This document shows, piece by piece, positions 1 through 64,000 of a stretch of 64,000 nucleotides of DNA (position 1 is its first letter; every line of letters begins with the position of its first letter). The notes beneath the pieces were generated by a model. It ran no database searches. It had not been told where the DNA came from and saw only the letters and a program-made list of their open reading frames with translations. Source of the DNA: Candidatus Omnitrophota bacterium (GTDB lineage: Bacteria; Omnitrophota; Gorgyraeia; Duberdicusellales; 4484-171); assembly GCA_043815185.1 (NCBI GenBank), contig JBDRJF010000005.1:3407-67406 (forward strand), given 5' to 3'. The position numbers were made by a program, and so were the translations under genes.

Positions 1-1136
1 CCTGAAGTTAAAATATTGTTATCGTTAGAGATGCCAGCGTAAAAGGAAGAATTATCATAAACCGCGGCAGGTACGCTTGTATCATGCCCTGAGCTAAAAT
101 CAGGAAAGCCGCTGGGGTCAACAAGATGAAATTGAGGAGTATCATCGGAAAAAGTAGTCCCAAACTTATAATTAGAAAAACCATCTGCGAAGCCTCTATC
201 CGCCGCTGAAATATATTCGCTATCCGTGGAAATGGGAATATATGCGGTATTCGCAATGCGCCCCAAATAATCGTCTGCCCCCAGATTAAATTGATTAGAA
301 GTGTCAGAGATGTCAGCTGTAGGATTATGGGTAAAAGCAGAAGGAATAAAAGTATAAGTATTATCAGAAACCGAGGTAGATGCACTTACATCATCCCCTG
401 AGATATAAGACGAAGTATCCGCAATATTCGCCAAATAAGAATCTGCCCCCAGATTAAATTGATCAGTAACATCAGGGATGTCAGCTGTAGGATTATAGGT
501 GAAAACAGAAGGGATAAAAGTAGAAGTATCAACATGATTAGAAGGAGTAGAATTTACAGAAACAGTGCTAGAGTTGTTGGTAGGTGCAACATAGGTTAAA
601 GCAGAAGAATCATAGCTGTAAGATGCAGAAGAACTATCGTAAACCGAAGTAGTTGCACTTGCATCATATCCTGAGATATAAGACGAGGTATCGCTAAAAT
701 CATAAACACTGGGGTCAACCAGGTGAAACTCAACCGGGGAAGGCGTATAAGTAGGCATATAATCATAGGAAGGCATAACTGCCGGCGGTTGATAAACCGG
801 GACATAACTGCCATAGCTATCCCTGCTGGTAACCGGATCAGGAACGTAATCATCAAACGAATAAGCAGCCGCTGGCGGGGTATAATCTCCGCCATTATCA
901 ACCGCATAGGCATTTCCGCAGAAGAAAGCCATTAAAGGATTAGTAGGAAGCGGAGCCGGCCGCTGAAAGATCAGATTGAGCGTAGTGGCATAATCCGGCC
1001 CGGCCTTAGAAGTTAAACCCTGATAGACAAAGCAGAAGATAATCATAAAAGCCAGGGCCCTGATCCAGAGTTTACAGCGAGGGCCGCGGATCTTTAAAAT
1101 TACTCCTGACTGTAGGCTTTGCCTTTTTTCTACCAT
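1..1136 (-). CDS. Repeat-rich Ser/Thr/Asp/Tyr-rich membrane-anchored or secreted protein, 3' end cut by window edge (not in supplied ORF track)
   Basis: Manual translation from ATG at 1136 (MVEKRQSLQSGVILKIRGPRCKLWIRALAFMIIFCFVYQGL...) stays open for 378 codons to position 3. One N-terminal hydrophobic helix. 56-aa tandem repeat FIPSxFTxNPTADIxDxxxQFNLGADxYL. ATG lies 4 nt after the stop of 1141-2361. Track ORFs 8-385, 596-913 and 723-935 are other-frame shadows. Confidence 0.7.
   Translation of the reverse strand, partial: MVEKRQSLQSGVILKIRGPRCKLWIRALAFMIIFCFVYQGLTSKAGPDYATTLNLIFQRPAPLPTNPLMAFFCGNAYAVDNGGDYTPPAAAYSFDDYVPDPVTSRDSYGSYVPVYQPPAVMPSYDYMPTYTPSPVEFHLVDPSVYDFSDTSSYISGYDASATTSVYDSSSASYSYDSSALTYVAPTNNSSTVSVNSTPSNHVDTSTFIPSVFTYNPTADIPDVTDQFNLGADSYLANIADTSSYISGDDVSASTSVSDNTYTFIPSAFTHNPTADISDTSNQFNLGADDYLGRIANTAYIPISTDSEYISAADRGFADGFSNYKFGTTFSDDTPQFHLVDPSGFPDFSSGHDTSVPAAVYDNSSFYAGISNDNNILTS
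251..533 (-). repeat. 168-bp tandem duplication (2 copies) inside the repeat-protein gene
   Basis: 251-366 aligns with 419-533. Anchors: ctgcccccagattaaattgat at 275 and 443, gatgtcagctgtaggattat at 309 and 477 (offset 168 nt = 56 codons). Shorter related blocks at about 389-419 vs 662-692 and 114-137 vs 711-734. Confidence 0.85.
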
Positions 1137-1140
1137 TAGA

Positions 1141-2361
1141 TTACTCTTGTAAATTACTCTTGTATAAATATGTTTGTGGCCTATGCTTAAAATCCTCTTT
1201 GCCTGTACCATCATACCTGAGATAATTCGGCCACACCTTTTCCATAAAAGGTTCTTTTATGGTATGGGTGTAAACACTCCCGGCTATGGGGTATAAACCG
1301 CTAAAGGATTGACGAACCATAAAAGCATCCTGTTTATCCATGTCTTTAGTAATACTGCTGACACCGGCACTGATTATGCCGGAAGGAACCGATGAGATGA
1401 GATTAACTGTTCCGTGGATAAACGCCTCCTCAAGAGTATTGGCTTTATGAAGGTGACTATTGGGAATAACCTCATCGATACCGGCAGAAACTATTCCTCC
1501 CGCCAATGAACCGGTAACACCGGCAGCACCGCTTATCCAGGGTTCTATATTCCCCTTGCGGTCAACATTATTGGCCAAAATTGCCCCTTCGGTTATACCA
1601 CTAACAGCACCCACAGCTGCGGATTTAAGGGCATTAGAAAAGGTGTAGTTAGGCACAGCTGACATCATTGTCTTGTCCCAGCCGCTAAAGTGAACACCGA
1701 CCTTTAACCCATCCAGCGTACCAAAAGGTAATCCTTGTCCAGTAATATTAAGTGCATTCCCTTCGATTTGCTCCTCCAGTTTTGCTGGAGAAACCTCCAA
1801 GGTGCCTGAAGGATTTAACAATCCCCCAACCACCCCCTGGGCTACCGAAGAAACAAACACTGTGGTAGGAACCCCCCATTTCTGGGCTTGGCCAACCATA
1901 TTTATCCCGGAACCTAACTGGTTAAAAGCAGCCATGGAATTAAAGTTTGACATCCAGGTTCCTAAACCGCCGTAATTAGCTAGTGCGCCCTTAAAACCGG
2001 CGTAGGCTGTTGTCTGAACGCTTCCCCCAATTATCTTTGTAGCACTGGTAAAACTTCCAAGAGAATCAGTAAAATTTTTAACTTCTGCTCCCCCAACTAG
2101 CTCTTTAGTAATACCTCCGTCGAGAAAGTCTGCGCCATTAAGCGAGGCATCAATCCCTGAAGAAAGGATATTGCCGGCAGTAGATGAAGCCAGGCCGATT
2201 CCTACGCTGAGTGCGAATTGGCCGGTATCGAATTTTTGTAGTTCTCCGCCGCCGGATGGACGGGCCAATGCCCGGTGGGATAAAACTTGAGCCTGAAGAG
2301 TAAAAATGGTTAATAAACTCAGCAGAATTTTTGTGGATTTCTTTCTGAAAATATTTTCCAT
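1141..2361 (-). CDS. Secreted Gly/Ser/Ala-rich protein of unknown function
   Basis: 406-aa ORF with ATG start. Signal peptide KKSTKILLSLLTIFTLQAQVLSHRALA/RP. Gly-rich, no Cys, no motif I recognise. Tightly coupled to the downstream repeat-protein gene. Confidence 0.6.
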   Translation of the reverse strand: MENIFRKKSTKILLSLLTIFTLQAQVLSHRALARPSGGGELQKFDTGQFALSVGIGLASSTAGNILSSGIDASLNGADFLDGGITKELVGGAEVKNFTDSLGSFTSATKIIGGSVQTTAYAGFKGALANYGGLGTWMSNFNSMAAFNQLGSGINMVGQAQKWGVPTTVFVSSVAQGVVGGLLNPSGTLEVSPAKLEEQIEGNALNITGQGLPFGTLDGLKVGVHFSGWDKTMMSAVPNYTFSNALKSAAVGAVSGITEGAILANNVDRKGNIEPWISGAAGVTGSLAGGIVSAGIDEVIPNSHLHKANTLEEAFIHGTVNLISSVPSGIISAGVSSITKDMDKQDAFMVRQSFSGLYPIAGSVYTHTIKEPFMEKVWPNYLRYDGTGKEDFKHRPQTYLYKSNLQE

Positions 2362-2429
2362 TTGTTTTGCCTTCCCTTTTTTCCAAACATCTTTTTGTTG
2401 TTACCATTACGATGTCTTTGAACCATTAA

Positions 2430-2459
2430 AATATAACATATATTATATATAACTGTCAA
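2430..2459 (-). promoter_or_regulatory. Candidate sigma70-type promoter for the 1141-2361 / 1-1136 gene pair
   Basis: Minus strand reads TTGACA (2459-2454), 17/18 nt, TTATAT/TATATT (2436-2430), about 70 nt upstream of the ATG at 2361. AT-rich context, so a chance match is possible. Confidence 0.35.
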
Positions 2460-2608
2460 CTCAAAGGTAAGGAAAAATAGCCTTTTTGAAAACATTTTCA
2501 GCACCTTTCAGGCTAAATTGGCCTTAGAGCCTAATTAAGAATAGCCAAACCAATAATATTTAGGATATTGTGGACATTAAGAATTGTAAATTGTTGATAT
2601 ATAGCGAG

Positions 2609-3475
2609 TTACTGACCAACGCTAAATAGACCTTTAGTAATAAAATCCATTATAATCGGGCCGGCCACAATCACCATGATCACTGGCAGAATGCAAAAGA
2701 TCAACGGAATAAGCATTTTTATCGGGGCTTTCACCGCAATTCTCTCTCCGCGGTTAAATCGCCTCATTCGGGAGTCCTCCGAGAGAATCTTAAAGGTCTC
2801 TTCTACCGGAGTGCCCATTTTATCAGCTTGAGCTAAAGTTCTGACAAAAGAAGTCACATCAGCGATATTGAGCCGCTTAGCCATATCTCTCAAAGCCTCG
2901 ACTCGGGGCTTGCCTACATTTATCTCCTTTAAAACAGTTATCAGCTCTTCGATTAAAGGATTAATCTCGACCTTGTTGATAACCCATTTTACTGCCGACA
3001 TAAAGTCTAACCCGGCCCCAACGCAAAGGGCCAGCAAATCTACTGTTTCCGGCAATACTCTGGCTATGGCATACTTTCGTTCATTCACCTTACTATTCAA
3101 AATAATCGACGGCAAAGAAAAGCCGAAAAGAGCCGTTACCCCAAGCCGTAATGCCGAGCTCTGGCCAAAGATAAAGAAAACAATCAGCAGGGAAAAAATA
3201 GCCATCAACTCCTTGACTGACAAGAATTCAGCCGGGCTAATCTTCCACCTGGCTAAAGATATCTTTTCTTTTAAGGATCTTTCCAGGCCCTTTAATAATT
3301 TCAAAATCAATCCGTTAACCGGGAAAAGAATACTTAGAAAAGGAGCAAAAAAAGAGCCCTGTTTTTTCTTCAAGTTATCGCCAAAGACAGAAATCGTATC
3401 CTTAGTTTTAGGTAACAAACCCAGGAAGAATAAAATAAATCCTGCAGCTAAAGCAGCATAGATCAGATAAATCAT
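2609..3475 (-). CDS. tadC: Tad/Flp pilus platform protein, TadC-like (T2SS-F family)
   Basis: 288 aa polytopic membrane protein with a T2SS-F-type cytoplasmic domain (LPETVDLLALCVGAGLDFMSAVKWV ... GTPVEETFKILSEDSRMRR). ATGA overlap with the upstream paralogue. Confidence 0.8.
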   Translation of the reverse strand: MIYLIYAALAAGFILFFLGLLPKTKDTISVFGDNLKKKQGSFFAPFLSILFPVNGLILKLLKGLERSLKEKISLARWKISPAEFLSVKELMAIFSLLIVFFIFGQSSALRLGVTALFGFSLPSIILNSKVNERKYAIARVLPETVDLLALCVGAGLDFMSAVKWVINKVEINPLIEELITVLKEINVGKPRVEALRDMAKRLNIADVTSFVRTLAQADKMGTPVEETFKILSEDSRMRRFNRGERIAVKAPIKMLIPLIFCILPVIMVIVAGPIIMDFITKGLFSVGQ

Positions 3476-4323
3476 ATTTTAATCTTTCCGAATACTACAA
3501 TCAAGATAATCCCTATTATCTGCAAAAAACCAGCCCCGATCAGGAGCAGTTTTCCCAGTTCATTCTGCCACATAACCTCAAAATGACGGGGATTAATCTT
3601 TAAAACAACTAAAGCAAATACCGGCCCAAGAAAAGAAATAATTATCGCCTGTAACCGGGCTTGAAGAGTTAAGGTCTGAACCATTTCTTTTAACTTCGAC
3701 CTGTCTCTTATGGTTTCAATCAGCCGGGAAAATACCTTGGTTAAGTCGCCTCCGGTCTCCCGGGCCACAAGAATGGCTGAAGTAATTAAGGTCATCTCCT
3801 CCGAAGGCATTCTTTTATTCATGCGGGTTAAAGCCTCCTCCAAGCTTACTCCTACCTTTACCTCTCTAACTAACAGCGAAACTTCCTGGCTTATCGGCGG
3901 GCTTACCTCCTCAGCCAAAGACTCAAAAGATTGGATTAAAGTTAAACCGCCTTTAAGGCAGCTGGACAAAATCATTAAGCTGTCGCCGAGTTGAGCGTTA
4001 AATTGAACCCTTCTTTTGATAGCCAGTATCTTTACTAAACAAAAAGGGAGAGCCAGGCCGACAATCATCCCAACGAAACCAATCCAGAGCATTTGGGTTA
4101 ATAAAAACCCTAATATTCCCAAAACTAAAGGCACAACGATATAGAGGGTAACTAAAATATCTTTCCTGAAAAAAATGAACATCTCCTCAAGCTGAGCACT
4201 GGCTTTTTCGGCTTTCTTCTTCTGAGCCTGATCCCAGCTTTTGAGGAAAAAACCTATTCCATAATAGGCAAGGATAGCAAAGGCAGCTATCAGCAGGATA
4301 TAACCAAGTACCAAAGAGTTCAT
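3472..4323 (-). CDS. tadB: Tad/Flp pilus platform protein, TadB-like (T2SS-F family)
   Basis: 283 aa membrane protein with a T2SS-F-type domain (LGDSLMILSSCLKGGLTLIQSFESLAEE ... GGDLTKVFSRLIETIRDR). Paired with the TadC-like gene as in tad loci. Confidence 0.8.
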   Translation of the reverse strand: MNSLVLGYILLIAAFAILAYYGIGFFLKSWDQAQKKKAEKASAQLEEMFIFFRKDILVTLYIVVPLVLGILGFLLTQMLWIGFVGMIVGLALPFCLVKILAIKRRVQFNAQLGDSLMILSSCLKGGLTLIQSFESLAEEVSPPISQEVSLLVREVKVGVSLEEALTRMNKRMPSEEMTLITSAILVARETGGDLTKVFSRLIETIRDRSKLKEMVQTLTLQARLQAIIISFLGPVFALVVLKINPRHFEVMWQNELGKLLLIGAGFLQIIGIILIVVFGKIKI

Positions 4324-4364
4324 TAATTATTAAAACACCGATTAATATTCAATGGTCCCGCGTA

Positions 4365-4393
4365 ATTATAAAATAATCACATTGATTTGCCAA
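4365..4393 (-). promoter_or_regulatory. Near-consensus sigma70 promoter upstream of tadB-tadC
   Basis: Minus strand reads TTGGCA (4393-4388), exactly 17 nt, TATAAT (4370-4365). It lies in the 92-nt gap between 4416-5342 and tadB, about 40 nt upstream of the tadB ATG. Confidence 0.5.
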
Positions 4394-4415
4394 GGTTAAG
4401 TTCTGAATTTTGAAG

Positions 4416-5342
4416 TTATTTAAGCCTCATCTCCTTTATTTCTCCAGTTTCAGAATCTATACCAACATGTCTTTCTTCTCCGCCTTGCATATTATAAAGA
4501 CTTATAGTTACATAATCTTCTTGCACTGAAATATCGTTGTAATTTATGTTTTTAAACTCTTCGGTTGAGATTCCAAATATTTCAGTTACTTTTTCGGAAT
4601 TATTGGCTAAGGCTTCAAAAGCAGTGTAAACTTTTCGTTGATGTTCTGCAACTTCAGAATTTACCCCGTAAATAAGAGCTGACACCTCATAAGTAGCCTC
4701 ATAAGCTAAATATTCATCTGTAATGACTGCAATGTCAGGGTTTTCTCTCTGATTTATTATGTGTGTTGCTTCATGGGCAATCTTAAATGCCAACCAATTT
4801 GTTTTTTCCTCCTCAGTAACTAAACTTTCAAAGGCATCATAGCCTACAACTATTACACCTGAACCCCTGGGGGCTAAAGCAAGTCCTGGATCATCTAATC
4901 CTTCCAAAAATAATACTGGCACAAATATCCCCTCTGGCAGAATACCATTCGCAATTAGAAAATCATGTGCACCTTTTACAAGATATTCATAGCTATTGGA
5001 GGGAACAAGAGAGTTTTGCAATCTCTCTGCTGACACTCCCCCTAAGATAGTATTTCTATTCAGGGCATCTAATAATTCCTCGAAAGAGAACTTCTGGCCC
5101 TGTAAGAGTATTTCTCCCGGCTCTAATACGTGACTGGGTCCCCATTCGGTTTTTGCGCTTTGAATTTCACTGGTCCCGCCAAAAGGCTGGTATTGCTCCT
5201 CCTGGCCTAAAACATCAGCAGCTTTTTTGTAGCTGCCCTGGACCCTGCGTTTGATATAGACCGACATGGCAATTAAAGCTGTGGCTACTACAGCAATTAA
5301 AAAAGCATACCCCAGAATAGCTTGAGACTTATTTTGCATCAT
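4416..5342 (-). CDS. Pilin-like N-terminus fused to an HExxH (gluzincin-like) putative metallopeptidase domain
   Basis: 308 aa. N-terminus MMQNKSQAILGYAFLIAVVATALIAMSVYIKRRVQG parallels the Flp/TadE-like N-termini at 7788-10870. HEATH at residues 190-194 (nt 4761-4775), then DEYLAYEATYE about 20 aa downstream. 14-nt overlap with the upstream gene. Confidence 0.55.
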   Translation of the reverse strand: MMQNKSQAILGYAFLIAVVATALIAMSVYIKRRVQGSYKKAADVLGQEEQYQPFGGTSEIQSAKTEWGPSHVLEPGEILLQGQKFSFEELLDALNRNTILGGVSAERLQNSLVPSNSYEYLVKGAHDFLIANGILPEGIFVPVLFLEGLDDPGLALAPRGSGVIVVGYDAFESLVTEEEKTNWLAFKIAHEATHIINQRENPDIAVITDEYLAYEATYEVSALIYGVNSEVAEHQRKVYTAFEALANNSEKVTEIFGISTEEFKNINYNDISVQEDYVTISLYNMQGGEERHVGIDSETGEIKEMRLK

Positions 5343-6177
5343 GATAAACTACTGTAATTATAATATCGCCTAAGCCTAAAGAAGTCAAGTCTGGGCCCTC
5401 AAAACCCTCCATTCGAGTAAGATGGATCAGGCAGGCTTTGCCTCCCTGTTTAAACTCTAAACTCACTCCCTCCATGGTTATCCCAGCCATAGCCGCTTTA
5501 GCCTGCTGGGGTATCTTAGGACAAGTAGGGCAATCTTCGACCTTTGATAGATCGTATTGCTCAGAGCCGATAGCTTCCTGATTACTGAGACTCCAGCCTT
5601 GCTGGGGCATCTTCTGAAGATAAAAACCTTTAACTGCTTCTATGCCTCCGCTGGCCATATACCCGGCTTGCAGGCCGGAAGGAGTTTTACGGTAATCTAT
5701 CTGTCGACTCCCGGGATATAGGGGCATAAAATCCAAAGATTTTGGCTTCTCAAACAAACCTAAAGGCTGTCCTTGCTCTGCCCCCAGGCCTTGGGCCTTA
5801 GGGAATTCGCCGACACTAATACTGTAGAAAATAAGCTCTTCGGCCTTAAGCGGAGAGAAGTTTAAAACCAGCATCTGATCCCCTTTAATAAAATTATAGA
5901 CCCGGCCCTGTAAAGGCCCTGGGGCCTGAAGCATTGGTAAATCCAGCTTTCCCCAGCCCTTTTTGCTCAAGTTTTGCTGATAAAACTGGAGAATCTCGCT
6001 TTGGCTCAGAGAAGAACTGTATTGATAAACCGTAAACTGGCTTCCGGATATTTCCTGCTCAGCCTGGCTGGATAAATTAGTCTTAGCCGGTATTGGAAAA
6101 CCAAAGATTTGTGAAAATCCTGAAAAACTGGTTAAAATAAAAAAGACTAAAACAACTGCTACTTTTTTACTATTCAT
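5329..6177 (-). CDS. Secreted protein of unknown function with an internal duplication
   Basis: 282 aa. Signal peptide MNSKKVAVVLVFFILTSFSGFSQ. Two related modules (SEILQFYQQNLSKKGWGKL vs EAVKGFYLQKMPQQGWSLS). Embedded between pseudopilin-like genes. Confidence 0.5.
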   Translation of the reverse strand: MNSKKVAVVLVFFILTSFSGFSQIFGFPIPAKTNLSSQAEQEISGSQFTVYQYSSSLSQSEILQFYQQNLSKKGWGKLDLPMLQAPGPLQGRVYNFIKGDQMLVLNFSPLKAEELIFYSISVGEFPKAQGLGAEQGQPLGLFEKPKSLDFMPLYPGSRQIDYRKTPSGLQAGYMASGGIEAVKGFYLQKMPQQGWSLSNQEAIGSEQYDLSKVEDCPTCPKIPQQAKAAMAGITMEGVSLEFKQGGKACLIHLTRMEGFEGPDLTSLGLGDIIITVVYHDAK

Positions 6178-6286
6178 CTCTGCCCCCTTTAGCTGACAAA
6201 ACTACTAAATAAACCCTATAAACTAAAACACCCTAATTAACTTCTTCCTTCATCCTTTATCCTTTCCTTCTCTTAAATCATTCAAT

Positions 6287-7774
6287 TTATTCCTCAATAT
6301 CTTTTATTGGCACGGCTAACTCCTCTAAAAGATGGTCGCTAAAGTCAGTTAAAACAATTGAGGCATCATAGTAAGGATGGGGACTATCAATTTTCCCATC
6401 GCCGGCAAAACAAGCCTGGGCTGAAGAGGTAGTCAGGGGGTATTCGGTACTCCAAACACCAAAATCTGCTCCCTGATAGCGCTGGGTTTGAATAACCTCC
6501 ACCAGCCGCTGGGGATTATCAGGAACTTCATCAATCCCGGTAATAAGATAAGGTAAGACATCGCCAGCGCTACTACTGGTAAAGGTTCCGTTAACCAATA
6601 AGCCCGCGTGGGCAGCAATGCTGGCAACCAAACCTTTTATTTCGGAGGCAAGGGCTAATCCGGCTATCCCTACTGCGGTACAAGGAAAAGGACAAGCTGC
6701 TGTGTCAGCCCAGCCTAAAAACCCCAAGGCTTCACTTCCAAAATACCAGGCTAAAGCCAGAGCAGCGATTTCTAGCGGAAAAGGCAGCATCGCAATCCGG
6801 AGAACATACCGCTCTATTGGCTCGATTGCTACCTGAACCGCCACATCATGGCTCCGACTCTGGCCGTCAAGCCAGGTATAATTCTTGATAGCGCTGTTGG
6901 CAACGTCGTCGATATTATCTTTTACCCAAAGCTGATATTCGGCCTTCTGGCTATCACAATTATCGATTAAACAATTTAGTTCTTCCCGGGAACAGGTATC
7001 TTGACAATCACCATAATCCTTCAAACAATCATTATCATATTCACCATCACTATCAATACAATCACTTCTAACCCCGCACCTTCCCTTACAATCCCTGTCA
7101 CAAGCTTTCTCACAGGCATCACAAAGGCTAATATCCTCTAGCCTGCAGCCTTTAAGTTTGGAAGCTGCGCCGCTGTTATTAAAAGCAAAACTATAGCCGG
7201 ACTCAAGAGCCCCCTGGTAATAATCAGCAACATTTTCGCGAATCATCCGGTAGAAGTAATATTGAGTCATCCAATAGCCAGTAACCGTAACCAGTAATTT
7301 TTTCATAGTGTCATTAAAAAGCTCCATTGAACCAGCAGCCACAGCTAAGGCTGCTAGGGCGTCAGCACAATATGATCCCCACAAAGCACAACACCAGGGC
7401 TTGGGACAGCATTTGGAATACTTGCAGGCAAGGGCTAAAAAGGTCATAGCCAGCGAGGTTTTAGTCATTGCCGTAGCCATAGCAACATAACCAATAGTAA
7501 AAGAAATCGTAGCCATGGCAAAAAAGTACTGGTAATTAACTATCATCTGGGAGTTGGCTACGGCCAGGTAATTAAAGGCTGAGGCCATGGTTGAAGCAGC
7601 GGCTAAGGCTCCGGCATCAGCAGCATTAGCCGAGTAGGTCTTGGTCTTGGCAACCTTTCCTATATTTACGGTAACTAAAGCAGCAATAATTACGGCGATA
7701 ATAAAAACAATAAAAAAAGGGACTAATTGTCCCTTATGATAAGCTAACTTATTTTGATTAAAATAAATAAACAT
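6287..7774 (-). CDS. tadG: TadG-like pilus-associated protein with a Cys-rich insert
   Basis: 495 aa. N-terminal TM helix plus a Tad N-terminal signature (VTVNIGKVAKTKTYSANAADAGALAAAS). 21 Cys, including KCCPKPWCC and CDACEKACDRDCKGRCGVRSDCIDSDGEYDNDCLKDYGDCQDTCSREELNCLIDNCDS. Confidence 0.6.
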   Translation of the reverse strand: MFIYFNQNKLAYHKGQLVPFFIVFIIAVIIAALVTVNIGKVAKTKTYSANAADAGALAAASTMASAFNYLAVANSQMIVNYQYFFAMATISFTIGYVAMATAMTKTSLAMTFLALACKYSKCCPKPWCCALWGSYCADALAALAVAAGSMELFNDTMKKLLVTVTGYWMTQYYFYRMIRENVADYYQGALESGYSFAFNNSGAASKLKGCRLEDISLCDACEKACDRDCKGRCGVRSDCIDSDGEYDNDCLKDYGDCQDTCSREELNCLIDNCDSQKAEYQLWVKDNIDDVANSAIKNYTWLDGQSRSHDVAVQVAIEPIERYVLRIAMLPFPLEIAALALAWYFGSEALGFLGWADTAACPFPCTAVGIAGLALASEIKGLVASIAAHAGLLVNGTFTSSSAGDVLPYLITGIDEVPDNPQRLVEVIQTQRYQGADFGVWSTEYPLTTSSAQACFAGDGKIDSPHPYYDASIVLTDFSDHLLEELAVPIKDIEE

Positions 7775-7787
7775 TATAACATCTTAT

Positions 7788-8567
7788 TTAATTTTGCACC
7801 CCAAATACATCCTGTTCAGTTAATGCATCCGGCGTATATACCGGCCAATATAAATCTTTGGGATCAGGAATAACCTCTTCTTGCTCTTCTAATTCAGCGA
7901 TCAGGGTATCTAAGCTGCCTATCTGTTCTCTTAATAAGTCTACGGCTCCCGGCAGGTTATTTGCAATGGCAGCTATGGCTGCATCAGTCTGATCAATAAC
8001 CCCTTGATAACGGTTGATCAGAGGATTAAGGACATTATTGATCCTGTTGTCTATTTCAATTATTCTCGCCTCAATCACAGTTAACCGGGCTTTAATCCAA
8101 TCTATCCGATCCACACAGGGCTCACATTGGCCATCCGGGCAACGCATCAAACAAGTCTGATAAAGTTGTGCCAGTTCAGCTTTTAAAGCGGTCCGCTCAG
8201 TCTCCCAAGCTGTCCGCTCAGTTTCCAAAGCTGCTTTCTCGGCCTTAAGCCGGCTTAAATCACTCTTAATCGGCGCTTTAGAGGCTTCCAATTCTGCTGT
8301 AGTATCATCGGTAAGCGGTTCCGTGGAATCAATTTGAGCCTGCAAAGCATCCCGCTGATCTTTAAGATTTTCCAGATAACTGTTGTCTACGGGCTGGCCG
8401 GAATTTTGGGTTACGGTTCCGGCAACAACCCGGGTCTGACTATATGCCGGCTGGCGCTGGGCAATCTGGCTATCACCCCAGATCCAGATACCGATTATAC
8501 CAAAGAATAAAAATAATCCGATAACTAAAACCAGAACTACCTCTAAAATTGCTTGTGACTTTATCAT
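7788..8567 (-). CDS. TadE/pseudopilin-like protein with a long coiled-coil body
   Basis: Likely start is ATG 8567 (MIKSQAILEVVLVLVIGLFLFFGIIGIWIWG), with a TAATG overlap on the upstream stop; the track start 8585 is GTG. Heptad-rich C-terminal part with a 21-nt tandem duplication (ETERTAW/ETERTAL, about 8190-8235) and a CLMRCPDGQCEPC motif. Confidence 0.5.
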   Translation of the reverse strand: MIKSQAILEVVLVLVIGLFLFFGIIGIWIWGDSQIAQRQPAYSQTRVVAGTVTQNSGQPVDNSYLENLKDQRDALQAQIDSTEPLTDDTTAELEASKAPIKSDLSRLKAEKAALETERTAWETERTALKAELAQLYQTCLMRCPDGQCEPCVDRIDWIKARLTVIEARIIEIDNRINNVLNPLINRYQGVIDQTDAAIAAIANNLPGAVDLLREQIGSLDTLIAELEEQEEVIPDPKDLYWPVYTPDALTEQDVFGVQN

Positions 8568-9142
8568 TATTGACTGGTGTCCCACCCTCTTTGTTTACTG
8601 GTTATTCTGTTCTGGCTAATCGTCTTTATCGGCTTCTCATCGGGATCCCTTAAGGTGTAAGTTAGATTTTCATCAATATCCACTTTATGAACAGAGCTAA
8701 TAAGACTAAGGGTTTCTGTCCGATTAAAACTTTTATCCAGCTTGGTACCGTATTCAAAAACAATATCACCGATCTGGTCATCCTCACTTAAGCTTATCTC
8801 TTCGTCATTAATGTTATAATAAAAGCTTCGGATCTGCTGATCCCCAACATAAGGAACTGACCAGTGAACATAATTTGAAGCACTGAGGTTGGTTCTTTGT
8901 CCGGCTAAAGGAGTATTGATGTCGATATGCCTGCGGTCTTCCAGGGTAGTATAATTAACTATAGCATTCTCATCATGGGCTTTCTTCAAAGCCTGGCGAA
9001 AATTACCCATTAAGGTATATTGCTCATCATTTAAACGCTGGATATAGCTGATCAGTAATGAAAATGCTATTAAAATCAGGGAACCTAAGATTCCTATCTC
9101 TAATACTGCTTGAGCTTTTCGAAAATAGATCGTCTCGGTCAT
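8567..9142 (-). CDS. tadE: TadE-like pseudopilin
   Basis: 191 aa. N-terminus MTETIYFRKAQAVLEIGILGSLILIAFSLLISY (basic leader, AQxxxE, hydrophobic helix). ATGA overlap with the upstream gene. Confidence 0.55.
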   Translation of the reverse strand: MTETIYFRKAQAVLEIGILGSLILIAFSLLISYIQRLNDEQYTLMGNFRQALKKAHDENAIVNYTTLEDRRHIDINTPLAGQRTNLSASNYVHWSVPYVGDQQIRSFYYNINDEEISLSEDDQIGDIVFEYGTKLDKSFNRTETLSLISSVHKVDIDENLTYTLRDPDEKPIKTISQNRITSKQRGWDTSQ

Positions 9143-9528
9143 TCCTGGCTTTCCTCATGGCTTATCAGGGTATCCGGCGGTTGGCTTGTGCCCGGCACAC
9201 CCTGTCCGTAATCTATCTGATCTAAACTCTCTACCTCATGGGTTGAATCCACGGTGTAGGAACTTGAGATACTAAGGCCGCTGCTTCCTCCTCGGCCTTC
9301 ACTTTTCTGGATATTACTGTTAGAAGTGATATTTTTGACAGACTTCTCAGTTACCGGATCATTTAAAGAAGCTAATTGTTTATCACTGATAACAGCATCG
9401 GTTAAGTCTTTTACCCGGGCCTGGATAGCTCTGCGCAAATAAGTATTCATTGTGGCTAAAGCTAAAACCACAAGAATAATCAAAATTACATATTCTGGTA
9501 AAGCCATTGCCCTTTTAAGCCTTGGCAT
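9139..9528 (-). CDS. Flp/TadE-like pilin with a Ser/Thr-rich tail
   Basis: Probable start is ATG 9528 preceded by GGGAGG (track start 9540 is GTG). MPRLKRAMALPEYVILIILVVLALATMNTYLRRAIQARV..., 129 aa. Confidence 0.55.
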   Translation of the reverse strand: MPRLKRAMALPEYVILIILVVLALATMNTYLRRAIQARVKDLTDAVISDKQLASLNDPVTEKSVKNITSNSNIQKSEGRGGSSGLSISSSYTVDSTHEVESLDQIDYGQGVPGTSQPPDTLISHEESQE

Positions 9529-9583
9529 AACGCCTCCCACTTTTACCTTTATCCTGCCGCTTTGCAGATTTTATGCTGGTTGC

Positions 9584-9892
9584 TTATTGGCCCCAGTATT
9601 CATTAGCCAGGACATCTACATCTTCACTAGTTTGCCTATTCTGAGTGGTGTTACTGCCAGAAGTGGTGACTCCGCCTGATAAATTCTCATTACTGGTAGT
9701 AGTACTAGTAACATTGGTTTGGCCTGTAGTGTATCCCGGTGAATATTGCTCTCCCAGTTCGTCAGACGCGGATTTAAGTTTTCCCTGTAAGCCCCTCTTC
9801 AAATAAACCTGCATGGCAATTAAGCCGCCGGCAACTACCGCGGCGATCAGAGCATACTCTAAGGTACTCTGTGCTCTCCTCTTAATCAACAT
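9584..9892 (-). CDS. flp: Flp-like pilin, extended form (102 aa)
   Basis: MLIKRRAQSTLEYALIAAVVAGGLIAMQVYLKRGLQG followed by a Thr/Ser/Gly/Asn-rich tail. GAGGAGG Shine-Dalgarno upstream of the ATG. Confidence 0.65.
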   Translation of the reverse strand: MLIKRRAQSTLEYALIAAVVAGGLIAMQVYLKRGLQGKLKSASDELGEQYSPGYTTGQTNVTSTTTSNENLSGGVTTSGSNTTQNRQTSEDVDVLANEYWGQ

Positions 9893-9926
9893 CTTTATAC
9901 CTCCTCTAACTTCAACTCTCTCCTTA

Positions 9927-10295
9927 TTATTCCTCTATAGTTGAAACATGAGTCTGTTCGGTTGCAGTTGATGTCACTGCAACATCTTGAACGCTATCTC
10001 TAGCCACTGCTCCGCCATCTAAAGTATCGCTGCCGCTGGTGCTGGTAGTGGCACGATTGATACCTGAGGTCCTCTGTTCACTATAATAAGGTTCATATTG
10101 CTTGCTTGTACCCAAAACCGCACCGCTACCGGTAATATCGCCGCTGACACTACTTAAAGCAACTCCGGCATCATGCATCTTAGCCTGTAGAGATCTTTTG
10201 ATATAAACCTGCATGGCTAAGGCTGCTCCCACAATTACCGATATCAATATGGCATATTCTGCGGTAGACTGCGCCTTTCTTAAATTAACCAACAT
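9927..10295 (-). CDS. flp: Flp-like pilin, extended form (122 aa)
   Basis: MLVNLRKAQSTAEYAILISVIVGAALAMQVYIKRSLQAKM followed by a Ser/Thr/Gly-rich tail. AGGAGGTG Shine-Dalgarno. Confidence 0.65.
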   Translation of the reverse strand: MLVNLRKAQSTAEYAILISVIVGAALAMQVYIKRSLQAKMHDAGVALSSVSGDITGSGAVLGTSKQYEPYYSEQRTSGINRATTSTSGSDTLDGGAVARDSVQDVAVTSTATEQTHVSTIEE

Positions 10296-10343
10296 CGCTT
10301 CACCTCCTGATTTTTCGCCTCTGTTTTACCGGTTACTTCCTCT

Positions 10344-10523
10344 TCACTGACCCAGATTAGAATCCATCTTTGAGGTCATTCTCGTCATGGTGTTAGTGGC
10401 ATCAGTAAAGCTCTGTTCTACTGCCGGCCTAACAAGAGTTCTGGCAGCAAATATTATCCCAGCAACGATCGCTGCTAAAATAAGGGTATACTCCAAAATA
10501 CTCTGCGCCTTTGTTAGTCTCAT
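10344..10523 (-). CDS. flp: Flp-type mini-pilin (59 aa), not in ORF track
   Basis: Manual translation: MRLTKAQSILEYTLILAAIVAGIIFAARTLVRPAVEQSFTDATNTMTRMTSKMDSNLGQ*. ATG at 10523 preceded by AGGAGGTGG; TGA at 10344-10346. Confidence 0.7.
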   Translation of the reverse strand: MRLTKAQSILEYTLILAAIVAGIIFAARTLVRPAVEQSFTDATNTMTRMTSKMDSNLGQ

Positions 10524-10542
10524 TCTACTCCACCTCCTAAAA

Positions 10543-10698
10543 TTACCTGATGCTCTCGTTTAACTCTGCCCGCACCTGGGCCAGACGAGCATTCATGGCT
10601 CTTTGAATATATATTTGCATGGCCATTAAGGCCCCGGAAATTATTGCGATTAATGCTGCGTACTCAAGGAAACTCTGGGCTTTAGTTTTTTTGAACAT
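10543..10698 (-). CDS. flp: Flp-type mini-pilin (51 aa), not in ORF track
   Basis: Manual translation: MFKKTKAQSFLEYAALIAIISGALMAMQIYIQRAMNARLAQVRAELNESIR*. ATG at 10698 preceded by GAGGA; TAA at 10543-10545. Confidence 0.7.
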   Translation of the reverse strand: MFKKTKAQSFLEYAALIAIISGALMAMQIYIQRAMNARLAQVRAELNESIR

Positions 10699-10705
10699 CT
10701 TATCC

Positions 10706-10870
10706 TCACTGTAATATTACCTTTACACAACTGTTATAGTGACTAGAAAAACTTTGCTTTAGTTTAGAAAGAAATCCGGTACTAATAATAGCGGCAATCA
10801 CTATAGCAAATATAACTACATATTCAAAAACTATCTGAGCCTGTTTAAATTGTTTATCTTGGGTTCGCAT
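10706..10870 (-). CDS. flp: Flp-type mini-pilin (54 aa), not in ORF track
   Basis: Manual translation: MRTQDKQFKQAQIVFEYVVIFAIVIAAIISTGFLSKLKQSFSSHYNSCVKVILQ*. ATG at 10870 preceded by AGGAG; TGA at 10706-10708. First gene of the pilin array. Confidence 0.65.
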   Translation of the reverse strand: MRTQDKQFKQAQIVFEYVVIFAIVIAAIISTGFLSKLKQSFSSHYNSCVKVILQ

Positions 10871-10982
10871 TCTCTACTCCTAAATAAGAAAACCCACCAT
10901 AGTTCCAATCTTTGCCAAACTTTCGGCAACCCGGCTACTACTCCTTGAAAAAATTGTCTTTATGAATTCCCGGCTTTGCGCT

Positions 10983-10995
10983 CCGCCTTAGGCGG
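10983..10995. repeat. Short hairpin motif CCGCCTTAGGCGG (copy 1 of 2)
   Basis: The 13-nt string is identical to 30173-30185. 5-bp GC stem with a TTA loop. Lies in the leader region upstream of the pilin array. Confidence 0.5.
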
Positions 10996-11106
10996 ATTGC
11001 CTTTTTTGTTGCCTCCCCTAATTACCATATAACTATAACATAAATACCCGAAATATTGCAAGAAAAGAATCGGAAAACTCTGTCCTTTTTGAAAGCGCTT
11101 TAAATT

Positions 11107-12549
11107 TCAAAAAAGAAAAACCCGGCGCTGGTCCAGGTAAAAACACCCTTTATTAAAGGCTTCTTTAGCCTGTTTGGGCATTTTGCTCAGGCTAACCCCA
11201 AGATAATCCTGGCCCCAGACTAAACTTCCGGCTTTATTTTTAGGCTCCCAGCCCCAGATTATCTCTTTAAAAACAGCCGATAAAATTTGGCCCACTCTCG
11301 AGAAATCAAGCATTTCCTTAAAATTTAGCTTCTGAGGCAGCATCTTAGTCAAATAACCCTTATTTTTAGAGGTAGTAACCAGGAATTCCTCAATAGCCCT
11401 CATATCCTCAATAAACCGCTTTTGGGCCTGGGGCCATAAATATAGGTACTTTTTTAAAAAAGAAGCTACTCTTAACTTGTTACGGCTGATGTTGCCGGTA
11501 AGCAGGCCCCAGGTAGGTAGCGAAGCTGCAGCTGGCTTTATGAGGACATTATTTATCATAAGTTGTTGCTTTCCTTCATGTTGCGCAACCTTTGTTAGAA
11601 CTGAAGCACATAAAAGTTCACCGACGCCACCCCAAAAAAAGCTTTTAAAATTTGAGGGTCTAGCTACAAAGCTTATACCCTTAGAAATAGCTTCCGGATA
11701 GTAACCAATAAAAAAGGAGACCTTAGATAAATTTATTCTCTTTTGCTCTATGACTCTGCCCCGAGGATCTAAAAATTCAATCTTTTCTATTCCTTTATCT
11801 ATAGCCTGGAGAAAATCAAAGGTCAAGGGTGAAAGGTAGCCAAAACTCTTAGTATAGCCGATAATAATGGTCTTACTCTCAATCATGCCTTGAATAAGTT
11901 TAGTGGCTGATCTTAAAGGAAGGAAGAATTCTGCTATCCGGCAAGGCCCATTCCAGAAAGTAGACATCTTAGCATCAAAGTAACTGCAATAGCCATTATT
12001 AAAGTAAAATTTTAGGCTTGAAACCAGGATTAAACTGTCTCTTAGAGGGCCCAGGTCTATCTGGGGTTTATGTTGGGAAAGCTGGTGCTGAAAGTAACTC
12101 AGTTTACTGGCCGGCAGGGTCCTTAGCCCGGCTAATCTCAAAAAACCTTCTCTTTGGGCGCTTTTTTGCGGTTGCTCATTAATCAAGGCTGAAAAACTGG
12201 TTAAAATAATTAATTGCTTTAATAAATCCTTGGTTAATTTAGGGAAATAATTTTTAAGCTCCTGGCTTAAATAATCGAATATACCGACTTGATAATCCAG
12301 GCAGCGAAGCAGGAATAATCCGCAATGCTCAAGAGTCCGGCCCTTATAAATAAGTAAGGATTTCTTACGGCCCCTTTTTTCTTTGAGGCCGGAGGAGGTA
12401 AGAATTTTATTAACTGCGCTTTTAGAGATAGTAATTTTATGTTTCTGCTGCAGCAGCCCAGATAAAAGCCTAACCCCCAGATGAGGAGCACGTCTTTTCT
12501 CTTGAAGCACTATTTTTCTTAGCGCAGGAGTTACTATTCTTTTTGGCAT
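11107..12549 (-). CDS. Hypothetical 480-aa protein with an N-terminal transposase-type helix-turn-helix
   Basis: N-terminus LRKIVLQEKRRAPHLGVRLLSGLLQQKHKITISKSAVNKILTSSGLKEKRGRKK resembles the HTH seen at the start of IS481/IS3-type transposases. I cannot recognise a DDE/rve core in the remaining ~400 aa, and no terminal inverted repeats are seen. Confidence 0.4.
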   Translation of the reverse strand: MPKRIVTPALRKIVLQEKRRAPHLGVRLLSGLLQQKHKITISKSAVNKILTSSGLKEKRGRKKSLLIYKGRTLEHCGLFLLRCLDYQVGIFDYLSQELKNYFPKLTKDLLKQLIILTSFSALINEQPQKSAQREGFLRLAGLRTLPASKLSYFQHQLSQHKPQIDLGPLRDSLILVSSLKFYFNNGYCSYFDAKMSTFWNGPCRIAEFFLPLRSATKLIQGMIESKTIIIGYTKSFGYLSPLTFDFLQAIDKGIEKIEFLDPRGRVIEQKRINLSKVSFFIGYYPEAISKGISFVARPSNFKSFFWGGVGELLCASVLTKVAQHEGKQQLMINNVLIKPAAASLPTWGLLTGNISRNKLRVASFLKKYLYLWPQAQKRFIEDMRAIEEFLVTTSKNKGYLTKMLPQKLNFKEMLDFSRVGQILSAVFKEIIWGWEPKNKAGSLVWGQDYLGVSLSKMPKQAKEAFNKGCFYLDQRRVFLF

Positions 12550-12606
12550 ATATTTTATTATATCAGAATCTCACAGGCTAAGAAAGCTCCAGTTTAATCT
12601 GTAACA

Positions 12607-12631
12607 CCGGTTGAGGCTAAGCCTCAACCGG
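12607..12631. repeat. REP palindrome copy 1 (CCGGTTGAGGCTAAGCCTCAACCGG)
   Basis: Perfect 25-nt palindrome in the yraN / 480-aa gene spacer. Confidence 0.9.
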
Positions 12632-12755
12632 CCTCTTTTAAAACCCTGTCCGTTATCTCCGTTTGAAGTCGCAAATTGTGACTTCAAGTTCCTAAATCCA
12701 CACTCATTGATGCGTAACCTGTTTAGGATTCGCCTAAACCGGCCACAAACTGCTA

Positions 12756-12780
12756 CTGGTTGAGATCAGATCTTAACCGG
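12756..12780. repeat. REP variant (CTGGTTGAGATCAGATCTTAACCGG)
   Basis: Same outer arms GGTTGAG...CT(C/T)AACC but a different centre. Overlaps the yraN stop codon (12773-12775). Two other hairpins lie between it and REP copy 1: 12663-12687 (ttgaagtc-N9-gacttcaa) and 12718-12742. Confidence 0.6.
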
Positions 12781-13195
12781 GTAGAAAGTTGATATTTTTG
12801 TAATGGTTAATGCGGCTAACTCGATAGTTATTATCTAAGACAATACAAATTGCATCTATTCTATACTCTTTCTTCCATCTTTTCTTAGCTACGTAAGCTT
12901 TGGCATTATTGATAAGCTTAATTTTTTTGTTTCGGTTGAGCGACTCTTCAGGTATGCCAAACCTCTCACCCTTCCTTGTCCTCACCTCAATAAATACTAA
13001 TATACCTTTGCATAAGGCAATTAAATCAATTTCAGCCCACCTTGTCCGGTAATTTTGTTCAATTATAACGTACCTGTTAGACTGTAAGTATTTCTTGGCT
13101 ATTTCTTCTCCTAACCGGCCGGTTTTAAGATTCTTTGCCTTAATCGAAAGGCTTTTCTGAATGATTTCTGGATTGTCTTCTTTAAAAATACTCAT
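12773..13195 (-). CDS. yraN: YraN-family (UPF0102) endonuclease-like protein
   Basis: 140 aa; GRLGEEIAKKYLQSNRYVIIEQNYRTRWAEIDLIA...ILVFIEVRTR matches the YraN pattern. ATGA overlap with comM. Confidence 0.8.
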   Translation of the reverse strand: MSIFKEDNPEIIQKSLSIKAKNLKTGRLGEEIAKKYLQSNRYVIIEQNYRTRWAEIDLIALCKGILVFIEVRTRKGERFGIPEESLNRNKKIKLINNAKAYVAKKRWKKEYRIDAICIVLDNNYRVSRINHYKNINFLPG

Positions 13196-14733
13196 AAACT
13201 TTCTGCCTGAATTTTTGGCCTGTATTGTAAAGCTTCTGCCATATGGACTACATTTATTTCTGGTAAACTCTCTAAATCGGCTATAGTCCTTGCCACTTTT
13301 ATCATTTTAAAATAAGAGCGCGCGGAAAGCCCAAAAGCAATACCAGCCCGGCGCAGTAATTGTTTTATCTCTTTTGAAAGCTTACAATGTTTTTTTATCT
13401 GTGCGTTTTTCATCTCTGCATTAGTATAAATATCCTCTTCTTGGAAACGAGCCCGTTGAATTTTTCTGGCTGAAACCACACGTTTTTGTATTTGTTCGGA
13501 GGTTTCTAAACCGGTCTTTATTTGCTGATCATCGGAAAGCTCTTTAACGTTAACTGCCGGAACATTAACATGAAGGTCAATACGGTCTATCATCGGACCG
13601 GAAACCCGTTTCCTGTATTTTTCTATTTCCCTTTGCGTGCATGCGCAAGGCTTTTTAGGATGATACAAGTAACCACAGGGGCAAGGATTAGCTGAAGCTA
13701 TCAGCATAAATTTACAAGGATACCTTACTCTTTCTCTGCTGCGGGAAATGGAAACCTGGCCATCTTCTATAGGTTGTCTTAACGCTTCTAAAACACTACG
13801 GGGAAATTCATTGAACTCATCCAAAAATAATGTTCCACGATGGGCCAAACTTATTTCTCCAGGCTGAGGCCTTGTGCCTCCGCCAATAAGGCCAACCTGG
13901 GAAATAGTATGGTGAGGTGACCTGAAAGGGCGTGTTTTAATAATTGAACCTTGTGGCGGAATACGGCCGGCAGCCGAATATATTTTTGTAACCTCCAACT
14001 GCTCTCCACCCATTAACGCCGGTAAAATGCCTTGAACTGCCCGTGCCAACATGGTTTTACCTGAACCCGGGCTACCGGACATAAAAAGATTATGCCCTCC
14101 GGCAGCTGAAATCTCCATTGCCCTTTTAGCTTGCTCTTGGCCTAAAATCTCTACCATATCAAATTCAGCCCTAACAGCACCCTCTTCCTCATCCACATCC
14201 TTAAATTCAACCGGCTGGATTTCGATTTCATCTAATAAATAAGCTAATAAATGATTTAGGTTTTCAATAGGATAAACGTCTATTCCTTTGACAACAGCTG
14301 CTTCGTTTGCGCATGATTTTGGCACAAATATATTTTTAATTCCCTTTTCTTTAGCAAACAATGCTAATAGTAATGCCCCTTTGGTATGGCGTAATGTTCC
14401 GTCAAGAGAAAGCTCGCCAAAGAAAAGGCTACCTTTGGGAATTTTGAATTGAATGATTGATGCTAAAATGCCTACCGCTATAGGCAAATCATAGAAAGAA
14501 CCTTCCTTGGGGACATCGCCCGGTGCTAAATTAACCACAATTCTTCTTGAAGGAAATTCAATATTTGAATTTATAATTGCGGTTCTAACTCTCTCTTTGC
14601 TTTCATCCACTGCTTTACTAGGCAAGCCAACGATTTCAAAAGCCGGTAAACCTCTATTGGCAACATTTACCTCTACATCTATACCAATGGCCTCAAGCCC
14701 TGAATTTGACGCTGATAAAACCTTAACTAACAT
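13192..14733 (-). CDS. comM: YifB/ComM-family Mg-chelatase-like AAA+ ATPase
   Basis: 513 aa. Lon-like N-terminal domain (GLPAFEIVGLPSKAVDESKERVRTAI), Walker A GSPGSGKTM, Cys cluster ANPCPCGY...PCAC, C-terminal ChlI-like region. Confidence 0.85.
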   Translation of the reverse strand: MLVKVLSASNSGLEAIGIDVEVNVANRGLPAFEIVGLPSKAVDESKERVRTAIINSNIEFPSRRIVVNLAPGDVPKEGSFYDLPIAVGILASIIQFKIPKGSLFFGELSLDGTLRHTKGALLLALFAKEKGIKNIFVPKSCANEAAVVKGIDVYPIENLNHLLAYLLDEIEIQPVEFKDVDEEEGAVRAEFDMVEILGQEQAKRAMEISAAGGHNLFMSGSPGSGKTMLARAVQGILPALMGGEQLEVTKIYSAAGRIPPQGSIIKTRPFRSPHHTISQVGLIGGGTRPQPGEISLAHRGTLFLDEFNEFPRSVLEALRQPIEDGQVSISRSRERVRYPCKFMLIASANPCPCGYLYHPKKPCACTQREIEKYRKRVSGPMIDRIDLHVNVPAVNVKELSDDQQIKTGLETSEQIQKRVVSARKIQRARFQEEDIYTNAEMKNAQIKKHCKLSKEIKQLLRRAGIAFGLSARSYFKMIKVARTIADLESLPEINVVHMAEALQYRPKIQAESL

Positions 14734-14751
14734 ACCTCACCCCCCACCAAA

Positions 14752-14799
14752 CCGGTTGAGGCTAAGCCTCAACCGGTCTTTAAGCCTCAACCGGTCTTT
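14752..14799. repeat. REP palindrome copy 2 with a tandem half-site duplication
   Basis: CCGGTTGAGGCTAAGCCTCAACCGG at 14752-14776. The 18-nt unit aagcctcaaccggtcttt occurs twice in tandem (14764-14781 and 14782-14799). Abuts the dprA stop. Confidence 0.9.
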
Positions 14800-15676
14800 A
14801 ATCGCATTTCCCAGTATTTATATAATACTTTCCTCCCTCTTCCAATAATAAACCCCTTAGCTGCATAAGAGAAAGTATGGTACCTATCTCAGCAACTGAT
14901 TTTTTTATAAAACGAGATAGGTCATCTACTTTCATGGGCTCACGTTGTAATTCTTCTAATACGGCTTGCTCAAAACTATTTAAACTTGACAACCGTGATG
15001 AAACTTTTGGAGATCCGAATCGAATTGTATCATAGCTTGCCAATACATCTTCCGAGCTAGTTACAATATCAGCGCCTTCCTTAATAAGTTGTAAAATACC
15101 CTGTGAATTTAAGCTGGTAAGAGGGCCAGGGACAACAAAAAGTTTTCTTTTGTAACTCCTAGCAAGGCCCGCTGTAATCAAAGAGCCGCTTTTTTTACCA
15201 GCTTCAACGACCATAGTCACCTTGGATAAACCAGCGACAATTCTGTTTCGTTTAGGATAAGTCCATACAGCCGGCGAAAAACTCCCTTCAAACTCTGATA
15301 TGACTAACCCGTTATTTTCTAATATTTCATTATATAAACTCTCTTGATGTTGAGGATGAATCATGTCAATTCCGCATGGCATAACTGCGATGGTCTTTCC
15401 TCCAGCATCTACTGCTGCTTTATGCGCTGTTGCATCAATTCCGTACATGAATCCGGAAACAATTGTTACCCCGGCACTTGATATTTCTGATACTAATTTA
15501 GTGGTGATTTGCTTACCATAAGCTGTCATCCTCCTTGAACCCACAACTGCCAAGCAGTTTTCAAGAATAGAAGCATCCCAATTTCCCTTGTAATAAATTT
15601 TTTCCGGAGGAGAAGGAATCTCCTTAAGCAACTTAGGATACTTTGAATTTTCAATCGTAACCACACCACGCTTCAT
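14798..15676 (-). CDS. dprA: DNA processing protein DprA (Smf)
   Basis: Rossmann-like DprA core (LAVVGSRRMTAYGKQ...GIDATAHKAA...). Probable start is MKRGVV at 15676; the track start 15718 is a non-ATG codon inside REP copy 3. Confidence 0.85.
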   Translation of the reverse strand: MKRGVVTIENSKYPKLLKEIPSPPEKIYYKGNWDASILENCLAVVGSRRMTAYGKQITTKLVSEISSAGVTIVSGFMYGIDATAHKAAVDAGGKTIAVMPCGIDMIHPQHQESLYNEILENNGLVISEFEGSFSPAVWTYPKRNRIVAGLSKVTMVVEAGKKSGSLITAGLARSYKRKLFVVPGPLTSLNSQGILQLIKEGADIVTSSEDVLASYDTIRFGSPKVSSRLSSLNSFEQAVLEELQREPMKVDDLSRFIKKSVAEIGTILSLMQLRGLLLEEGGKYYINTGKCD

Positions 15677-15692
15677 TTTGCTAACTTTTGAT

Positions 15693-15715
15693 CGGTTGAG
15701 GCTAAGCCTCAACCG
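15693..15715. repeat. REP palindrome copy 3
   Basis: CGGTTGAGGCTAAGCCTCAACCG, 8 nt downstream of the RAYT stop codon. Confidence 0.9.
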
Positions 15716-15723
15716 CACTCTTA

Positions 15724-16434
15724 TTAATCAATGGTCAACATACCTAATTTTTCTCTCAGATTCATAGAAAATATACAGTCTTTTGCAAACTTTTTATATT
15801 TTTTGGAGCATGGAAACATTTCTCCTAATATATCTTTACCTATAATCGGTGAATTTCTTTCTCCGGCGTAATCCGCTAAACTGAAATAGGGATATTTAGC
15901 AGCCCATTGATAGGCATCATCAAAATTTTTTATAGCCGTTTCGAAGCCCTTAGGGTAAAGTTCAAAGGGATTCTTTACCTGAATATATACGCTCAGATAT
16001 CTTAAATATTCATCGTTGTTTACTACTCTTGCTTTATAAGGGCCTTGGAGAAACCTACCAGATTCTTGATATTTAGCGTTAAAATAGGTGGCCATACCAG
16101 TGCCAAACTTTTGCATAAACAACGCAAGACCACCTTCACTAATCGCCTTAAGAAGAAGATGAAAATGGTTTTCCATCAAAGAAAAAGCAATTATCTTTAC
16201 AAGTGGCCTTTGAGGAGGCCAATCTTTTAGCCAAATTAATTTTTTACCAAATGCCAGACCTATTTTCCTCCTTAGGCTTCTAAAAGGATTTGCAATCGGT
16301 ATTGAGGTATTAAAATAATATAACATCTGTAAAAAACGCCATCTATCACAAGCCTCACGAACTATTGCCTGTTTTCTGTTTCCTCTGTTATATACATGCA
16401 CATAACTGCCTATCGTAAAAACTTCTTTTCTCAT
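15724..16434 (-). CDS. REP-associated tyrosine transposase (RAYT), IS200/Y1 HUH family
   Basis: 236 aa. HUH motif HFH at residues 90-92 (ENHFHLLLKA). N-terminal YVHVYNRGNRKQAIV. Tyr/NP motif LSVYIQVKNPFEL. Size and motif order fit Y1 transposase-like RAYTs. Confidence 0.75.
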   Translation of the reverse strand: MRKEVFTIGSYVHVYNRGNRKQAIVREACDRWRFLQMLYYFNTSIPIANPFRSLRRKIGLAFGKKLIWLKDWPPQRPLVKIIAFSLMENHFHLLLKAISEGGLALFMQKFGTGMATYFNAKYQESGRFLQGPYKARVVNNDEYLRYLSVYIQVKNPFELYPKGFETAIKNFDDAYQWAAKYPYFSLADYAGERNSPIIGKDILGEMFPCSKKYKKFAKDCIFSMNLREKLGMLTID

Positions 16435-16452
16435 TTAAGTTAGTTTAATGTG

Positions 16453-16475
16453 CGGTTGAGGCTAAGCCTCAACCG
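16453..16475. repeat. REP palindrome copy 4
   Basis: CGGTTGAGGCTAAGCCTCAACCG, 19 nt upstream of the RAYT start codon. Confidence 0.9.
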
Positions 16476-16534
16476 GGGGTGTTAAAAATATTGGGGGTGT
16501 CCTTTGTGGATAACCCCCAATAAAAATTTCGAAT

Positions 16535-16798
16535 TTAGCCGCTGTTTTCCATGTAAGTAGAAATAACTGCTTCATTGAGTGCTTCCCGGGTCTGAGCGGT
16601 GATAGGAAAAGCACTGTTGTACCACTTGCCATCCTTGCCAGACTCTTGCGGCGCACCAACAAATAAGCCATTTTTACCTTCAATTATGCGAAACCCTTTG
16701 ATTACAAATTCATCGGCTATGATAACATCACATATAGCTTTTGTTGCCTTATCACCGGCAAATTTGTGAATCCTTGTAACTTTGAAATCTAAAGCCAT
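16535..16798 (-). CDS. spoVG: SpoVG-family nucleic-acid-binding regulator
   Basis: MALDFKVTRIHKFAGDKATKAICDVIIADEFVIKGFRIIEGKNGLFVGAPQESGKDGKWYNSAFPITAQTREAL matches the SpoVG pattern. The ATG at 16798 is preceded by AAGGAGG; the track start 16837 is probably too far upstream. Confidence 0.85.
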   Translation of the reverse strand: MALDFKVTRIHKFAGDKATKAICDVIIADEFVIKGFRIIEGKNGLFVGAPQESGKDGKWYNSAFPITAQTREALNEAVISTYMENSG

Positions 16799-16880
16799 CT
16801 CAGCCACCTCCTTCTTATTAAACACCTGCCTATACACACTACCTGACCTAAATTAGGACTGTTCCAAAATGCAACAGTCC

Positions 16881-16962
16881 CTGATTACATAGATTAAATA
16901 CAGATTCCAAAGATTAAATTATTCTTAAGCACTGTAATCTCTTTTTTAATCATTGTAATCAG
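16881..16962. repeat. Long imperfect AT-rich palindrome built from GATTA(CA)/TAATC words (element A)
   Basis: ctgattacatagattaaatacagattcc ... ttaatcattgtaatcag: the arms are reverse complements with a few mismatches. Shares agattacatagattaa and taatcattgtaatc with 34661-34730. Flanked by hairpins 16856-16879 and about 16962-16988 that share tgcaacag. Confidence 0.7.
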
Positions 16963-17084
16963 GCGCTGGTGCTATTATGCAACAGCGTCCTTATGTCCTC
17001 TCTACTTAATAGACGTAATAGACGCACAAATTCTTTCAAAAATTTTTACTTTTTTTAAATATACAGGTTTGGATTAACCAAAGA

Positions 17085-17120
17085 CCCGGTTGAGGCTTAG
17101 CCTCAATAGCCTCAACCGGG
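17085..17120. repeat. REP palindrome copy 5 (opposite centre orientation, internal 9-nt duplication)
   Basis: CCCGGTTGAGGCTTAGCCTCAATAGCCTCAACCGGG: centre T instead of A, and agcctcaa is duplicated. Lies 9 nt downstream of the anti-sigma stop. Confidence 0.85.
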
Positions 17121-17128
17121 TGGAGAGA

Positions 17129-17683
17129 CTAAGGGTGGGGGGATTTGAATCGGTCTTTTAGGCGATTGGAGATTTCGTCGTTCTCATCGCGAGAGTGGCG
17201 ACGCCAGGAATCAAACACCATAATAAGAATCCGGCCGTTTTCGCTTTCCAATACCCAACGTATGCCCAAAACAAAAGCGGCTACCAGACATTGCATAAAA
17301 TACTTTGGCAGTAGAAATGAGATGATGAAAAACATAATTGCCCCGGCAAGAGATAGATTCTTTTTCATTCGACTCACCCTTCCCTTGCCAATAGTATTTT
17401 TACCATTCTTAAGCAGTGCTTTGGCTTTATTTACAAGCCCAGAGGGAACTTTCCCTCCTATATTACGAATATTTGATTTTTTAGCTTCAAAGGCTAAATT
17501 AAGCTGGCTAAGGCAGAAATTGCATCGAGAAAGATGTTCTTCAACGCCTTTACGTTCCTGGCTACCCAGCTTAGACCCAAGATAATCCAGCAAGACTTCC
17601 TGACCAAGGCATTGAGCAGTTTTTTCAATATTGCCCGACTCTTTTTTAAGGTAGTTTTTAAGATACTCTTCTATTTTTCGCAT
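17129..17683 (-). CDS. Membrane-bound zinc-binding anti-sigma factor (ZAS type)
   Basis: 184 aa. HxxxCxxC motif (HLSRCNFC), then TM helices (LSLAGAIMFFIISFLLP, LVAAFVLGIRWVL). Directly downstream of the ECF sigma gene. Confidence 0.7.
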   Translation of the reverse strand: MRKIEEYLKNYLKKESGNIEKTAQCLGQEVLLDYLGSKLGSQERKGVEEHLSRCNFCLSQLNLAFEAKKSNIRNIGGKVPSGLVNKAKALLKNGKNTIGKGRVSRMKKNLSLAGAIMFFIISFLLPKYFMQCLVAAFVLGIRWVLESENGRILIMVFDSWRRHSRDENDEISNRLKDRFKSPHP

Positions 17684-17726
17684 TTTTCTCTCCTCTTTAA
17701 TAGACGAAATAGCTCTTCTTTTTCTT

Positions 17727-18293
17727 TCAAAAATCTTTTAAGCCCATTTTCTCTAGCCCTTTCTTAACCTTTTCTTTAGTCCGGGCGATTATGGTTGATA
17801 CGCTATTTACCGGCATAGCAGTAATTTCAGCAATTTCTTTATGGGTCCTGCCTTCAATAAGATTAAGGGAAATAGCAATCTTTTCCTTAACAGGCAAAGT
17901 ATCCATAATATTACCTAATAGATTTAATAAATCCCTTTTGTATAATTCCTCTTCAAATTTATCATTTTTTAACACCGGCATCTCTATAACAAGCTTCTGG
18001 TCTTGCTTTATTTTGCGCCGCATAAAATCAACTGTTTTATTGGAAGCTGTTACCGCCAGCCAGCTGGCAATTGTTTTTATATCTTTTAATTGAAGGAGTT
18101 TATCCCCTTGTAAAATTGATAAAAACACTTCCTGAAAAATACAATTAATATCGTCCTGGTTAAAACTAAAACCGCTAGCGGTCAAACGCTTTCTTATTGC
18201 CCAATAAATCAGCCTTGAATACTTTTGGACAAATATATCCCAAGCCTTTTTGTCCTTTTTTAAACAATAACTTATAAGTTGAAGTTCATTCAT
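17727..18293 (-). CDS. ECF-type sigma-70 family sigma factor
   Basis: 188 aa. Region 2-like (YSRLIYWAIRKRL...DDINCIFQEVFLSIL) and region 4 HTH (RTHKEIAEITAMPVNSVSTIIARTKEKV). Confidence 0.8.
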   Translation of the reverse strand: MNELQLISYCLKKDKKAWDIFVQKYSRLIYWAIRKRLTASGFSFNQDDINCIFQEVFLSILQGDKLLQLKDIKTIASWLAVTASNKTVDFMRRKIKQDQKLVIEMPVLKNDKFEEELYKRDLLNLLGNIMDTLPVKEKIAISLNLIEGRTHKEIAEITAMPVNSVSTIIARTKEKVKKGLEKMGLKDF

Positions 18294-18301
18294 CGGCAGG
18301 A

Positions 18302-19363
18302 TTAGTCTGAGAAGGCCTTATCGCCAAGTAGATCTAGCTTCTGGAAGTCAGCAAAGAATTTGGGATACATCCTCATGGTAGTGGTAAATTTTCCCTTTAT
18401 CTTGCCGTCAGGGTTCTTACCTTCAGCCTTAAATACAAATAGGTTTTGAATGGTAATTTCTCCCCGCTCGAGATCTCTTACTTCACTAATATGAGTTATG
18501 CGGCGAGAACCATCAAGAAATCTTTCTTGCTGAACAATTATATCTACAGTATTGGCAATCATCTTTCTTATTTCCCCGATTGGCAATTTTATCCCTGAAG
18601 AAAGTATCATTGTCTCCAGACGGCTGACTATTTCCTGGGGAGAATTACCGTGGACTACTGCTAAGGTGCCTTTATGTCCGGTAGACATAGCCTGAATCAT
18701 ATCTATTGCTTCCGCGCCTCTTACTTCACCGACAATAATTCTATCCGGCCGCATCCGCAAAGCATTTCTGATCAAATCCCGCAAAGTAACTTCACCCTTA
18801 CCCGCCTCATCGGGAGAACGTGTCTCTAGCGAAACTAAATTCTTATGATGGAGTTTAAGTTCCGCGGTATCCTCTATGGTAACTATCCGCTCATCTTTGG
18901 GAATATGGAAGGAAAGCATCTCCAGGGTGGTAGTCTTTCCTGCACCAGTTGCTCCGGAGAAAAGTATGTTTAGGCGCCCCTTGATACAGGCAATTAAAAG
19001 CTCAGCCATCTTTTGACTTAAGGTCCCTTTGGCTGTTAAATCATCGAGGCTCTTTATCTCTTGAGAGAATTTTCTGATTGTAATTGCCGCTCCCAGGCGA
19101 GCTAAGGGGCTGATTATAACGTTGACTCGGGAACCATCTTCTAAACAAATGTCAGCGTAAGGGGAGGCAACAGATACGTTTCGCCCGCCCTTCTTAAAAA
19201 CCTCATCAATCACTTCTTTTATCTCTTGAGGATTAAAAATCACATCTATACTCTTCTTTCTGCCTGCTACTTCGATAAAAGTAGCCTGAGAGCCATTGAC
19301 CATGATCTCAGTAATAGCTGGGTCGCCCAATAACTTTTTGATTTTTGTTGCTCCGTCTGGCAT
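18302..19363 (-). CDS. cpaF: CpaF/TadA-type secretion ATPase, stand-alone paralogue
   Basis: Walker [67 protein letters not shown]. Probable start is ATG 19363 (MPDGATK), 4 nt after the upstream stop; the track start 19429 overlaps the upstream gene. Confidence 0.85.
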
Positions 19364-19367
19364 AGTA

Positions 19368-21533
19368 CTAATCCTTAGTAATAAATATTTCTCGCGGCAA
19401 ATCGATACCCCTGGCCTGTATTTCTTCATAAAAAGATGGGATATAACCTAAAGGAGTAAATTTTCCTAAAACTCCTCCCTGAGCATCCACCCCGGTTTGA
19501 GAAAACCTAAAAATATCCTTAAGGTCTATATGAACATCATCGAGCATACCGACAACTTCGGCGATTTGGACAACTTTACGCGAACCGTCGGAAAGACGGG
19601 CAACATGCACTATTAAATCTATGGCTGATGAAACCATCTCCCTGATAGAACGAATGGGAAGTTCTATCCCGCTCATTAAAATCATGCTATCTAATCTTAT
19701 TAAAACATCCTGGGTGGAATTGGCGTGGATGGTCGATAAGCTTCCGTCATGGCCGGTATTCATTGCTTGAAGCATATCCAAAGCTTCACCGCCCCGGGAC
19801 TCACCGACAATTATTCTATCCGGACGCATCCGTAAGGTATTCCGGAATAAATCTTTTATGGTGATCCCGCCCTTACCCTCTATATTCGGCGTCCGGGATT
19901 CAAGCCTGATCCAATGAGCTTGATCTAATTTCAATTCGGCCGAATCCTCAATAGTAACTATCCGTTCACCCTCGGGGATAAATGAGGAAATAATGTTAAG
20001 TAGGGTGGTTTTTCCCGAACCGGTACCGCCGGAAACCAATATGTTTTTCCGGGATTTTACTGCCGCATCTAAGAATTTGGCCATCCCCGGACTTAGACTA
20101 TCGAACTTTTGTATTAAATCTTCCACAGTAAAACGTTTCTGAGAAAACTTTCTGATAGTTAAAGTCGGCCCGGTTAAGGAAAGCGGCGGGATTAAAGCAT
20201 TTACCCGGGAACCATCAGGAAGCCGAGCGTCAACATAAGGAACAGATTCGTCAATCCTGCGGCCCAAAGGAGCAAGAATCCGCTCAATTACTACCTTGAC
20301 TTGTTCATTGGTGGTAAACCTTTTACTGGTTAATTCTAATTTACCTTTTTTTTCTATATAGACCTGATCCTTATTATTAACCATAATTTCAGTAATTGAA
20401 GGGTCGCCAATTAAATCCTCTAAGGGGCCAAAACCCAAAGCCTCATCCAGGATCTCCTTAGTTACTTGCTTTCTAATCTCCAAAGAAGAAATAAATCCTC
20501 CGGCTTCCTTGCTGATAATATTGGAAATTATCCTTTCGGCCCTCTTCCTTAACTCTTCAGCTTTAGCAGCGTGGGCCATAAAGGCATCTACCGATAAATT
20601 CTTTAAGTCTAACTCGGTGATAAGTCTCTGGTGAACCCTGCGCTTAAATCTTATTATCTGGTCCTCTTCTTCCTGCAGGGTAGTCTTCTTAGCCTCTCCA
20701 CTGGCATAACTCTTCTGCCAAAAAACCCCATTATGCCCCCCCTCTTCTTTAGCCACTCTGATATCAGCAAGACTCTTATGCTCTATGTATAGGTCTTTTT
20801 TGCCGATAAGCAGATCAGCTAATTTATTAAGTGCCAGGGCAGCTTTAGAATTGGGGCTATCAATAACTACCGGTATTCCCCGATTAACAGCTAAACCGAT
20901 AGTCCTTCCCTCAGAAGGTATCAAAGCAATAACCTCTGACGGCAGAAGCATTTTTATCTCTTGCCAACTTATCGAGCCTTTACTTTCGGCCCGATTAAGA
21001 ATTATCTTAATCATCTTGAGCGGAAAACCTAAACTCTGTAAGGTATCAAGAAGCCATTCGGTTTGATAAACCGATAGGATATCAGGGGTAAGAATTAAAA
21101 AAATAATATTGGAGGAATCAAGGGTAGCAATCAGATTATCGCTTAAATTGCTGCCGGCATCTATAAGTACGTAGTCAAATTCTCTGCTGATAACTGAAAT
21201 AAAATCCTTTATCCCCTGATCGGTTATCTGGGCACCTTGAGATATTTTAGAAATGGCTGGTAAGAAAAAAAGATTATTCTTATAGCAGCCTATGTAATTG
21301 CGAATGTTTCTTTTTTTACTTTTAAATTCGCCCAGGTGTCCGATTAAATTAAATAAGCTGTACTTACTCTTAGTTCCCAAGAGTTTAGAAGTTTCCTGGG
21401 GGGCTCCTAAGCCTAAATCCAGATGAAATACTTTCTTGTTTTTTAGGGCCAGGCTGACTGCTAGATTTAAAGAAATAAGGGTTTTACCTACCCCTCCCTT
21501 GGTGCTAAAGAAAGAAATTACTCTCGATTCCAT
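19368..21533 (-). CDS. Fusion protein: ParA/MinD-like (CpaE/TadZ-like) N-terminal domain + CpaF/TadA ATPase
   Basis: 721 aa. Residues 1-~260 carry the deviant Walker A FFSTKGGVGKTLISLNLA. The C-terminal ~400 aa carry [66 protein letters not shown]. Confidence 0.8.
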   Translation of the reverse strand: MESRVISFFSTKGGVGKTLISLNLAVSLALKNKKVFHLDLGLGAPQETSKLLGTKSKYSLFNLIGHLGEFKSKKRNIRNYIGCYKNNLFFLPAISKISQGAQITDQGIKDFISVISREFDYVLIDAGSNLSDNLIATLDSSNIIFLILTPDILSVYQTEWLLDTLQSLGFPLKMIKIILNRAESKGSISWQEIKMLLPSEVIALIPSEGRTIGLAVNRGIPVVIDSPNSKAALALNKLADLLIGKKDLYIEHKSLADIRVAKEEGGHNGVFWQKSYASGEAKKTTLQEEEDQIIRFKRRVHQRLITELDLKNLSVDAFMAHAAKAEELRKRAERIISNIISKEAGGFISSLEIRKQVTKEILDEALGFGPLEDLIGDPSITEIMVNNKDQVYIEKKGKLELTSKRFTTNEQVKVVIERILAPLGRRIDESVPYVDARLPDGSRVNALIPPLSLTGPTLTIRKFSQKRFTVEDLIQKFDSLSPGMAKFLDAAVKSRKNILVSGGTGSGKTTLLNIISSFIPEGERIVTIEDSAELKLDQAHWIRLESRTPNIEGKGGITIKDLFRNTLRMRPDRIIVGESRGGEALDMLQAMNTGHDGSLSTIHANSTQDVLIRLDSMILMSGIELPIRSIREMVSSAIDLIVHVARLSDGSRKVVQIAEVVGMLDDVHIDLKDIFRFSQTGVDAQGGVLGKFTPLGYIPSFYEEIQARGIDLPREIFITKD

Positions 21534-21537
21534 TAGT

Positions 21538-23133
21538 TTAATCTATCTCGTAAACGATGGGTATATCAATCCATATATCTTTTAGCTCAATATCAGGAGG
21601 AAAAGACGGGTAGGGGCTTAGAGATTTAACCACTTTTAATACACTATCGTCAAAAGAAAGATAATTTGAGGATTGGCTAATCTGAGCATCCATAAGCTCG
21701 CCTTTGCGGTTAAGATGCAACTTTATCTTCATTGACCCCTGCCAACCGGCATCCTGAGCCAGGCGGGGATATTCCAAAGACTGAAAGATAGTTTTTTGAA
21801 TTTCTAAAATATAATTATTTAAACCAGCTTCTTCGGCTAGATACTGAGGATTAACTTTTAACCTTGCAGATGAAAAATCTTCTCTGCCGGTTACGATCTT
21901 ATCTTCACTTTTTTCGTCCGTCTCCACCAGCCTGGGAACAATAGAAATCACTAGCTCGGTTTGGTCATTCTGATAATCTTTAGACCTAAAAAGTGCTCCT
22001 AAGATAGGAATATCACCTAAGCCGGGAACTTTACTAATGTCATCTTTAGTAACTTTATCTTTAAATAGACCGGCGATAACAACCCCCTGGCCGGATCTAA
22101 GGTTCAAGACAGTAGAAGTACTCCTGGTAGCAAAAGATTTGATGGTTGTGCCGTCAGCGCGTTCGTATTGGCCCTCGGTAGATAACTCCTTTACCTCGGT
22201 AACTAAATTTACCTTTATATCGTCTCCTCTGAGAACAACCGGTTGAATATTTAATTTTACCCCGTATTCTTTATATTCTATGTCTTCAGCCACGGTATCG
22301 CCGGAAGAAGAGGAACTGACTTTAACTATTGGAACTTCTCCTCCGACTAAAAAACTAGCCTCCTCCCCGGATAAACATAGAAGCTTTGGTTTAGCTAAAA
22401 TTTTACCCTTGCCCTCTTTAGCGGCAGCCATAATCTGAACATCCAGGGCTGATCTGGTAATATCTACAATCCTAAAAACATCTTTAAATTTTCCGGTTGA
22501 GGCCGCAGAAGTAAGCTGATTTACAGCTGTCGGTGAAGAACCCGAGGTTCCGGTCCAGTCAAGGCCAAAAACTTCCGAAAAACTCTTAGTTAATTCTAAA
22601 ATATGGCATTCTATCTCTACCATCCGGCGCTCTTCTTTTACTAATAACAAGTTATCAATACTTTCGGTGAAAGGCGCAAGTATTGTTTCTATCTGGCCCC
22701 TCTCGACGGCAGTTACCTCTCCGATGACCATTACCTTACCGGTGGCATCATTCTTTTTAAAACTCACATTTTTCATTTTTAGTCTTTTGTTAATTGCCCT
22801 AGCTAATATTTTAGCCAAAGCATCGGGATCATTAGCATAAACGGTAATATAAAACAGTTTTTCTCCCTCCCTGTCCCATACTGTCAGAATAGTGCTTCCT
22901 GACTGCTTAGCTAAAAGTATTATTTCTTCAGTCGATACCGAGTCGACATCGGCTATCTCAGGATTTCTGACTGAAACTCTTTTCGGCGAGACTACCTCTA
23001 TTGCCTTAACTTCTCCTGTTACCATAAATATATCGCCGCTCTCCTCTTCTAGATCCAGAAATTGGCCAAAGGCGCTTTGAGAAGTAATTAGGGCTGTACA
23101 AACTAGTATTTGGAAAAATAATTTTCTTAGCAT
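21538..23133 (-). CDS. cpaC: CpaC/RcpA-type secretin with a C-terminal TonB_C-like domain
   Basis: 531 aa. Signal peptide. Secretin core (VPGLGDIPILGALFRSKDYQNDQTELVISIVPRLV). The last ~90 aa (nt ~21538-21816) read YPRLAQDAGWQGSMKIKLHLNRKGELMDAQISQSSNYLSFDDSVLKVVKSLSPYPSFPP, a TonB C-terminal-type pattern. Confidence 0.75.
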   Translation of the reverse strand: MLRKLFFQILVCTALITSQSAFGQFLDLEEESGDIFMVTGEVKAIEVVSPKRVSVRNPEIADVDSVSTEEIILLAKQSGSTILTVWDREGEKLFYITVYANDPDALAKILARAINKRLKMKNVSFKKNDATGKVMVIGEVTAVERGQIETILAPFTESIDNLLLVKEERRMVEIECHILELTKSFSEVFGLDWTGTSGSSPTAVNQLTSAASTGKFKDVFRIVDITRSALDVQIMAAAKEGKGKILAKPKLLCLSGEEASFLVGGEVPIVKVSSSSSGDTVAEDIEYKEYGVKLNIQPVVLRGDDIKVNLVTEVKELSTEGQYERADGTTIKSFATRSTSTVLNLRSGQGVVIAGLFKDKVTKDDISKVPGLGDIPILGALFRSKDYQNDQTELVISIVPRLVETDEKSEDKIVTGREDFSSARLKVNPQYLAEEAGLNNYILEIQKTIFQSLEYPRLAQDAGWQGSMKIKLHLNRKGELMDAQISQSSNYLSFDDSVLKVVKSLSPYPSFPPDIELKDIWIDIPIVYEID

Positions 23134-23149
23134 TGAATACTCCTACCCC

Positions 23150-23956
23150 TTACTTAGATAGAGAAACCTCTTCTTTTTGAGTTCCTTTATAAACTTCCAG
23201 GGTCGCTTTCTTCTCTTCTACCTGAGGGGGCTGAGCCCACATACCCAACCTCCGCATAAGCGTCTCAAAAGTAACTGCTGAATAACCGACTTCTTGAGAA
23301 GAATCCAGGGGGGCTCGCAGAACCAATCGAATTTTATTACCGGATTCTAAGACAAAGGTAAGTAGTTTTATATCTTCGGGTTTAAGAGCAATTGTAACTG
23401 TCTCAGCTGAACTCTCTATCCGGTAAGGAGAAATATTCTTGCCGGTAGCCAGAATCTTTACTCCCTGGAAAAGGGTAACTACCAGGTTTTGCCCGGCTTG
23501 AATCGCAAAAGTCCCGATAATATCCACATGATCGCTGGGTTTCATTAACCCTTCGACAGAAGAAATTTTATCTACCGGTATGGTTATCGCCCGCATACCT
23601 TTAGGAATTCTTTGAGAAAGAAACTGAGCCCCGCTTACACTGCCAATCATATTGTTGTTTATATGCTGTCCTTTTAAAATATCTACCCTGGCTATTTTCC
23701 CTACCGCTGACTCTATGGCGGTCAGGTCTCCGGGCTGATAAGCAGTAGAGCGAATTCGGCTTAAGGCCACCGTATCCTGATCAATAGCGCTCTCTTTAGA
23801 AATATCCACCCTAGCGGTTACTACTTCTAATATTTCACCTTTGTTATAAAGCTGCTGGATCAGTTTCTGATCTTCCTGCATTTTGGTATGAATTAGCAGT
23901 ATAGCAACAACCGCTAAGCCAATTCCGATTATCAGATTTAAAACTCTCTTATCCAT
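23150..23956 (-). CDS. cpaB: CpaB/RcpC-like Flp pilus assembly protein
   Basis: 268 aa. N-terminal TM (LNLIIGIGLAVVAILLI), a SAF-like segment (EVVTARVDISKESAIDQDTVAL), then an RcpC-like beta-rich region. Directly upstream of the secretin. Confidence 0.7.
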   Translation of the reverse strand: MDKRVLNLIIGIGLAVVAILLIHTKMQEDQKLIQQLYNKGEILEVVTARVDISKESAIDQDTVALSRIRSTAYQPGDLTAIESAVGKIARVDILKGQHINNNMIGSVSGAQFLSQRIPKGMRAITIPVDKISSVEGLMKPSDHVDIIGTFAIQAGQNLVVTLFQGVKILATGKNISPYRIESSAETVTIALKPEDIKLLTFVLESGNKIRLVLRAPLDSSQEVGYSAVTFETLMRRLGMWAQPPQVEEKKATLEVYKGTQKEEVSLSK

Positions 23957-23964
23957 CCTGATAC

Positions 23965-24945
23965 TTAGTTAATCAAACCGCTGTTTATAACCGTATTCGG
24001 TTCGAATCTAGATCTTACTGCCCCCATCAATTGGCCGATAGAATCCATACTCTTATTCTGAAGCAAGATATACTCTAACTCGTTGTATACCTCATCCAGA
24101 GATTGAGGTACTCCTTTTTGGACATCATCAACCTTAAGAATATAATACTCCTCCTTGACCGGATCTTTAAAAACGCTGGAGGTGCCATCTTTATCTAAAC
24201 TAAAAGCCACTTCCCAGAACTTGGGAAATTTTAATCCTGGTTGTCTTACTAAATATTCCTGGTCGTTATGTTTTAGCAGCCCGCCGGCTGCTGCACTCTC
24301 AGTGAGAGAGTGCTGTGAGGCTAATTCATTAAAGTTACTTCCGCTAAGCAGCTGGATTAATAAATCCTTGGCTTTAGATTCTGAATCTACTACGATTTCC
24401 CTGATTTTTCTTCTCTCTATGCTCTCTAAAGTTCTTTTGTAGTCGTTATTATATAAATCCTCTACCTCTATGGGGGTTACATTAATATCCTTAAGGGTAT
24501 TTTTGAGCAAGGAAAAACCAAGAATCTCGACTGTGCTTTTTCTTATACCCTTTACCACTTCCGGGTCTCGATCTAATCCCCGCAGTTTAGCTTCTTGAGC
24601 TAGTAACTCCTGATTAATCATAAGTTCTAAATAAATCTTTTTGGTCTCAGGGGAGCTTAAATCAATCCTCTCCACTTGGGGAGATAGGAATGTACCGGCT
24701 AAAACTCCTAATGCCTGTACCGGAATTTTAGTGTTTCCTCCGTTGAGCTTAATCAACATATCTACCTGCTGATCAAACTCATCAATGGTTAATACCCAAT
24801 CATTTATTTTAACCAAAATAGGGCTGGTTGGTCCGATTACAGGAGTGGTTGGCGGAGAAACTTTCCTAAAACTAGGTAAGAGATCACAACCTAAGAAACT
24901 CAAGGCAAAAACAACGGCTACAATAACAAAATATATCCTTTTCAT
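23965..24945 (-). CDS. Lipoprotein peptidyl-prolyl isomerase (parvulin/SurA-PrsA-like)
   Basis: 326 aa. Lipobox SFLGC. Parvulin-like segment REIVVDSESKAKDLLIQLLSGSNFNELASQHSLTESAAAGGLL. First gene of the machinery operon. Confidence 0.6.
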   Translation of the reverse strand: MKRIYFVIVAVVFALSFLGCDLLPSFRKVSPPTTPVIGPTSPILVKINDWVLTIDEFDQQVDMLIKLNGGNTKIPVQALGVLAGTFLSPQVERIDLSSPETKKIYLELMINQELLAQEAKLRGLDRDPEVVKGIRKSTVEILGFSLLKNTLKDINVTPIEVEDLYNNDYKRTLESIERRKIREIVVDSESKAKDLLIQLLSGSNFNELASQHSLTESAAAGGLLKHNDQEYLVRQPGLKFPKFWEVAFSLDKDGTSSVFKDPVKEEYYILKVDDVQKGVPQSLDEVYNELEYILLQNKSMDSIGQLMGAVRSRFEPNTVINSGLIN

Positions 24946-25149
24946 TTAAAACCCCCCTTTTATCGGCCAAGAGCTTGCTGCTCCATACTATATTATTTAT
25001 AATAAGTTTAACAACAAAGAGTTCTAAAATCAAGCTTTTTTTAAAGAAATCCACCGTTTTTATCTCAATGATTTAGGGGCGCTCCTTGCGGTCGCCCTTT
25101 TAATAATTAATAAAGGGATGGGACAAGTGTTAATGCTCACTAATTAATG

Positions 25150-25178
25150 TTGCCTTTATCGAAATTATAGTTTAGAAT
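25150..25178 (+). promoter_or_regulatory. Sigma70-type promoter giving a (near-)leaderless transcript for the HARP gene
   Basis: TTGCCT (25150-25155), 17 nt, TAGAAT (25173-25178). The ATG at 25188 is only 9 nt after the -10 box, with no Shine-Dalgarno. Confidence 0.45.
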
Positions 25179-25187
25179 ATTAAGCAA

Positions 25188-25778
25188 ATGAAAAAATCTC
25201 TAAATATAGTCTTAGATACTAGTATTTTTGTTAATCCTGATTCCCGAGTTCATTTCGGGAATACACCCAAGGCAGCTTTCTCTAATTTCTTAGACCACTT
25301 AAAGGATAAAAAACATATTAACTGCTATATCCCTCCCTCAGTATATGAAGAGTTAGCAAAATTCATCGAAAGATTACCCCCGGCAGATAAACTAATTTTA
25401 ATCAACAAAAAACCCCCTGCTTCTTATCAAACCCCGGTCCCAAGCTTATTAGTATATGAATTCATTGAGGAAATGCGCCTAAGAGTCAACAAAGGCCTGC
25501 GAATCGCTGAAAAATATGCCCATAAAGGAATAACCGTGGCCGGGGAGACTAATAAGGAAAAGTACGAAGAATTAATAAAAAGTCTGCGCGGTGAATACCG
25601 CAGTGCTCTGCGCGAAGGAATTATTGACAGCAAAGAAGATTTTGACTTAATCCTTCTGGCCAAAGAAATAAATGCTTATCTCGCTACCTCTGATCTGGGA
25701 TTGGTAAGGTGGGCTCAAAAGTTAGGCCTAACCTGCATCAACGCTTGGGAACTTAAAGAAATAGTGATTAAGCCTTAA
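25188..25778 (+). CDS. RNA-free (protein-only) RNase P of the HARP / UPF0278 PIN-like family
   Basis: 196 aa. [63 protein letters not shown] and [17 protein letters not shown] match blocks I recall from Aquifex Aq_880 and archaeal RNA-ligase-partner homologues ([46 protein letters not shown]). Confidence 0.75.
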   Translation: [196 protein letters not shown]

Positions 25779-26784
25779 TAATAGAGGTAACGATTTCGCG
25801 GGTAATATCCTGAATAGTGATTATTCCGTAAATTTTTCTGCCCTTTAAAACCAAAGCGATACTTTCTTTCTGGGACTTTAATTTTGTAAAAATTTTGTGA
25901 AGCTTATGATTAAAACCAACTTTGACTATCGGCCTTATAAATTGCTGCCAGCTTATTCCGCCTTGGTAAAATAAATCATAAATATTTACATAACCGATAA
26001 TTTCTTTATTCTTTCCTCCAGAGGTAGATCCGTCCTTTCGGCCTGAGGCTAAGGCTGGGGCTGGGGCGGAATATACCGGATAACGGGTAAAACGATATTG
26101 CTTAACCGTGGCCAGAATAGTTTTATAGGAGTCGGCATAGTCAAAAGCAATTATTTTTTTACCCCTGACACAAACATCTTTAATCCGTTCCCTTCTGAAT
26201 TCAAAAACTTCCTCAATCGCTTCTTTCTCGCCCCGGTCAATACCTCCTTGTTTCTCTATCTCTTTAACCAAAAATTTTATCTCCTCTTTAGTTACAAAAA
26301 AAGAGCGGGGCTTAGCCTTTCTTGCAAAAATTTTTACTAAAAACTTACTAACTGCTTCGATACTTTTTACAATCGGTAAGAATAATTTTTCGAAAAAACT
26401 AATTAAGCCTACTACTTGACAGCTAAAATCCTCCTTGAGGAAGCGGCCGATATTCTTAGGGATAAGTTCAGCAAAAATCACTACAATTGGCGTAAAGATA
26501 AAGGTAATCCATAGGTTGCTTAATCTTAAGCCCCGGTTAATTAGAAAAAAGGTAAGAAAACTAGTACTTAATACCAAAGATATGTTTGTCCCAACCAGGG
26601 TGGTAACCAAAAACCTATGGGGATTTAAGATAAACTCATAGACTTTCCCAGCTTTTCTATCGCCTTTATTCTGGCGATGCCGCAACTTAAGAGCCGGGGA
26701 AGAGATAAAACTTATCTCGCTGGCAGCAAAAAATCCCTGGAGGATAACGAAAATTAGGCAACTTAATAAGTATAAGTAAATCAT
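25768..26784 (-). CDS. CNNM/CorC-family DUF21 + CBS-pair membrane protein
   Basis: 338 aa. DUF21 TM region with the ASEISFIS motif, then a CBS pair. CBS1 is interrupted by SAPAPALASGRKDGSTSGG (see repeat 26047-26080). No CorC_HlyC C-terminal domain. Confidence 0.7.
   Translation of the reverse strand: MIYLYLLSCLIFVILQGFFAASEISFISSPALKLRHRQNKGDRKAGKVYEFILNPHRFLVTTLVGTNISLVLSTSFLTFFLINRGLRLSNLWITFIFTPIVVIFAELIPKNIGRFLKEDFSCQVVGLISFFEKLFLPIVKSIEAVSKFLVKIFARKAKPRSFFVTKEEIKFLVKEIEKQGGIDRGEKEAIEEVFEFRRERIKDVCVRGKKIIAFDYADSYKTILATVKQYRFTRYPVYSAPAPALASGRKDGSTSGGKNKEIIGYVNIYDLFYQGGISWQQFIRPIVKVGFNHKLHKIFTKLKSQKESIALVLKGRKIYGIITIQDITREIVTSIIKA
26047..26080 (-). repeat. GC-rich in-frame insertion, short member of an RPE-like family
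   Basis: Minus strand CCGCCCCAGCC-ccagccttagcc-TCAGGCCGAAA. Both 11-mers recur in the same order in bioC (58842-58908). Contains cttagcctca, also present in the REP. Confidence 0.55.
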
Positions 26785-26812
26785 ATCTTTAAAAAATTAA
26801 AAGTTAAATATA

Positions 26813-26894
26813 AAAAACCAAAAACACAGATCAAATACGTAAAAACATTTTTGTATTTTTAATATGTGTATTTAATATTTAATTTTTGGTTTTT
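26813..26894. repeat. AT-rich inverted repeat between the two CNNM genes
   Basis: aaaaaccaaaaa (26813-26824) and tttttggttttt (26883-26894) are perfect 12-nt inverted repeats 58 nt apart. The interior is also partly self-complementary (aaatac / gtattt words). Confidence 0.6.
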
Positions 26895-26912
26895 AATCTT
26901 CGAATTACGTTT

Positions 26913-28127
26913 TTATTTTTTCGCTTCTATTATTACGCTGACAATTCTTCTAGCCGTAGCCCGCTCTATGGTAAATTCTACTCTTTTGAATTTTAATTTT
27001 TCCCCTGACCGGGGTATTCTTTCCATTTGCGAAAGTAAGAACCCGGCAATAGTATCTTCTTGCTCAGGCAAGTTTAGGCCTAATTCTAAATTTACGGTTT
27101 TGATATTTGTCTTTCCATAAACCCTATAGCGTTTATCTTCTATAGATTCTATCTGCTCCTGAATGCTTTCAAATTCATCATAGATTTCCCCAAATATCTC
27201 CTCAATAATATCCTCGACAGTAATTAAACCTTCAGTTCCTCCATATTCATCTAAAACAATGGCAATTCTCTCATCTTTGGCTAAAAACAACTTTAAGATA
27301 TCGTCAATTCCTTTGCTTTCGGGAATAAATATCGGTTTATGCAAAAAGCCATGATAATCCTTATCGGGCTCAAGAAAAACATCTTTAGCGTAAAGAACGC
27401 CGACAATATTATCTAACGACCCCTCATATACAGGGAATTTAGAGTGTTTCCGCTTACGCAGAAAGCTTATTATATCTTTCTGGTTTAAGCTAGTATCAAT
27501 TCCCTGGATATCAATACGGGCCGTCAATATTTCACTGGCCTTAGTATCCTTAAACTCTAAAACATGGCTAATCATTTTTTCTTCCTGAGCCGAAATTTGG
27601 CCATCCTTCTTGCTTAAAAGAAGAGCACCCCTAAATTCTTCATCGCTTAAGGTGGATTTTTTAGGTTTACGGATAATCAGGGAAGAAAAAATCCTGGCTA
27701 TTCCTTCGATAGCAATAATAAAGGGAAAGAAGAGCCGGGAAAAGATATTTAAGAATGGGGCAAGGGTTAAAGATAACTTCTCTGCCGTATATATTGCTAT
27801 TGTCTTGGGAAAAATTTCGCCTAAAAACAAAATAAGTGTACCACTGGCTAAAACTGCTATAACCAGTCCGTTTTTCCCCCAAGCCTGAACCGAAATCGCT
27901 GTGGCTAAGGAAGCCAGGCTAATATTAACTAGCATATTTCCAAAAACAATAGCGGAAAGCAGGCGAGTAGGGCGCTGGAGTAGGCTTTTGATTATTTTTC
28001 CTTGAGGATATTTCGCAGTAATCCGGCGTAATTTTAAGTCACTGAGAGAAAAAATTGCTGTCTCAGAGCCGGAGAAGAAAGCTGAAAGTATAATAAAAAT
28101 TAAAAAGAGAGAAATATTAACTAACAT
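26913..28127 (-). CDS. CNNM/CorC-family protein (DUF21 + CBS pair + CorC_HlyC)
   Basis: 404 aa. GSETAIFSL motif, a CBS pair, and a C-terminal transporter-associated domain (RYRVYGKTNIKTVNLELGLNLPEQEDTIAGFLL...FTIERATARRI). Confidence 0.8.
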   Translation of the reverse strand: MLVNISLFLIFIILSAFFSGSETAIFSLSDLKLRRITAKYPQGKIIKSLLQRPTRLLSAIVFGNMLVNISLASLATAISVQAWGKNGLVIAVLASGTLILFLGEIFPKTIAIYTAEKLSLTLAPFLNIFSRLFFPFIIAIEGIARIFSSLIIRKPKKSTLSDEEFRGALLLSKKDGQISAQEEKMISHVLEFKDTKASEILTARIDIQGIDTSLNQKDIISFLRKRKHSKFPVYEGSLDNIVGVLYAKDVFLEPDKDYHGFLHKPIFIPESKGIDDILKLFLAKDERIAIVLDEYGGTEGLITVEDIIEEIFGEIYDEFESIQEQIESIEDKRYRVYGKTNIKTVNLELGLNLPEQEDTIAGFLLSQMERIPRSGEKLKFKRVEFTIERATARRIVSVIIEAKK

Positions 28128-29001
28128 CTCTAATATTGCCGAGGTAAACGAAACTTAAACCGGCTTCTCTACCTAGGGTTTCTGCTTTTTTTAAAGTTTC
28201 GATCGGGGTTAGTTTATGATTAATGAACTGATAATCGGGATGAAAACGGCTTATGTGCCAAGGTATATCTTCTCCAACATTAGCAATAAATTGGGCTATA
28301 TCAGCCAACTCGGAAGAAGAATCGTTTTCCCCGGGAATAATTAAAGTAGATATCTCTATCCAAATACCTAAACTTTTAGCCAGCTTAATTGAATCCAAGA
28401 CTGGTTTTAGGTGTCCTTGACAATGCTTTAGATAGAACTTCTCTTGAAAACTTTTAAGGTCTATGTTGGCCGCATCCAAATAAGGATTGATAGCCACAAG
28501 CGCTTCTTTGCTCATATAGCCATTGGTTACAAAAACATTCTTCAATCCCGCCTGTTTAGCTAACTTGGCAGTATCATAAGCATACTCAAAGAAAATCGTA
28601 GGTTCGCTATAAGTATAAGAGATACTCTGGCAATGATTTTCCTCTGCTTTCTCGACTACTGCCGCCGGCATCAACTCACTGCCTTCCTGAAAATCATAGC
28701 TTCTTGGTTTTTGAGAAATCTGCCAATTCTGACAAAAACCACAGCGGAAATTACAGCCTGGGGTGGCTATCGAGAAAGATCTACTCCCGGGAAGAAAATG
28801 ATAGAGAGGTTTTTTCTCAATCGGGTCAACATTGGCAGCTATAGCCTTAGCGTAAACTAAGCTATTGAGATTACCTCCGATATTTTGCCTTACCCCGCAG
28901 AAACCTAATTTATCGGGAGCAATCTTACAGTGGTGGGCACAAAGATAACAACGCACTATATCTTTCTTGAACTTCTCATAGAACATTGCTTCTTTGATCA
29001 T
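28117..29001 (-). CDS. amrS: AmmeMemoRadiSam-system radical SAM enzyme
   Basis: CYLCAHHCKI...GFCGVRQN...DPIEKKPLYHFLPGS...GCNFRCGFCQNWQISQ. Probable start is ATG 29001 (MIKEAMFYEK); the track start 29037 is TTG and overlaps the upstream gene. Confidence 0.8.
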   Translation of the reverse strand: MIKEAMFYEKFKKDIVRCYLCAHHCKIAPDKLGFCGVRQNIGGNLNSLVYAKAIAANVDPIEKKPLYHFLPGSRSFSIATPGCNFRCGFCQNWQISQKPRSYDFQEGSELMPAAVVEKAEENHCQSISYTYSEPTIFFEYAYDTAKLAKQAGLKNVFVTNGYMSKEALVAINPYLDAANIDLKSFQEKFYLKHCQGHLKPVLDSIKLAKSLGIWIEISTLIIPGENDSSSELADIAQFIANVGEDIPWHISRFHPDYQFINHKLTPIETLKKAETLGREAGLSFVYLGNIRDVS

Positions 29002-29014
29002 TCTATTTTCACGG

Positions 29015-29542
29015 TTAACCTTTAAGGCACTGTTCAAATTTTCTGGCTAATAAATAAAAAAGGTCGGAGAGCCTATTTAAATAAGTTAAAATATACTTAT
29101 TCCTGAGGAGTTTTTTCCGGCTTAAGGTTATAACCCTTCTTTCGGCTCTTCTGGTTACAGCCCGGCATATATCCAAGCTGCTGGCGAGTGTGTTTTCCCC
29201 GGGGAGCTGAAAACAGCCTATTTTTAAATTTTTTTCGTCTTCCAAACCCTTTATAATTTTATCAATACAGCCAATGAAACTGTTATCTATCCTTTGTTTA
29301 AGTTTATTTAATGATTTAGTCTCAGTTACTATCTCGGTACCCAATATAAATAAATTCTTCTGTATGTCCTCGATAATCTTTTTGGCCTGCCGATCTTTAA
29401 TCATACTTTTTGATAAACCTAAACAAGAAGACAGCTCGTCAAGGGTCCCGCAAGCTTCTATTCTTATATGATCTTTACTTACCCTTGGCCCTTGCCAGAG
29501 ACCAGTCTTACCCTTATCGCCCTTTTTGGTTACTATACTCAA
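29015..29542 (-). CDS. pduO: PduO-type ATP:cob(I)alamin adenosyltransferase
   Basis: 175 aa. TKKGDKGKTGL...RIEACGTLDELSSCLG...CRAVTRRAERR pattern; TTG start. Confidence 0.8.
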   Translation of the reverse strand: MSIVTKKGDKGKTGLWQGPRVSKDHIRIEACGTLDELSSCLGLSKSMIKDRQAKKIIEDIQKNLFILGTEIVTETKSLNKLKQRIDNSFIGCIDKIIKGLEDEKNLKIGCFQLPGENTLASSLDICRAVTRRAERRVITLSRKKLLRNKYILTYLNRLSDLFYLLARKFEQCLKG

Positions 29543-29600
29543 AATCTCCTTTGGGTTTAGAACTTAATTATAATGTGCCTGTTGGATTTCTTCAAACTAA

Positions 29601-30155
29601 TTAAGCCTGGATAAGGCTTAAGGCTTCCTGCCGGCTTTTAGCATTACTTCTAAATACCCCTCTTACTACCGAAGTGGTAGTAACTGCTCCCGGTTTCTTA
29701 ATCCCGCGCATGGACATACAAAGATGCTCAGCTTCAATTACTACCATTACTCCTTTGGGTTTTAACTTCTTCATAATTACGTCAGCAATCTCTGTAGTAA
29801 GCCGCTCCTGAACCTGCAGACGTTTGGCTAAAGTATCTACAACCCTGGCTATCTTGCTTAAACCAGTAATTCTTTTATCGGGAATATAAGCTATATGAGC
29901 TTTGCCGATAAAAGGAAGAAGATGGTGTTCGCAGAGAGAATATAAAGAAATGTCTTTTAGAAGAATAATCTCATCGTGCTTCTGCTCTAGTATTACCTCA
30001 AGCTCATCGCTAGCATCCTTAAATTGCCCGGCCAAGATTTCTTCATACATCTGGGCAACCCTCTTAGGCGTGGTCGCGATATCTTTTAATTCCAAATTCG
30101 CGCCCACCGCTTCTAAAACTAACCGGATTCCCTTCTCAATTTTTTTCTTATCCAT
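29601..30155 (-). CDS. folE: GTP cyclohydrolase I
   Basis: 184 aa. [45 protein letters not shown] motifs. Confidence 0.9.
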
Positions 30156-30172
30156 ATCTCCTCCTCAATGAC

Positions 30173-30185
30173 CCGCCTTAGGCGG
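30173..30185. repeat. Short hairpin motif CCGCCTTAGGCGG (copy 2 of 2)
   Basis: Identical to 10983-10995. Sits in the 38-nt mnmE-folE spacer. Confidence 0.5.
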
Positions 30186-30193
30186 AGAATTGA

Positions 30194-31600
30194 TCATTTC
30201 CCAATACAAAAATTACTAAAAATACTCTCTAAAATCTCCTCAGAAATTACTTCTCCGCTAAGCCGGCCTAAATTATCTAAACACAACTTTAATTCTAGAT
30301 TCATAAAATCTATAGGCTGCCCTTCACCCAGGAAGGTCTTTACCTGTTTAAGGCTGACTCTTACCTTATCTAAAATCTGCTTCTGATAATGGCTAAGAAA
30401 AATAATGTTTTCCCGTCCTACCCCTTTTTTATAAACTACTCTGTAAATAGCCTTCTCTAAGCCAGCTAAACCTTTACCTTTTAAAGCGCTCATCTTCACT
30501 ATAACTGCTCCCGGCATCTCTCTTAAATCCAGGCGTTGGGATAAGTCGCTCTTATTTATTACGAAAATTACATTTTTGGCTTTTACTTTATCAAGGAGAA
30601 AAGAATCCTCGTTCCCTAAGCGGCGTGAGCCATCAAGAACTAAAATAACTAAATCGCTCTTCCGGAAAATATCTAAAGACTGCTTTAAAGCTTTCTTGGC
30701 TATTAAATCTTTGGGCTCTAAGATACCGGCCGTATCATAAATTCGAAGCGGCACACCTCTTATATTTATCGTCTCCTCAATTACATCACGGGTAGTGCCG
30801 GGTAATCGGCTCACAATAACCCTTTCTTTTTTGAGTAAACAATTAAACAGGGTGGATTTCCCGGCATTGGTCTTACCGCAGATAACACACTTAAGCCCCT
30901 CCCGCATAATTTCAGCTTCCTGGTAACCTTCAAGAAGATTAACTACCTCTTTCTCTATTTTAGCGATTTTTACTCCTAAGTCTAGCGGAACATCTTCAGC
31001 TACATCTTCGGGAAAATTCAGCCTACTCTCAGTCTCGATGAATAATTCTTTTATATTTTCCTTTAATCTCCTTATTTTTAAGGATGCCTGGCCTCTTAAT
31101 TGCCCGGCAGCCAAAACCAGAGTATCTTCACTCTTGGCCTCAATAATTCCTCGAATGCTCTCAGCTTGGAGCAGATCAATTCTCCCCCTCACTAAAGCTC
31201 GATAGGTAAACTCACCCGGCAGAGCCAGCCGAGCTCCGGATTTCAAAGATATCTCTAAAATCTTATTTACTACCGCAGCTCCTCCATGGGAAGATATCTC
31301 AACCACATCTTCCCGGGTATAAGTTGAGGGTTTACGCATGATGCTCAATAAAACTTCATCTATTATTTCCTCCCTCTTTTTTCTCCCCTTAGCTTTCTCT
31401 ATAATCCACCCATAGTGAAGAGTGTAGGTCCTGGCCTCTTTTATATTCTTTTTTCTGGCTGGCTTAAATATTTTAGCGGCGATTGTTAAAGCTTTGTTGC
31501 CGGACAGCTTAATTACTCCCAGAGCTGATTTACCGGGGAAAGTGGCAATAGCCGCAATAGTGTCCCCTACTTTGTAGTCCTTTAATCTAAATTCTCTCAT
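30194..31600 (-). CDS. mnmE: tRNA modification GTPase MnmE
   Basis: 468 aa. N-terminal DTIAAIAT, G-domain GKTNAGKSTLFN / DTAG, C-terminal FCIGK. Confidence 0.9.
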   Translation of the reverse strand: MREFRLKDYKVGDTIAAIATFPGKSALGVIKLSGNKALTIAAKIFKPARKKNIKEARTYTLHYGWIIEKAKGRKKREEIIDEVLLSIMRKPSTYTREDVVEISSHGGAAVVNKILEISLKSGARLALPGEFTYRALVRGRIDLLQAESIRGIIEAKSEDTLVLAAGQLRGQASLKIRRLKENIKELFIETESRLNFPEDVAEDVPLDLGVKIAKIEKEVVNLLEGYQEAEIMREGLKCVICGKTNAGKSTLFNCLLKKERVIVSRLPGTTRDVIEETINIRGVPLRIYDTAGILEPKDLIAKKALKQSLDIFRKSDLVILVLDGSRRLGNEDSFLLDKVKAKNVIFVINKSDLSQRLDLREMPGAVIVKMSALKGKGLAGLEKAIYRVVYKKGVGRENIIFLSHYQKQILDKVRVSLKQVKTFLGEGQPIDFMNLELKLCLDNLGRLSGEVISEEILESIFSNFCIGK

Positions 31601-31634
31601 CTTAAAAGCATTTTAATCTGACTTTCCCTTAAAC

Positions 31635-33002
31635 TCAACCAGCATATTTTACGTTATTGTCTTGAGATTGCAAGACCCGCTTAGCTTCAGCTACTAAAAA
31701 CAAAGAACCGCTAATGACAATTGCCCAACCTCTTCTGTAGCTTTCCCTTGCCTGCTTAAGAGCTTCACTTACCGTAGCAGTTAAATAAACTCCTTCCCCC
31801 TTAACTATTCTTTTTAATTCTAAAGGGCTTTGAGCCCGGGGGTTGTTAAAACTAGTTAGCAAGAGATAAGAATAATCTATGCTTTTTAACATCTTTTTAG
31901 CATCTTTATCTTTAGAGCAAGCGAATATTAGAATAATCTTCTTACCCGGAAAGTATCGCTTCAAATTATTATCTAAGGCTGAAAATGAAGAAGGATTATG
32001 GGCGATATCGACAATAGTTAAGGGTGCCTTATTGACCACTTCAAACCTTCCCGGAAGGAAACAGCGACTAAGACCGTCTCGGTAATCTATCTCCTTAGCA
32101 ATTACTCCTTTTTCTTTTAATAAAGTGACAGCAGCCAAAGCTAAAGAAGCATTTTCTACCTGATGTGCTCCTTTAAGATAAATCGCTAGATCGTTTAAGC
32201 TAAGCTTACCGAATCTAAAGTCAAAGAAGGTAACCTTTCTCTTTAGCCTTAAGTTCTTGGTTTTAAAATCCCGGCCAAGAAGCATCAATAAAGCATTTTT
32301 AGCTCTACACTTATCCTTAATTACCTTTAAAGAAGCCGGCCTCTGGCAGGAACAAATTAAAGGCGTATTCTTTTTGATGATCCCGGCTTTCTCATTAGCA
32401 ATCTCAGCTAATCTTTTACCCAGTTTATCAGTGTGATCATAACCAATATGGGTAATTATTGAAACCAGGGGGGTAACTATATTGGTGGCATCCAGCCTTC
32501 CGCCTAAGCCGGTCTCTAAAATAATAAAATCTAATCTCTGCTGAAGAAAATAGCTGAAAGCAAGGGCCAGAGAAACCTCAAAAAAAGTTACCTGGCCTAA
32601 TCCCTTAGGAAGCTTTAAGCCAGCTAGTTTTTTTCTCAACTCTTTGGTGATTTCTGTAAAATTATCTTTAGGAATTAGGCTCTCCTTAATATCTCCACCA
32701 TTTAAGTTCTTTTTAACTACCTTGATCCTTTCCCTAAAATCAAAGAGATGCGGCGAGGTAAAAAGCCCTACTTTAAACCCGGAAGCAGCAAGCAAATAAG
32801 CGCAAAAATGAGCAGTGGAGCCTTTACCCTTGGTGCCGGCGATATGGATTACCTTTAAATCTTGATCAGGAATTTTCAGATGTTTAAGCAAAGCAGAGGT
32901 TCGCTCTAACTTCAAACACCGCTGGTAAAAGTAGAAAGGCTTCTTCTCGTAGTTTATAAAAGACCCGAGATAGTTTTTTTCTTGCCTATATTTATCAATC
33001 AT
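31635..33002 (-). CDS. folC: Folylpolyglutamate synthase / dihydrofolate synthase
   Basis: 455 aa Mur-ligase fold. HIAGTKGKGST P-loop, ETGLGGRLDATN, AHNP. Confidence 0.85.
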   Translation of the reverse strand: MIDKYRQEKNYLGSFINYEKKPFYFYQRCLKLERTSALLKHLKIPDQDLKVIHIAGTKGKGSTAHFCAYLLAASGFKVGLFTSPHLFDFRERIKVVKKNLNGGDIKESLIPKDNFTEITKELRKKLAGLKLPKGLGQVTFFEVSLALAFSYFLQQRLDFIILETGLGGRLDATNIVTPLVSIITHIGYDHTDKLGKRLAEIANEKAGIIKKNTPLICSCQRPASLKVIKDKCRAKNALLMLLGRDFKTKNLRLKRKVTFFDFRFGKLSLNDLAIYLKGAHQVENASLALAAVTLLKEKGVIAKEIDYRDGLSRCFLPGRFEVVNKAPLTIVDIAHNPSSFSALDNNLKRYFPGKKIILIFACSKDKDAKKMLKSIDYSYLLLTSFNNPRAQSPLELKRIVKGEGVYLTATVSEALKQARESYRRGWAIVISGSLFLVAEAKRVLQSQDNNVKYAG

Positions 33003-33022
33003 TTTTAAGTGGCTGGGTGGAT

Positions 33023-33131
33023 GAGTAAATGAGTATATGAGTTAATGCACAAACGGTTAAATGAATACATGCGCAAATACAATAATTGTTTTTCTCCCCA
33101 TATACCCATCAACTCTTGTACTCATTTACAC
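33023..33131. repeat. 25-nt inverted repeats spanning the purH-folC spacer
   Basis: gagtaaatgagtatatgagttaatg (33023-33047) vs catcaactcttgtactcatttacac (33107-33131): reverse complements with 4 mismatches, including a perfect 11-mer gtaaatgagta/tactcatttac. The right arm ends 1 nt before the purH stop. Confidence 0.65.
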
Positions 33132-33132
33132 T

Positions 33133-34647
33133 TTAGTGGCGGAAATGACGGATGTTTGCAAAAACCATGCTCATATCTAACTTATCGCAGGCTTTTATAA
33201 CATCTTGGTCCTTGATCGAACCTCCGGGTTGGATTATGGCCCTGATTCCCTTTTTGTAAGCAACCTTTATTGAATCCTCCTTAGGGAAGAAGCCGTCGGA
33301 AGCTAAAACTGCCATAGGCGGAAATGCTTTAGCTCTGCTTAAGGCTATCTTTACTGCTCCCACTCTTGAAGGTTGTCCTCCTCCGATACCTAAGACAGAA
33401 CGATTTTTAGCTATAACAATTGCATTGGACTTTACCCATTTAACTACCTTCCAGGCAAATATTAAGTCTTTCAGCTCACGACTAGTGGGTTTCCTCTGGG
33501 TCACTACTCTTAAGCTACTTTTATCCAGAGTTAAACTGTTTCTATCCTGGATCAGGTAGCCAAAAATTGTAGTTTTTATATCTTTAGAGCCGGCCTTTTT
33601 ACTAAAATCAGCCTCTAAGACACGTAATTTCTTCTTGGAAGAAAATATTTTTAAGGCTTCTTTGGAGAAAGACTGGGCGATAACGCACTCTTTAAACTCA
33701 CTGTTTAAGATTTGGTGGGCACTTTCTTTATCTACTTTTCGGTTTAAAGCAATAATTCCACCGAAACTAGAAAGTTTATCACAAAGGTAGGCTTTTTTGT
33801 AAGCTAAAGCTAATTTTTTGTCCACCCCTATTCCACAGATAGAGGCATGTTTAACAATAACTGCTGTCGGCTCATTAAACTCTTTTGCCTGCTGCACAGC
33901 AGTATCAAGATCAAGAAAATTATTATAAGATAACTCTTTTCCCTGCAGTTGTTTAAATCTGATATTATTAAAATCAACTACTTTATATAAAGCCCCTTGC
34001 TGATGAGGGTTCTCACCATAACGCAGAGAGTGTGTTTCTTCAAAATTCCAGCTTAATATGTCTTTGCCTTTAAAGTAATTGTAAATAGCATTATCATATT
34101 CTTTAGTAGTATAAAAAGCATCTTCAGCTAAAGTTCTTAAAGTCTCCTCGGATATGAATCCTTTATTCTTCTGAAGTTCGCCACTAATTAATTTGTATTG
34201 CCGGAAATTACTAAGACAAGCAACGTTTTTAAAATTCTTGGCTGCAGCTCTTAAGAGCGCGGATCCGCCGATATCTATATATTCAACCATCTCATCCCAG
34301 CTTAATTTCTGTTTTACCATTTCTACAAAAGGATAAAGGTTGACTATCACCATATCAATCGGCTGAATGCCTAAACCTCTTATCTCCTCCATATGCAAAG
34401 GGTGCTTCTTGTTAGACAGGATGCCTCCGAACACCTTAGGATGCAGGGTCTTTACTCTGCCGGAAAGAATCTCCGGGAAAGAGGTTAAGGCTGCTACATC
34501 CTTGACCGAGATTCCGGCTCTGCGCAGAAGAGTTGCAGTCTTGCCGGTAGAAATTATCTCAACATTAAATTCAGCTAATTTCTTAGTAAATTCAGCTATC
34601 CCCTTCTTATCCCAAACACTTATTAATGCTCTTCTAATCTTTAACAT
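33133..34647 (-). CDS. purH: Bifunctional AICAR transformylase / IMP cyclohydrolase
   Basis: MGS-like N-terminal domain (RALISVWDKKGI...STGKTA...GRVKTLHPKV) and AICARFT domain. Probable start is ATG 34647 (MLKIRR); the track start 34659 is TTG. Confidence 0.9.
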   Translation of the reverse strand: MLKIRRALISVWDKKGIAEFTKKLAEFNVEIISTGKTATLLRRAGISVKDVAALTSFPEILSGRVKTLHPKVFGGILSNKKHPLHMEEIRGLGIQPIDMVIVNLYPFVEMVKQKLSWDEMVEYIDIGGSALLRAAAKNFKNVACLSNFRQYKLISGELQKNKGFISEETLRTLAEDAFYTTKEYDNAIYNYFKGKDILSWNFEETHSLRYGENPHQQGALYKVVDFNNIRFKQLQGKELSYNNFLDLDTAVQQAKEFNEPTAVIVKHASICGIGVDKKLALAYKKAYLCDKLSSFGGIIALNRKVDKESAHQILNSEFKECVIAQSFSKEALKIFSSKKKLRVLEADFSKKAGSKDIKTTIFGYLIQDRNSLTLDKSSLRVVTQRKPTSRELKDLIFAWKVVKWVKSNAIVIAKNRSVLGIGGGQPSRVGAVKIALSRAKAFPPMAVLASDGFFPKEDSIKVAYKKGIRAIIQPGGSIKDQDVIKACDKLDMSMVFANIRHFRH

Positions 34648-34660
34648 TTTGCTTCGCAAA

Positions 34661-34730
34661 TGATTACGCAGATTAGAAAAAGATTACATAGATTAATTAA
34701 TCATTGTAATCTCTGTTTAATCTTTTAATC
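34661..34730. repeat. Long imperfect AT-rich palindrome built from GATTA(CA)/TAATC words (element B)
   Basis: tgattacgcagattagaaaaagattacatagattaa|ttaatcattgtaatctctgtttaatcttttaatca. Five GATTA words then four or five TAATC words. Shares 15-16-mers with element A (16881-16962). Directly upstream of purH. Confidence 0.7.
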
Positions 34731-34731
34731 A

Positions 34732-34770
34732 AGAGATTTCTGTCTTCTTAAGGTTTTTCCGGAAATCTCT
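34732..34770 (-). terminator. Stem-loop overlapping the stop codon of the YchF-like gene
   Basis: agagatttc (34732-34740) pairs with gaaatctct (34762-34770): 9-bp stem, 21-nt loop. On the minus-strand RNA it is followed by UUGAUUAAAAGAUUA, which is A/U-rich but not a clean U-tract. Confidence 0.3.
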
Positions 34771-35458
34771 AAACATTAAACCTTATTTCGATTATATCGC
34801 CGGCCTGGACGATGTAATCCCTACCGACTGTTTTCACAAACCCCCGCGACTTTGCCTCAGCCATATTAAAAAAATTATCTAAATCGCAGGCCTTAGTGAT
34901 GTCGGCTTTTATGAAACCCCTCTTTAAGTCACTGTGGATTTTCCCGGCGGCTTCAAGAATGTTTTCTCCTTTCTTTATGCCCCAGGCCCGGACTTCCTTT
35001 TTTCCGGCGGTAAAAAATAGAACTATGCCGGCCTTACCAATTACTTTCCCTATCACCCCATCAACTTGATCGGCCTTGTCCATCCCTAAACAAGGTTTAT
35101 AAGTAATTAGCTGCAGCAGCTTAAGGGTTTCAGCCTCTTGCGGTGAAAATTCAATATCAGAAAGCAAGGTCTCCCCTTCTAAAACCCCGGTAGCTTTAGC
35201 CAGAAGTTGCTTTTCTTTTTCATCTTCCGACCGGGTAATTCTTTTTTCTATTTTCTCTAAATCAATCAGTATAAGATCTAGTTTTTTACTAAGATCAAAA
35301 ACAATTGCATCGGAGCTTTCAGGTTCAGCAGTTATGAATTCAACCGGGTAAGGGGTTACTTTCTGAGGTGAAAACTTCTCAACTAACTTATCCCAATGCT
35401 CCGGTTGATATTTATGTTTTCCCGGTTCAATATCCAGACCAAAATTAAATATTTTCAT
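34769..35458 (-). CDS. YchF-like protein lacking a recognisable P-loop (C-terminal DUF933/TGS-like part conserved)
   Basis: 229 aa. The C-terminal block FFTAGKKEVRAWGIKKGENILEAAGKIHSDLKRGFIKADI...GRDYIVQAGDIIEIRFNV matches the YchF C-terminus. The N-terminus MKIFNFGLDIEPGKHKYQ has no GxxxxGKS/T. Confidence 0.6.
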   Translation of the reverse strand: MKIFNFGLDIEPGKHKYQPEHWDKLVEKFSPQKVTPYPVEFITAEPESSDAIVFDLSKKLDLILIDLEKIEKRITRSEDEKEKQLLAKATGVLEGETLLSDIEFSPQEAETLKLLQLITYKPCLGMDKADQVDGVIGKVIGKAGIVLFFTAGKKEVRAWGIKKGENILEAAGKIHSDLKRGFIKADITKACDLDNFFNMAEAKSRGFVKTVGRDYIVQAGDIIEIRFNV

Positions 35459-35479
35459 TATTTTAAGGGCAGAAAGTTG

Positions 35480-37492
35480 CTATTTACTTTGAATATGCTC
35501 CTGCTTCGCTTGTTTTGCCTTATCGGCAATCCCTTGAGCAATTCGGGCCGGAACGATGTTGTAATTAGAAAAACTCATGGTGTAACTACCCCTGCCTCCG
35601 GTGACCGAACGCAAATCTGATGTATATTTAAACATCTCGGCTAAAGGGATTTGAGCCTTAACAACTTCATTCTTGCCCTTAGCTTCCATTCCCATTACCC
35701 GGCCTCTTCTACTGTTTATATCTCCGGTAATCTGCCCCATAAATTCATCGGGAGCAACGATTTCTACATTCATAATTGGCTCCAACAACACACCCCCGGC
35801 CTGCTCAAAAGCTTTCTTTAAAGCACAAGATGCGGCAATCTGGAAAGCCATATCTGATGAGTCTACCGGGTGGTAGGAACCATCGAAAAGAGTTACCCGG
35901 ATATCAGCTATTGGATAACCGGCTACCACACCTTCCGCCATTGCTTTATTCAAACCCTTTTCTACCGAAGGGATAAAATTACGTGGGATTGTTCCACCAA
36001 CAATTTTATTAACAAATTCAAATTTCTTGCCTCTCTCTAAAGGTTCTAATTCAATAGAGACATCACCATATTGCCCCCGGCCTCCAGTCTGTTTCTTATG
36101 CTTATAAGAAACCTGAACTGTTTTAGTAAGAGTCTCGAGGTAAGGCACCTTAGGCGTACCTAACTCTATATTAGCATTATACTTTCGCTTCATTCTATCA
36201 ATAATCACATTGATATGTAATTCACCCATGCCGGATATAATAAGCTCTTTGGTCTGAGGATCAAGAGAAATACTGCAAGTAGGATCCTCACTGGTCAGGC
36301 GCTGAAGAGTTGAAGATATCTTGTCTTCATCCTGGCGAGTCTTAGGTTTAACTGAAGCTGAATAAGCCGGAGAAGGAAAACTTAGCTTAGGGAACTCAAA
36401 GGTCCGGGAAGATTCAGAAAGCGTATCTTGAGTTTGAGTATTTCTTAATTTTGCTACTGCTGCGATATCTCCGGCACAAACAGCTTCTTGAGCTATCTGC
36501 TGCTTCCCCTGGAGGTAATATAGTTGGCCAAATTTTTCCCGAGAAGCTTTATTAACATTGAAGAATTCACTATTAGAAATCAATTTCCCCGAGAAAACCC
36601 TAAAGATAGTAAGCTGGCCTACGAAGGGATCAATCACAGTTTTAAAAACCTGGGCTGAGAAAGGAGCATCAACTTTCGGCGCAATACTCACTTCTTGCTG
36701 CGATTTATCTTTGGCCTGCCGGGGTAAAGCATCACCGACCGAAGGCATAATCTCAACGATTAAATCAAGAAGACAATCAACGCCGGCTTGCTGAGTGGCT
36801 ATCCCGCCGATAACCGGGAAAACTTGCGAATTAGCAATTGCTTTCTTTAGAGCCGAATTAAATTCTCCCTCGGCCAATTCTCCGGTCTCAAGATACTTCT
36901 CAAGAAGCTGATCGTCGCTCTCAGCAGCCATCTCCACAATCTTGCTGTAAGTTGAAGAATTTTTATCCTTATCTTTTAAAATATTAATTACATTTCCACC
37001 TTCAACCATCGCTACACTTACAGCACACTTAGTTAAGCTGGCCCGGATATCATTTAAAGTTTTATTATAATCCGTACTCTCCTTATCGAGCTTGTTTATG
37101 AAAAAAAAGCAAGGAATATTCTTTTCCTTTAAGATTTCCCAAACTTTCTCGGTTCCTACTCCTACCCCTTCTACAGCATCAACCACAACAATAGCAAAGT
37201 CTACGGCAGAAGAACTGGTAATCATTTCACCAATAAAATCGAGATAACCCGGAATATCAATGAATTGTAAAGAATTTCCTTTATAATCAGCGCCTAAGAC
37301 CGCCAAATTAATAGAACTCTTTCTCCTCTTCTCATCATCTTCGTAGTCGCTGGTGGAAGTATCATTATCTACACTACCTAAACGAGTAGTTGCTCCAGAT
37401 TTAAAAAGCATTGCTTCGGTAAGGGAAGTTTTACCTGATTGGGCATGGCCGCAAATAAGAAAGGTTTTCTTCTTCATTACATCGCTTTGCAT
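35480..37492 (-). CDS. fusA: Elongation factor G-like translational GTPase (paralogue type)
   Basis: 670 aa. G1 GHAQSGKTS, DIPGYLDF, NKLD, and EF-G domains II-V (GELHINVIIDRMKRKY, GGRGQYGDV). Strong RBS AAAGGAGGG. Confidence 0.8.
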   Translation of the reverse strand: MQSDVMKKKTFLICGHAQSGKTSLTEAMLFKSGATTRLGSVDNDTSTSDYEDDEKRRKSSINLAVLGADYKGNSLQFIDIPGYLDFIGEMITSSSAVDFAIVVVDAVEGVGVGTEKVWEILKEKNIPCFFFINKLDKESTDYNKTLNDIRASLTKCAVSVAMVEGGNVINILKDKDKNSSTYSKIVEMAAESDDQLLEKYLETGELAEGEFNSALKKAIANSQVFPVIGGIATQQAGVDCLLDLIVEIMPSVGDALPRQAKDKSQQEVSIAPKVDAPFSAQVFKTVIDPFVGQLTIFRVFSGKLISNSEFFNVNKASREKFGQLYYLQGKQQIAQEAVCAGDIAAVAKLRNTQTQDTLSESSRTFEFPKLSFPSPAYSASVKPKTRQDEDKISSTLQRLTSEDPTCSISLDPQTKELIISGMGELHINVIIDRMKRKYNANIELGTPKVPYLETLTKTVQVSYKHKKQTGGRGQYGDVSIELEPLERGKKFEFVNKIVGGTIPRNFIPSVEKGLNKAMAEGVVAGYPIADIRVTLFDGSYHPVDSSDMAFQIAASCALKKAFEQAGGVLLEPIMNVEIVAPDEFMGQITGDINSRRGRVMGMEAKGKNEVVKAQIPLAEMFKYTSDLRSVTGGRGSYTMSFSNYNIVPARIAQGIADKAKQAKQEHIQSK

Positions 37493-37606
37493 AATAACCC
37501 TCCTTTATTTAAATTTTTATTATAATTGAAACAGAGCCTGCCGTCAAGGAAACAGCCGTTTTTTTTACAATCTTTAAACTATTGTAGTGCAACAACTTAT
37601 ATAAAT

Positions 37607-38647
37607 TTAGAGGATTAGCATCGCATCGCCGAAGCTGTAAAAGCGGAATTTTTCCCGCTTAGCGTAAGTATAGCTCTGCCTTATTAGAGAAGGTTTAGCA
37701 AAAGCCGAGGCCAGAATAAGGTTAGTGGAAGAAGGGGTATGAAAATTGGTAATAAGAGCGTCGACTACTTTAAATTTATAGCCAGGAGTAATATAGAGAT
37801 TAGTTGGGCCACAAAAAGCCTTAACTAAAGAACCTTTACCTAAAGAAGCCGCTGTCTCTAAAGACCTAACTGCGGTTGTCCCGACAGCAATTATTCTCTG
37901 TTGATTTTTCTTGGCTTTATTTATACTTTTAGCAACTAAAAAGCCAACCTCTACCCTTTCTGACTCGATCCGATGATTACGGATATCTTCACATTTTACT
38001 GGACGAAAAGTAGCTAAACTGCAGTGAAGAGTTATGTAAAGTATCTTTACACCTTTTTCTTCTATCTTCTTTATTAGCCGGGGGGTAAAGTGTAAGCCGG
38101 CCGTAGGTGCGGCTACTGCTCCTTTACGCTTGGCATAAACAGTTTGATAGTCATCAGGGTCTTGAATTTCTTTTTTTATATAGGGTGGAAGAGGCATTGC
38201 TCCTGTTCTGGTAAGAAAATCATCTACATCTAAAGGCCTGAAATCCAGAATCCTTGAACCACTGGGAGTTTTGCTAATAATTTCAGCTCTATAATCTCCT
38301 GGTTCAAAGTTAATAGTCTCACCTACTCTAGCCCGCTTTCCCGGTTTTACCAAAGCCTCCCAAACTCCCTTTTCCTTCTCGCCAAGCAACAATATCTCTA
38401 ACTTAGCTCCACTGCTTCTTCTGGCTAAAAGCTTGGCTCTAATTACCTTAGTATTATTTAGAATGAGAAGATCCCCTTTTTTAAGGTAATCAACTATATC
38501 CCTGAAAACCCTTATCTTTAGGGAAGAACTCTTGCGGTCTAAGACCAGAAGCCGGCAGCTATCCCTGGGTCTGGCCGGCTCTTGGGCTATTAAGTCCTGG
38601 GGGGCTTGAAAATTATAGTGTTTTCGGTTAAAGATATCATCGCGCAT
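37607..38647 (-). CDS. queA: S-adenosylmethionine:tRNA ribosyltransferase-isomerase
   Basis: 346 aa. PPYIK, VYAKRKGAVAAPTAGLHFT, AVGTTAVRSLE, SFGDAMLI motifs. Confidence 0.9.
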   Translation of the reverse strand: MRDDIFNRKHYNFQAPQDLIAQEPARPRDSCRLLVLDRKSSSLKIRVFRDIVDYLKKGDLLILNNTKVIRAKLLARRSSGAKLEILLLGEKEKGVWEALVKPGKRARVGETINFEPGDYRAEIISKTPSGSRILDFRPLDVDDFLTRTGAMPLPPYIKKEIQDPDDYQTVYAKRKGAVAAPTAGLHFTPRLIKKIEEKGVKILYITLHCSLATFRPVKCEDIRNHRIESERVEVGFLVAKSINKAKKNQQRIIAVGTTAVRSLETAASLGKGSLVKAFCGPTNLYITPGYKFKVVDALITNFHTPSSTNLILASAFAKPSLIRQSYTYAKREKFRFYSFGDAMLIL

Positions 38648-38721
38648 CGGGAGAATATTTTATCAGAAAAAGCAAAATTCACCATATTTTTATTGATCAT
38701 TATTCAGTTTAGATCCAAAGA

Positions 38722-38750
38722 TTGACTTTTGCTAATAAATGTGCTATGTA
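38722..38750 (+). promoter_or_regulatory. Sigma70-type promoter giving a leaderless transcript for the GGDEF gene
   Basis: TTGACT (38722-38727), 17 nt ending in TGTGC, TATGTA (38745-38750). The ATG at 38758 is 7 nt after the -10 box, with no Shine-Dalgarno. Confidence 0.45.
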
Positions 38751-38757
38751 ATAGCTT

Positions 38758-39906
38758 ATGAAGGAAGAGATTAAGAATCTTAAAGCGGAATTGGAAAAGG
38801 CCCGCTCCCAACTATATGTCTTCTATGAGCTTACCAAGGCTATGCGGAGGACGCTTAGGATTGATGAGATAACCTACATTATTTTAACCGGCTTAACTGC
38901 CCATGAAGGCTTAAGATTTAATCGAGCCGCTATATTTTTTACTGATCAGGAAACTAGAAAAATCAATGGCTTTATGGGTATCGGACCTATAGATAATCAA
39001 GAAGCAACTCGAATATGGCACAGCATCGAAAAGGAAAAAAAGAATCTCTATGACTTAATCGATAATTACCATCACATAAAGGAAGATAAGGTAAAGCCGC
39101 CTTTTATGAAACTGATTCAATCCCTTTCTTTTCCTCTTGATAAGAAAGGTGGATTACTTTTTAATGCACTCTACAAAAAGGATGTAATTCATATTAGAGG
39201 GGGGGAGAATAAGTTTAAGAACGATCCCCTAATCAAGAGTTTAAATCTAGAAGAATTCCTTATTGTTCCGCTATGGATAAAAGGTAAGCCTAACGGGGTA
39301 ATGGTGGTGGATAACTATATTACCAAAAACCCGATAAGTGACGATGAGATAAAAATATTTACTATGTTCATGGAGCAAGCTCAAGGGGCCTTGGAGAACT
39401 CTCAGAGTTTTGAAAGTACCTTAACCCAGGCTCACACCGATCCCCTAACCTCCCTCTGGAACTACGGTTATTTTCAATATCGGCTCGATGAGGAGATAGC
39501 TAAAACCAACTCCAGCCTTCTGCCTTTATCGGTAATGATGGTCGATATTGATAATTTTAAAAAATTCAATGATAGCTACGGACACATCCAGGGTGATGAA
39601 GCCTTAAGAAGAATAAGCCAAATCTTTAAGGAAAATTGCCGTAAAATTGATATCTTATGCCGTTACGGCGGGGAAGAATTCTCGTTGATTTTACCAGCTA
39701 ACAATAAAAAAGAAGCAGCATTGCTGGCTGAGCGAATAAGAAAATCTGTTGAGGGCAAGACAATCTTAAACAACAATTTCACCATAAGTATCGGCATCGC
39801 CTCTTATCCTAAAGATTCAACTAATAAAATAACCCTAATCCAGAAGGCTGATCAAGCTCTCTACGCGGCTAAAAGAGCAGGGAAAAATAGGGTAGTTCTG
39901 GCCTAG
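38758..39906 (+). CDS. GAF-domain diguanylate cyclase (GGDEF)
   Basis: 382 aa. N-terminal coiled coil plus a GAF-like region, and a C-terminal GGDEF domain with active-site GGEEF and DIDNFKKFNDSYGH. Confidence 0.85.
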   Translation: MKEEIKNLKAELEKARSQLYVFYELTKAMRRTLRIDEITYIILTGLTAHEGLRFNRAAIFFTDQETRKINGFMGIGPIDNQEATRIWHSIEKEKKNLYDLIDNYHHIKEDKVKPPFMKLIQSLSFPLDKKGGLLFNALYKKDVIHIRGGENKFKNDPLIKSLNLEEFLIVPLWIKGKPNGVMVVDNYITKNPISDDEIKIFTMFMEQAQGALENSQSFESTLTQAHTDPLTSLWNYGYFQYRLDEEIAKTNSSLLPLSVMMVDIDNFKKFNDSYGHIQGDEALRRISQIFKENCRKIDILCRYGGEEFSLILPANNKKEAALLAERIRKSVEGKTILNNNFTISIGIASYPKDSTNKITLIQKADQALYAAKRAGKNRVVLA

Positions 39907-42900
39907 GAGGGGACTGCTTCTTGGGCAAACTTTACTGATACCAGTTTAGAAATACCTTTCTCTTGCATCGTAACACCATATAAAACATCGGCATTACTCA
40001 TAGTTTTTTTGTTATGAGTAATCAGGATAAATTGAGAAAGAGCAGCGAATTTTTTCAGGAGATGATTAAACCTATCAACATTAGCTTCGTCTAAAGGAGC
40101 ATCTATCTCATCGAGAATGCATAAAGGCGAAGGCCTGACGCTAAAAATAGCAAAAACTAAAGCTATGGCAGTTAGAGCTTTCTCGCCTCCCGAAAGAAGA
40201 GAAACGTTTTGTAATTTTTTTCCCGGAGGCTGAACTTCAATTTCCACACCTGACTCTAAAACATCATCCTTATCAAGAAGAATAAGGTTAGCTCTTCCTC
40301 CGTTGAATAAAAATCTAAAGTTCTTTTTAAACTCCTGCTCAATCTTATTGAAAGTATCTAAGAAGAGTTCTCGCGAGGTACGATTAATCTTGGCAATTGC
40401 TTTCTTTAGCTTATCTTTAGAGATAATTAAATCTTGTTTCTGGCTATCTAAGAAATCTTCACGTTTCTTAAGTTCTTCGAACTCTTCAATAGCCACTAAA
40501 TTAACCTCCCCAAGCGATTTCATCCGCTTGCTTAATTTTTCCTTCTCCGCTGAGAGTATATCTCTGTTCTCCTCAATCAGTTCCCCGGACACAGGGCTAA
40601 ACTCGACTTTATAAACCTGAAACAAATAATCTTTAACCTTCTCCTGCTCATACTCCAAGCTCTGAATTTCCAGCTTTTTATTATAAGTGGAATCACGTAA
40701 GTCCTGGGCTTCCTTCTCAAAAACTTGCAGGCTTTCTTTAACTTTATCAATCTCCTTGTTTAAAGACATTTCTTGCTCTCGGAAATTCTGCTTCTCTTCT
40801 GTACCTTGATCAATTTTAAGTTTATCGGCTTCTATCTTTGCTCGTAAACTCTCGATTTGGCCGTTAAAAGACATGGTTCGTAGCCTGTTTTCCTCTTCTT
40901 CTTGGTTAATTTGCTCTAAACTATGCTGAATATTACTCATCTCATCCTTAAAAAGAGTGATCTTAGACTCTAAGGTTTCTCTTTCTTTATGCAAAGATTG
41001 TTTCTGGGCAAGGTTACGAGTTATCTCAAAATCTATATTGGTTATTCTCTCTGAACCATTAGTTATAACTTGATTAGCTGAAGCTAAACTTTGATTAGCC
41101 TGATCTAAATCGTTCTGGTAAATAGCAAGTTCGGCTTCGATTTCTTCTTGCTTCTTCTGACAATCTCCGATATCATCAAGGGTGGCCTTCTCTTCCTGAT
41201 TAAGCAACTCTGATTCTTCTTCCAGACGCTCGGCCTCTTTGGCTAAACCACCCTTCTCTTGCTGCTCCTGCTGCAACCGGCTTCTTACCTCTTCAATTTG
41301 GGTAGTTTCGGCTGATAAATCCTGGCTGAGCTTACCCTTTTCGGTCTCTAGCTTTGCCTTCGCCTCTGTTAATCCCCCAATTTCATTCTCAATAAAGGCT
41401 ATTTTCTCCTCCAGCTGCTTCTCCTCAAAAGAAACTACCTTGGCCTCTATCTCGGCCTTATAAAATCCTCCTTCCTGTTTAAACTCTACATTCTGTAAGG
41501 AAGCAACTAACTTGTTAATGCCTTTGGGTTCTTCATCAAAAATAACGGTAATTCTCTTCTGGACCGAAAAGATCTCATATTTCATCCGTAAATCTTTTAG
41601 GAAATCATAACAGGTTTTAAGTTCCAGCAGTTCTTTTTCTTGAGTTACCAATTTTGACCTTAAATCTTCGGTCTGGGCGCTTAAGTTCTTTTCTTTTTGG
41701 GCTAAATTACTTCGCTGCTCTTGCAAAGCTGCTAAATCATTTTCTATCTTTATCAATTCTTCCTGAGCCGTCCCTAGATTATCCTTATTTTCAGTTAATA
41801 GAGTATCTAATTTTGCCTTATCCAGAAGTAAGCGCTTTTTCCGATTAACTAAAGAAGTACTTTTAGTTTGAGTTTCAATAAGAATGTTATGGGATTGTAC
41901 TTTCCTGCTCTCTAAATCCAGCACTTTTGTCTTTTCTCGGTCAACTGTCTTCTTAGCAGTTTCTACTTCCTGCTTAAAAACTTCTTTTTCTTCCTCTATT
42001 GTTTTGGCCCTTTGATCTAGCTCCTTTAAGTTTGCATCGATTGCTTCCAGCCGTACTATCTCTTCCTGGCTCCTATTCTCCTGCAGCTGCAACCGCTGAT
42101 TAAGATTGGTACGGGAAAGCTCAACATTTATGCAGCGCTGTTGAATCTCTTTTATCCTCTGATCATCAACCGCAATATGGCTAGCCGAACTCTCTATTTG
42201 AGCGTTTAGAGAAACAATAGCTGTTGTAGCTGCCTCTAACTTATCCCTTAGAACCTTAAGCTGAGCATTTAAATTCTCCCAAAGATTGTTAACTTCCTGC
42301 AGCTGTTCTTCTTTATCCTTCCCTTTATCTTTGAAAAGATTCAATTCTCCGGTGAGTTTACTAATTTTTTCTTCTAATTCTACAAATTGTAAAGAAGCAA
42401 TTTTTTTTTCTACCTCAATAAGTTTTTCTTGAGTTTGTTTATACTGTTTTGCTTTCTCTACCTGCCGCTCAAGATAACGTATCTGCCTCCTTACTTCAAA
42501 GAGTATATCTTCCAAGCGCAGTAGATTCTCCTCGGTTTCAGCTATCCGGCGTAAAGACTCTCTCTTTCGTTCCTTATACTTTATGATTCCACTGGCCTCA
42601 TCAAATATCAAACGTTTATCCTCGGGTTTATAGCTTAAAAAGATCTCTATCTTTCCCTGTTCAACAAAAGAATAGGTAGCTTCTCCAACGCCGGTACCCA
42701 TAAACAGTTCCTGGACGTCTTTTAACCTAACAACATTTTTGTTGATAAAATACTGGCTCTCACCGCTTCGGTAGAGACGCCGGGCAACTGATACCTCTTT
42801 ATAATCTATGGATAAATATTTATCTTCGTTAGAAAAGGTCAAGGCGACTTCGGCATAATTTAAGGGCGGGTGGTTTTCGGTGCCGTTGAAAATAACATCC

Positions 42901-44753
42901 TCCATCTTGGTTCCCCGCAAAGACTTAGGGCTCTGTTCTCCTAGAGCCCATTTAACAGCATCAAATACATTGCTGTTATGTACAATAAAATTGTCTGCTA
43001 CAAAGTTATGGTTACCATCTATACATAAATCATAAACCCACTCTGTGTCTGAAGGTAACTTCTCTATCTTTATGATTTCATCCCAATAAATATCAGAAGT
43101 AGCGAAAGTAAGAAGTCTTGAACCTAGCTCTCTGTTGTGAGTTGAGGATATTTGTTTAATTTCTTCCATGACTTCTAGAATTCCTCCGCGTGAAGGAAAA
43201 CAAGCGTCTTCATAGTAAGCTGACAGCTTAGGGCATTGTTTTTTTACTTTTTTTACACTAATACTTGAAGATTTTATGTATTCTTTGATTAAAGAATTAA
43301 TATTGGGAATAATATCAAAATTAGGATTAGCCTTTACGGTTATCTTGTTGATTGCCTTCAAAACCTCTTTCTTCTTTCCCACAAGATTAAGATAAGGCGC
43401 TATCTTCTTAATATTACTAATTCCGTATATATAAAGGGAGTAATATGTCCTCTTTATTCTCTTGGAAGTATTAGTAGCACATTTTACCTTTTCTCTTATC
43501 AAAGCTTGTACACCTAACCTCAATAAAAGAGTGGAAAGGCCGTAAGCTAATTTACGGCTAGCCGTAGAATATTCTATATAAAAATTCTTTCTTCCTTTTT
43601 CCTGTTTATTCTTGAAGTAAGCATCTCCTTCAAAAAGGGCAGAAATAAATTCTGAAATTACTTTGGGAGAAGACGAAAATAGCTGAGAAGGAATAACTTT
43701 TTCGCCTGACTTCCCCCCGTGTTTAATACCAAAAACTTTATCTAAAAACTTGCAAAGAACAGAAGAGAATATAATTACATCTTTTGCGCACTTTTTATAA
43801 GAAAATACTTTTGGTTTTAGACCAAAGGACTGCTCACTACATATACAAAAATCTTTTACAATAGCTTCATCTTCGTTTACAAACCAAACCTGATTAGAAA
43901 AGGTAGTCCTGCCTTCAGAAATAATATACCCCAGAAAACGCGCTAAATTTCTGTCTAAAGAATCCGGAATCTTTACATGTCCATTAGAGCGAGATTTAAA
44001 TTCTAAAGGGTTATAGCTATAATCCGTCTTTCTATCTAGCAACGAAGATACATGGGCCGCATTTAAGGCCTGTTGGCTTCTGACACCGCACAAAACTGAA
44101 GAAGAAACTCCCAATTCTCCAGCCAAAGCTTTCCACCCCCCACAATTTGCTTTTTCTAAATAAACCAATTCTTTCAATTCCTCAGAATAGGGAACGTAGA
44201 CTAAATCTTGAGGAGAAAAACAATTAATAACCTCTCTAGTCCCCAGTCTATCTTGAGGAAAATCTATATTAAGCTTCCTTGGGATGGCTATCCTTACACC
44301 CTCTTTCAATTCTTGAGCCTTTAATGCCTTTAAACGTCCATCCTCGATCGTAAAAAAGGGATGGTAGTGAGTTGTAATTACTTCCTCGCCTTTTTTTGTC
44401 CTAATCTTAAGTAAAAAAGAAGGCGACTTTCTTCTTATAAATGAGTCTATTCTTTTTTTCTCGAACTTTAATGTGCTGGGATTAAGGGAAAAAACGGAAA
44501 GATTATCTTTATTCTCTAAACTACCTACCCCATCATCAAAAGAAATTAGTTTTTTTGATGAAGAAAGGCTCTCTTCTACTAATTCTCCAATTTTAACTGC
44601 TCTACCGCTGGCAAGGAAAACTAAAGAATCCGGATGCAGGCATTTCCCACAACCATTTGGACCAACAACTACGGTTATCCCTGATTCAAACTTAAGGGAA
44701 GTTTTTTCGGGGAAGGACTTGAACCCAAAAATTTCTAATTCTTTTAAATACAT
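39903..44753 (-). CDS. smc: Chromosome segregation protein SMC, interrupted by an intein in the Walker A loop
   Basis: 1616 aa. N-extein ...VVVGPNGCGK, C-extein SNVFDAVKWALGEQS..., long coiled coils, a hinge region, signature LSGGEKALTAIALVFA and Walker B LCILDEIDAPLD. 1060 aa after intein removal. Confidence 0.9.
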   Translation of the reverse strand: MYLKELEIFGFKSFPEKTSLKFESGITVVVGPNGCGKCLHPDSLVFLASGRAVKIGELVEESLSSSKKLISFDDGVGSLENKDNLSVFSLNPSTLKFEKKRIDSFIRRKSPSFLLKIRTKKGEEVITTHYHPFFTIEDGRLKALKAQELKEGVRIAIPRKLNIDFPQDRLGTREVINCFSPQDLVYVPYSEELKELVYLEKANCGGWKALAGELGVSSSVLCGVRSQQALNAAHVSSLLDRKTDYSYNPLEFKSRSNGHVKIPDSLDRNLARFLGYIISEGRTTFSNQVWFVNEDEAIVKDFCICSEQSFGLKPKVFSYKKCAKDVIIFSSVLCKFLDKVFGIKHGGKSGEKVIPSQLFSSSPKVISEFISALFEGDAYFKNKQEKGRKNFYIEYSTASRKLAYGLSTLLLRLGVQALIREKVKCATNTSKRIKRTYYSLYIYGISNIKKIAPYLNLVGKKKEVLKAINKITVKANPNFDIIPNINSLIKEYIKSSSISVKKVKKQCPKLSAYYEDACFPSRGGILEVMEEIKQISSTHNRELGSRLLTFATSDIYWDEIIKIEKLPSDTEWVYDLCIDGNHNFVADNFIVHNSNVFDAVKWALGEQSPKSLRGTKMEDVIFNGTENHPPLNYAEVALTFSNEDKYLSIDYKEVSVARRLYRSGESQYFINKNVVRLKDVQELFMGTGVGEATYSFVEQGKIEIFLSYKPEDKRLIFDEASGIIKYKERKRESLRRIAETEENLLRLEDILFEVRRQIRYLERQVEKAKQYKQTQEKLIEVEKKIASLQFVELEEKISKLTGELNLFKDKGKDKEEQLQEVNNLWENLNAQLKVLRDKLEAATTAIVSLNAQIESSASHIAVDDQRIKEIQQRCINVELSRTNLNQRLQLQENRSQEEIVRLEAIDANLKELDQRAKTIEEEKEVFKQEVETAKKTVDREKTKVLDLESRKVQSHNILIETQTKSTSLVNRKKRLLLDKAKLDTLLTENKDNLGTAQEELIKIENDLAALQEQRSNLAQKEKNLSAQTEDLRSKLVTQEKELLELKTCYDFLKDLRMKYEIFSVQKRITVIFDEEPKGINKLVASLQNVEFKQEGGFYKAEIEAKVVSFEEKQLEEKIAFIENEIGGLTEAKAKLETEKGKLSQDLSAETTQIEEVRSRLQQEQQEKGGLAKEAERLEEESELLNQEEKATLDDIGDCQKKQEEIEAELAIYQNDLDQANQSLASANQVITNGSERITNIDFEITRNLAQKQSLHKERETLESKITLFKDEMSNIQHSLEQINQEEEENRLRTMSFNGQIESLRAKIEADKLKIDQGTEEKQNFREQEMSLNKEIDKVKESLQVFEKEAQDLRDSTYNKKLEIQSLEYEQEKVKDYLFQVYKVEFSPVSGELIEENRDILSAEKEKLSKRMKSLGEVNLVAIEEFEELKKREDFLDSQKQDLIISKDKLKKAIAKINRTSRELFLDTFNKIEQEFKKNFRFLFNGGRANLILLDKDDVLESGVEIEVQPPGKKLQNVSLLSGGEKALTAIALVFAIFSVRPSPLCILDEIDAPLDEANVDRFNHLLKKFAALSQFILITHNKKTMSNADVLYGVTMQEKGISKLVSVKFAQEAVPS
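42975..44642 (-). mobile_element. 556-aa intein with a LAGLIDADG homing-endonuclease domain, inserted between GK and S of the SMC P-loop
   Basis: Starts CLHPDSLVFL (Cys1, residue 38). Block B ITTHYHPF. LAGLIDADG-type motifs LARFLGYIISEGR and FISALFEGDAYF. Ends VYDLCIDGNHNFVADNFIVHN followed by +1 Ser. Removal restores GPNGCGKSNVFDA. Confidence 0.85.
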
Positions 44754-44783
44754 AAAGCTGTTTTCAAAAAATCAGAACTTTAT

Positions 44784-45974
44784 TTATTTCTCTTCCAGCT
44801 TCTTAACCAATAGAGGAATTATTTTAAATATATCACCGACAATACCGTAGTTGCTAACTTTAAATATCGGGGCGTCAGGATCTTTGTTGATAGCGATAAT
44901 GGTCTTTGATGACTGCATGCCTACCAGGTGTTGAATCTGTCCGGATATACCGCAAGCAATATAGATTTTGGGACAGACAGTCCGTCCGGTCTGCCCGACT
45001 TGATGCGAATAGGAAATCCAGCCGGCATCCACACAAGCCCGGGAAGAGCCTACAGCCGCACCGAGAGCTTCAGCCAACCCTTCAACTAATTCAAAATTCT
45101 TAGCTTCGCCTAGGCCCCGGCCACCAGAAACAATAATATCGGCTTCGGCTAAATTCACGGTGGAGATAGCTTCTTTTATGAAATCTAAGAATTTTATCCG
45201 TCTATCCTCAAGAGCCGGGTCAAAACTCTCCTTGATTATTTCACCCTTCCGGGAAGTATCAATACCAGCCTCAGGCATTACTTTATGCCGAACCGTAGCC
45301 ATCTGAGGTCTATAGTTGGGAGATATAATCTGAGCCATAATGTTGCCGCCGAAAGCCGGGCGGGTTTGAATCAATATCTTCCTCTCCTTATCAATATCCA
45401 AACCAGTACAATCAGCGGTCAAACCAGCATAAATATTTACAGCAATTCTTGCAACCAGACTTCTTCCGGTAGTAGTTGCTCCGGCTAAGATAATCTCCGG
45501 CTTATATTTGCCAATCAGTCCTGATATTGCCTTGGTGTAGTTCTCGGCAATATAGTGTTGTAAGCTTGTTGAATCAACTACAAAGACCTTATCGGCGCCG
45601 CGATAGACTAATTCTTTTGCTTTCCCAGTTATCCCCGAACCAAGTAAGATTGCGCCGACATAAGTATTGAGATCTTTAGCTAACTCTTTTGCTTTGGCTA
45701 GAAGCTCAAAGACTACCGAGGCAATAACTCCCTCCCGCTGCTCAGCAAAAACCCATACACCTTTGTAGTGGGAAATATCATCTTTTATGATGGTCCTGCG
45801 CTCAATTTTTATAGCATCAAAAGTGCAGCTGTCTATGCAGGCTGCGCAGAAATTACACTTATCTAAATCAATTATTGCTTTCTTATCGATCAGCTTTATA
45901 GCTGCCAGCGGGCAGGCGCTAAGACATAAGCCGCAGCCAACACATTTATTTAAAATTATCTTTATCCCGTTCAT
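44784..45974 (-). CDS. etfA: Electron transfer flavoprotein alpha subunit with an N-terminal 2x[4Fe-4S] ferredoxin domain
   Basis: 396 aa. CVGCGLCLSACP and CNFCAACIDSC clusters, then an EtfA fold (ADIIVSGGRGLG, GQTGRTVCPKIYIACGISGQIQH). Confidence 0.85.
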   Translation of the reverse strand: MNGIKIILNKCVGCGLCLSACPLAAIKLIDKKAIIDLDKCNFCAACIDSCTFDAIKIERRTIIKDDISHYKGVWVFAEQREGVIASVVFELLAKAKELAKDLNTYVGAILLGSGITGKAKELVYRGADKVFVVDSTSLQHYIAENYTKAISGLIGKYKPEIILAGATTTGRSLVARIAVNIYAGLTADCTGLDIDKERKILIQTRPAFGGNIMAQIISPNYRPQMATVRHKVMPEAGIDTSRKGEIIKESFDPALEDRRIKFLDFIKEAISTVNLAEADIIVSGGRGLGEAKNFELVEGLAEALGAAVGSSRACVDAGWISYSHQVGQTGRTVCPKIYIACGISGQIQHLVGMQSSKTIIAINKDPDAPIFKVSNYGIVGDIFKIIPLLVKKLEEK

Positions 45975-46765
45975 ATTAAGTCTTTGATCTCCTCAAATAA
46001 CTCTTCCACTATTTCCTCTGGTTCGCCCTGGAGGATTTTTCCGCCTTCCTTAGGAGGCGGTGTAAATATTTTAACTACTTGAGTAGGCGAACCATTGAGC
46101 CCAATCTGATCTTCAGCTATCCCTAAATCCTTATTACCCCAAACCGTAATTTCAGCCTTCTTAGCTTTCATCTTTCCCCGGAGAGAAGGCAACCGAGGTT
46201 CGTTTATTTCTTTCACCACGGTAATAAGTGTTGGCAGTTTAAGCTCTAGCATCTCATAACCTTCCTCAAGCAACCTTTCCACTATCATAACTTTTGGGGT
46301 AGTGTCAAGATGCACTGAATCTATACGTCGAACATAAGTAGCTTGGGGTAAATTAAGATGGGTGGCTATGCCCGGGCCAACCTGAGCGGTATCTCCGTCG
46401 GAAGCTTGTTTGCCGCAAATTACTAAATCGCAGCCGCCGATTTTGGCAATTGCCTTAGCTAAAATCAAACTAGTAGCCCAAGTATCGGAACCGGCAAAAG
46501 CTCTATCTGAAAGATGAATTGCTGAATCTATCCCTAAAGCAAGAGCTTCTCTTAAAGCACTCTGGGCCTGAGGCGGCCCCATGGTAATAACTATCGATTG
46601 GCCGCCAAAACGTTCTTTTAGGCGTACTGCCTCCTCAATAGCATACATATCAAAAGGATTAATTATAGAATCAACCCCTTCTCTAATTAAAGTATTGGTT
46701 TCGGGATTAATTTTTACATCGGTAGTATCGGGAACTTGTTTTATGCAGACTACTATCTTCATCAT
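45971..46765 (-). CDS. etfB: Electron transfer flavoprotein beta subunit
   Basis: 264 aa. MKIVVCIKQVPDT..., DLVICGKQASDGDTAQVGP. ATGA overlap with etfA. Confidence 0.9.
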   Translation of the reverse strand: MMKIVVCIKQVPDTTDVKINPETNTLIREGVDSIINPFDMYAIEEAVRLKERFGGQSIVITMGPPQAQSALREALALGIDSAIHLSDRAFAGSDTWATSLILAKAIAKIGGCDLVICGKQASDGDTAQVGPGIATHLNLPQATYVRRIDSVHLDTTPKVMIVERLLEEGYEMLELKLPTLITVVKEINEPRLPSLRGKMKAKKAEITVWGNKDLGIAEDQIGLNGSPTQVVKIFTPPPKEGGKILQGEPEEIVEELFEEIKDLI

Positions 46766-46839
46766 TATTCAAAATACTATATATTTACTAATTGTCAATA
46801 CTATTCGCCGGCAGGAGGAGGTAATTGAGCGCCTGACTT

Positions 46840-47718
46840 TTAGAAATTAACGCCGGTAAGTAACTTTAAAACCTGCTGGTACTTCTCTTGAGTTTTACCT
46901 ACCACCTCAAGCGGCAAGGCAGGAACCGGAGGGGTTTTATCCCAACCAGATGCTTCTAGATAATCACGGACAAATTGCTTATCAAAGCTGGCCTGAGGCC
47001 TTCCGGCCTGATACTGGTTCTGGGGCCAGAAACGAGAAGAATCAGGAGTCAAGACCTCATCGACTAGGATCAGCTTACCATCGCAAATACCAAATTCAAA
47101 TTTAGTATCGGCAATAATTACCCCTCTCTCTTGGGCGTGCTGAACAGCTTTATTGTAAACACTAATGCTAATTTCCCTTATTTTTTCAGCTAATTCCACT
47201 CCAATCGCCTTTTTCATATAATCAAAACCTATATTCTCATCGTGGCCGGTTTCAGCTTTAGTAGCCGGAGTGAATATGGGCTCTGGCAACTTAGCTGACT
47301 GCTTTAAATTAGAAGGCAAGTTTATACCGCAAATACTTTGCTTAGCCTTATATTCTTTCCAGCCCGAGCCAGAAAGATAACCCCTAACCACACACTCAAA
47401 TGGTACTACTTCGCACTTTCTGGCAATCATAAACCGATCGGCTATTCTTTCTTTATAGCTCTTGAGCTGATCCGGTAAATCCTCTAAACTTGTAGAAATA
47501 AGATGGTTCTCTACCATATCTTTTAGAAACGAGAACCAGAATGATGAAATCTTGGTCAAAACCTTTCCCTTATCAGGGATAGGAGTAGGTAAAATAAAAT
47601 CAAAACAAGAAATTCTGTCGGTAGCGACAAGCAGCAGCTTATCGCCTAAATCGTAAACATCTCTTACTTTCCCTTTTTTAAATAGCTTCAACTCTTTAAT
47701 TTCTAAATCATCGACCAT
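46840..47718 (-). CDS. purC: SAICAR synthetase (long form)
   Basis: 292 aa. GKVRDVY, LLLVATDRISCFD, IIADTKFEFG motifs. Confidence 0.9.
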   Translation of the reverse strand: MVDDLEIKELKLFKKGKVRDVYDLGDKLLLVATDRISCFDFILPTPIPDKGKVLTKISSFWFSFLKDMVENHLISTSLEDLPDQLKSYKERIADRFMIARKCEVVPFECVVRGYLSGSGWKEYKAKQSICGINLPSNLKQSAKLPEPIFTPATKAETGHDENIGFDYMKKAIGVELAEKIREISISVYNKAVQHAQERGVIIADTKFEFGICDGKLILVDEVLTPDSSRFWPQNQYQAGRPQASFDKQFVRDYLEASGWDKTPPVPALPLEVVGKTQEKYQQVLKLLTGVNF

Positions 47719-47720
47719 AG

Positions 47721-49601
47721 TTACGCCTGATAAGAAAAGTTTTTAGGACTAACATAATTCCCGTATTTCTCCTGACACTCTCTGAGCCGTTTAGCTTGAG
47801 CGTCTAACTCCTCAAACAAACAAGCAGGAATATCTTCTAGCTTCTCATAGATTGCTCTAATTCTTGCGATTTTAACTAAATTCTCAACCACCTTTAAGTT
47901 AAATTGTTCAAGATACTCAACTTCCTGATAATCTCTGCCTAAGACCTCTTTGAATAGCTGTTTTAAACAATCATATTCGGGTATTAAACCGGTTGGGGTC
48001 AGAAGCGCCTTTACCTTTTTCTCAGCCCTTAGGCAGATCCATTTAAGCCAGATGCGTTTATCTTGTATCTGGTTTAAAAATTGACCATTTTTATTCCTCA
48101 AGAAGTAATTAACCGAAAATACTAAAGGGGGATTAGTTAACTTTTGCGCAAATTCTAAATTTGCCGCTATATATTTGCCTAAGGGAATAGAAAGAAAATC
48201 CATGTTGGACATTGGGTTAAAAACTCTTACCCCTTCCTGGCCCAAAGTAGCTGCGGTTGTCTCTGATTCCAGGCTTGCAGCCTTAGTAATAATTCCCTGC
48301 TGCCAGGAAAAAGCTTGTTCTACCGGAACTAATGTGTCCGAATCCCGGCCGCCGTAAATTAAGCCTTTAACCTCTACCCCTTGAGGATTATCCAAATTTT
48401 CATCGATATTATCCAAAGCATTTAGTCTTATGGTGTAGCGGGCATTCTTATGAGAAGACGGAATAGTTACTCCTTCCTTGTCAGTCTTTCCGGGAAACCA
48501 GGGTCCTGAGTAGTTTATCCCTTTAGAAGGAACTTTATCGCTCTTGCCGGTCCAGAAAGTATTATTTTCTTTATTGACTAAAATATTAGAGAAGATAATT
48601 TCACCTTCCTTAGTTAAGGATTTAAATAATACCGGATCATCTTTAGGGTTTACATCTTTAACGATACCAAAGATACCCCTTTCTACGTTTACCGCTAGGG
48701 CTTTACCATCTTTTGCTCTTAAATAAGCTATGTCGTCGCCGACAATAGATTCTCCGCTGAGCATGGCAGTTGAAGTTTTACCGCACATGCTGGGATAGGC
48801 TCCGCAAAAATAGGTCTTTCTCCCTTCCTGGTCTAAGACCCCCATTAAAAACATATGTTCCGCCAGCCAGCCCTCTTGGTAAGCTTTTTTTATAGCCAGA
48901 CGTAAGGCCAGTTTCTTCAAGCCTACGCTATTGCCGGCATACTGGGTGTTGACGCTATAAACTAAGTTATCTTCTAAATCAATATATATTCTTCGCTTGT
49001 CTACATCCTTACTTACTTTGTTGGCTAAAGCTCCAGCACTATGCACAAAGGAGAAAAAATCTCCTTCTCCTTTACGTTTCCGAAACTGCTCATAGCCCGG
49101 ACGGTAAAGAATGTCTTCGGAATGTATTACGTAAGAGGAATCGGTAATCTGAGCGGCTAAGATAGAAAAGGGAGAATCAATCGGGCCCAAACAGAAGAAA
49201 CAAATAAACATCTCCTTACCTTTCATGATATCGCGCAATATATCCCTTACCTCAGCTCTACCCTCCTGACGGTCAATGCTATTTAAATAACCTCCGCTTA
49301 GTCCCCCGGAGATAAGATACTTGGTATTCTTTTTATCCCGGGCCTGGTCAAAGAAACCGTCAAAGTGAATGGTGTGGCCTTTGAGGCTTAAATTCCTCTC
49401 TTCGCCGGTAGCCAGGGCTTTTTCTCTTATGTAAGTTGAATCAGAAGAAGAATCAGTACGGACAAAGACTGATTTAGGGTTACAAAGCTCTAGATACTCA
49501 CCAACAAAGCCAATAACTTTGGGGTTTTCAAGCACAGTAAGCTTCTCTAGGCTCTCTTGATCCAGCCTCGCTTTTAAAAAGTTTAAATAATCTTTAGGCA
49601 T
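47721..49601 (-). CDS. pckG: GTP-dependent phosphoenolpyruvate carboxykinase
   Basis: 626 aa. Kinase-1a-like AYPSMCGKTS, VGDDIAYL, overall PEPCK-GTP length and pattern. Confidence 0.85.
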   Translation of the reverse strand: MPKDYLNFLKARLDQESLEKLTVLENPKVIGFVGEYLELCNPKSVFVRTDSSSDSTYIREKALATGEERNLSLKGHTIHFDGFFDQARDKKNTKYLISGGLSGGYLNSIDRQEGRAEVRDILRDIMKGKEMFICFFCLGPIDSPFSILAAQITDSSYVIHSEDILYRPGYEQFRKRKGEGDFFSFVHSAGALANKVSKDVDKRRIYIDLEDNLVYSVNTQYAGNSVGLKKLALRLAIKKAYQEGWLAEHMFLMGVLDQEGRKTYFCGAYPSMCGKTSTAMLSGESIVGDDIAYLRAKDGKALAVNVERGIFGIVKDVNPKDDPVLFKSLTKEGEIIFSNILVNKENNTFWTGKSDKVPSKGINYSGPWFPGKTDKEGVTIPSSHKNARYTIRLNALDNIDENLDNPQGVEVKGLIYGGRDSDTLVPVEQAFSWQQGIITKAASLESETTAATLGQEGVRVFNPMSNMDFLSIPLGKYIAANLEFAQKLTNPPLVFSVNYFLRNKNGQFLNQIQDKRIWLKWICLRAEKKVKALLTPTGLIPEYDCLKQLFKEVLGRDYQEVEYLEQFNLKVVENLVKIARIRAIYEKLEDIPACLFEELDAQAKRLRECQEKYGNYVSPKNFSYQA

Positions 49602-49728
49602 TTAATCTCCTTCAACAAAGAAATTTATCACAAGATCCCTTGCTTAGCAAGCTTTTTTGAAAAATATAAGGGGAAAATCAGTAAGCTTAGCTCCTAAAGT
49701 CTTGGCATTAAGGATGTTATGTAATAAT

Positions 49729-50514
49729 TTAGGTTTTAGACTTTAATATCTTAGCCAGCAGTTTATTCACTTCTTGAGGGTTTTTTAAGAAGTATCTGGC
49801 CCGGGAACCTTGTTTTCGGCCTACTCTTATCCCAAAATCAGAGCAGCCCAAGTTTTTGAAGACATCCTCATCAGTTAAATCATCGCCGATAAAAATAGTT
49901 AATTCGTCTTTTTGTTTCTTCAGCCGTTTCTGGAGGAAATTGACGGCATCGAACTTATTGATGGCAATATTAGGTCTTATTTCCAAGACTTTCTTACCAG
50001 CACTTAGCTTCAGCTTCCTGTTGCCTAAATAAGCAGCGGTAACCCGCCGAAAAATTAATTTTACTCTGGCTAAACCCTTGGTTACCTTGCGGTAATGGAC
50101 AGCAAAAATAACCCCTTTATCTTCAAAGACTACTCCTTTAATGCCTTTTAAGGCTTTCCTTAACTCCTTCTTGGCTAAAATTAAAGTTAATCGACACTGC
50201 TTAATTAGTGCTTCTTTAACTAAAATCTTTTTTCCTTTAAACAAAATTTCCAAACCATGGTTTCCGGCATAAAATATATTATTTACCCCCACCCTTTTCT
50301 TAACATCGGATAAACTTCTTCCGCTAATAATACCTAAAACTACTTTTTCCTGCCGGGTAAGTTCTCTAAGCAGTCTTCTGGTATATCGAGTAAGCTTGGC
50401 CTTCCCCGGATCTCTCACTATCGCTGCCAGCGTACCGTCATAATCCAAGAAGAGAAAAAGCCTCTTCTTGTTTTTCAGTACCTTAGTTATTTCTTGATTA
50501 AAAATATATCTCAC
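49729..50514 (-). CDS. otsB: Trehalose-6-phosphate phosphatase
   Basis: 261 aa HAD family. LFLDYDGTL, SGRS, GDDLTDED. GTG start overlapping the otsA stop (GTGA). Confidence 0.8.
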   Translation of the reverse strand: MRYIFNQEITKVLKNKKRLFLFLDYDGTLAAIVRDPGKAKLTRYTRRLLRELTRQEKVVLGIISGRSLSDVKKRVGVNNIFYAGNHGLEILFKGKKILVKEALIKQCRLTLILAKKELRKALKGIKGVVFEDKGVIFAVHYRKVTKGLARVKLIFRRVTAAYLGNRKLKLSAGKKVLEIRPNIAINKFDAVNFLQKRLKKQKDELTIFIGDDLTDEDVFKNLGCSDFGIRVGRKQGSRARYFLKNPQEVNKLLAKILKSKT

Positions 50515-51983
50515 TCTTCCTGGGGGATATCAGAAATTACCTTGCCAATCCAGCTCCAAATATCATTACGCTGGACATTCTGCCGTAGTTTCCTCATTAT
50601 TTTTTTCTTTTGGTCCTCATTCATGGTAAGGGTTTTATAAATAGCCGCACTTACTTCCTCAGGATGGTAGGGGTTAATCGATATAGCATCGGTCAACTCT
50701 CTGCTGGCTCCGGTGAAACGGCTTAAGATTAGTGCTCCTTTTTCTCTTGTATTAGCTGAGATAAATTCTTTAGCCACAAGGTTCATCCCATCATGTAAAG
50801 AACTAACCACGCAAATATCAGCTATTTTGTAAAAAGCCAAGACTTCTTTAAAAGTAAGATGTCTCCTTAAGAAAATTATTGGTTTCCAAAGTTTCTGAGA
50901 ATGTTTAAAATTTACCTCCTCTACCCGGGCATTGACCCTCTCATTAAGTTGCTTATATTGGAGAATATGGATGCGGGAAATTTCACCCATCTGAATAAAA
51001 ATTATCTTTTCTTTTAGCTCCGGATGGGTATCTAAGAGCTTATCGATTGCATTTATTCTTTCTACAATACCTTTGGTATAATCTATCCGGTCTAAGCCAA
51101 TTATTACTTTATAGCCTTCTAGGTCAAATTCCTCTCTAAGTAATTGGGCTAAGTTTTCCACCTCAGTATCATCGGAAGTCTTACTTATACCTTTAAAATC
51201 AACACTTATCGGGTAGTCCCTTACTAAAGAGGTGTGTTTTTGATGTACGATTAATTGTTTTTCATTGTCGATCTTAGCCTCAACTTCATTAGCTACGGCA
51301 TCGAAGAAATTATTGCAGAAGTATCTTATCTGAAATCCTAAAAGATCGTAAGAGAGTATCCCTTCTAACAACTCCTGACGCTGAGGCAGAATTCGAAAAA
51401 CATCATAGGTAGGCCAAGGAATGTGCCAGAAAAGAAGGGTAACTACCTGAGGATTCATCTCTTTTAAATAATTACTGACTAAAGCCAGGTGGTAATCCTG
51501 TACAAAAACAATTGCTTTCTTATCCTTTATCTCTTTACTGATATTTTGAGCAAACTTCTTATTTACCTGTTTATAAATTTTCCAATCTTCATTCTTAAAC
51601 TCCGGCTTCATGAAAACTAAGTGCGAAAGCGGCCAAAGCCCCTGATTAGAGTATCCAAAGTAATAACCTAAATTTTCGGCCTTACTTAACCAGACATATT
51701 TTAGCTCATAAGACGGATTATCCGGCGGAACCTTTATTTTCGAGTTCTTTACCACCAACCGATCAGCATCACCGCTGCCACAGCAAACCCACAGCCCGCC
51801 CAGCTCCTGCATAATCGGGTCTAAGGCCGTAACTACCCCGCCGGGACCGCGAGTGCACTCAATTTTTCCCCGGGACAACTTATGGATATAGGGCTGGCGG
51901 TTGGAGGCTACTACAAAGGCATAGTCAGAAAGCTTACCCTTTACTAGTTCTAAAACTGATTTCTTATCCCAAACTTTTAGCAT
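50511..51983 (-). CDS. otsA: Alpha,alpha-trehalose-phosphate synthase
   Basis: 490 aa GT20. VASNRQPY, NQGLWPLSH, VQDYHL, SLHDGMNLVAKEF, LILSRFTGA. Confidence 0.9.
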   Translation of the reverse strand: MLKVWDKKSVLELVKGKLSDYAFVVASNRQPYIHKLSRGKIECTRGPGGVVTALDPIMQELGGLWVCCGSGDADRLVVKNSKIKVPPDNPSYELKYVWLSKAENLGYYFGYSNQGLWPLSHLVFMKPEFKNEDWKIYKQVNKKFAQNISKEIKDKKAIVFVQDYHLALVSNYLKEMNPQVVTLLFWHIPWPTYDVFRILPQRQELLEGILSYDLLGFQIRYFCNNFFDAVANEVEAKIDNEKQLIVHQKHTSLVRDYPISVDFKGISKTSDDTEVENLAQLLREEFDLEGYKVIIGLDRIDYTKGIVERINAIDKLLDTHPELKEKIIFIQMGEISRIHILQYKQLNERVNARVEEVNFKHSQKLWKPIIFLRRHLTFKEVLAFYKIADICVVSSLHDGMNLVAKEFISANTREKGALILSRFTGASRELTDAISINPYHPEEVSAAIYKTLTMNEDQKKKIMRKLRQNVQRNDIWSWIGKVISDIPQEE

Positions 51984-52023
51984 TTAACGGTTTTTGGTTT
52001 AAGGACTCTTTTGTCGAGTTTTA

Positions 52024-52034
52024 ATTATAGCACA
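52024..52034 (-). promoter_or_regulatory. Extended -10 promoter element TGTGCTATAAT upstream of otsA
   Basis: Minus strand reads TTTTGTGCTATAATTAAA, 41 nt upstream of the otsA ATG. The same motif recurs at 52497-52507. Confidence 0.5.
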
Positions 52035-52081
52035 AAAGAATTCCAGCCCCAAGCCAAAATTAGCGGCATTAATCAATGACT

Positions 52082-52441
52082 TTAGAGGAATTTTAAGATA
52101 CTTAGGCCGATAACAATATAAATTGCACCACCTAAACGATACAGCCCCAAGGACATTCGAGAAGATAAGCCGATCAGTTTCTTAGCTCCTTGGTTGCTTA
52201 AGAAGATAAATCCCTTAAACATTCCTAAAATCCCTACAACCATCAGTAGTTTTGACAATAGGCCCTGGGCCTTAAAAGCGGTTACAATCAAGGTACCGGA
52301 TAGAATAATCGTCAGTAAAAATAAGCTTCGTTTTAACTTTTTGATGCTCTTGGTTTGCAGTTTCTTTTTCAAGATCTGCGGCTTAACCAAGACCAGAATA
52401 CCGAAGATAACCCAGATAAACCCGATGATTTTAGCTAACAT
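52082..52441 (-). CDS. Small membrane protein of unknown function (4 predicted TM helices)
   Basis: 119 aa, hydrophobic, Lys-rich loops, ATG start. Bracketed by two copies of the TGTGCTATAAT promoter motif. Confidence 0.5.
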   Translation of the reverse strand: MLAKIIGFIWVIFGILVLVKPQILKKKLQTKSIKKLKRSLFLLTIILSGTLIVTAFKAQGLLSKLLMVVGILGMFKGFIFLSNQGAKKLIGLSSRMSLGLYRLGGAIYIVIGLSILKFL

Positions 52442-52496
52442 ACCCCACCTCCTGGAATTTCCCCGCTTCCGGCGGGGCCAAACTTAACTATTTAAT

Positions 52497-52507
52497 TATT
52501 ATAGCAC
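52497..52507 (-). promoter_or_regulatory. Extended -10 promoter element TGTGCTATAAT upstream of the small membrane-protein gene
   Basis: Minus strand reads TTTTGTGCTATAATAATTAAA, 56 nt upstream of the ATG at 52441. A hairpin ccccgc-ttccg-gcgggg (52460-52476) lies in the leader. Confidence 0.5.
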
Positions 52508-52570
52508 AAAAATTCAATTTTGGGGAAAGCAAACAAGAAGCCAATTAAGGAGGCCGGACCTATAATTTTC

Positions 52571-53218
52571 TTAGGTTTCCTCTTTTAATAAGAGGACGTG
52601 GATATTTGAAGCCAGGTCCTGATCCACAGCAAAAGAGGAATTGTCCATCTCAAAGACAAAGGAAGGAAAACGATGAAGCAACTTTATCTTATTTCCGGGA
52701 AGAATACCCATCGAGATTAGTTTCTTTAAGATTTCACTATCGTGAGTATTTATATAGCTTATCTTCCCGCTATCGCCAGCAGCCATATTGTGCAAGGTAA
52801 CAATTAATCTTTTGGGAGTCTTCTCAAAACTCCGGCAGCAAGAACCACTAGGTATATTTTTGCCATGAGGACAAATTTTAGGGTGTCCGAGGAGAGTGCA
52901 GACATTATCTTCTAAGCCATAGTGAAGTCCGTGCTCAAGCTTACAGCTTGCCTCATGCATTAAAGGATCCCTTACATCCAATACATCAGCAACAAGCCTT
53001 TCAGCTAAACGATGCCGGCGCACACAGCCTCTAGCTTCTTTTAACCCTTCTTTAGTAAAGAAATCCTTCTTATTTATGTCAATTAACCCCATCTCTACTA
53101 ATTCCTTAAAGGCCGGCTCATCCTTTAAGACCCTGGTACTAGGTCTTTCCTTTTTCTCTTCAATCTCAATCCATAGCGATTCTAAGATCTCTTCTTGAGC
53201 ATCTGATAATTTATACAT
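52571..53218 (-). CDS. DtxR/MntR-family metal-dependent regulator with a FeoA/SH3-like C-terminal domain
   Basis: 215 aa. Winged HTH, RHRLAERLVADVL, a metal-site His/Cys/Glu cluster (HEASCKLEHGLH, CPHG...CC), and C-terminal GDSGKISYI...GILPGNKIKLL. Confidence 0.75.
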   Translation of the reverse strand: MYKLSDAQEEILESLWIEIEEKKERPSTRVLKDEPAFKELVEMGLIDINKKDFFTKEGLKEARGCVRRHRLAERLVADVLDVRDPLMHEASCKLEHGLHYGLEDNVCTLLGHPKICPHGKNIPSGSCCRSFEKTPKRLIVTLHNMAAGDSGKISYINTHDSEILKKLISMGILPGNKIKLLHRFPSFVFEMDNSSFAVDQDLASNIHVLLLKEET

Positions 53219-53358
53219 TTTAATTCACCTCCATGAGACTTGCGCTTTTGCAAGTTATTCACGAAGCAAAAGTGCATAGTCGAATTGATCCCGAAGTCGC
53301 GCTGGGTAAATATCGAAGAGATTTACCCAGCATCCATTGCGACGAGGGACATTCATTA
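53219..53358 (-). other. Highly structured 140-nt feoB-dtxR spacer (possible regulatory RNA or processing element)
   Basis: Hairpin 1 (53290-53348): core gctgggtaaat/atttacccagc 11 bp, extended by gtcgc/gcgac and ccc..ggg. Hairpin 2 (53242-53275): gcgcttttgc/gcaaaagtgc. Hairpin 2 competes with the alternative acttgc/gcaagt (53238-53255) next to the GGAGGTG RBS. Confidence 0.45.
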
Positions 53359-55320
53359 TTACATCCCAAAAGTTATCAACATTTTATTTAAAATAAATCC
53401 TATTGAAAAGGAAAAAAATAAGATAAATACTGCTATACCTAAAGCAAATTTAATGCCCCTTTCTTTTATATTCATTAAGAACTGGGCAATGCAAGGCAGA
53501 AAAAGAGTCAGAACTATGGCGGCAACGATTATTTCCCGGCCTGAAAGCAGCCCTTGCTTTTCCAAATCATAAAGGCCGGCAGCACCATAGTCCCTTCTGA
53601 AAAAACCGAATAAGAAAATTTTAGCCATCTCCAGGGGTAAGCCGATAAGTTTTACCGGATAAGCTAATATTGCAATTATGCTGTCAAAAACTTTAGTAAT
53701 TTTACCAAGCCAAATTAATACACTAGCCCAGATAAATATCGGCAATACTTCTTGAAAATACCATTTTAACCTGGTGTAGGTCTTGATGAAAATATTGCTT
53801 ATCCGGGGCATACGCAAAGGAGGAAGCTCAATGTGAAACGAGGGGCGTTTTCCTTTTAAAACCTTATTAAGAAAGAAGCCGGTAGTTGCAAACACTGCTG
53901 AAATAACTAAAAACCAGAGAGCTAAGGCCCAGGGCCGTTTTGAAAGTACAGCCATTATAACCCCTAACTGGGCCGAACAAGGAACACTCAATGAGAGTAG
54001 GAAAGTGGCAATGATTCTTTCTCTTTTAGTCGGCAGAATTCTCGTAACCATGGTAGCCATAGTATCGCAGCCTAGGCCCAAGACAACCGGGATAACAGCT
54101 CTTCCGCTTAAGCCAATCTTTTTAAATACTCGATCCAGCATAGCTCCTATCCGCGGCAGGTAACCGGTATCTTCAGCAAAACTAAATACAAAAAAGAATA
54201 TTCCCACAATCGGAAGAACAATGGCAATAGCATAACGAAGGCCTAGGGTAATTATCCCGTATTCTCCGACAAAAAGCGATTTAATCCACTCAAAACGGAT
54301 GAATTTATCGAAAACAGAGGTAAAAAAAGGGTTGATATGGGCTCCAAATACCTTGGTCTCTAAAAAATCTACACAGACTCCGGCGCCAAACTCTCCAACT
54401 AATTTATAGATGCCAAAATAAAGAAAACAACCCAGCAAAGGTATCCCCACAACAGGCCTTAGGGTTAGATCTCCTAAAATAGGTGAGATATTCCTGGTTT
54501 TTCTCTCCTTCTCTTTTACCACGCTCCCGATAATTGTCTCAGCCTTTCTTCTTAAGGCTAAGTTAATTGAATACTCTATTGGCTGAGATAATTTTTCTTT
54601 AACCCCACTCCTTATCTTCTCTATCGCTTCTAAATTTTCCCGGCCTTCTTTTTCCTTCACTAGTTCATAAATTTCTCTATCCCCTTCTAACAATAGCAAA
54701 CTTAAAATATTCTTATCTAGAGGATAATCTTCTTTTAACTCTTTATTTACTCTTTTACTAGCTTCTTCGATAAGCGGAATATATTTAACTAGCGGCTCTT
54801 GCTTGGCAGGTAATGCCGATTCTTTTGAGCTTAAAGCTTCTGCTATCCTTTTCTTCAGTTCTCTTATTCCCTCACCCCTTACTGAAACTGTAGCAACAAC
54901 CGGAATCCCTAAAGTCTTCTCTAACTTCTCAATGTCAATAGATATACCAGCCTTGCTGGCCTCATCAATAATATTTAATACTAAGATAACCGGAAGATTA
55001 GCCTCAATAAGTTGTAAGGTCAAAGGCAGGGTTCTCTCTAGGTCTTTTGCAGCCCCAACATGGATAACCAGATCAGGGTTATCTTTAACCAAGATAAGCC
55101 GGGCAATTCTCTCCTCTTCAGTTAAGGGTAGAAAAGAATACATCCCGGGAGTATCTATTAACTGAGACTCCCTACCGCCGATATTTATCTTGGCTTGGAA
55201 AAGCTCAACCGTGGTCCCGGGGTAATTTGAAACCGTAGCATAACGGCCACTCAAATTATTGAAAATTGAAGATTTACCTACATTGGGTGAACCAACAATG
55301 GCAATTTTTGCTGGATTCAT
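53359..55320 (-). CDS. feoB: Ferrous iron transporter FeoB
   Basis: 653 aa. N-terminal G-domain IAIVGSPNVGKSSIFN, DTPG, NIID, and polytopic gate-motif membrane domains. Confidence 0.9.
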   Translation of the reverse strand: MNPAKIAIVGSPNVGKSSIFNNLSGRYATVSNYPGTTVELFQAKINIGGRESQLIDTPGMYSFLPLTEEERIARLILVKDNPDLVIHVGAAKDLERTLPLTLQLIEANLPVILVLNIIDEASKAGISIDIEKLEKTLGIPVVATVSVRGEGIRELKKRIAEALSSKESALPAKQEPLVKYIPLIEEASKRVNKELKEDYPLDKNILSLLLLEGDREIYELVKEKEGRENLEAIEKIRSGVKEKLSQPIEYSINLALRRKAETIIGSVVKEKERKTRNISPILGDLTLRPVVGIPLLGCFLYFGIYKLVGEFGAGVCVDFLETKVFGAHINPFFTSVFDKFIRFEWIKSLFVGEYGIITLGLRYAIAIVLPIVGIFFFVFSFAEDTGYLPRIGAMLDRVFKKIGLSGRAVIPVVLGLGCDTMATMVTRILPTKRERIIATFLLSLSVPCSAQLGVIMAVLSKRPWALALWFLVISAVFATTGFFLNKVLKGKRPSFHIELPPLRMPRISNIFIKTYTRLKWYFQEVLPIFIWASVLIWLGKITKVFDSIIAILAYPVKLIGLPLEMAKIFLFGFFRRDYGAAGLYDLEKQGLLSGREIIVAAIVLTLFLPCIAQFLMNIKERGIKFALGIAVFILFFSFSIGFILNKMLITFGM

Positions 55321-55327
55321 AAAATTA

Positions 55328-55774
55328 TTAAGTATGTTTGGCTTTAGCTAATTTTGTTTTGCACTCTTTGCATATTCCAAACAGCTGAAGCTTGTGGCTG
55401 GTGAGGGTAAAATTAAATTTCTTGCATAGAGCATCTTGTAACCTCTCTATTTCAGAGTCTACAGTTTCTATTAGCTTCAAACAGCTTTGGCAAATTAAAT
55501 GATCATGATGTTTATAGTCATATTCAAACCTGGCCCTTCTATCTCCTAAATTTATTTCTCTGGCTATGCCGGCCCCGGAAAGAAGCTTTAAGGTGCGAAA
55601 AACTGTTGCCTGGCCAATAGCCGGATTTTTCTTTTTCACAATTCCGTAGAGGTCCTCAACGCTAAGATGCTCTTTTGTCTCAAGGAATATTTTAAGAATT
55701 TGGCCTCTCTGCCCAGTAAATTTTAAGCCCTTTGCCTTCAGGAAATCATTGAATATTTGCTGCTCTTTTTGCAT
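55328..55774 (-). CDS. fur: Fur-family metalloregulator
   Basis: 148 aa. Winged HTH (ATVFRTLKLL), HHDHLIC, CxxC pairs (CQSC, CKEC). Confidence 0.85.
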   Translation of the reverse strand: MQKEQQIFNDFLKAKGLKFTGQRGQILKIFLETKEHLSVEDLYGIVKKKNPAIGQATVFRTLKLLSGAGIAREINLGDRRARFEYDYKHHDHLICQSCLKLIETVDSEIERLQDALCKKFNFTLTSHKLQLFGICKECKTKLAKAKHT

Positions 55775-55783
55775 ACACCACCT

Positions 55784-55810
55784 AATTGATATTGAAATTC
55801 AAAATCAATT
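55784..55810. promoter_or_regulatory. 27-bp AT-rich palindrome, candidate Fur-type operator of the fur-feoB operon
   Basis: AATTGATATTGAA-A-TTCAAAATCAATT: 13-nt arms with one mismatch. It ends 10 nt upstream of the fur ATG, next to the RBS AGGTGGTG. Confidence 0.5.
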
Positions 55811-55836
55811 ATAGTTAGAATCACGGTTCTGTCAAC

Positions 55837-57177
55837 CTATTTTCTTAAACTTTTAATAATCCGGTAGGTCTTATCTAAGGCCTCGATGATCTGGCTCTTT
55901 TTTATACATAGCGGTAGGAAAAAATAGACAATGCTGCCTAAGGGGCGCAAAATAAGCCCTTGTTGCAATCCCCTTTGGTAAACCTCTAGCCCTATCCTCT
56001 TCTTTAGGCCAAAAGGCTTTTTTGTCTGCTTATTCTTTACCAACTCTATTGCCCCAATCATACCTATATATCTTACATCACCGACTAAAGCGAGATCTCT
56101 AAAAGCTTCTAATTTTTTATGAAATACCGGAATAAGTTTATTGATTTTTTTTAGAGTATTCTCCTGCCTGTATAGCTTTAAACTGGCTAAAGCTGCGGCA
56201 CAGGAAATAGGATTAGCTGTATAGGTATGGCCGTGATAAAAAGTTTTTCGCTTCTGATAATCAGCGTAAAAAGCTTTATAGACTTTATTGGTAGTCAAGG
56301 TTACTCCCAGGGGAAGATATCCGGAAGTTATTCCCTTGGAAAGGCAGATAAAATCCGGCTTAACTCTCGCATATTCGCAGGCAAACATTTTTCCGGTCCG
56401 GCCAAAACCACTGGCTACTTCATCTAAGATTAAATGAATATTATATTTCTTAGCTAGCTGGGCAGCTTTCTTAAGATAAAGAGAGGGGTAAATAATCATC
56501 CCTCCGGCAGCCATAACCATTGGCTCTAAAATCAAAGCAGCAATCTCCTTACTTTTTTTCTTTAATCTAGCTTCTAAAGAGTTTACACACTCTATGTTAC
56601 AGGTAGATTTATCTTTTCCTGCCGGACACCGATAGCAATAAGGTGAAGGAGCTTTAAAGCTTTTAAAGAAAAGGGGTGAGAAGACTTTATTGAACAAGCC
56701 CACTCCGCTGACACTCATCGCTCCCAAAGTATCGCCATGATAAGCAGAATCCAGGGATAGGAATTTTGTCTTCTCCCTTTTTCCCCTATTCTGCCAATAT
56801 TGAAATGACATCTTCAATGCTACTTCAACTGCGGTTGAACCATTGTCAGAGAAGAAAACTTTAGTTAAATTATCAGGAGTAATTGCCACCAGCTGTTCTG
56901 CTAATTTAATCGCCGGCTTATGGGTAAAACCGGCAAATAAGACATGCTCAAAGGAATTTAGCTGCCTCTTAATAGCCTTATTTATCTCCGGGTGGTTATG
57001 GCCGTGGATATTGCACCACCAGCTGGATATAGGATCATAATAACAATTCCCCTGATCATCATAGAGCTTTATTCCCTTGGCTCTCTCGATTAGAATCGGA
57101 GGAAACTGCTCACAATCCTTCATCTGAGTATAAGGATGCCAAATATATTTCAGGTCTTTTTTAATCCAACTATCCAT
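55837..57177 (-). CDS. bioA: Adenosylmethionine-8-amino-7-oxononanoate aminotransferase
   Basis: 446 aa class-III aminotransferase. YHGDT, LILDEVASGFGRTG, LSKGITSGYLPL. Confidence 0.9.
   Translation of the reverse strand: MDSWIKKDLKYIWHPYTQMKDCEQFPPILIERAKGIKLYDDQGNCYYDPISSWWCNIHGHNHPEINKAIKRQLNSFEHVLFAGFTHKPAIKLAEQLVAITPDNLTKVFFSDNGSTAVEVALKMSFQYWQNRGKREKTKFLSLDSAYHGDTLGAMSVSGVGLFNKVFSPLFFKSFKAPSPYCYRCPAGKDKSTCNIECVNSLEARLKKKSKEIAALILEPMVMAAGGMIIYPSLYLKKAAQLAKKYNIHLILDEVASGFGRTGKMFACEYARVKPDFICLSKGITSGYLPLGVTLTTNKVYKAFYADYQKRKTFYHGHTYTANPISCAAALASLKLYRQENTLKKINKLIPVFHKKLEAFRDLALVGDVRYIGMIGAIELVKNKQTKKPFGLKKRIGLEVYQRGLQQGLILRPLGSIVYFFLPLCIKKSQIIEALDKTYRIIKSLRK
57145..57177. repeat. Direct repeat copy 1 (true bioA 5' end)
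   Basis: atatttcaggtcttttttaatccaactatccat matches 58007-58039 at 30 of 33 positions. Confidence 0.85.
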
Positions 57178-57269
57178 TTGCTGCTATTATAGACAAAAAA
57201 CCCCGCATTATCAAGACACCAAAACATCCTCCAAAAAGCTACCGAATTGAATATTAATAATAGCAAGAT

Positions 57270-57280
57270 TGTGTTATAAT
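57270..57280 (+). promoter_or_regulatory. Extended -10 element TGTGTTATAAT for the cassette genes (leaderless)
   Basis: TGTGTTATAAT at 57270-57280. The ATG of the small ORF at 57289 is 8 nt after the -10 box. No convincing -35. Confidence 0.4.
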
Positions 57281-57288
57281 TATTTAAT

Positions 57289-57465
57289 ATGAAAAGTGAC
57301 CAATTGCGAAAACACCATATAGCATCATTTACTAAATTGAGCATATATGATCGTCTATTCTGGGCTTTCTCCCAAAATAGATTTCTCTCCCAATTCATGA
57401 ATACCGAAGCAAAAGATATCAACAGAAATATCCGCAAACATGGCAAAAAATACTTCGGATCCTAA
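57289..57465 (+). CDS. Small 58-aa ORF upstream of and overlapping the nucleotidyltransferase gene (candidate antitoxin-like partner), not in ORF track
   Basis: Manual translation: MKSDQLRKHHIASFTKLSIYDRLFWAFSQNRFLSQFMNTEAKDINRNIRKHGKKYFGS*. 26-nt out-of-frame overlap with 57440-57934. No family recognised. Confidence 0.35.
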   Translation: MKSDQLRKHHIASFTKLSIYDRLFWAFSQNRFLSQFMNTEAKDINRNIRKHGKKYFGS

Positions 57466-57934
57466 AATTTGGTATAAAATAATCAATAAATTTAATGAAA
57501 CAAAATTAAATTATGTCTTAGTTGGCGGTGCCGCTTTAATCATCCATGGACTGCCACGGAGCACTTTAGATATTGATATTTATATTCCTGCCAAAGAAGA
57601 AGTCTTAAATAAACTTTTTAAAATTGCGGATTCTTTAGGGTTACAAACTGAACAAAAATCCATACTCGCAATTAGCCATTCACCAGAGTTATTTGTTAAC
57701 CAATGGATTTGCTTTTCCTATAAGGGGCAAGATATTTTAGATGTCTTCCTGTCCAGCGAAAAAGAATTCAATAAACTCTACACTAATTCGGAACAGAAAA
57801 AAGACAAAACCACTTCAGTCAGAGTAGCTTCTCTTAAAGACATTGAAATGATGAAAAAAAAGAGCGGCCGTCCTATAGATTTAGTCGACCTTAAATTTAT
57901 CAAAGAAACAAAGAAATACAAAAAACCTGATTAA
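57440..57934 (+). CDS. Nucleotidyltransferase-fold protein (minimal NTase, toxin-antitoxin-like family)
   Basis: 164 aa. NTase motif VLVGGAALIIHGLPRSTLDIDIYI (G[GS]...DxD). C-terminal VASLKDIEMMKKKSGRPIDLVDLKFI is typical of small NTase-fold proteins. Confidence 0.55.
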   Translation: MAKNTSDPKIWYKIINKFNETKLNYVLVGGAALIIHGLPRSTLDIDIYIPAKEEVLNKLFKIADSLGLQTEQKSILAISHSPELFVNQWICFSYKGQDILDVFLSSEKEFNKLYTNSEQKKDKTTSVRVASLKDIEMMKKKSGRPIDLVDLKFIKETKKYKKPD

Positions 57935-57988
57935 ATTCTAACAACTCATTTCACCTAACCCAAAAGCTGCGCTTTTGTGCCGGTGAAT

Positions 57989-58039
57989 TCAAATGTTAGA
58001 AATACGATATTTTAGGTCTTTTTTAATCCACTTATCCAT
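57989..58039 (-). pseudogene. bioA: Remnant of the bioA 5' end (16 codons then stop)
   Basis: Minus strand atggataagtggattaaaaaagacctaaaatat... = MDKWIKKDLKYRISNI*, compared with the true BioA N-terminus MDSWIKKDLKYIW. Lies 10 nt downstream of the bioD stop. Confidence 0.7.
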
Positions 58040-58049
58040 TCTTCAATTA

Positions 58050-58745
58050 TTACTTTAAATTAGATAATATCTTTTTACCTATTTTTCTAAAACTTTTATG
58101 TAATCTATCTGTGTCTTTAGTCCCAGGCAAACTTCCTGAAGACTTCTGGCCGCTGATTGCCTCGATTATCTTAGGGTTATCTTTGAGAATTATATTGCTT
58201 GTTTTACCCTTTAAATTATTAAATACAATTCCGGCTATTTTCAGCTTTCTGGCCTTAAGGGCTTCTATGGTCAAAAGGGTATGGTTAATCGCTCCTAATT
58301 TATTACCAACTACAACTAATACTGAAAGGTTTAGCTCCTTAGCTACATCGATTACTAATTTCCGCTTATTCAAAGGAACTAAGGCTCCGCCTACTCCCTC
58401 AACTACTACAAAGTCAAAAGCTTTTTCCAAAAACTTAAAGTTCTTCTTTATCCTTTCTATACTTATCTTTCTCTTCTCTAGGCTTGAAGCCAGATGCGGA
58501 GAAGAGGGAAATTTAAAGCGATAAGGAGAAATATTGGCCAGATAATTCTTTAACTCTTGTTTTTTCTTATTGAGTAACTTTAGATGCAGGCTGACATCTT
58601 TGGAAAACCCTACAGAACCGGCCTCAACCCACTTCTGAGTTATAACTTTATAGCCCTGATCAGCTAAGAACTTGGCTAATAACCCGGTTACGATGGTCTT
58701 CCCTACTCCGGTATCGGTCCCAATAACAAAAATCCCACTCATCAT
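58050..58745 (-). CDS. bioD: Dethiobiotin synthetase
   Basis: 231 aa. FVIGTDTGVGKT P-loop; VVEGVGG. Confidence 0.85.
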   Translation of the reverse strand: MMSGIFVIGTDTGVGKTIVTGLLAKFLADQGYKVITQKWVEAGSVGFSKDVSLHLKLLNKKKQELKNYLANISPYRFKFPSSPHLASSLEKRKISIERIKKNFKFLEKAFDFVVVEGVGGALVPLNKRKLVIDVAKELNLSVLVVVGNKLGAINHTLLTIEALKARKLKIAGIVFNNLKGKTSNIILKDNPKIIEAISGQKSSGSLPGTKDTDRLHKSFRKIGKKILSNLK

Positions 58746-58760
58746 TTACCTACAATAGTG

Positions 58761-58783
58761 CGGTTGAGGCTTAGCCTCAACCG
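58761..58783. repeat. REP palindrome copy 6 (centre T orientation)
   Basis: CGGTTGAGGCTTAGCCTCAACCG in the bioC-bioD spacer, 41 kb from the other copies. Confidence 0.9.
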
Positions 58784-58792
58784 GCTTCAGAC

Positions 58793-59626
58793 CTATTTAG
58801 TACCTCGGCAAAAGAAAATTTGATAGGTAGCCACTATATTTTTTCGGCCTGAGTCTTCAGTCAAAGGCTGACCAGCCTCTGGTTGGGACCAGCCTTTGGC
58901 TGGGGCGGGAAACTTCTTCTTATAAATCTCTTCTATTGAAGCTACCTTCTGGGGAGTCCAGAAAATTTCCCCTTTTAAGCCATCACCTCTTGTCCCGGTA
59001 CATCTTAGGTTCTCTAATAGCTCTAGCAATGAGTTATAATTCTGATTATAAACCTCTTCTTTTACTTCAACCTCACTAAAAATAGCTTTTAATATCCCCT
59101 CTAATTTTTCCTTGCCCAAAAAATTACTGGCAGTTATCGCAAGAGGCTTACCGAGAAACTCTTCCAGGCAACTATGCAACTGGGAAAAAGTCTCAGGCCC
59201 AAAGGTAGAGAATAAAATAAAACCTCCTCTTTTAAGGGCTTGCTTGTATCTTATTAAGTCTGATTTCAAATCCTGAAACCACTGGAAACTAGCATTAGAA
59301 CTTATAAGATCAAACTCTTCTTCCAGGTTAAGGCTTTCAGCATCAGCAACAATGAATTCTATCCTCTCATCCCCGAGCTTTTCCTTGGCAACTTCAATCA
59401 TCTTGGCTGATATATCTACAGCTTTTATCTTCGCTTTTGGAAATTTATCTCTGAGAAGCTTGGTATAATTTCCGGTTCCGCAGCCAATATCTAAAATATT
59501 ATTATATCGATTACTATCAATTTCATTAATAAGCCGAGAAGCACAAAGGTTCTGAACCCTTGAATGCTGATCATAATCCCGGGCATGTTTTGAGAAGTTT
59601 TCTTCGATTATTCTTTTATCGATCAT
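58793..59626 (-). CDS. bioC: Malonyl-ACP O-methyltransferase
   Basis: 277 aa. SAM motif ILDIGCGTGNYT; position in the bio operon. The C-terminal region carries an extra ~20 aa, PAPAKGWSQPEAGQPLTEDSGR (see repeat 58842-58908). Confidence 0.8.
   Translation of the reverse strand: MIDKRIIEENFSKHARDYDQHSRVQNLCASRLINEIDSNRYNNILDIGCGTGNYTKLLRDKFPKAKIKAVDISAKMIEVAKEKLGDERIEFIVADAESLNLEEEFDLISSNASFQWFQDLKSDLIRYKQALKRGGFILFSTFGPETFSQLHSCLEEFLGKPLAITASNFLGKEKLEGILKAIFSEVEVKEEVYNQNYNSLLELLENLRCTGTRGDGLKGEIFWTPQKVASIEEIYKKKFPAPAKGWSQPEAGQPLTEDSGRKNIVATYQIFFCRGTK
58842..58908 (-). repeat. GC-rich palindromic in-frame insertion, long member of an RPE-like family
   Basis: Minus strand CCGCCCCAGCC-aaaggctggtcccaaccagaggctggtcagcctttgactgaagac-TCAGGCCGAAA. 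Internal 9-bp stem caaaggctg/cagcctttg with a nested accag/ctggt. Same end 11-mers as 26047-26080. Confidence 0.6.
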
Positions 59627-60303
59627 AGATACCTGCCTAAATCAGCTTCTAAAAAAGGAATGTGGCCGGAATCTTTAATAGTTATTAACTCAGCATTCGG
59701 GATAGCTTGTTGAACTTCTCTAGCCTCATCAATAGGTGCTATTCGGTCTTTCTCTCCGTGGATAATCTTTATTCTTTCTATCCCGGATAACTCTTGAGTA
59801 TTTATCTGAGCCTTTTCTAAAAAATCTAAAGTCTTGAGTAAATATTCTAAATCGAACTTCTCACAGTAAGTTTTAAGTAAGTTTTTCTTAAACCAACTTA
59901 AGCTCTCTTGCCTAGAGAAACACTGCCCATAGAATTTATAAAGATAACCTCGCCGGCTCTTTTTAAGAAGTTCTTTAATTTCAGCTATCTCCTCTTGTTG
60001 GTATTTTATTCTGATACTTACTAAGATTAGCTCTTCAATTAAATCAGGATACTTGGTGGCAAATTCAACGGCCAGGAATCCACCCAAAGACCAGCCCAAT
60101 AAAGAAATCTTCTCTATCCCTCGCTCTTGCAAAGTATTAAGAATGCTATTCTCAAAGGTAAAAGGAGAAAAATCAAGAGGCAACAGATAATTAAATTTCA
60201 GATTTAATGAGTCGAAAATCCTGTAGTCAGTAGCCCAGCCCGGGATAAGCACCATAGTTTTCTGCTGGCCTCGGTCTAAATATTTAAAAATTGGCTTTGA
60301 CAT
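59623..60303 (-). CDS. bioH: Pimeloyl-ACP methyl ester esterase (BioH-like alpha/beta hydrolase)
   Basis: 226 aa. Nucleophile elbow LLGWSLGG, C-terminal GHIPF; between bioF and bioC. Confidence 0.7.
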   Translation of the reverse strand: MSKPIFKYLDRGQQKTMVLIPGWATDYRIFDSLNLKFNYLLPLDFSPFTFENSILNTLQERGIEKISLLGWSLGGFLAVEFATKYPDLIEELILVSIRIKYQQEEIAEIKELLKKSRRGYLYKFYGQCFSRQESLSWFKKNLLKTYCEKFDLEYLLKTLDFLEKAQINTQELSGIERIKIIHGEKDRIAPIDEAREVQQAIPNAELITIKDSGHIPFLEADLGRYL

Positions 60304-61436
60304 AAGTCTTTAATCAGTCTTTCTAATACTTCTTTTGAGTGATGATAGGTTAATGAAAACCTTAACCGGGATTCTCCTGTTGGCACAGTAGGCGGCCGTA
60401 TCGGAAAAACCCAGTAACCTTTTTTCTGCAACTCTTGGCTGATCTTAATTACTTTCTGGTTATCGGAAACAATCAACGGCACTATCTGAGATGAACCTCT
60501 TATTTTGAATCCTGCTTCTTTTAAATTCTTGCGAAAATAATCCGCATTACTGATCAGGTCTCTTCTGCGCTGCGGCTCCTCTTCTACTAATTCTAAGCTA
60601 GCGAGATTAGCAGCGATTACTGCCGGCGGAAGAGCTGTAGAATAGATAAAACTTCTGGCGGTATTTATTAAGTAATCAACTAAACTTTTCGAACCAGAAA
60701 CATAACCGCCAAAACTTCCTAAAGCTTTGCTAAAAGTGCCCATTATTAAGTCTATTTTCTTAACCACCCCTGCTTCTTCAACTACACCAGCCCCACTCTT
60801 ACCGAATATACCGGTAGCATGGGCCTCATCGACCATTAATTTACAATTGTATTTTTCTTTCAAGCTAACTAATTCTCCTAATGCCGGCTTATCGCCATCC
60901 ATACTAAATACACTCTCAGTTATTATTAAGGCTTCTTGGAACTTATGTCTCTGCTCTTTTAATAATTGCTCTAAGTGATTCGAATCGTTATGTGAGAAAC
61001 GGAAAAACTTTGCCCCTGATAAAATTATCCCGTCAATTATGCTGGCATGACTTAGCTTATCGGAGAAGATAACATCGCCTCTCTGACAGAGAGCACTAAT
61101 TATGCCAAGATTAGCCTGATAACCAGAGTTAAAGATTAAGGCTCTTTCTTTACCTTTAAAATCAGCTGTTTCCTCTTCTAAGCGATGGTAAATATCTAGA
61201 TCTCCGCTCAGGAGCCGGGAAGCTGATGAACCTACACCTAATTTATCTACTACCTCTTTTGCGGCTTGTTTTAGCTTAGGATGAGTTGAAAAACCTAAGT
61301 AATCATTAGAAGATAAATCAATGTATTCTCTACCTTTGAAAAGCCTTAGGCCCTGGCCCCGGGAAGTTGCCGGCTTCAGGACTCTTAGCAGATTATCTTG
61401 TTGTCTTTTCTTTAAGAATTCTTCTATCCGTCCCAT
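60276..61436 (-). CDS. bioF: 8-amino-7-oxononanoate synthase
   Basis: 386 aa. SSNDYLG, MVDEAHATG, GTFSKALG (PLP lysine). Confidence 0.9.
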   Translation of the reverse strand: MGRIEEFLKKRQQDNLLRVLKPATSRGQGLRLFKGREYIDLSSNDYLGFSTHPKLKQAAKEVVDKLGVGSSASRLLSGDLDIYHRLEEETADFKGKERALIFNSGYQANLGIISALCQRGDVIFSDKLSHASIIDGIILSGAKFFRFSHNDSNHLEQLLKEQRHKFQEALIITESVFSMDGDKPALGELVSLKEKYNCKLMVDEAHATGIFGKSGAGVVEEAGVVKKIDLIMGTFSKALGSFGGYVSGSKSLVDYLINTARSFIYSTALPPAVIAANLASLELVEEEPQRRRDLISNADYFRKNLKEAGFKIRGSSQIVPLIVSDNQKVIKISQELQKKGYWVFPIRPPTVPTGESRLRFSLTYHHSKEVLERLIKDLCQSQFLNI

Positions 61437-62341
61437 ATTTTTTTTACTTCTTCTATAAGCCTATAGTCAGCCTCAAGTTCTCTTCCCTTAATAGTTAAGT
61501 AACCACCAATAAGCATTCCATTAGCTCCAGCCATAAAACCTAGGCCCTGGAAATCCCCTAAAGCGCTCTCTCTTCCGGCTGCTATCTTTATCGGTTTATC
61601 TTTTAAAATTACTCTAAAAATAGCTAAAGTTCTGATAACATCATTACAGGAAATTGGCTTCAAATTCTCCAGGGAAGTTCCTTTTATCGGAACCAGAATA
61701 TTTATCGGCACTGAATCCACATCTAACTCTTTTAAAGTATAAGCCATATCAATTCTATCCTGCCAGGTCTCACCCATCCCGATTATTCCGCCGCTACAGA
61801 CCTCCAGGCCAACGGCTTTGGCAGCTTTTATTGTATCAACTCTCTGGCCAAAATCATGGGTTGAGACAATTTGTTGGTAAAACCGCCGAGAAGTTTCAAT
61901 ATTATGATGATAACGAGTCAGGCCGGCTGCTTTTAATCTCTTAAGCTCCTTCTCGCTTAAGGCTCCTAAAGAAGCACAGACAACAATACCGACTTCTTTT
62001 CTTATTGAAAAGATTGCTAAAATTATTTCCTCTAACTCTTTAGCCGCTAAACAGTTTCCGCTGGTTACAATACCAAACTTCTCAGCTCCAGTATCCTTTG
62101 CCTTCTTAGCAGCTTTTAGAATTTCTTGTTTTTTCTTCAATGGATAGGTTGATATATCAGCGGAGTGATGGGTTGACTGGGCGCAGAACTTACAATCTTG
62201 GCCGCAATAACCGGATTTAGCATTTATAATGCTGCATAATTCAAACTTGGAACCTAAATAATCTTTTCGAGTCTTATTGGCTAAAGCGAGTAACTCCGGC
62301 AAAGGTAGGCTTAGTAAAAAATTTATGTTTTGGCTGTTCAT
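61424..62341 (-). CDS. bioB: Biotin synthase (radical SAM)
   Basis: CGQDCKFCAQS cluster motif. Probable start is ATG 62341 (MNSQNINFLLSLPLPELLALA) with GAGGT 11 nt upstream; the track start 62410 adds 23 unlikely residues. Confidence 0.9.
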   Translation of the reverse strand: MNSQNINFLLSLPLPELLALANKTRKDYLGSKFELCSIINAKSGYCGQDCKFCAQSTHHSADISTYPLKKKQEILKAAKKAKDTGAEKFGIVTSGNCLAAKELEEIILAIFSIRKEVGIVVCASLGALSEKELKRLKAAGLTRYHHNIETSRRFYQQIVSTHDFGQRVDTIKAAKAVGLEVCSGGIIGMGETWQDRIDMAYTLKELDVDSVPINILVPIKGTSLENLKPISCNDVIRTLAIFRVILKDKPIKIAAGRESALGDFQGLGFMAGANGMLIGGYLTIKGRELEADYRLIEEVKKIWDG

Positions 62342-62442
62342 ATTGACATTTACCTCTATTGTCATCCATTTTAGCACTAAAGGTTTACAATTACAACCCC
62401 GCTTGCACACCCGGTGTGTAGGTATTGGTTGGGACTTAATTT

Positions 62443-63435
62443 TTAACGGGAAGATTGGTTTAGATTTAACTTTGTGACGTCGCCGGCCGATATTTTTTCG
62501 ATCAGCCCCGAGTCCTGGCGCAGGAGTAAGTACCCTTTCTCATCTATTCCAACAGCTTCACCTTCTATCCGTTGGTTAAAGACCTTTACTTTTACCCGCT
62601 GGCCCCAGAGAAAACAAAATTGACCCCACTCTTTAAGCAAGTTAGAAAAGCCTTCGCGTTGGGCCTGGCGGTAACAAGCTTCTATCTCTTCAAGTATTCT
62701 TTTGGCAATCTCTACTCGTGACACTTTTTTCTTTAAATTCAAGAATAAAGAAGTGGCCTGAGAAGGTAAATCTTTAGAGTTAACATTAATACCTATCCCG
62801 GCTACTACAAAGTGAATTCTATCCATCTCAGCATTCATCTCAGAGAGTATTCCGCCTAATTTTTTCCCTTTAAGATAAATATCATTAGGCCATTTTACTG
62901 AACATTCTACACCAGTTGCTTTTTTTATACCGCGCAGACAACCCAAAACAATAAGCAGAGTGATTTGAGGAACCTCTTGAATAAGAAGAAATTGAGGCTT
63001 GAGGAGTAAAGAAAAATAAATACCTCCTCGTGGAGAAATCCATTGCCTCTGGATACGGCCTCTTCCTTTTTTCTGGGTTTCAGCAAATACTACTGTACCC
63101 TCAGGCGCTCCTTCCAACCCTAATTGCCAGGCCAGGTCCTGGGTGGAATCTATTACCTCCTGATATTGAATCTCTTTGCCGATAAAACCGGTATTTAAAT
63201 TATGTTGAACTTCCCAAGGATAAAATTTATCAGGGCAAGATTCAAGCTTATAGCCTAGATGAGGAACAGCTACAATCTCATATCCTTTATCACTAAGTTT
63301 GCCGATATGTTTCCATAAGGCCTGGCGGCTAATCTTTAGCTTACTGGCTAGCTCTTCTCCGGAAGTATAGCCCTGATTATCCTTTAACTCCTCAAGAATT
63401 ATATAATCTAAATCCTTGTCCAGCTTTGTCATCAT
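62443..63435 (-). CDS. birA: Bifunctional biotin-[acetyl-CoA-carboxylase] ligase / biotin operon repressor
   Basis: 330 aa. N-terminal winged HTH (TSGEELASKLKISRQALWKHIGKL), GRGRIQRQW biotin-binding loop, KWPNDI. Confidence 0.9.
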   Translation of the reverse strand: MMTKLDKDLDYIILEELKDNQGYTSGEELASKLKISRQALWKHIGKLSDKGYEIVAVPHLGYKLESCPDKFYPWEVQHNLNTGFIGKEIQYQEVIDSTQDLAWQLGLEGAPEGTVVFAETQKKGRGRIQRQWISPRGGIYFSLLLKPQFLLIQEVPQITLLIVLGCLRGIKKATGVECSVKWPNDIYLKGKKLGGILSEMNAEMDRIHFVVAGIGINVNSKDLPSQATSLFLNLKKKVSRVEIAKRILEEIEACYRQAQREGFSNLLKEWGQFCFLWGQRVKVKVFNQRIEGEAVGIDEKGYLLLRQDSGLIEKISAGDVTKLNLNQSSR

Positions 63436-63465
63436 AATTAGTACCTATAGTATTTTAAGAATTAT

Positions 63466-64000
63466 TTAAGCTTTCTTAGTTGCTTGGGTTTTTAACTTTC
63501 TTTCTTTAGCCCAGCAATAGAGAACCGGGACCAAGATAAGATTAGACAGAGTGGCTGTAATCAGGCCGCCTACTGTAGGTGCTGCCATTGGCTTCATAAA
63601 CTCAGAGCCGGTTCCTTTTGAAAGCATCACTGGCAGGAGAGCAAGGATTGTAGTCGCAGTAGTCATAATCGCCGGCCGTACTCTTAACAGCCCAGCCTCT
63701 ATAGCTGTTTCCCTTATTGCTTCAATAGTCTTAGGCACTTTTCTTCTAAATAAATCATCTAAAGCCGAGAGTAAAACCACACCGTTATCAGTAGCCACTC
63801 CAAACAAAGCAATAAACCCTACCCATACTGCAGTAGAAAAGTTAAAACCTAAGAAAAATAATAATATGACACCTCCCATAAGTGCTACTGGTAACCCGGT
63901 TAAAAGAATTAATAAAGAAGTCATATTTTTAAATGCTATATAGAGAATAATAACAATAAGAGCTAAACAAATTATCAAAGAGGGAATTAGTCTCCGGCGC
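63466..64000 (-). CDS. C-terminal part of an RND-family efflux permease (5' end outside window)
   Basis: The frame stays open from 63978 to the window edge (the track start is an internal TTG). TM-rich VWVGFIALFGVATDNGVVL...RPAIMTTATTILALLPV is typical of AcrB/CzcA C-terminal TM helices. Confidence 0.75.
   Translation of the reverse strand, partial: RRRLIPSLIICLALIVIILYIAFKNMTSLLILLTGLPVALMGGVILLFFLGFNFSTAVWVGFIALFGVATDNGVVLLSALDDLFRRKVPKTIEAIRETAIEAGLLRVRPAIMTTATTILALLPVMLSKGTGSEFMKPMAAPTVGGLITATLSNLILVPVLYCWAKERKLKTQATKKA

Follow-up and report, generated by a model that had tools for sequence, protein, structure and literature searches.

Tad (type IVc) pili of bacteria and the pili that archaea assemble from EppA-dependent (Epd) pilins are sister systems (PMC6668835). 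Class III leaders terminate in Gly or Ala (PMC10191384, PMC3244431), and in EppA-dependent archaeal pilins the Gln at +1 appears essential for processing (PMC4390842). The peptidase gene tadV may be encoded away from its locus, with peptidases shared between systems (PMC6668835), and Bdellovibrio has functional Flp pilins, yet no TadV was found (PMC5430801). In the Kil system of Myxococcus xanthus, KilP is the major pilin, KilK and KilO are adapters, and the tip complexes are TadE/F/G-like (PMC12075869). For Omnitrophota, West-Roberts et al. (2023, 10.1101/2023.11.21.568195) describe a "type II secretion-like" locus upstream of giant genes, with many small class III signal-peptide genes and a PPIase at its head, and V. 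archaeovorus expresses its Tad complex (Seymour et al. 2023, PMC10066038).

Here, we analyzed a stretch of 64,000 nt from a Candidatus Omnitrophota bacterium (the window), and find it likely that positions 10870-9139 encode the pilins for a filament machine of the Tad type (type IVc) in this host. The features of the locus are given in Table 1.

Table 1. Features of the pilin locus, in positions of the 64,000-nt window; N-termini are written as leader, then the residues that follow the predicted cleavage site.
Feature	Position	Strand	Length	Basis and remarks
PPIase (Rotamase_2), head of conserved locus	23965-24945	minus		profile match
CpaB/RcpC	23150-23956	minus		RcpC E 5.5e-18; SAF
Secretin, CpaC/RcpA-like	21538-23133	minus		Secretin E 8e-42; T2SS-T3SS_pil_N; C-terminal TonB_C E 8e-14
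CpaE/TadZ-like ParA-CpaF/TadA ATPase fusion	19368-21533	minus		AAA_31/CbiA/ParA residues 4-207; T2SSE 366-650
CpaF/TadA-type ATPase, second copy	18302-19429	minus		T2SSE E 4e-51
Protein with N-terminal HTH	11107-12549	minus	480 aa	directly upstream of riboswitch and array
Sigma-70-like promoter candidate	11032-11061	minus		TTGCAA-18-TATAGT; consensus match only; ahead of pilin operon
c-di-GMP-I riboswitch aptamer (predicted)	10922-11011	minus		Rfam RF01051, 35.5 bits
P1	10870-10706	minus	54 aa	ORF translation; MRTQDKQFKQA, then QIVFEY; GenBank MFH1519366.1
P2	10698-10543	minus	51 aa	ORF translation; MFKKTKA, then QSFLEY; ~44 aa mature (predicted); GenBank MFH1519365.1
P3	10523-10344	minus	59 aa	ORF translation; MRLTKA, then QSILEY
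P4	10295-9927	minus	122 aa	ORF translation; MLVNLRKA, then QSTAEY; C-terminal part Ser/Thr/Gly-rich
P5	9892-9584	minus	102 aa	ORF translation; MLIKRRA, then QSTLEY; C-terminal part Ser/Thr-rich
P6	9528-9139	minus	129 aa from ATG; 133 aa from upstream GTG	MPRLKRA, then MALPEY
P7, putatively pseudopilin-like	9142-8567	minus	191 aa	TadE position; RKA, then QAVLEI
P8, putatively pseudopilin-like	8567-7788	minus	259 aa	MIKS, then QAILEV; coiled-coil C-terminus
TadG-like protein	6287-7774	minus	495 aa	Pfam Tad PF13400, 29.9 bits (gathering score 22.3)
Secreted or lipoprotein-like protein	5329-6177	minus	282 aa	conserved in L001, L004, L005, L007, L008
Terminal Flp-like pilin with HExxH module	4416-5342	minus		MMQNKS, then QAILGY; 253-aa module fused
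TadB-like platform protein	3472-4323	minus		T2SSF E 5e-22
TadC-like platform protein	2609-3475	minus		T2SSF E 1.5e-13

P1-P6 are six tandem genes whose products begin with a basic leader, [A/S]-Q-x-x-x-E-Y and a hydrophobic helix, with Met replacing the Gln in P6. Each is preceded by a Shine-Dalgarno box (GGAG/GAGGA/AGGAGG) 4-10 nt 5' of its ATG, and the stop of P6 overlaps the start of P7 in the sequence ATGA. When the window is translated in six frames, a strict version of the motif, i.e. a basic residue, [GAS]Q-xxx-E-[YFIVLM] and 14 uncharged hydrophobic residues with a Met no more than 25 aa upstream, has 7 matches, all of them on the minus strand and between 8558 and 10840. Shuffled windows yield a mean of 0.01 matches (200 mononucleotide shuffles) or 0 (200 three-base-block shuffles), and the N-terminal pattern is far above chance.

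The three short genes P1, P2 and P3 are real. The initial annotation had reported them by manual translation, each with its own Shine-Dalgarno box, and had called them invisible; they are indeed absent from the ORF track it used, but the array genes are annotated in GenBank as CDSs of a Candidatus Omnitrophota MAG ("hypothetical protein", ABIE75_02155 to ABIE75_02205). The ORFs lie where it placed them, and the nine N-terminal motifs it quoted are all correct. P1, P2 and P3 are also called at equivalent positions in the syntenic loci L001, L004 and L005, with lengths of 54/51/59, 54/51/59 and 56/49/66 aa, respectively. Their dN/dS values against syntenic relatives (0.16-0.27 for P1, 0.04-0.09 for P2, the most conserved paralogue, and 0.20-0.30 for P3) are within the range of the flanking genes, and conservation and purifying selection are found for every array gene in the comparison of syntenic loci.

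Five paralogous major-pilin candidates in a row had been thought unusual. Across the phylum, related loci hold a median of 8 pilin-like genes (range 6-13), and the size of the array is therefore not unusual. The paralogues form old, distinct orthologous groups rather than recent copies, which suggests that most of them are probably minor or adapter pilins.

Profile searches support an assignment of the array proteins to the Flp/class-III-type pilins of a Tad-like machine, with scores that are low but recurrent. In the window, Flp_Fap (PF04964) matches best to P5 (23.6 bits) and P3 (16.9 bits), below its gathering score of 32.2, and Class_IIIsignal (PF04021) matches P1 alone (14.6 bits vs. a gathering score of 23.7); no window member reaches the gathering score of either model in the Pfam search. 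Over the 28 members of the family, Flp_Fap matches 8 at E ≤ 0.1 (best E 4.6e-5) and Class_IIIsignal 9, all sub-threshold (best E 4.8e-6). Among the matches listed, two P5 homologues carry a precomputed PF04021 match, and some are labeled "UPF0333 family" by JGI. The motif of PF04021 is QxSxExxxL; the array proteins have its Gln at +1 and Glu at +5, with the Ser at +2 and not +3. Compared with the Flp motif G/XXXXEY, Glu5-Tyr6 and the hydrophobic helix are found in P1-P6, with Ala or Ser at -1 in the window and Gly in orthologues elsewhere. P1-P3 are within the size of small prepilins (about 50-90 aa), while P4-P6 are larger (102-129 aa). When the family profile was compared with solved structures, the top matches were the Caulobacter Tad pilin PilA (8u1k, E 0.56) and 8u2b, a chain listed under the name "Flp family type IVb pilin" (E 0.61), neither significant. 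In AlphaFold2 models, P5 has an N-terminal helix of 40 residues (10-49) followed by a low-confidence beta hairpin, and the C-terminal parts of P4-P6 are modeled with low confidence; a fold search gave no match.

The initial annotation had recommended searches with Flp/Fap and TadE profiles, and these part the locus in two: the pilins stay below the gathering score, but the 495-aa TadG-like protein passes PF13400. It is the only protein above threshold for a TadE, TadF or TadG domain, and GenBank names it "pilus assembly protein TadG-related". For P7, the profile search gave no Pfam match, and for P8 Pfam and profile searches gave nothing beyond generic coiled-coil matches; both may be pseudopilin-like, by position and N-terminal motif only, and the start of P8 is inferred from relatives (MRKSQAILEV). 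Two other assignments were rejected. Pilins of type II secretion or type IVa systems (N_methyl) match 0 of 10 proteins at E ≤ 1, and +1 is Gln (Met in P6). An archaeal host with EppA does not apply, the host being a bacterium, Candidatus Omnitrophota, with a secretin and other bacterial genes.

The genes for CpaF, TadB, TadC, CpaC, CpaB and CpaE all lie within the window, and of 30 related loci of full length, 25-29 also have Tad machinery adjoining the array. The locus type is standard in the uncultured phylum Omnitrophota. The PPIase also heads the locus in L007 and L008. The 282-aa protein has a faint AF_1845 match in precomputed data. The 480-aa protein upstream of the array has weak HTH_32 and transposase-type HTH matches only; it is syntenic in L001-L006 and L008, lies on the opposite strand in L007, and was found by tblastn in 9 of the 30 full loci. 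Relative to L005, the ATPase genes here are set apart from the pilin module by ~5.8 kb of unrelated genes. Just downstream of the locus, a signal-anchored ORF rich in Ser, Thr, Asp and Tyr runs off the start of the window.

The residue preceding the predicted cleavage site had been described as never Gly, and this was taken to imply either a peptidase of altered specificity or uncleaved signal anchors. All nine N-termini listed at the time do have Ala or Ser at -1, but the same operon encodes a tenth class-III-like N-terminus with Gly-Gln, that of the TadG-like protein (...AYHK-G-QLVPFFIVFII), and 44 of 48 TadG-like orthologues have Gly at this position. We aligned homologues across the site. 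P5 has 129 homologues at E ≤ 0.001, and in the 119 orthologues scored among the 120 matches listed, -1 swaps between Ala (63) and Gly (56) and +1 is Gln in 119/119. A genome scan found 252 species-level genomes with a P5 relative, and loci were fetched from 80. With -1 left unconstrained, 590 pilin-like N-termini from these 80 Omnitrophota genomes carry G 311 times (53%), A 253 times (43%), S 21 times (4%) and another residue 5 times—i.e. a small residue at 585/590 sites. Ala and Gly alternate in every paralogue group phylum-wide. For example, the P4 group, present in 29 of 30 full related loci, has A 49 and G 36, and Gly is found in the P3 orthologue of L007 and the P7 orthologues of L007 and L029; the P1 orthologue in L005 has Ser. 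The Glu at +5 is kept in ~97% of the P1-P5, P7 and P8 orthologue groups, and is missing in some or all lineages from P6 (e.g. ...SNY in L004 and ...FHY in L005) and the terminal pilin. Ala or Ser at -1 is ordinary variation, exchanging freely with Gly among relatives, and reviews describe class III leaders as ending in either Gly or Ala (PMC10191384, PMC3244431), so that neither implication is supported.

A search of the 64-kb window, and of the sequence up to 10 kb from the array in 88 fetched loci (the genome scan supplied 80), found no prepilin peptidase gene, defined as an ORF with a GxGDxK signature and at least three TM segments, and no A24-like multi-TM ORF besides TadB/C. Because none was found there, cleavage itself is something that we infer. 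This absence, together with family-model matches that are all below threshold for the window pilins, is what one would expect of uncleaved signal anchors, i.e. ordinary bitopic membrane proteins unrelated to pili. However, an uncleaved anchor needs neither G/A/S at -1 nor Glu at +5, and with position left free G/A/S precedes Gln at 99% of sites, in addition to the conserved Glu; the tight linkage to Tad machinery and the presence of an above-threshold TadG-like protein in the same operon also disfavor this reading, which we regard as highly improbable. A dedicated peptidase of shifted specificity, e.g. an enzyme akin to archaeal EppA that would recognize the +1 Gln and accept Ala or Ser at -1, is less far-fetched and still unlikely. 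The +1 Gln is nearly invariant, a trait shared with archaeal pilins that depend on EppA, the origin of Tad systems lies in Epd-like systems of archaea (PMC6668835), and the archaeal Class_IIIsignal model matches the family as often as Flp_Fap. Furthermore, in 119 Caulobacter-type Flp pilins -1 is always Gly and +1 always Ala, which sets the Omnitrophota signature apart from that canonical group, although this baseline is a narrow clade of 74-100% identity. Against a shift, both Gly and Ala at -1 are normal for prepilin peptidases generally (PMC10191384), and, given that Gly is the commonest -1 residue phylum-wide and is present at this locus too, specificity need not have changed.

Two features add to the initial annotation. 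The predicted c-di-GMP-I riboswitch in the 5' leader of the pilin array scores only just above the gathering score of 35 here, and RF01051 matches recur at the equivalent place in L003/L004 (36.3 bits), L005 (38.8), L007 (38.7), L008 (36.6), L025 (37.2), L035 (37.3) and L078 (39.9). Eight related loci, from seven other genomes, thus have it directly ahead of their first pilin gene, at a distance of ~40-50 nt in L025, L035 and L078. The promoter region is conserved in L001, L004 and L005. The other feature is the HExxH module inserted in the last pilin. The terminal pilin gene encodes 60 aa in L001, L004 and L005, and blastn and repeat mapping trace the module to an insertion of 818 bp (about 4362-5165) that has a 14-nt direct repeat on either side (4348-4361 and 5166-5179). 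The 44 relatives of the module lie mostly within proteins of 826-6400 aa, share an invariant HExxH and downstream DE, and 5 of the 8 looked up are named Candidatus Omnitrophota/Omnitrophica.

In another reading of the locus, the proteins build a short periplasmic pseudopilus instead of a long adhesive pilus, and this would act as a piston, in the manner of type II secretion, to export large or giant surface proteins whose genes lie downstream. In relatives, the locus lies directly upstream of giant genes (products of 36,007 aa in L003 and 16,746 aa in L008), and there is a second c-di-GMP-I riboswitch, ahead of the genes that come right after TadC in L003/L004 and L005 and ahead of the giant gene itself in L008, a placement that suggests co-regulation of pilins and downstream genes. 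The Ser/Thr/Asp/Tyr-rich ORF beyond TadC, the numerous minor-pilin-like genes (compare the GspG-K set of T2SS) and the name given to the locus by West-Roberts et al. (10.1101/2023.11.21.568195) point the same way. Gene content argues otherwise, being Tad-like and not Gsp-like (split TadB/TadC, CpaB/RcpC, a TadZ-like ParA, CpaF-type ATPases and a TadG-like protein), as do the subunits, which carry Flp-like Glu5-Tyr6 and have no match to the GspG-type N_methyl model. We consider a piston rather unlikely, if the foremost competitor; moreover, piston and pilus functions are mutually compatible.

As a Tad-type filament machine, the locus could work as follows. A single operon, read as one transcript because of its small gaps and overlapping stop and start codons, would run from the promoter near 11050 through the riboswitch and the pilins to TadB/TadC; in order, it contains seven small Flp-like prepilins (P1-P6 and the terminal one), P7, P8, the TadG-like protein, the 282-aa protein and TadB/TadC, the terminal pilin standing next to this last pair. 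Production of the subunits would be gated by c-di-GMP levels through the predicted aptamer. Each prepilin has a short basic leader that ends in a small residue (Ala or Ser here; Gly, Ala or Ser across the phylum), and after it come the near-invariant +1 Gln, a Glu at +5, a Tyr at +6 and the helix. A prepilin peptidase of the A24 family, with its gene at another place in the genome, would cut between the small residue and Gln. By homology of the machinery, TadB/TadC and the CpaF ATPases may lift mature subunits from the inner membrane, to polymerize through the CpaC secretin. The major subunit is probably one of P1-P3 (43-53 aa mature), with P2 a tentative best guess from its size and conservation. 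By analogy, P4-P6 with their Ser/Thr-rich tails may be surface-decorating, minor or adapter subunits, and P7, P8 and the TadG-like protein may form a priming tip complex, as has been proposed for TadE/F/G and the Myxococcus Kil tips.

A broader proposal is speculative and unlikely: that the machine of Omnitrophota derives from Tad but retains the Epd-like processing signature of archaea (a small residue and an obligatory Gln), with about ten dedicated pilins, one of them a scaffold for lineage-specific modules (here, a putative zinc-peptidase module whose other occurrences are inside giant proteins), and with c-di-GMP riboswitches that co-regulate pilins and giant proteins. If true, the filament would deliver or display the functions of giant proteins when the cells prey on others.

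Relative to the Flp pilins of Tad (type IVc) pili, such as Aggregatibacter Flp1 and Caulobacter PilA (8u1k), the Omnitrophota proteins are alike in being very small prepilins, in combining a short and basic leader with Glu5-Tyr6 and a hydrophobic helix, and in lying beside CpaB, CpaC, CpaE, CpaF, TadB, TadC and TadE/G-like genes. They differ in having Ala/Ser at -1 (G/A/S phylum-wide), whereas Caulobacter-type Flp has Gly in 119/119, in Gln instead of Ala at +1, in Flp_Fap scores below the gathering score, and in the 60-90-aa Ser/Thr-rich extensions of three paralogues. The locus has seven small paralogues and three larger pilin-like proteins, compared with one to three flp genes in Tad systems, and no tadV in the window or fetched loci. 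Archaeal Epd pilins (PF04021, UPF0333) resemble them in the +1 Gln and the +5 Glu, in being small and in occurring as several paralogues per organism. By contrast, the Omnitrophota host is a bacterium that has CpaB and a secretin of the diderm type, and Tyr at +6 is the Flp signature.

Similarities extend to the Kil system of M. xanthus and to Bdellovibrio-like predators (BALO), which combine a predatory lifestyle with Tad-type machines and several Flp-type pilins, and whose loci likewise lack the peptidase or have no dedicated one (PMC12075869, PMC5430801). However, the tip proteins are not detectably homologous to those of Kil in the searches run, the Omnitrophota pilins are known from genes alone, and there are seven small paralogues per Omnitrophota locus vs. 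four to six flp genes per BALO genome. In the accessible parts of the published Omnitrophota accounts (10.1101/2023.11.21.568195, PMC10066038), we found no cleavage-site signature with G/A/S statistics, no c-di-GMP-I riboswitch before a pilin array and no modular terminal pilin. The giant-gene locus described there is like the one analyzed here, which adjoins giant genes in its relatives.

The pilin block of the window opens with six tandem short pilin-like genes (P1-P6), followed by two larger pseudopilin-like genes (P7 and P8). A GGAG/GAGGA/AGGAGG box lies ahead of each of P1-P6, and the block looks like a single operon because intergenic gaps are small throughout and the stop codon of one gene overlaps the start of the next at P6/P7 and P7/P8. 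The strict pilin motif occurs 7 times in a six-frame translation of the window, always within this block (shuffled mean 0.01). The initial annotation had reported the tandem short genes, which we confirm together with every motif it quoted, and had called three of the ORFs invisible. They did fall below the length cut-off used there, but that cut-off alone hid them, since the public record already lists all the pilin-like ORFs as CDSs (ABIE75_02155 to ABIE75_02205, "hypothetical protein"); P5 is 100% identical to the protein ABIE75_02185 of a Candidatus Omnitrophota MAG. That the short ORFs are genes is also supported by their conservation, with the same gene set and order in syntenic loci where P5 has 87%, 77%, and 65% identity (P1/P2/P3 lengths of 54/51/59, 54/51/59, and 56/49/66 aa), and by low pairwise dN/dS (P1 0.16-0.27, P2 0.04-0.09, P3 0.20-0.30), in the same range as neighbouring genes.

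Features of the pilin locus in the window and, where an L number is given, in related loci
Feature	Position	Strand	Details
P1	10870-10706	minus	54 aa
P2	10698-10543	minus	51 aa; C-terminal signature of P2-like group ...RAINARL.Q...EL.ES.R
P3	10523-10344	minus	59 aa
P4	10295-9927	minus	122 aa; C-terminal signature of P4-like group ...QYEPYY
P5	9892-9584	minus	102 aa; C-terminal signature of P5-like group ...GEQYSPGYTT...EYW
P6	9528-9139	minus	129 aa
P7	9142-8567	minus	191 aa; N-terminal KAQAVLEI
P8	8567-7788	minus	N-terminal KSQAILEV
TadG-like protein	7774-6287	minus	after P8
Secreted protein		minus	282 aa; after TadG-like gene
HExxH protein (terminal pilin)	5342-4416	minus	308 aa; begins MMQNKSQAILGY; C-terminal signature of terminal pilins ...FGQGEQYQ
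TadB, TadC		minus	close the pilin block after the 308-aa gene
ORF reaching past window start	1-1090	minus	starts MVEKRQ...ALAFMIIFCFVYQG, signal-anchor-like; Ser/Thr/Asp/Tyr-rich repeats
c-di-GMP-I riboswitch aptamer	11011-10922	minus	RF01051, 35.5 bits, gathering score 35 (borderline)
Conserved protein	11107-12549	minus	480 aa; weak N-terminal HTH (transposase-like) match only
Unrelated-gene block splitting Tad locus	12773-18293	minus	about 5.8 kb
ParA (CpaE/TadZ-like)-CpaF ATPase	19368-21533	minus	unusual fusion; likewise L005, L007, L008
Secretin with C-terminal TonB_C	21538-23133	minus	unusual fusion; likewise L005, L007, L008
Riboswitch counterparts ahead of first pilin gene	L003 6865-6950; L004 5274-5359; L005 6878-6963; L007 9234-9365; L008 9201-9337; L025 7681-7819; L035 7747-7884; L078 8529-8657		36-40 bits
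Second, stronger c-di-GMP-I-type riboswitch	L003 14445-14536; L004 12854-12945; L005 14732-14826; L008 19788-19930		after TadC; 57-63 bits
Extended terminal pilins, unrelated to HExxH module	L046 15153; L057 6557; L022 16497; L043 16514		475, 411, 299, and 291 aa, respectively

Alongside TadB and TadC, the window carries genes for CpaB/RcpC, a secretin ending in TonB_C, a CpaE(ParA)-CpaF fusion, and a second CpaF, and one of its proteins passes the threshold of the Pfam family Tad (TadE/G-like). A scan of one genome per species reveals a P5 relative in 252 genomes. From these, 80 loci were fetched; most bear the name Omnitrophota or Omnitrophica, with the closed V. archaeovorus LiM genome represented, and nearly all others are Planctomycetia/Planctomycetales-labelled or unlabelled. 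CpaB, secretin, ATPase, TadB, and TadC lie beside the array in 25-29 of the 30 loci with full 10-kb flanks. With the machinery present both in the window and in these relatives, the assignment of the array to a Tad-type (type IVc) system is well supported.

The earlier identification of the products as Flp-like pilins is likewise supported, with profile matches that stay below threshold. Specifically, the pilin-like proteins of the window reach 23.6 and 16.9 bits for Flp_Fap and 14.6 bits for Class_IIIsignal, all sub-threshold, and none is a Flp_Fap member in the strict Pfam sense; of 28 family members drawn from four genomes, 9 match Class_IIIsignal and 8 match Flp_Fap. Among solved structures, the family profile best matches, in neither case significantly, the Caulobacter Tad pilin PilA (8u1k, E 0.56) and 8u2b (E 0.61), whose deposited name is "Flp family type IVb pilin". 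Modelled with AlphaFold2 from 61 homologues, P5 shows an N-terminal helix of 40 residues and then a low-confidence hairpin. Fold matches to this model (all E>0.5) are long beta hairpins of pore-forming toxins, which we take as geometric coincidence because the matched hairpin is the low-confidence part.

All small pilins of the window have Ala or Ser at position -1 of the predicted cleavage site (+1 being the first mature residue), and this had been read as a sign of either a peptidase with altered specificity or uncleaved signal anchors. Alignment of homologues confirms Ala/Ser in these proteins but shows Gly in many of their orthologues. For example, distant orthologues of P1, P3, and P7 have Gly at -1, while the P1 of L005 has Ser, and the TadG-like protein of the same operon reads HK-G-QLVPFF, i.e. 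Gly at -1. Among the matches listed, 119 P5 orthologues are divided between Ala (63) and Gly (56), with Gln at +1 in 119/119 and Tyr at +6 in 118/119. A search of 80 genomes for x-Q-xxx-E-[hydrophobic] plus a hydrophobic stretch, with x unconstrained, returned 590 sites, with Gly as x in 311, Ala in 253, Ser in 21, Thr in 4, and Glu in 1. Gly and Ala are mixed in all paralogue groups, and Ser is found mainly in the P8-like, P1-like, and terminal-pilin groups. Judged from these alignments, a position where 99% of sites have one of the three smallest residues, and where these swap among orthologues, is the pattern of a prepilin-peptidase site, and reviews describe class III leaders as ending in Gly or Ala (PMC10191384, PMC3244431). 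Given this interchange among orthologues, neither an altered peptidase nor an uncleaved anchor is supported; Ala/Ser in all small pilins is simply a trait of the window's lineage, and knowledge of prepilin peptidase specificity is not overturned.

The Omnitrophota signature is nevertheless still distinct from that of the canonical Caulobacter-type clade, where 119/119 Flp pilins of a narrow sample (74-100% identity) combine Gly at -1 with Ala at +1. Its near-invariant +1 Gln resembles that of archaeal EppA-dependent pilins, whose processing appears to require this residue (PMC4390842), and the likeness fits published work that derives Tad from Epd-like systems of archaea (PMC6668835).

Prepilin cleavage is predicted. 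No A24-like peptidase gene lies in the window, nor does any fetched locus have one within 10 kb of its array. The search covered all window ORFs of at least 140 aa, each of them read, GxGDxK in multi-TM ORFs of the window and 88 loci, and all ORFs with 4 or more TM segments other than TadB/C-like ones. Such an absence is not unusual: the MacSyFinder Tad model permits tadV away from the locus (PMC6668835), TadV was not found in a Bdellovibrio genome, yet its Flp pilins are functional (PMC5430801), and Myxococcus KilP is processed although no enzyme has been assigned to this step (PMC12075869). Because nearly all Velamenicoccia genomes have type IVa pilus genes (PMC10066038), a shared PilD is plausible.

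Five major-pilin candidates in a row had also been considered unusual. The array size is not, as the median number of class-III-like genes in full related loci is 8 (range 6-13). The paralogues represent old orthologous groups, each with its own C-terminal signature, that stay recognisable despite lineage differences in gene order; they are therefore not a set of five major pilins that could replace one another. Most probably serve as minor, adapter, or tip subunits, by analogy with TadE/F/G and with the tips and adapters of the Myxococcus Kil system (PMC12075869). Mature P1-P3 would have 43-53 aa, similar in size to Caulobacter PilA, P2 showing the strongest constraint among them, and we tentatively infer that the major subunit is likely one of these three. 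In L025 (8834-10330) and L035 (8896-10340), a P4-like and P5-like pair is duplicated in tandem (P4-P5-P4-P5), and the array is therefore still expanding in some lineages.

The HExxH protein is the Flp-like pilin that comes last in the block, before TadB/TadC; this terminal pilin measures 60 aa in L001, L004, and L005. In the window, an in-frame insertion of 818 bp (about 4362-5165) precedes its last codons; the inserted segment is lower in G+C (38%) and flanked by 14-nt direct repeats (4348-4361 and 5166-5179). An exhaustive search with the 253-aa module yields 44 relatives (34 at E<=1e-10), nearly all internal to proteins of 826-6400 aa, and 5 of the 8 looked up are named Candidatus Omnitrophota/Omnitrophica. 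HExxH and a downstream Asp-Glu are invariant in the aligned module sequences, which match no Pfam family. A word-indexed homology search with the 308-aa fusion returned no relatives because its cluster is represented by a 60-aa pilin, and a single-sequence AlphaFold2 model was unusable (pLDDT 47). In other genomes, the same pilin has coiled-coil or Cys-rich extensions (230-415 aa) with no relation to the HExxH module. It resembles a scaffold to which each lineage adds its own modules, and the diversity of these C-terminal extensions suggests a repeatedly used graft site.

The riboswitch of the window lies between a promoter-like site and P1. With counterparts in L003/L004, L005, L007, L008, L025, L035, and L078, an array-leader riboswitch is conserved across distant Omnitrophota; none scores above threshold in 4 of 7 further loci, V. 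archaeovorus among them, or in L001. ORFs that public data list as genes at L007 9256-9444 and L008 9125-9376 overlap the aptamer and are probably spurious. Folding showed no clear terminator or sequestrator as an expression platform (z-score -0.57). The second riboswitch precedes genes downstream of TadC in L003/L004 and L005. In L003/L004 a 335-aa gene and then a giant gene of 36,007 aa come after it, and the L008 copy directly precedes a giant gene of 16,746 aa; in the window, none was detected at E<=1 in positions 1-2700. The ORF that reaches past the window start is downstream of the Tad locus, at the position of giant genes in relatives. Overall, c-di-GMP is a likely regulatory input to the pilin locus.

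The 480-aa gene is conserved directly upstream of riboswitch and array in L001-L006 and L008; L007 has it on the opposite strand. We rejected its reading as a transposase given its synteny in distant relatives and the weak HTH matches; the protein may be a regulator or a domesticated transposase. Further upstream, the Tad locus is split by genes for YraN/UPF0102, a ComM-like Mg chelatase, DprA, an IS200-like Y1 transposase, SpoVG, an anti-sigma-like protein, and an ECF-type sigma factor. Such a block is also found in L001/L003, and in L005 the machinery is contiguous with the pilin genes. Elsewhere in the window, a 1616-aa SMC protein (39903-44753, minus strand) has its P-loop region interrupted by an intein that contains a LAGLIDADG endonuclease (Intein_splicing E 9e-25, LAGLIDADG_3 E 1e-12).

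The main gain is in annotation and context. In this MAG, eleven "hypothetical proteins", and hundreds elsewhere in Omnitrophota, are now readable as a conserved Tad-type pilin set with the signature [G/A/S]-Q-x-x-x-E-Y; standard Flp models miss these proteins. They provide concrete candidates for the filament subunits of the only pilus/secretion system that is consistently tied to giant genes and a predatory lifestyle in this uncultured phylum. The array-leader riboswitch and the modular terminal pilin are additions here, as modest leads. The Omnitrophota Tad complex and its expression in V. archaeovorus are already published (PMC10066038), and West-Roberts et al. (10.1101/2023.11.21.568195) describe a secretion-system locus, conserved ahead of the giant genes of Omnitrophota, with gspD/E/F homologues, rcpC, and a Rotamase_2 PPIase. 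Compared with the locus as described there, the window has exactly the same architecture, PPIase included, and, with giant genes following the locus in relatives, it is therefore a further instance of this already described locus type.

Follow-up and report, generated by a model that had tools for sequence, protein, structure and literature searches.

CpaF of Caulobacter crescentus is the single, bifunctional motor of the Tad pilus (Ellison 2019; Hohl 2024; Yen 2025), and the minimum domain architecture of CpaF consists of a three-helix bundle, an NTD and an ATPase domain (Yen et al. 2025, PMC12019362). Current debate concerns the way in which a single ATPase powers extension as well as retraction of Tad pili; the competing models invoke either an allosteric switch or a ring that physically inverts. 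In the flipping model a single CpaF is proposed to adopt two orientations (Whitfield et al. 2026). Polar targeting is credited in the literature to the N-terminal receiver-like domain (ARD) of TadZ. A July 2026 preprint reports, with functional work, a fusion of TadZ and TadA in Bdellovibrio bacteriovorus (tad locus 1), designated TadZA, that has lost the receiver-like domain of TadZ; the polarity hub RomR is bound by its TadZ part together with the linker (bioRxiv 10.64898/2026.07.08.737194). In the same preprint the separate tadA2 of this species, which forms a pair with a second secretin, differs in expression profile and is not required for predation.

Tad locus of an Omnitrophota bacterium

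The window, a stretch of 64,000 nucleotides from a Candidatus Omnitrophota bacterium, contains one Tad (type IVc) pilus locus that is divided into two blocks by a 5.7-kb insert. The following features were assigned.

23965..24945, minus strand, PpiC/SurA-like peptidyl-prolyl isomerase (Pfam Rotamase_2/Rotamase), conserved gene 1 of the cluster
23150..23956, minus strand, CpaB/RcpC, Flp pilus assembly (TIGR03177 pilus_cpaB 1.7e-40, above cutoff; Pfam RcpC and SAF)
21538..23133, minus strand, secretin of the RcpA/CpaC type with a C-terminal TonB_C domain (Pfam matches)
19368..21533, minus strand, TadZA fusion of 721 aa, a ParA/MinD-type ATPase joined to a complete CpaF/TadA
18302..19363, minus strand, TadA2, a CpaF-family ATPase of 353 aa (T2SSE match; NTD and ATPase domain only)
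17727..18293, minus strand, ECF-type sigma factor (Sigma70_r4_2 and Sigma70_r2)
17129..17683, minus strand, putative anti-sigma factor (weak Pfam zf-HC2 match, E 0.24, and position beside the sigma factor)
11107..12549, minus strand, unk480, 480 aa, Omnitrophota-restricted family
10706..10870, 10543..10698, 10344..10523 and 9927..10295, minus strand, Flp/pseudopilin-like genes 1-4 of 8 (N-terminal pattern)
9584..9892, 9139..9540, 8567..9142 and 7788..8585, minus strand, Flp/pseudopilin-like genes 5-8 of 8 (N-terminal pattern)
6287..7774, minus strand, TadG/TadE-like minor pilin (Pfam Tad, PF13400, 7e-07, above cutoff)
5329..6177, minus strand, unk282, conserved accessory gene (homologues in two other loci)
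4416..5342, minus strand, pilin-like accessory gene, 308 aa (pilin-like N-terminus)
3472..4323, minus strand, TadB-type platform protein (T2SSF 5e-22)
2609..3475, minus strand, TadC-type platform protein (T2SSF 1.5e-13)

The two ATPase genes lie in a Tad context, with CpaB and the secretin upstream and, 8-16 kb downstream within the window, the pilins, TadG, TadB and TadC. In the window and in seven other loci the genes were confirmed to follow the order secretin-tadZA-tadA2, and the PpiC/SurA-like gene was found at the equivalent position in five. Pfam placed T2SS-T3SS_pil_N, Secretin and TonB_C at residues 39-96, 237-404 and 453-530 of the secretin, and tadZA starts 4 nt past the secretin stop codon. 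Direct reading of the junction sequence placed the start of the sigma factor gene 8 nt past the tadA2 stop; in two other loci an ECF-type sigma gene likewise follows tadA2 and the putative anti-sigma gene is kept. The N-termini of the eight Flp/pseudopilin-like proteins (7788..10870) read (K/R)xQ(S/A)xxEY followed by a hydrophobic helix, the Flp_Fap profile giving a single sub-threshold match among them, and homologous pilin arrays were present in three other loci. The unk480 family comprises 74 clusters in which every source name given is Omnitrophota or Omnitrophica, and the gene is syntenic 3' of tadA2 in four other loci. The protein (AF2 pLDDT 88) showed a weak HTH match at the N-terminus, and the sole match in a structural search was weak and Tn5-transposase-like.

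The arrangement resembles that in Bdellovibrio, where tadZA likewise follows rcpC/cpaB and the secretin gene, the tad genes are also spread over more than one block, and a prepilin peptidase was likewise not identified in the locus; none was identified in the Tad locus of the window. The loci differ downstream of the fusion. A tadB homologue lies directly 3' of tadZA in Bdellovibrionota, as it does in Elusimicrobiota, whereas in the window tadZA is followed by tadA2 and unk480.

Domain structure and origin of TadZA

In the 721-aa ORF on the minus strand, as originally predicted, a ParA/MinD-type ATPase is continuous with a full CpaF/TadA, and all of the motifs quoted for it were found. Its domains are as follows.

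20769..21533, minus strand, TadZ/CpaE-type ParA/MinD ATPase domain, residues 1-255
20658..20768, minus strand, inter-domain linker, residues 256-292 (AF2 pLDDT below 50 for 257-292)
20436..20657, minus strand, three-helix bundle (N1 domain) of CpaF, residues 293-366
19368..20435 including the stop codon, minus strand, CpaF NTD and C-terminal ATPase domain, residues 367-721

Residues 4 to approximately 250 matched Pfam AAA_31/CbiA/ParA, with archaeal MinD the best NCBIfam match (1.6e-28). A deviant Walker A motif, KGGVGKT, begins at residue 12, and K12, G13, G14, G16, D39 and D125 were conserved. In more than 40 loci of other phyla, the gene preceding cpaF has an ATPase half to which this domain, modeled by AF2 with a pLDDT of approximately 80, was 21-33% identical. 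A profile built from the fused TadZ domains retrieved PDB 3EA0 (8e-50), MinD (1e-33) and TadZ 3FKQ (1e-13), whereas the domain searched alone matched MinD (8e-16) as well as it did 3EA0 (1e-12) and did not retrieve 3FKQ. Judged from the fold, the Walker A motif, the position before tadA and the homology with cpaE, the N-terminal domain is of the TadZ/CpaE type.

The linker of approximately 37 residues, partly conserved among 42 orthologues, stands in place of the 79-residue disordered N-terminus of Caulobacter CpaF. It is followed by the bundle, with helices predicted by AF2 at residues 292-307, 315-343 and 351-366. Residues 286-715 aligned with residues 75-492 of Caulobacter CpaF (4.5e-115) and residues 366-650 matched T2SSE (4e-65), while the TadA family model TIGR03819 scored 331 bits (1e-98), under the equivalog cutoff of 373. 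The Walker A, Asp box, Walker B and His box motifs were found, TGHDGSLSTIHAN among them, and the Walker A (GGTGSGKT), loop 8 (GRRIDES) and pore loop (NIEGKG) sequences are canonical. TQ stands in place of the 'PR' motif at the N-terminus of alpha-11, and L in place of E443. The C-terminal part therefore has the three-helix bundle, NTD and ATPase domain of the CpaF minimum architecture.

Most phyla carry cpaE and cpaF adjacent and often in frame, separated by a mere stop codon, so that a missed stop or a frameshift at the junction, a concern raised with the original prediction, might in principle have joined two genes into the 721-aa ORF. Matches were drawn from NCBI, JGI, ENA and Logan assemblies, and the same uninterrupted ORF of approximately 720 aa was present in at least 117 clusters from these four independent sources, complete genomes included. 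The 117 best fusion-type matches (58-100% identity) were all 708-743 aa and contained both domains; the other three of the top 120 were proteins of approximately 1150 aa composed of three CpaF units. An uninterrupted single ORF was verified in 14 species-representative genomes. Furthermore, the ARD was absent in 14 of 14 fused forms, that is in every one scored. The TadZA N-terminus has only 0-3 residues ahead of the homology to the ATPase half of cpaE, whereas the scorable unfused cpaE genes encode approximately 72-201 additional N-terminal residues, mostly 120-170, with one outlier of approximately 510. Since a sequencing error cannot yield an ARD loss common to all fused forms, this result and the family-wide conservation of the ORF effectively refute an artefact, the probability of which is negligible.

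The ARD loss also bears on the proposal of a physically tethered positioning domain. The tethering of the ATPase half of TadZ was upheld; since the ARD is the part credited with polar targeting and is missing here, a positioning role for the tethered domain is not established.

The original prediction held that TadZ/CpaE and TadA/CpaF are separate proteins in described systems, which is superseded by the TadZA already described for B. bacteriovorus (bioRxiv 10.64898/2026.07.08.737194). Both proteins consist of TadZ without the ARD, a linker and a full TadA in one polypeptide; their TadZ parts are 24-30% and their TadA cores 52-60% identical. Single-ORF fusions were found in Bdellovibrionota and Elusimicrobiota as well, and in a neighbor-joining tree the fused forms fell into three well-supported separate clades (Omnitrophota, Bdellovibrionota and Elusimicrobiota) with deep nodes that were without support. 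Thus, the Omnitrophota protein is a known fusion in a new phylum, and a fusion discussed so far for Bdellovibrio only is extended to Omnitrophota and Elusimicrobiota. The lineages that bear TadZA are largely suspected of predatory or parasitic lifestyles.

TadA2, a second CpaF-family ATPase

The second stand-alone paralogue was confirmed as a 353-aa protein encoded on the minus strand 4 nt downstream of the fusion gene (T2SSE 4e-51). The mechanically called ORF is 375 aa from 19429; the conserved start is the ATG at 19363, which lies 4 nt past the TAG stop of the fusion gene and is preceded 8 nt 5' by a Shine-Dalgarno-like AAGGA. The NCBI gene call (P0121) gives the same 353 aa, and over 100 orthologues fall in the range of 353-360 aa. 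Degeneration of the catalytic motifs, also considered with the original prediction, was not found. The Walker A, Asp box, Walker B and His box motifs are all intact; Walker A, Walker B, the arginine finger and the His box were conserved in 15 of 15 members, as were the catalytic residues K287, T288 and R347 (Caulobacter numbering).

TadA2 aligned with residues 151-481 of Caulobacter CpaF in the PDB (1e-85) with the next family at 6e-43, and by this comparison CpaF/TadA are the closest relatives by a wide margin. The protein begins at the equivalent of CpaF residue 151 with approximately seven residues before the NTD and is without the three-helix bundle, which places it below the published CpaF minimum architecture. 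Identity to every CpaF, the neighboring TadZA included, was 41-49%, TadZA and TadA2 being 46% identical with a long branch between them. In the neighbor-joining tree TadA2 formed a clade with 100% bootstrap support outside all canonical CpaFs sampled. The second ATPase is therefore a CpaF paralogue as predicted, although a deeply divergent one and not a simple duplicate. These results identify TadA2 as a new, separately translated CpaF variant, and translation of tadZA and tadA2 is probably coupled.

At least 120 clusters of full-length orthologues (353-360 aa) were found, with identity down to 61%. The gene lies directly 3' of tadZA in at least 8 sequenced loci, and a hand count gave 27 pairs of fusion and TadA2 clusters on equal-sized contigs. 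In the complete genome CP070807 the copy 3' of an intact tadZA is cut after residue 232, and in a deeper Omnitrophota locus tadA2 was absent within 10 kb of tadZA. Orphan TadA2-like genes with 55-68% identity lie among housekeeping genes, a coaC-like flavoprotein gene before and thrS-infC after, with no tad genes within 6 kb. The neighborhood parA-parB-ndk-yicC-gmk-flavoprotein-[TadA2-like]-thrS-infC is conserved in three loci, and a solitary TadA2-like gene was found in a fourth. The tie of such genes to a tad locus is thus not obligatory.

Caulobacter CpaF (PDB 8RKD, 9E24) gave the best structural match to both ATPases. All share the same catalytic motifs, and TadZA additionally shares the three-helix bundle, loop 8 and the pore loop. 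Caulobacter has a single motor with a disordered N-terminal region and a separate, ARD-bearing CpaE, whereas the window encodes a TadZ domain plus linker in place of that region and a second paralogue. More than one TadA-family ATPase is also found in B. bacteriovorus (rcpA2-tadA2 module and tadA3); there the additional genes are at other loci, whereas tadA2 of Omnitrophota adjoins tadZA.

Ring-face residues and the proposed role of TadA2

The residues of the two ring faces were taken from Yen et al. 2025 (PMC12019362) and Whitfield et al. 2026 and are given in Caulobacter numbering. The platform-contact residues G204, R205, R206 and D208 of loop 8 and E331 and G334 of the pore loop were each present in 12 of 12 Omnitrophota TadZA proteins. 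Unfused CpaFs keep R206, D208 and E331 in 37-38 of 38. In TadA2, R206 and D208 were found in none of 15 and E331 in three; R205 is replaced by K in 14, and G204 and G334 are retained. The replacement loop 8 is itself conserved within the clade as G-K-x-x-S (14/15). On the C-face, P386 was present in 14 of 15 TadA2 proteins versus one of 12 Omnitrophota TadZA proteins, and E443 in 10/15 and 1/12, respectively, compared with 38/38 unfused CpaFs. The P386-R387 motif lost in Omnitrophota TadZA is kept in Bdellovibrionota TadZA, and in 9 of the 10 tadZA genes of Bdellovibrionota and Elusimicrobiota without a nearby tadA2. The C-terminal motif is present in TadZA and TadA2 alike, indicating that neither has the sequence loss reported for 'extension-only' motors.

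The aligned residues are complementary between the two proteins, from which we infer a possible division of labor of the PilB/PilT kind, so that the suggestion of extension versus retraction in the original prediction gains support at the level of sequence while remaining a proposal. In PilB and PilT of type IVa pili, likewise, a long motor bearing N1 is combined with a short motor of approximately 350 aa without N1, the gene of the short motor can be unlinked from the pilus operon, and opposite ring faces have been proposed for the two motors. TadA2 was rejected as a member of the PilT family (TIGR01420 72 bits versus a cutoff of 319; no AIRNLIRE motif). It clusters with CpaF, and a functional likeness to PilT would hence be convergent.

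We tentatively favor a reading, somewhat short of probable, in which TadZA is the extension motor and TadA2 a PilT-like retraction motor of the same Tad platform. TadZA would be the platform-engaging assembly motor, since it keeps every residue assigned structurally to the contact of the CpaF N-face with TadB/TadC. By analogy with TadZA of Bdellovibrio, the tethered ParA/MinD-like domain would probably provide ATP-dependent dimerisation or partner binding, and not the polar targeting that classical TadZ achieves through its ARD. TadA2 is predicted to be an active hexameric ATPase unable to use the canonical N-face interface; it would most likely meet the same platform by its C-terminal face and drive disassembly. 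If so, the two orientations proposed for one flipping CpaF would now be split over two proteins. Several observations stand against this reading. One is the occurrence of the C-terminal motif in both proteins. R387, mutation of which is the strongest block of retraction in Caulobacter, is conserved in only 1 of 15 TadA2 proteins (Q or K otherwise), and is thus not conserved in TadA2 either. The deeper Omnitrophota locus without tadA2 nearby has the same T-Q substitution in TadZA, and both the orphan genes and the truncated copy in CP070807 also weigh against it. The flipping model is itself a preprint, largely AlphaFold3-based.

The two proteins might instead form one hetero-hexamer (e.g. 2:4 or 3:3), an option also named in the original prediction, which would limit the three-helix bundle and the bulky TadZ domain to some subunits and relieve crowding of the N-face. 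The genes are adjacent, the 4-nt gap and Shine-Dalgarno motif suggesting coupled translation and matched synthesis, and CpaF hexamers are C2-symmetric trimers of distinct states (PMC12019362). Moreover, the natural chains of approximately 1150 aa comprise three CpaF units with the bundle on unit 1 only, so the CpaF family does include rings in which one subunit in three bears the bundle; yet units 2 and 3 retain the canonical loop 8 GRRIDE, unlike TadA2. Since the paralogues share just 46% identity and a long branch lies between them, conservation of the inter-subunit interfaces is uncertain, and this, the orphan genes distant from any tadZA, and the intact tadZA accompanying a truncated TadA2 make a mixed ring quite unlikely. 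An action of TadA2 away from the Tad platform, in other secretion, DNA uptake or a housekeeping role, is unlikely to a lesser degree; the place of the gene in the tad locus would then be incidental or regulatory and the finding would shrink to a routine annotation refinement. Loss of the N-face platform-contact residues, the orphan genes in their conserved housekeeping setting and the solitary one, and the sigma/anti-sigma pair and dprA-comM downstream of tadA2 in the lineage of the window are consistent with such a role. Against it are the CpaF/TadA kinship, the position after tadZA kept across loci and paired contigs, and the presence in the window of two T2SSF genes in all, with no alternative platform protein. 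The pilT genes are commonly unlinked from pilus operons, and an orphan location is consequently no argument against a retraction role. That TadA2 is a redundant tadA copy heading for loss, as the truncation in CP070807 and the loss of some conserved CpaF surface motifs could suggest, is very improbable given the at least 120 clusters of full-length orthologues and the catalytic motifs conserved throughout; the clade-conserved replacement of loop 8 indicates a new constraint and not drift.

Returning to the two-motor reading, it is possible, although rather doubtful, that an Omnitrophota subclade turned a single self-inverting Tad motor into a two-motor system within the CpaF family. TadZA would have become locked in extension, with a bulky N-terminal TadZ domain, an intact N-face and C-face residues lost, and TadA2 would be a convergent C-face analogue of PilT with no three-helix bundle and a degenerate N-face. 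If the two-motor reading is true, the locus would be a natural experiment separating the orientations proposed for CpaF. In this lineage the determinants of the N-face and the C-face appear to be divided between the two paralogues, which provides comparative leverage on the competing models; the inversion model predicts that TadA2 contacts TadB/TadC by the C-face only and TadZA by the N-face only.

The TadZA fusion and its distribution

GC content of the window is ~40% and nearly every gene lies on the minus strand. The two adjacent ATPase genes correspond to the following ORFs, in which all motifs quoted in the original prediction were found.

19368..21533 (-): 721-aa ORF, the fusion TadZA
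18302..19429 (-): 375-aa ORF by the mechanical rule, containing the 353-aa TadA2

Residues 4-~250 of TadZA matched AAA_31/CbiA/ParA of Pfam, with archaeal MinD (1.6e-28) and bacterial MinD (2.4e-25) as the best NCBIfam matches. The T2SSE domain was located at residues 366-650 (4e-65), the TIGR03819 "TadA family" model matched at 1e-98, and residues 286-715 aligned with residues 75-492 of Caulobacter CpaF (4.5e-115), the three-helix bundle included. The AF2 model of full-length TadZA, built on a 42-sequence alignment, was mediocre (mean pLDDT 67) and serves for domain boundaries only; the TadZ domain was confident, residues 257-292 fell below pLDDT 50 and helices were placed at 292-366. The CpaF alignment and this domain map indicate that the disordered N-terminus of Caulobacter CpaF, 79 residues long (Yen et al. 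2025, PMC12019362), is replaced in TadZA by the TadZ domain and a linker.

The N-terminal domain has a deviant Walker A motif, KGGVGKT, and conserved D39 and D125. As a single query it matched MinD structures (8e-16) and PDB 3EA0 (1e-12) about equally; a profile of fused and unfused TadZ-position domains matched 3EA0 at 8e-50, MinD at ~1e-33 and E. rectale TadZ (3FKQ) at 1e-13. The gene upstream of cpaF in unfused loci encodes about 72-201 residues before the N-domain homology (most often 120-170, and ~510 in a single outlier), whereas only 0-30 residues precede it in every fused form. Since the extra residues are confined to unfused proteins, TadZA contains the ATPase half of TadZ/CpaE without the atypical receiver domain (ARD).

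A protein search returned at least 117 fusion-type clusters among the matches listed (58-100% identity), all of 708-743 aa with both domains and drawn from NCBI, JGI, ENA and Logan assemblies; those bearing a name among these matches were nearly all Omnitrophota/Omnitrophica. TadZA is identical to the database protein P0001 and TadA2 to the NCBI protein P0121 from a Candidatus Omnitrophota MAG, both encoded on one 86-kb contig. Conservation across clusters, together with the ORF-checked genomes described below, rules out the frameshift artefact about which the original prediction had raised a question, and the 721-aa ORF is a genuine fusion.

One genome per GTDB species was scanned by tblastn, followed by ORF checking of full-length matches. 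Matches over residues 4-717 suggested a fusion widespread in many phyla; ORF checking revealed that most were separate cpaE and cpaF genes bridged across an in-frame stop codon, and true fusions were found only in Omnitrophota, Bdellovibrionota, Elusimicrobiota and two unclassified loci. Many cpaE/cpaF pairs in the unfused loci among L007-L081 share one reading frame with a stop codon alone between them, which is probably a ranking bias from tblastn extending through in-frame stops and not biology.

Loci encoding TadZA as a single ORF
Omnitrophota: L001-L003
Bdellovibrionota: L005, L006, L009, L011, L013, L015 (L015 is the isolate Bdellovibrio sp. HCB288)
Elusimicrobiota: L023, L047, L069
Unclassified: L004, L037

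The premise that TadZ/CpaE and TadA/CpaF are separate proteins in described tad loci does not hold, since a July 2026 preprint (10.64898/2026.07.08.737194) reported that tad locus 1 of Bdellovibrio bacteriovorus encodes a "TadZA" hybrid. According to that preprint the TadZ region is without the ARD, TadZ plus linker binds the polarity hub RomR, and further tadA paralogues are located elsewhere in the genome; Omnitrophota are absent from its text. An account of Tad complexes in Omnitrophota (Seymour et al. 2023) does not include the fusion. The Omnitrophota TadZA is a recently described kind of fusion in a phylum new for it.

TadA2, a variant CpaF

The true start of tadA2 is the ATG at 19363 (context ...AAGGATTAG TACT ATG), separated by 4 nt from the TAG stop of tadZA and preceded by AAGGA 8 nt upstream. 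TadA2 matched T2SSE at 4e-51 and residues 151-481 of Caulobacter CpaF at 1e-85. Since this alignment begins at CpaF 151, TadA2 has neither the disordered region nor the three-helix bundle, in agreement with the predicted absence of a long N-terminal region. A survey of 292 CpaF orthologues recognized three architecture classes, all with the bundle, which the authors regard as the minimum architecture (Yen et al. 2025, PMC12019362).

At least 120 clusters of TadA2 orthologues (353-360 aa, identity at least 61%) were found, of which at least 27, by hand count among the matches listed, come from a contig equal in length to that of a fusion cluster. The TadZA core is 52-65% identical to CpaFs from other phyla; TadA2 is 41-49% identical to every sampled CpaF. 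A neighbour-joining tree without outgroup (76 sequences, 354 columns, 100 bootstraps) placed the TadA2 clade (100% bootstrap) outside the entire canonical CpaF set, at the end of a long branch, and divided the fused forms among three clades (Omnitrophota 95%, Bdellovibrionota 100%, Elusimicrobiota 98%), with deep nodes lacking support. That TadA2 arose by recent tandem duplication of the adjacent TadZA core is rejected by 46% identity between the two and by the equal distance of TadA2 to all CpaFs. The identity of the locus parts is secure, and TadA2 represents a variant of CpaF that is new in both architecture and sequence. No report of two adjacent TadA-type ATPases was found in the literature searched, most subscription-journal papers being outside its coverage.

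Face residues and a possible division of labour

Contact of CpaF with the platform proteins has been assigned to the N-face, through helix alpha-5, loop 8 (conserved G204, R205, R206, D208) and an extended pore loop (E331, G334) (Yen et al. 2025, PMC12019362). Whitfield et al. 2026 propose that CpaF flips such that the C-face would drive retraction, and in this flip model retraction depends on the N-terminus of alpha-11 (P386, R387), on the beta13-beta14 turn and on a C-terminal motif; R387A is reported there to block retraction in assays. Residues were counted from an alignment of unfused CpaF (n=38), Omnitrophota TadZA (n=12) and TadA2 (n=15). E443 was chosen as invariant in the unfused set, and may differ from the beta13-beta14 turn residues stressed by Whitfield et al. 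2026.

Conservation of face and catalytic residues (Caulobacter CpaF numbering; unfused CpaF, Omnitrophota TadZA, TadA2)
R206 (N-face): 37/38, 12/12, 0/15
D208 (N-face): 38/38, 12/12, 0/15
E331 (N-face): 37/38, 12/12, 3/15
K287, T288, R347 (catalytic): 38/38, 12/12, 15/15
P386 (C-face): 35/38, 1/12, 14/15
R387 (C-face): 36/38, 2/12, 1/15
E443 (C-face): 38/38, 1/12, 10/15

At the level of aligned residues the pattern is complementary: TadZA has kept the N-face and lost two C-face residues, and TadA2 the reverse. The sequence that replaces loop 8 in TadA2 is conserved in its own right (G-K-x-x-S, 14/15). The complementarity is incomplete, since R387 is lost in both TadZA and TadA2, each with a full-length C-terminal motif. 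Bdellovibrionota TadZA has P386-R387 in 6/6 and Q for E443 in 6/6. Tracking of the TadZA PR-motif loss with an adjacent tadA2 was not clean; the Omnitrophota locus L002 has T-Q with no tadA2 within 10 kb.

The reading of TadA2 with the best support divides extension and retraction between two motors in the manner of PilB/PilT; it is possible and held tentatively. Both TadA2-like orphans and a shortened tadA2 count as counter-evidence. The orphans, with 55-68% identity (L092:5914-7047, L104:5986-7050, L125:5977-7047), occupy a conserved neighbourhood, parA-parB-ndk-yicC-gmk-flavoprotein-[ATPase]-thrS-infC, in which their start abuts or overlaps thrS, and another solitary copy is present in L084. 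An unrelated role for TadA2 is the first-ranked alternative. Next is a mixed ring, and triple tandem CpaFs from the first protein search (P0014, P0019, P0035, ~1150 aa; L085:1527-5003) bear on this hetero-hexamer idea. Their layout is [three-helix bundle-NTD-ATPase]-[NTD-ATPase]-[NTD-ATPase], with the bundle in the first unit only and Walker A intact in all three, and two such chains would give a covalent pseudo-hexamer. The P0014 gene (GCA_034417895.1) belongs to a tad-like locus that also encodes two T2SSF proteins, a TadE protein and VWA proteins. Decay of TadA2 is ranked last. In the complete Omnitrophota genome CP070807.1 (L001:12176-12871), the tadA2 following tadZA stops after residue 232, just short of the His box, and adjoins a 1809-aa gene in opposite orientation; this copy is a pseudogene unless the assembly is in error here. 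Alignment of the motif residues rules out degenerate catalytic motifs in TadA2, with K287, T288 and R347 present in 15/15 of the aligned set.

Organization of the tad locus

The remaining features of the window considered here are as follows.

2609..4323: TadB and TadC
4416-10870 (-): nine pilin-like genes
11107-12549 (-): unk480, a 480-aa protein
12773-18293 (-): insert between tadA2 and unk480
21538-23133 (-): Tad secretin
39903-44753 (-): SMC protein, 1616 aa

Upstream of tadZA are genes for a PpiC-type rotamase, for CpaB and for a secretin whose C-terminal part carries a TonB_C domain. This domain occupies secretin residues 453-530, an architecture also present in L001, L082 and L083. Downstream of tadA2, across a gap of 8 nt, is the gene for an ECF sigma factor, followed by those for a putative anti-sigma factor and SpoVG, an IS200-like Y1 transposase-like gene, dprA, comM and yraN. 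Beyond these are unk480 and eight Flp/pseudopilin-like genes, then a gene of TadG type, two accessory genes and the genes for TadB and TadC. An absence of platform genes nearby is refuted by TadB, TadC and the pilins. The sigma-to-yraN block is an insert, since the cluster rotamase-cpaB-secretin::TonB_C-tadZA-tadA2-unk480-pilins-tadG...tadB is contiguous in the related Omnitrophota contigs L082, L083, L088 and L089; the closest relatives, L086 and L101, also have the insert. The dprA and comM genes function in natural transformation, and a link between the pilus and DNA uptake through them is conceivable. In Bdellovibrionota and Elusimicrobiota loci tadB, with or without tadC, directly follows tadZA, and no tadA2 was found near tadZA. 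No prepilin peptidase was recognized anywhere in the 64,000-nt window.

The unk480 gene directly follows tadA2 in related loci, and its 74 protein clusters have only Omnitrophota/Omnitrophica among the source names given. A weak transposase-type HTH was detected at the N-terminus. The AF2 model was confident (pLDDT 88), with a weak match to Tn5 transposase (E ~1e-3, TM 0.2) as the sole structural match, and no obvious DDE triad was found among the invariant residues. Possible identities are a transposase-like protein domesticated as a regulator and an unknown accessory protein of the Tad system.

The classical Flp signature is G/XXXXEY; in all nine pilin-like genes it is replaced at the N-terminus by (K/R)xQ(S/A)xxEY, which is unusual. 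The SMC protein contains a LAGLIDADG homing-endonuclease intein at residues ~46-593, just past the P-loop.

Follow-up and report, generated by a model that had tools for sequence, protein, structure and literature searches.

The gene under study lies on the minus strand of the window, i.e. the whole 64-kb stretch of DNA that was analysed, and its open reading frame is uninterrupted over 531 aa; read on the plus strand, 21538-23133 is a frame full of stops. It is part of a complete Tad/Flp locus, the genes of which all lie on one strand and encode a lipoprotein PPIase, RcpC, the secretin, TadZ::TadA, TadB/TadC, TadE/G and Flp pilins (Table 1). The Tad core around the secretin is likewise present in four loci of relatives (L001-L004). 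The TadZ::TadA fusion ATPase is conserved in L001, L003 and L004, and the second TadA/CpaF-like ATPase occurs as a 212-aa version in L001 and is absent from L003 and L004. L003 also has the same arrangement of three small Flp-type pilin genes. Among the larger pilin genes, the one at 9584-9892 had a Flp_Fap match (4.6e-5) below the cutoff. Promoter and terminator scans gave signals not above shuffled expectation.

Table 1. Features of the Tad/Flp locus and domain layout of the secretin; positions refer to the window.
Feature	Position	Strand	Evidence and remarks
Lipoprotein SurA/PrsA-like PPIase (predicted), conserved first gene of the operon	23965..24945	-	Rotamase_2, Rotamase, SurA_N_3
RcpC/CpaB alignment protein	23150..23956	-	N-terminal TM helix, SAF + RcpC domains, hairpin-like C-terminal tail; PF16976 5.5e-18, also PF08666 (Pfam)
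Tad/Flp-type secretin (RcpA/CpaC-like) with C-terminal TonB_C	21538..23133	-	531 aa + stop; ORF, Pfam, NCBIfam
Signal peptide (Sec/SPI), aa 1-23, MLRKLFFQILVCTALITSQSAFG followed by Q	23065..23133	-	sequence reading; model helix 2-21
Beta-rich N-domain T2SS-T3SS_pil_N, RcpA N-domain equivalent, aa 33-99	22837..23037	-	PF13629; strands pLDDT ~80-92
N1-like alpha/beta domain, aa 103-165	22639..22827	-	secondary structure, pLDDT 82-88 in full-length model
Secretin core, aa 171-403	21925..22623	-	PF00263 8.1e-42; Foldseek
Disordered charged linker, aa 404-435	21829..21924	-	pLDDT <50
TonB/TolA-type C-terminal domain + leading helix, aa 436-531	21541..21828	-	profiles, AF2, Foldseek
TadZ (ParA/MinD)::TadA/CpaF (T2SSE) fusion ATPase	19368..21533	-	721 aa
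Second TadA/CpaF-like ATPase, variable accessory gene	18302..19429	-	375 aa; PF00437 4.3e-51
Three small Flp-type pilin genes	10344..10870	-	59/51/54 aa; ...KAQS[IF]LEY...
Three larger Flp-like pilin/pseudopilin genes	9139..10295	-	133/102/122 aa; A-QSTxEY N-terminal motifs
TadE/G-like protein	6287..7774	-	PF13400 7.2e-7
TadB + TadC platform proteins	2609..4323	-	two T2SSF genes, 2609-3475 and 3472-4323; PF00482 1.5e-13 and 5.1e-22

The protein is the outer-membrane secretin of an Omnitrophota Tad/Flp (type IVc) pilus machine. Pfam recognised T2SS-T3SS_pil_N (PF13629) at aa 39-96 (6.7e-12, 45.4 bits against a cutoff of 23) and Secretin (PF00263) at aa 237-404 (143.1 bits against a curated cutoff of 27.5). 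The full-length AF2 monomer model, moderate in quality with a mean pLDDT of 70, matched chains of GspD, InvG, RcpA (8odn) and PilQ in Foldseek with E values from 1e-20 to 1e-8. In the translation of the minus-strand frame, the secretin core closes with TELVISIVPRLV at aa 403 and a TonB_C-like string, IQKTIFQSLEYPRL, begins at aa 445. Both strings had been named in a preliminary description of this DNA and are present, on the minus strand, as is a linker of ~30-40 aa ahead of the C-terminal domain, where it had placed one of ~40 aa. No lipobox was seen in the sequence of the signal peptide, so the protein is not a self-piloting secretin of the HxcQ type, and a chance lipobox-like string occurs in only 17 of 356 members of the family. 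We also asked whether the strand EIxLxVGE near the N-terminus might serve as a TonB box within the secretin and rejected the idea, as this is the first strand of the confidently folded pil_N domain.

Regarding the C-terminal region, the identification as TonB_C is far above chance. The Pfam TonB_C profile (PF03544) matched aa 453-530 with 8.2e-14 and 52.3 bits against a curated cutoff of 24.6, TonB_2 also matched, and the NCBIfam model tonB_Cterm (TIGR01352) gave 2.4e-15 and 56.6 bits against a cutoff of 27.1. The full-length TolA model TIGR02794 stayed below its cutoff (E=0.066, 12.4 bits against 59.45). A profile built from the region found the H. pylori TonB C-terminal domain (6sly, 5lw8) with E ~2e-13, covering the whole domain. 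The conserved positions of TonB_C are Y441, Q446, YP455-456, GW.G463-466, G478, SSG488-490, FD494-495, FP511-512, P525 and Y528. When aa 400-531 were modelled separately by AF2, aa 400-432 were disordered and aa 436-531 were predicted with pLDDT >90 as a helix-helix-strand-strand-helix-strand fold that superposes on solved TonB C-terminal domains. All of the top 24 Foldseek matches in the PDB are C-terminal domains of TonB, HasB, FusB or TolA; the best is 6sly (TM 0.74, rmsd 1.9 A), and others include 9dc4_T (TM 0.77) and 2gsk_B (TM 0.75). Thus the pilus secretin with a C-terminal TonB_C domain that the preliminary description had proposed was recovered by Pfam, NCBIfam, AF2 and Foldseek alike. 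Both profiles scored above their curated cutoffs, and the C-terminal match and TonB-type fold on which the proposal depended were found.

The exact database match of the protein (P0001) is named 'MAG: TonB family protein [Candidatus Omnitrophota bacterium]', and this name is the only point in favour of reading the gene as an ordinary TonB energy transducer. Residues 1-403, however, are signal peptide and secretin domains. The protein starts with a cleavable signal peptide that leads into these domains, with no inner-membrane anchor of the TonB type, and Pfam scans of essentially all ORFs of at least 100 aa in the 64-kb window found no ExbB or ExbD gene. Lacking the anchor, and with no ExbBD motor encoded in the window, the fusion is not a TonB energy transducer and should be unable to transduce energy. 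That the fusion is an artefact of assembly or gene calling is contradicted by the uninterrupted frame, by the purifying selection on the architecture, and by 490 independently assembled proteins (NCBI, JGI, ENA, Logan) that repeat it. The domain map and this recurrence already refute both readings. The database name points to a systematic misannotation, with hundreds of Omnitrophota Tad secretins named 'TonB family protein', which can mislead metabolic reconstructions, e.g. through counts of 'TonB' genes beside giant-protein loci.

The fusion recurs widely. Secretin and TonB_C are both present in 490 of the 494 retrieved relatives, as the survey suggested in the preliminary description now shows; the four exceptions are short, lie on short contigs or have longer cluster-mates. 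An exhaustive search returned 917 clusters (50% identity, E<=1e-30), and both modules were found in 147 of the best 150. Look-ups of divergent clusters returned almost no names. Among matches carrying a phylum-level name, that name was Omnitrophota/Omnitrophica every time. High-GC members of the family were considered as possible non-Omnitrophota, but their named relatives are again Omnitrophota. A single-sequence scan of genome contigs matched only one close relative, L002. Judging from these sequences, the fusion is kept throughout Omnitrophota, and no account of it turned up in the literature open to searching.

Compared pairwise, TonB_C has a mean identity of 0.42, against 0.46 in the secretin core and 0.18 in the linker, and an 89%-identical orthologue gave dN/dS values of 0.24 (TonB_C) and 0.16 (core). 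By these sequence measures, TonB_C is constrained like the secretin core and the architecture is under purifying selection. TonB_C stands at the extreme C-terminus in all family members (median tail 1 aa), the linkers range from 15 to 362 aa and are rich in E/K/A/S/P, and 20 proteins carry two tandem TonB_C copies. Together, this is a pattern typical of avidity-type binding modules. LysM, OmpA, SPOR and AMIN domains were found neither in this secretin nor in 10 long variants of the family, so the long variants lend no support by association to the idea of peptidoglycan binding.

Just upstream of TonB_C, at aa 424-432, the linker contains a semi-conserved motif, KLxVYPxYL (~50% conservation). 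This motif is one reason to consider that the domain binds within the secretin itself, to another TonB_C or to a strand of the neighbouring protomer, and so staples the 13-14-mer or regulates gating; the motif or domain-swapped dimers, as in TonB C-terminal domains, would be the candidates for the contact. S-domains of T2SS secretins stabilise neighbouring subunits, which also counts for such an arrangement. Dimerisation is possible for TonB C-terminal domains (PMC9022066). A linker so variable in length and sequence is hard to square with a geometrically defined ring, and AF2 confidence is low for aa 400-432, so we think self-association quite improbable.

TadD/TPR-, RcpB- and CpaD-like genes did not turn up in the same survey of the window either (Pfam, ORFs of at least 100 aa), in agreement with the absence of TadD- and RcpB-like genes noted earlier. 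TPR proteins of ~660 aa are found near the locus in L001 and L003, so a TadD-like factor may sit elsewhere in the genome. Moreover, the preliminary suggestion that TonB_C replaces a pilotin may be wrong, since the lipoprotein PPIase encoded upstream may be the true assembly factor. The gene adjoins in all five loci examined (the window and L001-L004), and a lipobox is conserved in four of four orthologues (FLG-CD in the window, ICG-CD in L001, LWG-CD in L003 and LSG-CF in L004). We regard the PPIase as equal or superior to TonB_C as a candidate for acting as pilotin or chaperone. TonB_C could then be a folded S-domain which, by beta-strand augmentation, takes hold of the flexible tether at the N-terminus of this SurA/PrsA-like lipoprotein, with the lipoprotein chaperoning the secretin and targeting it to the outer membrane. 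An apparently unstructured stretch follows the lipidated Cys in each PPIase orthologue, and TolA binds the disordered N-terminus of TolB likewise (6s3w is among the fold matches). However, this stretch is poorly conserved among the four orthologues, and Asp occupies position +2 in three of them, a signal for inner-membrane retention in E. coli. Tandem copies and linkers of up to 362 aa also fit a fixed 1:1 dock poorly. TonB_C does sit exactly where secretins have their pilotin-binding S-domain (PMC10499894), but on balance we consider this docking role rather unlikely. The C-terminal tail of CpaB, another candidate ligand for TonB_C, was rejected, as its counterpart in Pseudomonas is the RcpC beta-hairpin, which docks on the secretin N-domain.

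Canonically, this fold binds a TonB box (2gsk, 2grx, 6i97 and 9dc4 are among the matches). The domain might thus capture the TonB box of another outer-membrane protein, a transporter or a giant surface protein, and so couple the pilus to uptake or to an adhesin, or bring them to the same place. Giant ORFs adjoin the L001 locus (1809 aa), and GltG/J of Myxococcus shows TonB_C in a non-transport machine. Omnitrophota giant-protein loci are reportedly flanked by pilus and 'TonB-domain' genes, but canonical TBDR/sus-type import clusters were not found in the flanking windows of the giant-protein loci examined (preprint 10.64898/2026.06.07.730766). In our data, no giant ORF is adjacent in the window, L003 or L004, and the scanned ORFs of at least 100 aa in the 64-kb window included no gene for a TonB-dependent transporter. 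Without a motor the interaction would also do no work, and we give this reading only a slim chance.

The most likely role of TonB_C, to which our analysis assigns a probability of about 0.5, is that of a passive periplasmic module for anchoring or docking, placed at the position of the pilotin-binding S-domain. Extrapolating from RcpA, the protomers would assemble as a 13-14-mer with C-termini emerging on the periplasmic side of the barrel, which would give a ring of ~13-14 tethered TonB_C domains beneath the outer membrane. Each domain would add a short beta-strand of a partner to the edge of its sheet, as C-terminal domains of TonB and TolA do; the Foldseek matches include 6s3w, 2gsk, 2grx and 6i97, which are complexes of such domains with partner peptides. 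It could also, or instead, associate with peptidoglycan, although this is a minority and weakly established property of TonB C-terminal domains. Dimers of these domains have been linked to peptidoglycan binding (PMC9022066). Through either contact the secretin would be fixed in the envelope and stabilised against the forces of pilus extension and retraction, a task that elsewhere falls to the TadD pilotin or the CpaD lipoprotein, acting in trans, or to the PilQ AMIN domains, acting in cis.

A further idea, tentative and on balance doubtful, is that of an 'inverted TonB', in which a motor-less domain sits on an outer-membrane secretin and reaches, on its variable tether, for a specific partner strand or for the cell wall. 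If true, it would be a new class of secretin accessory module, and pilotin-dependent assembly and anchoring would have been replaced throughout a phylum whose members are ultra-small and depend on hosts. Taken as a Rosetta stone, the fusion would also hint that TonB_C and secretin are direct partners, which could lie behind the unexplained requirement for TonB3/PocAB when Pseudomonas assembles type IV pili.

The routes by which secretins reach the outer membrane, assemble and stay fixed there vary between systems, and for Tad pili they have only lately begun to emerge, with TadD in Pseudomonas and CpaD in Caulobacter. Beside these two, the secretin-TonB_C protein would be a third solution, fused in cis and conserved across Omnitrophota. 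It would also be a case of a TonB_C fold that acts at the outer membrane with no motor. Attachment to host or prey cells is the presumed function of Tad pili in Omnitrophota, and the fusion offers a defined, easily truncated module for probing pilotin-independent assembly or cell-wall anchoring.

Among known systems, RcpA of P. aeruginosa and A. actinomycetemcomitans and CpaC of Caulobacter have the pil_N domain, the N1-like domain and the secretin core in common with our protein, as well as the gene context of RcpC/CpaB, TadZ, TadA, TadB/C and Flp pilins. Characterised Tad secretins stop at a short unstructured S-domain, whereas the Omnitrophota version continues into a linker and a complete TonB-type domain. 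The C-terminus of RcpA is a random-coil S-domain of ~17 residues, the last four of which bind the TPR lipoprotein TadD (PMC10499894). Where RcpA has this short docking segment, the Omnitrophota secretin has a 32-aa linker and a folded TonB_C of 96 aa, with no TadD gene in the window. CpaD, an OmpA-like lipoprotein of Caulobacter, forms a belt around CpaC and was proposed to anchor it to peptidoglycan (PMC13170226). We propose CpaD as a functional analogue of the TonB_C module at the secretin periphery, although CpaD is a separate lipoprotein with an OmpA-like fold, whereas TonB_C is fused in cis, has the TonB/TolA fold and is not lipidated. PilQ, the secretin of type IVa pili, likewise has a built-in accessory module, its AMIN domains, which bind peptidoglycan and occur in two to three tandem copies (PMC5285504). 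These are N-terminal, differ in fold and have demonstrated peptidoglycan binding, whereas the one to two copies of TonB_C are C-terminal.

The C-terminal domains of TonB, HasB, FusB and TolA share with ours the fold, the motifs YP, G.xG, SSG, [LF]D and F.P, and a flexible charged or Pro-containing spacer before the domain. Those are inner-membrane-anchored proteins powered by ExbBD or TolQR, whereas the domain described here hangs from an outer-membrane channel, has no membrane anchor itself and has no motor genes nearby. The topology is inverted. Precedents for TonB_C domains that serve surface-organelle machines and not nutrient import are GltG/GltJ in Myxococcus gliding and TonB3-PocAB in P. 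aeruginosa, where TonB3 is needed for production and polar placement of type IV pili (PMC5285504). Both precedents are inner-membrane and motor-coupled, and neither is fused to a secretin as the Omnitrophota domain is.

The secretin gene is read from the minus strand as one uninterrupted frame, the plus-strand frame of the same interval containing many stops, and Pfam profiles for both Secretin and TonB_C matched its product. TonB_2 was matched as well, and the NCBIfam model tonB_Cterm gave a hit at 2.4e-15. The NCBIfam GspD, PilQ, MshL and SctC secretin models matched below threshold, and a TolA identity was unsupported (NCBIfam E = 0.066). Both strings quoted in the preliminary description were found in the ORF, TELVISIVPRLV ending at residue 403 and IQKTIFQSLEYPRL starting at residue 445.

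Coordinates of the secretin, its domains and the genes discussed (window positions unless a related locus, L001-L004, is named; aa, residues of the secretin)
Feature	Position	Strand	Remark
Secretin::TonB_C ORF	21538-23133	-	single open frame, 531 aa
T2SS-T3SS_pil_N	aa 39-96	-	Pfam, 6.7e-12
Secretin	aa 237-404	-	Pfam, 8.1e-42
TonB_C	aa 453-530	-	Pfam, 8.2e-14; 52.3 bits, gathering score 24.6
Signal peptide	aa 1-23	-	full-length model
Beta-rich N-domain	aa 33-99	-	full-length model
Alpha/beta N1-like domain	aa 103-165	-	full-length model
Secretin core	aa 171-403	-	full-length model
Disordered linker	aa 406-433	-	full-length model
TonB_C	aa 436-528	-	full-length model
SurA/PrsA-like PPIase	23965-24945	-	first gene of block
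RcpC/CpaB	23150-23956	-	between PPIase and secretin
TadZ::TadA fusion ATPase	19368-21533	-	after secretin; 721 aa
Second TadA-like ATPase	18302-19429	-	after TadZ::TadA; 375 aa
ECF-type sigma and probable anti-sigma factor	17129-18293	-	end of block
ECF-type sigma factor	17727-18293	-
184-aa protein	17129-17683	-	H-x3-C-x2-C motif, TM segment; no Pfam hit
IS200-like Y1 transposase	15724-16434
YraN, ComM-like ATPase, DprA	12773-15718	-	between the two Tad blocks
480-aa protein	11107-12549	-	directly before Flp pilins
Three small Flp pilins	10344-10870	-	~7 kb beyond first block
Pfam-less secreted or pilin-like proteins	1141-2361, 4416-6177, 7788-9142	-	pilin/TadBC block
SMC protein with intein	39903-44753	-	1616 aa
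Lipoprotein PPIase orthologues	L001 8253-9149; L003 8185-9105; L004 8229-9110
532-aa homologue-like gene and Flp-like ORFs	L003 14247-17606		gene precedes the ORFs

A profile from the aligned last 132 residues of 36 homologues matched solved TonB C-terminal domains over the entire domain, leading helix included (best H. pylori 6sly and 5lw8, E ~2e-13). In the AlphaFold2 model from this alignment, residues 400-432 are disordered (pLDDT <50) and residues 436-531 are predicted above 90 in the order helix-helix-strand-strand-helix-strand. The top 24 Foldseek matches in the PDB were all C-terminal domains of TonB, HasB, FusB or TolA; several of these structures also contain a bound TonB box or N-terminal peptide of TolB. 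The full-length model, built from 60 sequences, matches T2SS, T3SS, Tad (RcpA, 8odn) and T4P secretins and, separately, TonB C-terminal domains. The TonB-box-like N-terminal strand of the secretin was considered as a lead and rejected, since it simply opens the pil_N fold. As both profile and fold matches to TonB_C were found, the earlier claim of a pilus secretin with a TonB_C-like C-terminus stands.

The fusion is widespread among relatives. We collected 494 family proteins by three word-index searches (seeded with the window protein, a long-linker member and a high-GC member) and an exhaustive phmmer run against 1.84 billion cluster representatives. According to profiles built in this analysis, 490 of them carry the secretin core and TonB_C, always in that order; the other four are short, come from short contigs or have longer cluster-mates. 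The phmmer search alone gave 917 clusters at 50% identity (E <= 1e-30), and both modules were present in 147 of the best 150, which extend to 2e-53. An assembly artefact is ruled out, since hundreds of independent assemblies show the same architecture and it is under purifying selection. All phylum-level names on the hits are Omnitrophota/Omnitrophica. In NCBI, a protein identical to that of the window is entered as 'TonB family protein' from a Candidatus Omnitrophota MAG, and JGI names the family hits 'pilus assembly protein CpaC'. One related locus (L002, CAYVYJ010000002.1, 1875-9806; P0261) bears the label 'uncultured Planctomycetia bacterium'; its identity to the window's secretin, which NCBI labels Omnitrophota, is 89-92%, and the synteny is the same. 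A relative in the P0217 cluster, on a 3.4-kb contig, is labelled 'Hydrothermarchaeota archaeon'. Both names look like labelling or binning errors.

Mean pairwise identity among 310 members was 0.46 in the secretin core and 0.42 in TonB_C; the two N-domains had 0.40 and 0.32, and the linker 0.18. Compared with the 89%-identical L002 orthologue, dN/dS was 0.24 in TonB_C and 0.16 in the core. The canonical TonB_C motifs YP, G-W-x-G, SSG, FD and FP are at least 90% conserved, as are two residues in the leading helix, Y441 and Q446. TonB_C forms the extreme C-terminus throughout (median tail 1 residue), and the family lacks lipidation. The linker is E/K/A/S/P-rich; its length varies between 15 and 362 residues, with a median of 33, and reaches at least 100 in 41 members. 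In 20 proteins there are two tandem TonB_C domains. Two-copy or long-linker members include P0122, P0123, P0128, P0137, P0147, P0172, P0174, P0197, P0217 and P0225, among others. Some linkers resemble long charged single helices, cf. TolA domain II, and P0172 continues for 312 aa without family assignment beyond its second TonB_C. No further recognisable domains were found in the long variants.

TonB/TolA C-terminal domains bind partners via a short strand added at the sheet edge. The folded TonB_C, on its flexible tether, sits exactly where the S-domain would be, so that a 13-14-mer would present a skirt of such domains beneath the outer membrane. Dimers of the TonB C-terminal domain have been linked to peptidoglycan association (PMC9022066). 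Based on this position, binding mode and peptidoglycan link, we suggest that TonB_C may serve in passive anchoring or docking (probability about 0.5). An avidity-type anchor accounts better than a dock of fixed geometry for the variable tether length and for the duplication seen in some members. Lesser alternatives, which we consider doubtful, are stapling between protomers and binding to the TonB box of some other outer-membrane protein.

The secretin gene lies within a Tad/Flp block with all genes in the same direction. Larger Flp-like proteins, a TadE/G-like protein, TadB and TadC are encoded on the same strand ~7 kb beyond this block, and from the inventory of both blocks the machine is therefore complete except for the prepilin peptidase. 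Four genes, for the lipoprotein PPIase, RcpC, Secretin::TonB_C and TadZ::TadA, form a core that is found again in loci with secretins 34-89% identical to the window's. The predicted lipoprotein PPIase, the operon's first gene, always immediately precedes RcpC and the secretin, being adjacent in 5/5 loci, and a lipobox is present in all four orthologues read (FLG/CD, ICG/CD, LWG/CD, LSG/CF). It may be a chaperone or pilotin dedicated to the secretin. The main rival to anchoring or docking is that TonB_C acts as the receptor for this lipoprotein, which would then be the real pilotin-like factor; we regard this as rather unlikely. Pfam scans of essentially every window ORF of at least 100 aa found no TPR/TadD-, RcpB- or CpaD/OmpA-like gene, in agreement with the preliminary description for TadD and RcpB, and no ExbB/D- or TonB-dependent-transporter-like gene. 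A TonB energy transducer is ruled out, as the protein has no inner-membrane anchor and its first 400 residues make up a secreted secretin; the absence of an ExbBD motor and transporter nearby in the window also counters it. The CpaB C-terminal tail was dropped as a lead, since it corresponds to the beta-hairpin by which RcpC docks on the N-domain of the secretin (PMC12307814).

Several other features of the region were observed. TadZ (ParA/MinD) and TadA/CpaF form one protein, a fusion kept in L001, L002, L003 and L004; a tadZA fusion is described in the predator Bdellovibrio too, and Omnitrophota TadB/C are said to cluster with Bdellovibrionales. The stand-alone TadA/CpaF-like ATPase is an accessory motor that varies between loci, with a 212-aa version in L001 and none in L003 and L004; in the window, its start as called lies 62 nt inside the preceding gene. 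Immediately after the Tad ATPases, the ECF-type gene and that of the 184-aa protein probably encode a sigma factor and its anti-sigma partner; L002 has ORFs of matching sizes. The 480-aa protein has weak transposase-type HTH matches but, instead of a transposase, could be a conserved component or regulator of Tad loci; L003 also has such a gene ahead of its Flp-like ORFs. ComM and DprA function in natural transformation. The arrangement of YraN, the ComM-like Mg-chelatase-family ATPase and DprA, adjoined by the IS200-like transposase, is not seen in L001, L003 and L004, and may be coincidental. The Pfam-less proteins (406 aa, Gly/Ser-rich; 308 aa, Flp-like N-terminus; 282 aa, signal peptide; 265 aa, TM and coiled-coil; 191 aa, TadE-like N-terminus) are possible minor pilins or tip factors specific to the lineage. 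Elsewhere, an SMC protein is split by an intein with a LAGLIDADG homing endonuclease, inserted in the Walker A loop (GPNGCGK/C...HN/S; Intein_splicing 8.6e-25, LAGLIDADG_3 1.1e-12).

Targeted literature searches turned up no account of a secretin fused to TonB_C. TonB is never mentioned in the main genomics paper on Omnitrophota, which analysed RcpA and TadBC (PMC10066038). A 2026 preprint reports 'TonB-domain' genes adjoining giant-protein loci, apparently unrecognised as secretins (10.64898/2026.06.07.730766); these may be the same protein. The fusion is thus a real and testable finding that extends across the phylum and is systematically misannotated, while its function is inferred.

RcpA of P. 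aeruginosa ends in a random-coil S-domain, the last four residues of which bind the TPR lipoprotein TadD; without TadD the secretin fails to assemble (PMC10499894). Caulobacter can dispense with its TadD orthologue; there the OmpA-like lipoprotein CpaD belts the secretin, with a proposed peptidoglycan tie (PMC13170226). PilQ of the type IVa pilus carries peptidoglycan-binding AMIN domains in cis (PMC5285504). By domain, fold and gene context, the Omnitrophota protein belongs to the secretin superfamily and the Tad group, but it lacks the short TadD-binding S-domain that defines Tad secretins. Profile and fold likewise place its C-terminus in the TonB_C family, although the protein is not a TonB proper. 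The characterised TonB_C proteins that we found (TonB, HasB, FusB, TolA, Myxococcus GltG/J and Pseudomonas TonB3) are inner-membrane and motor-coupled, and relative to them the topology of the Omnitrophota secretin TonB_C is inverted.
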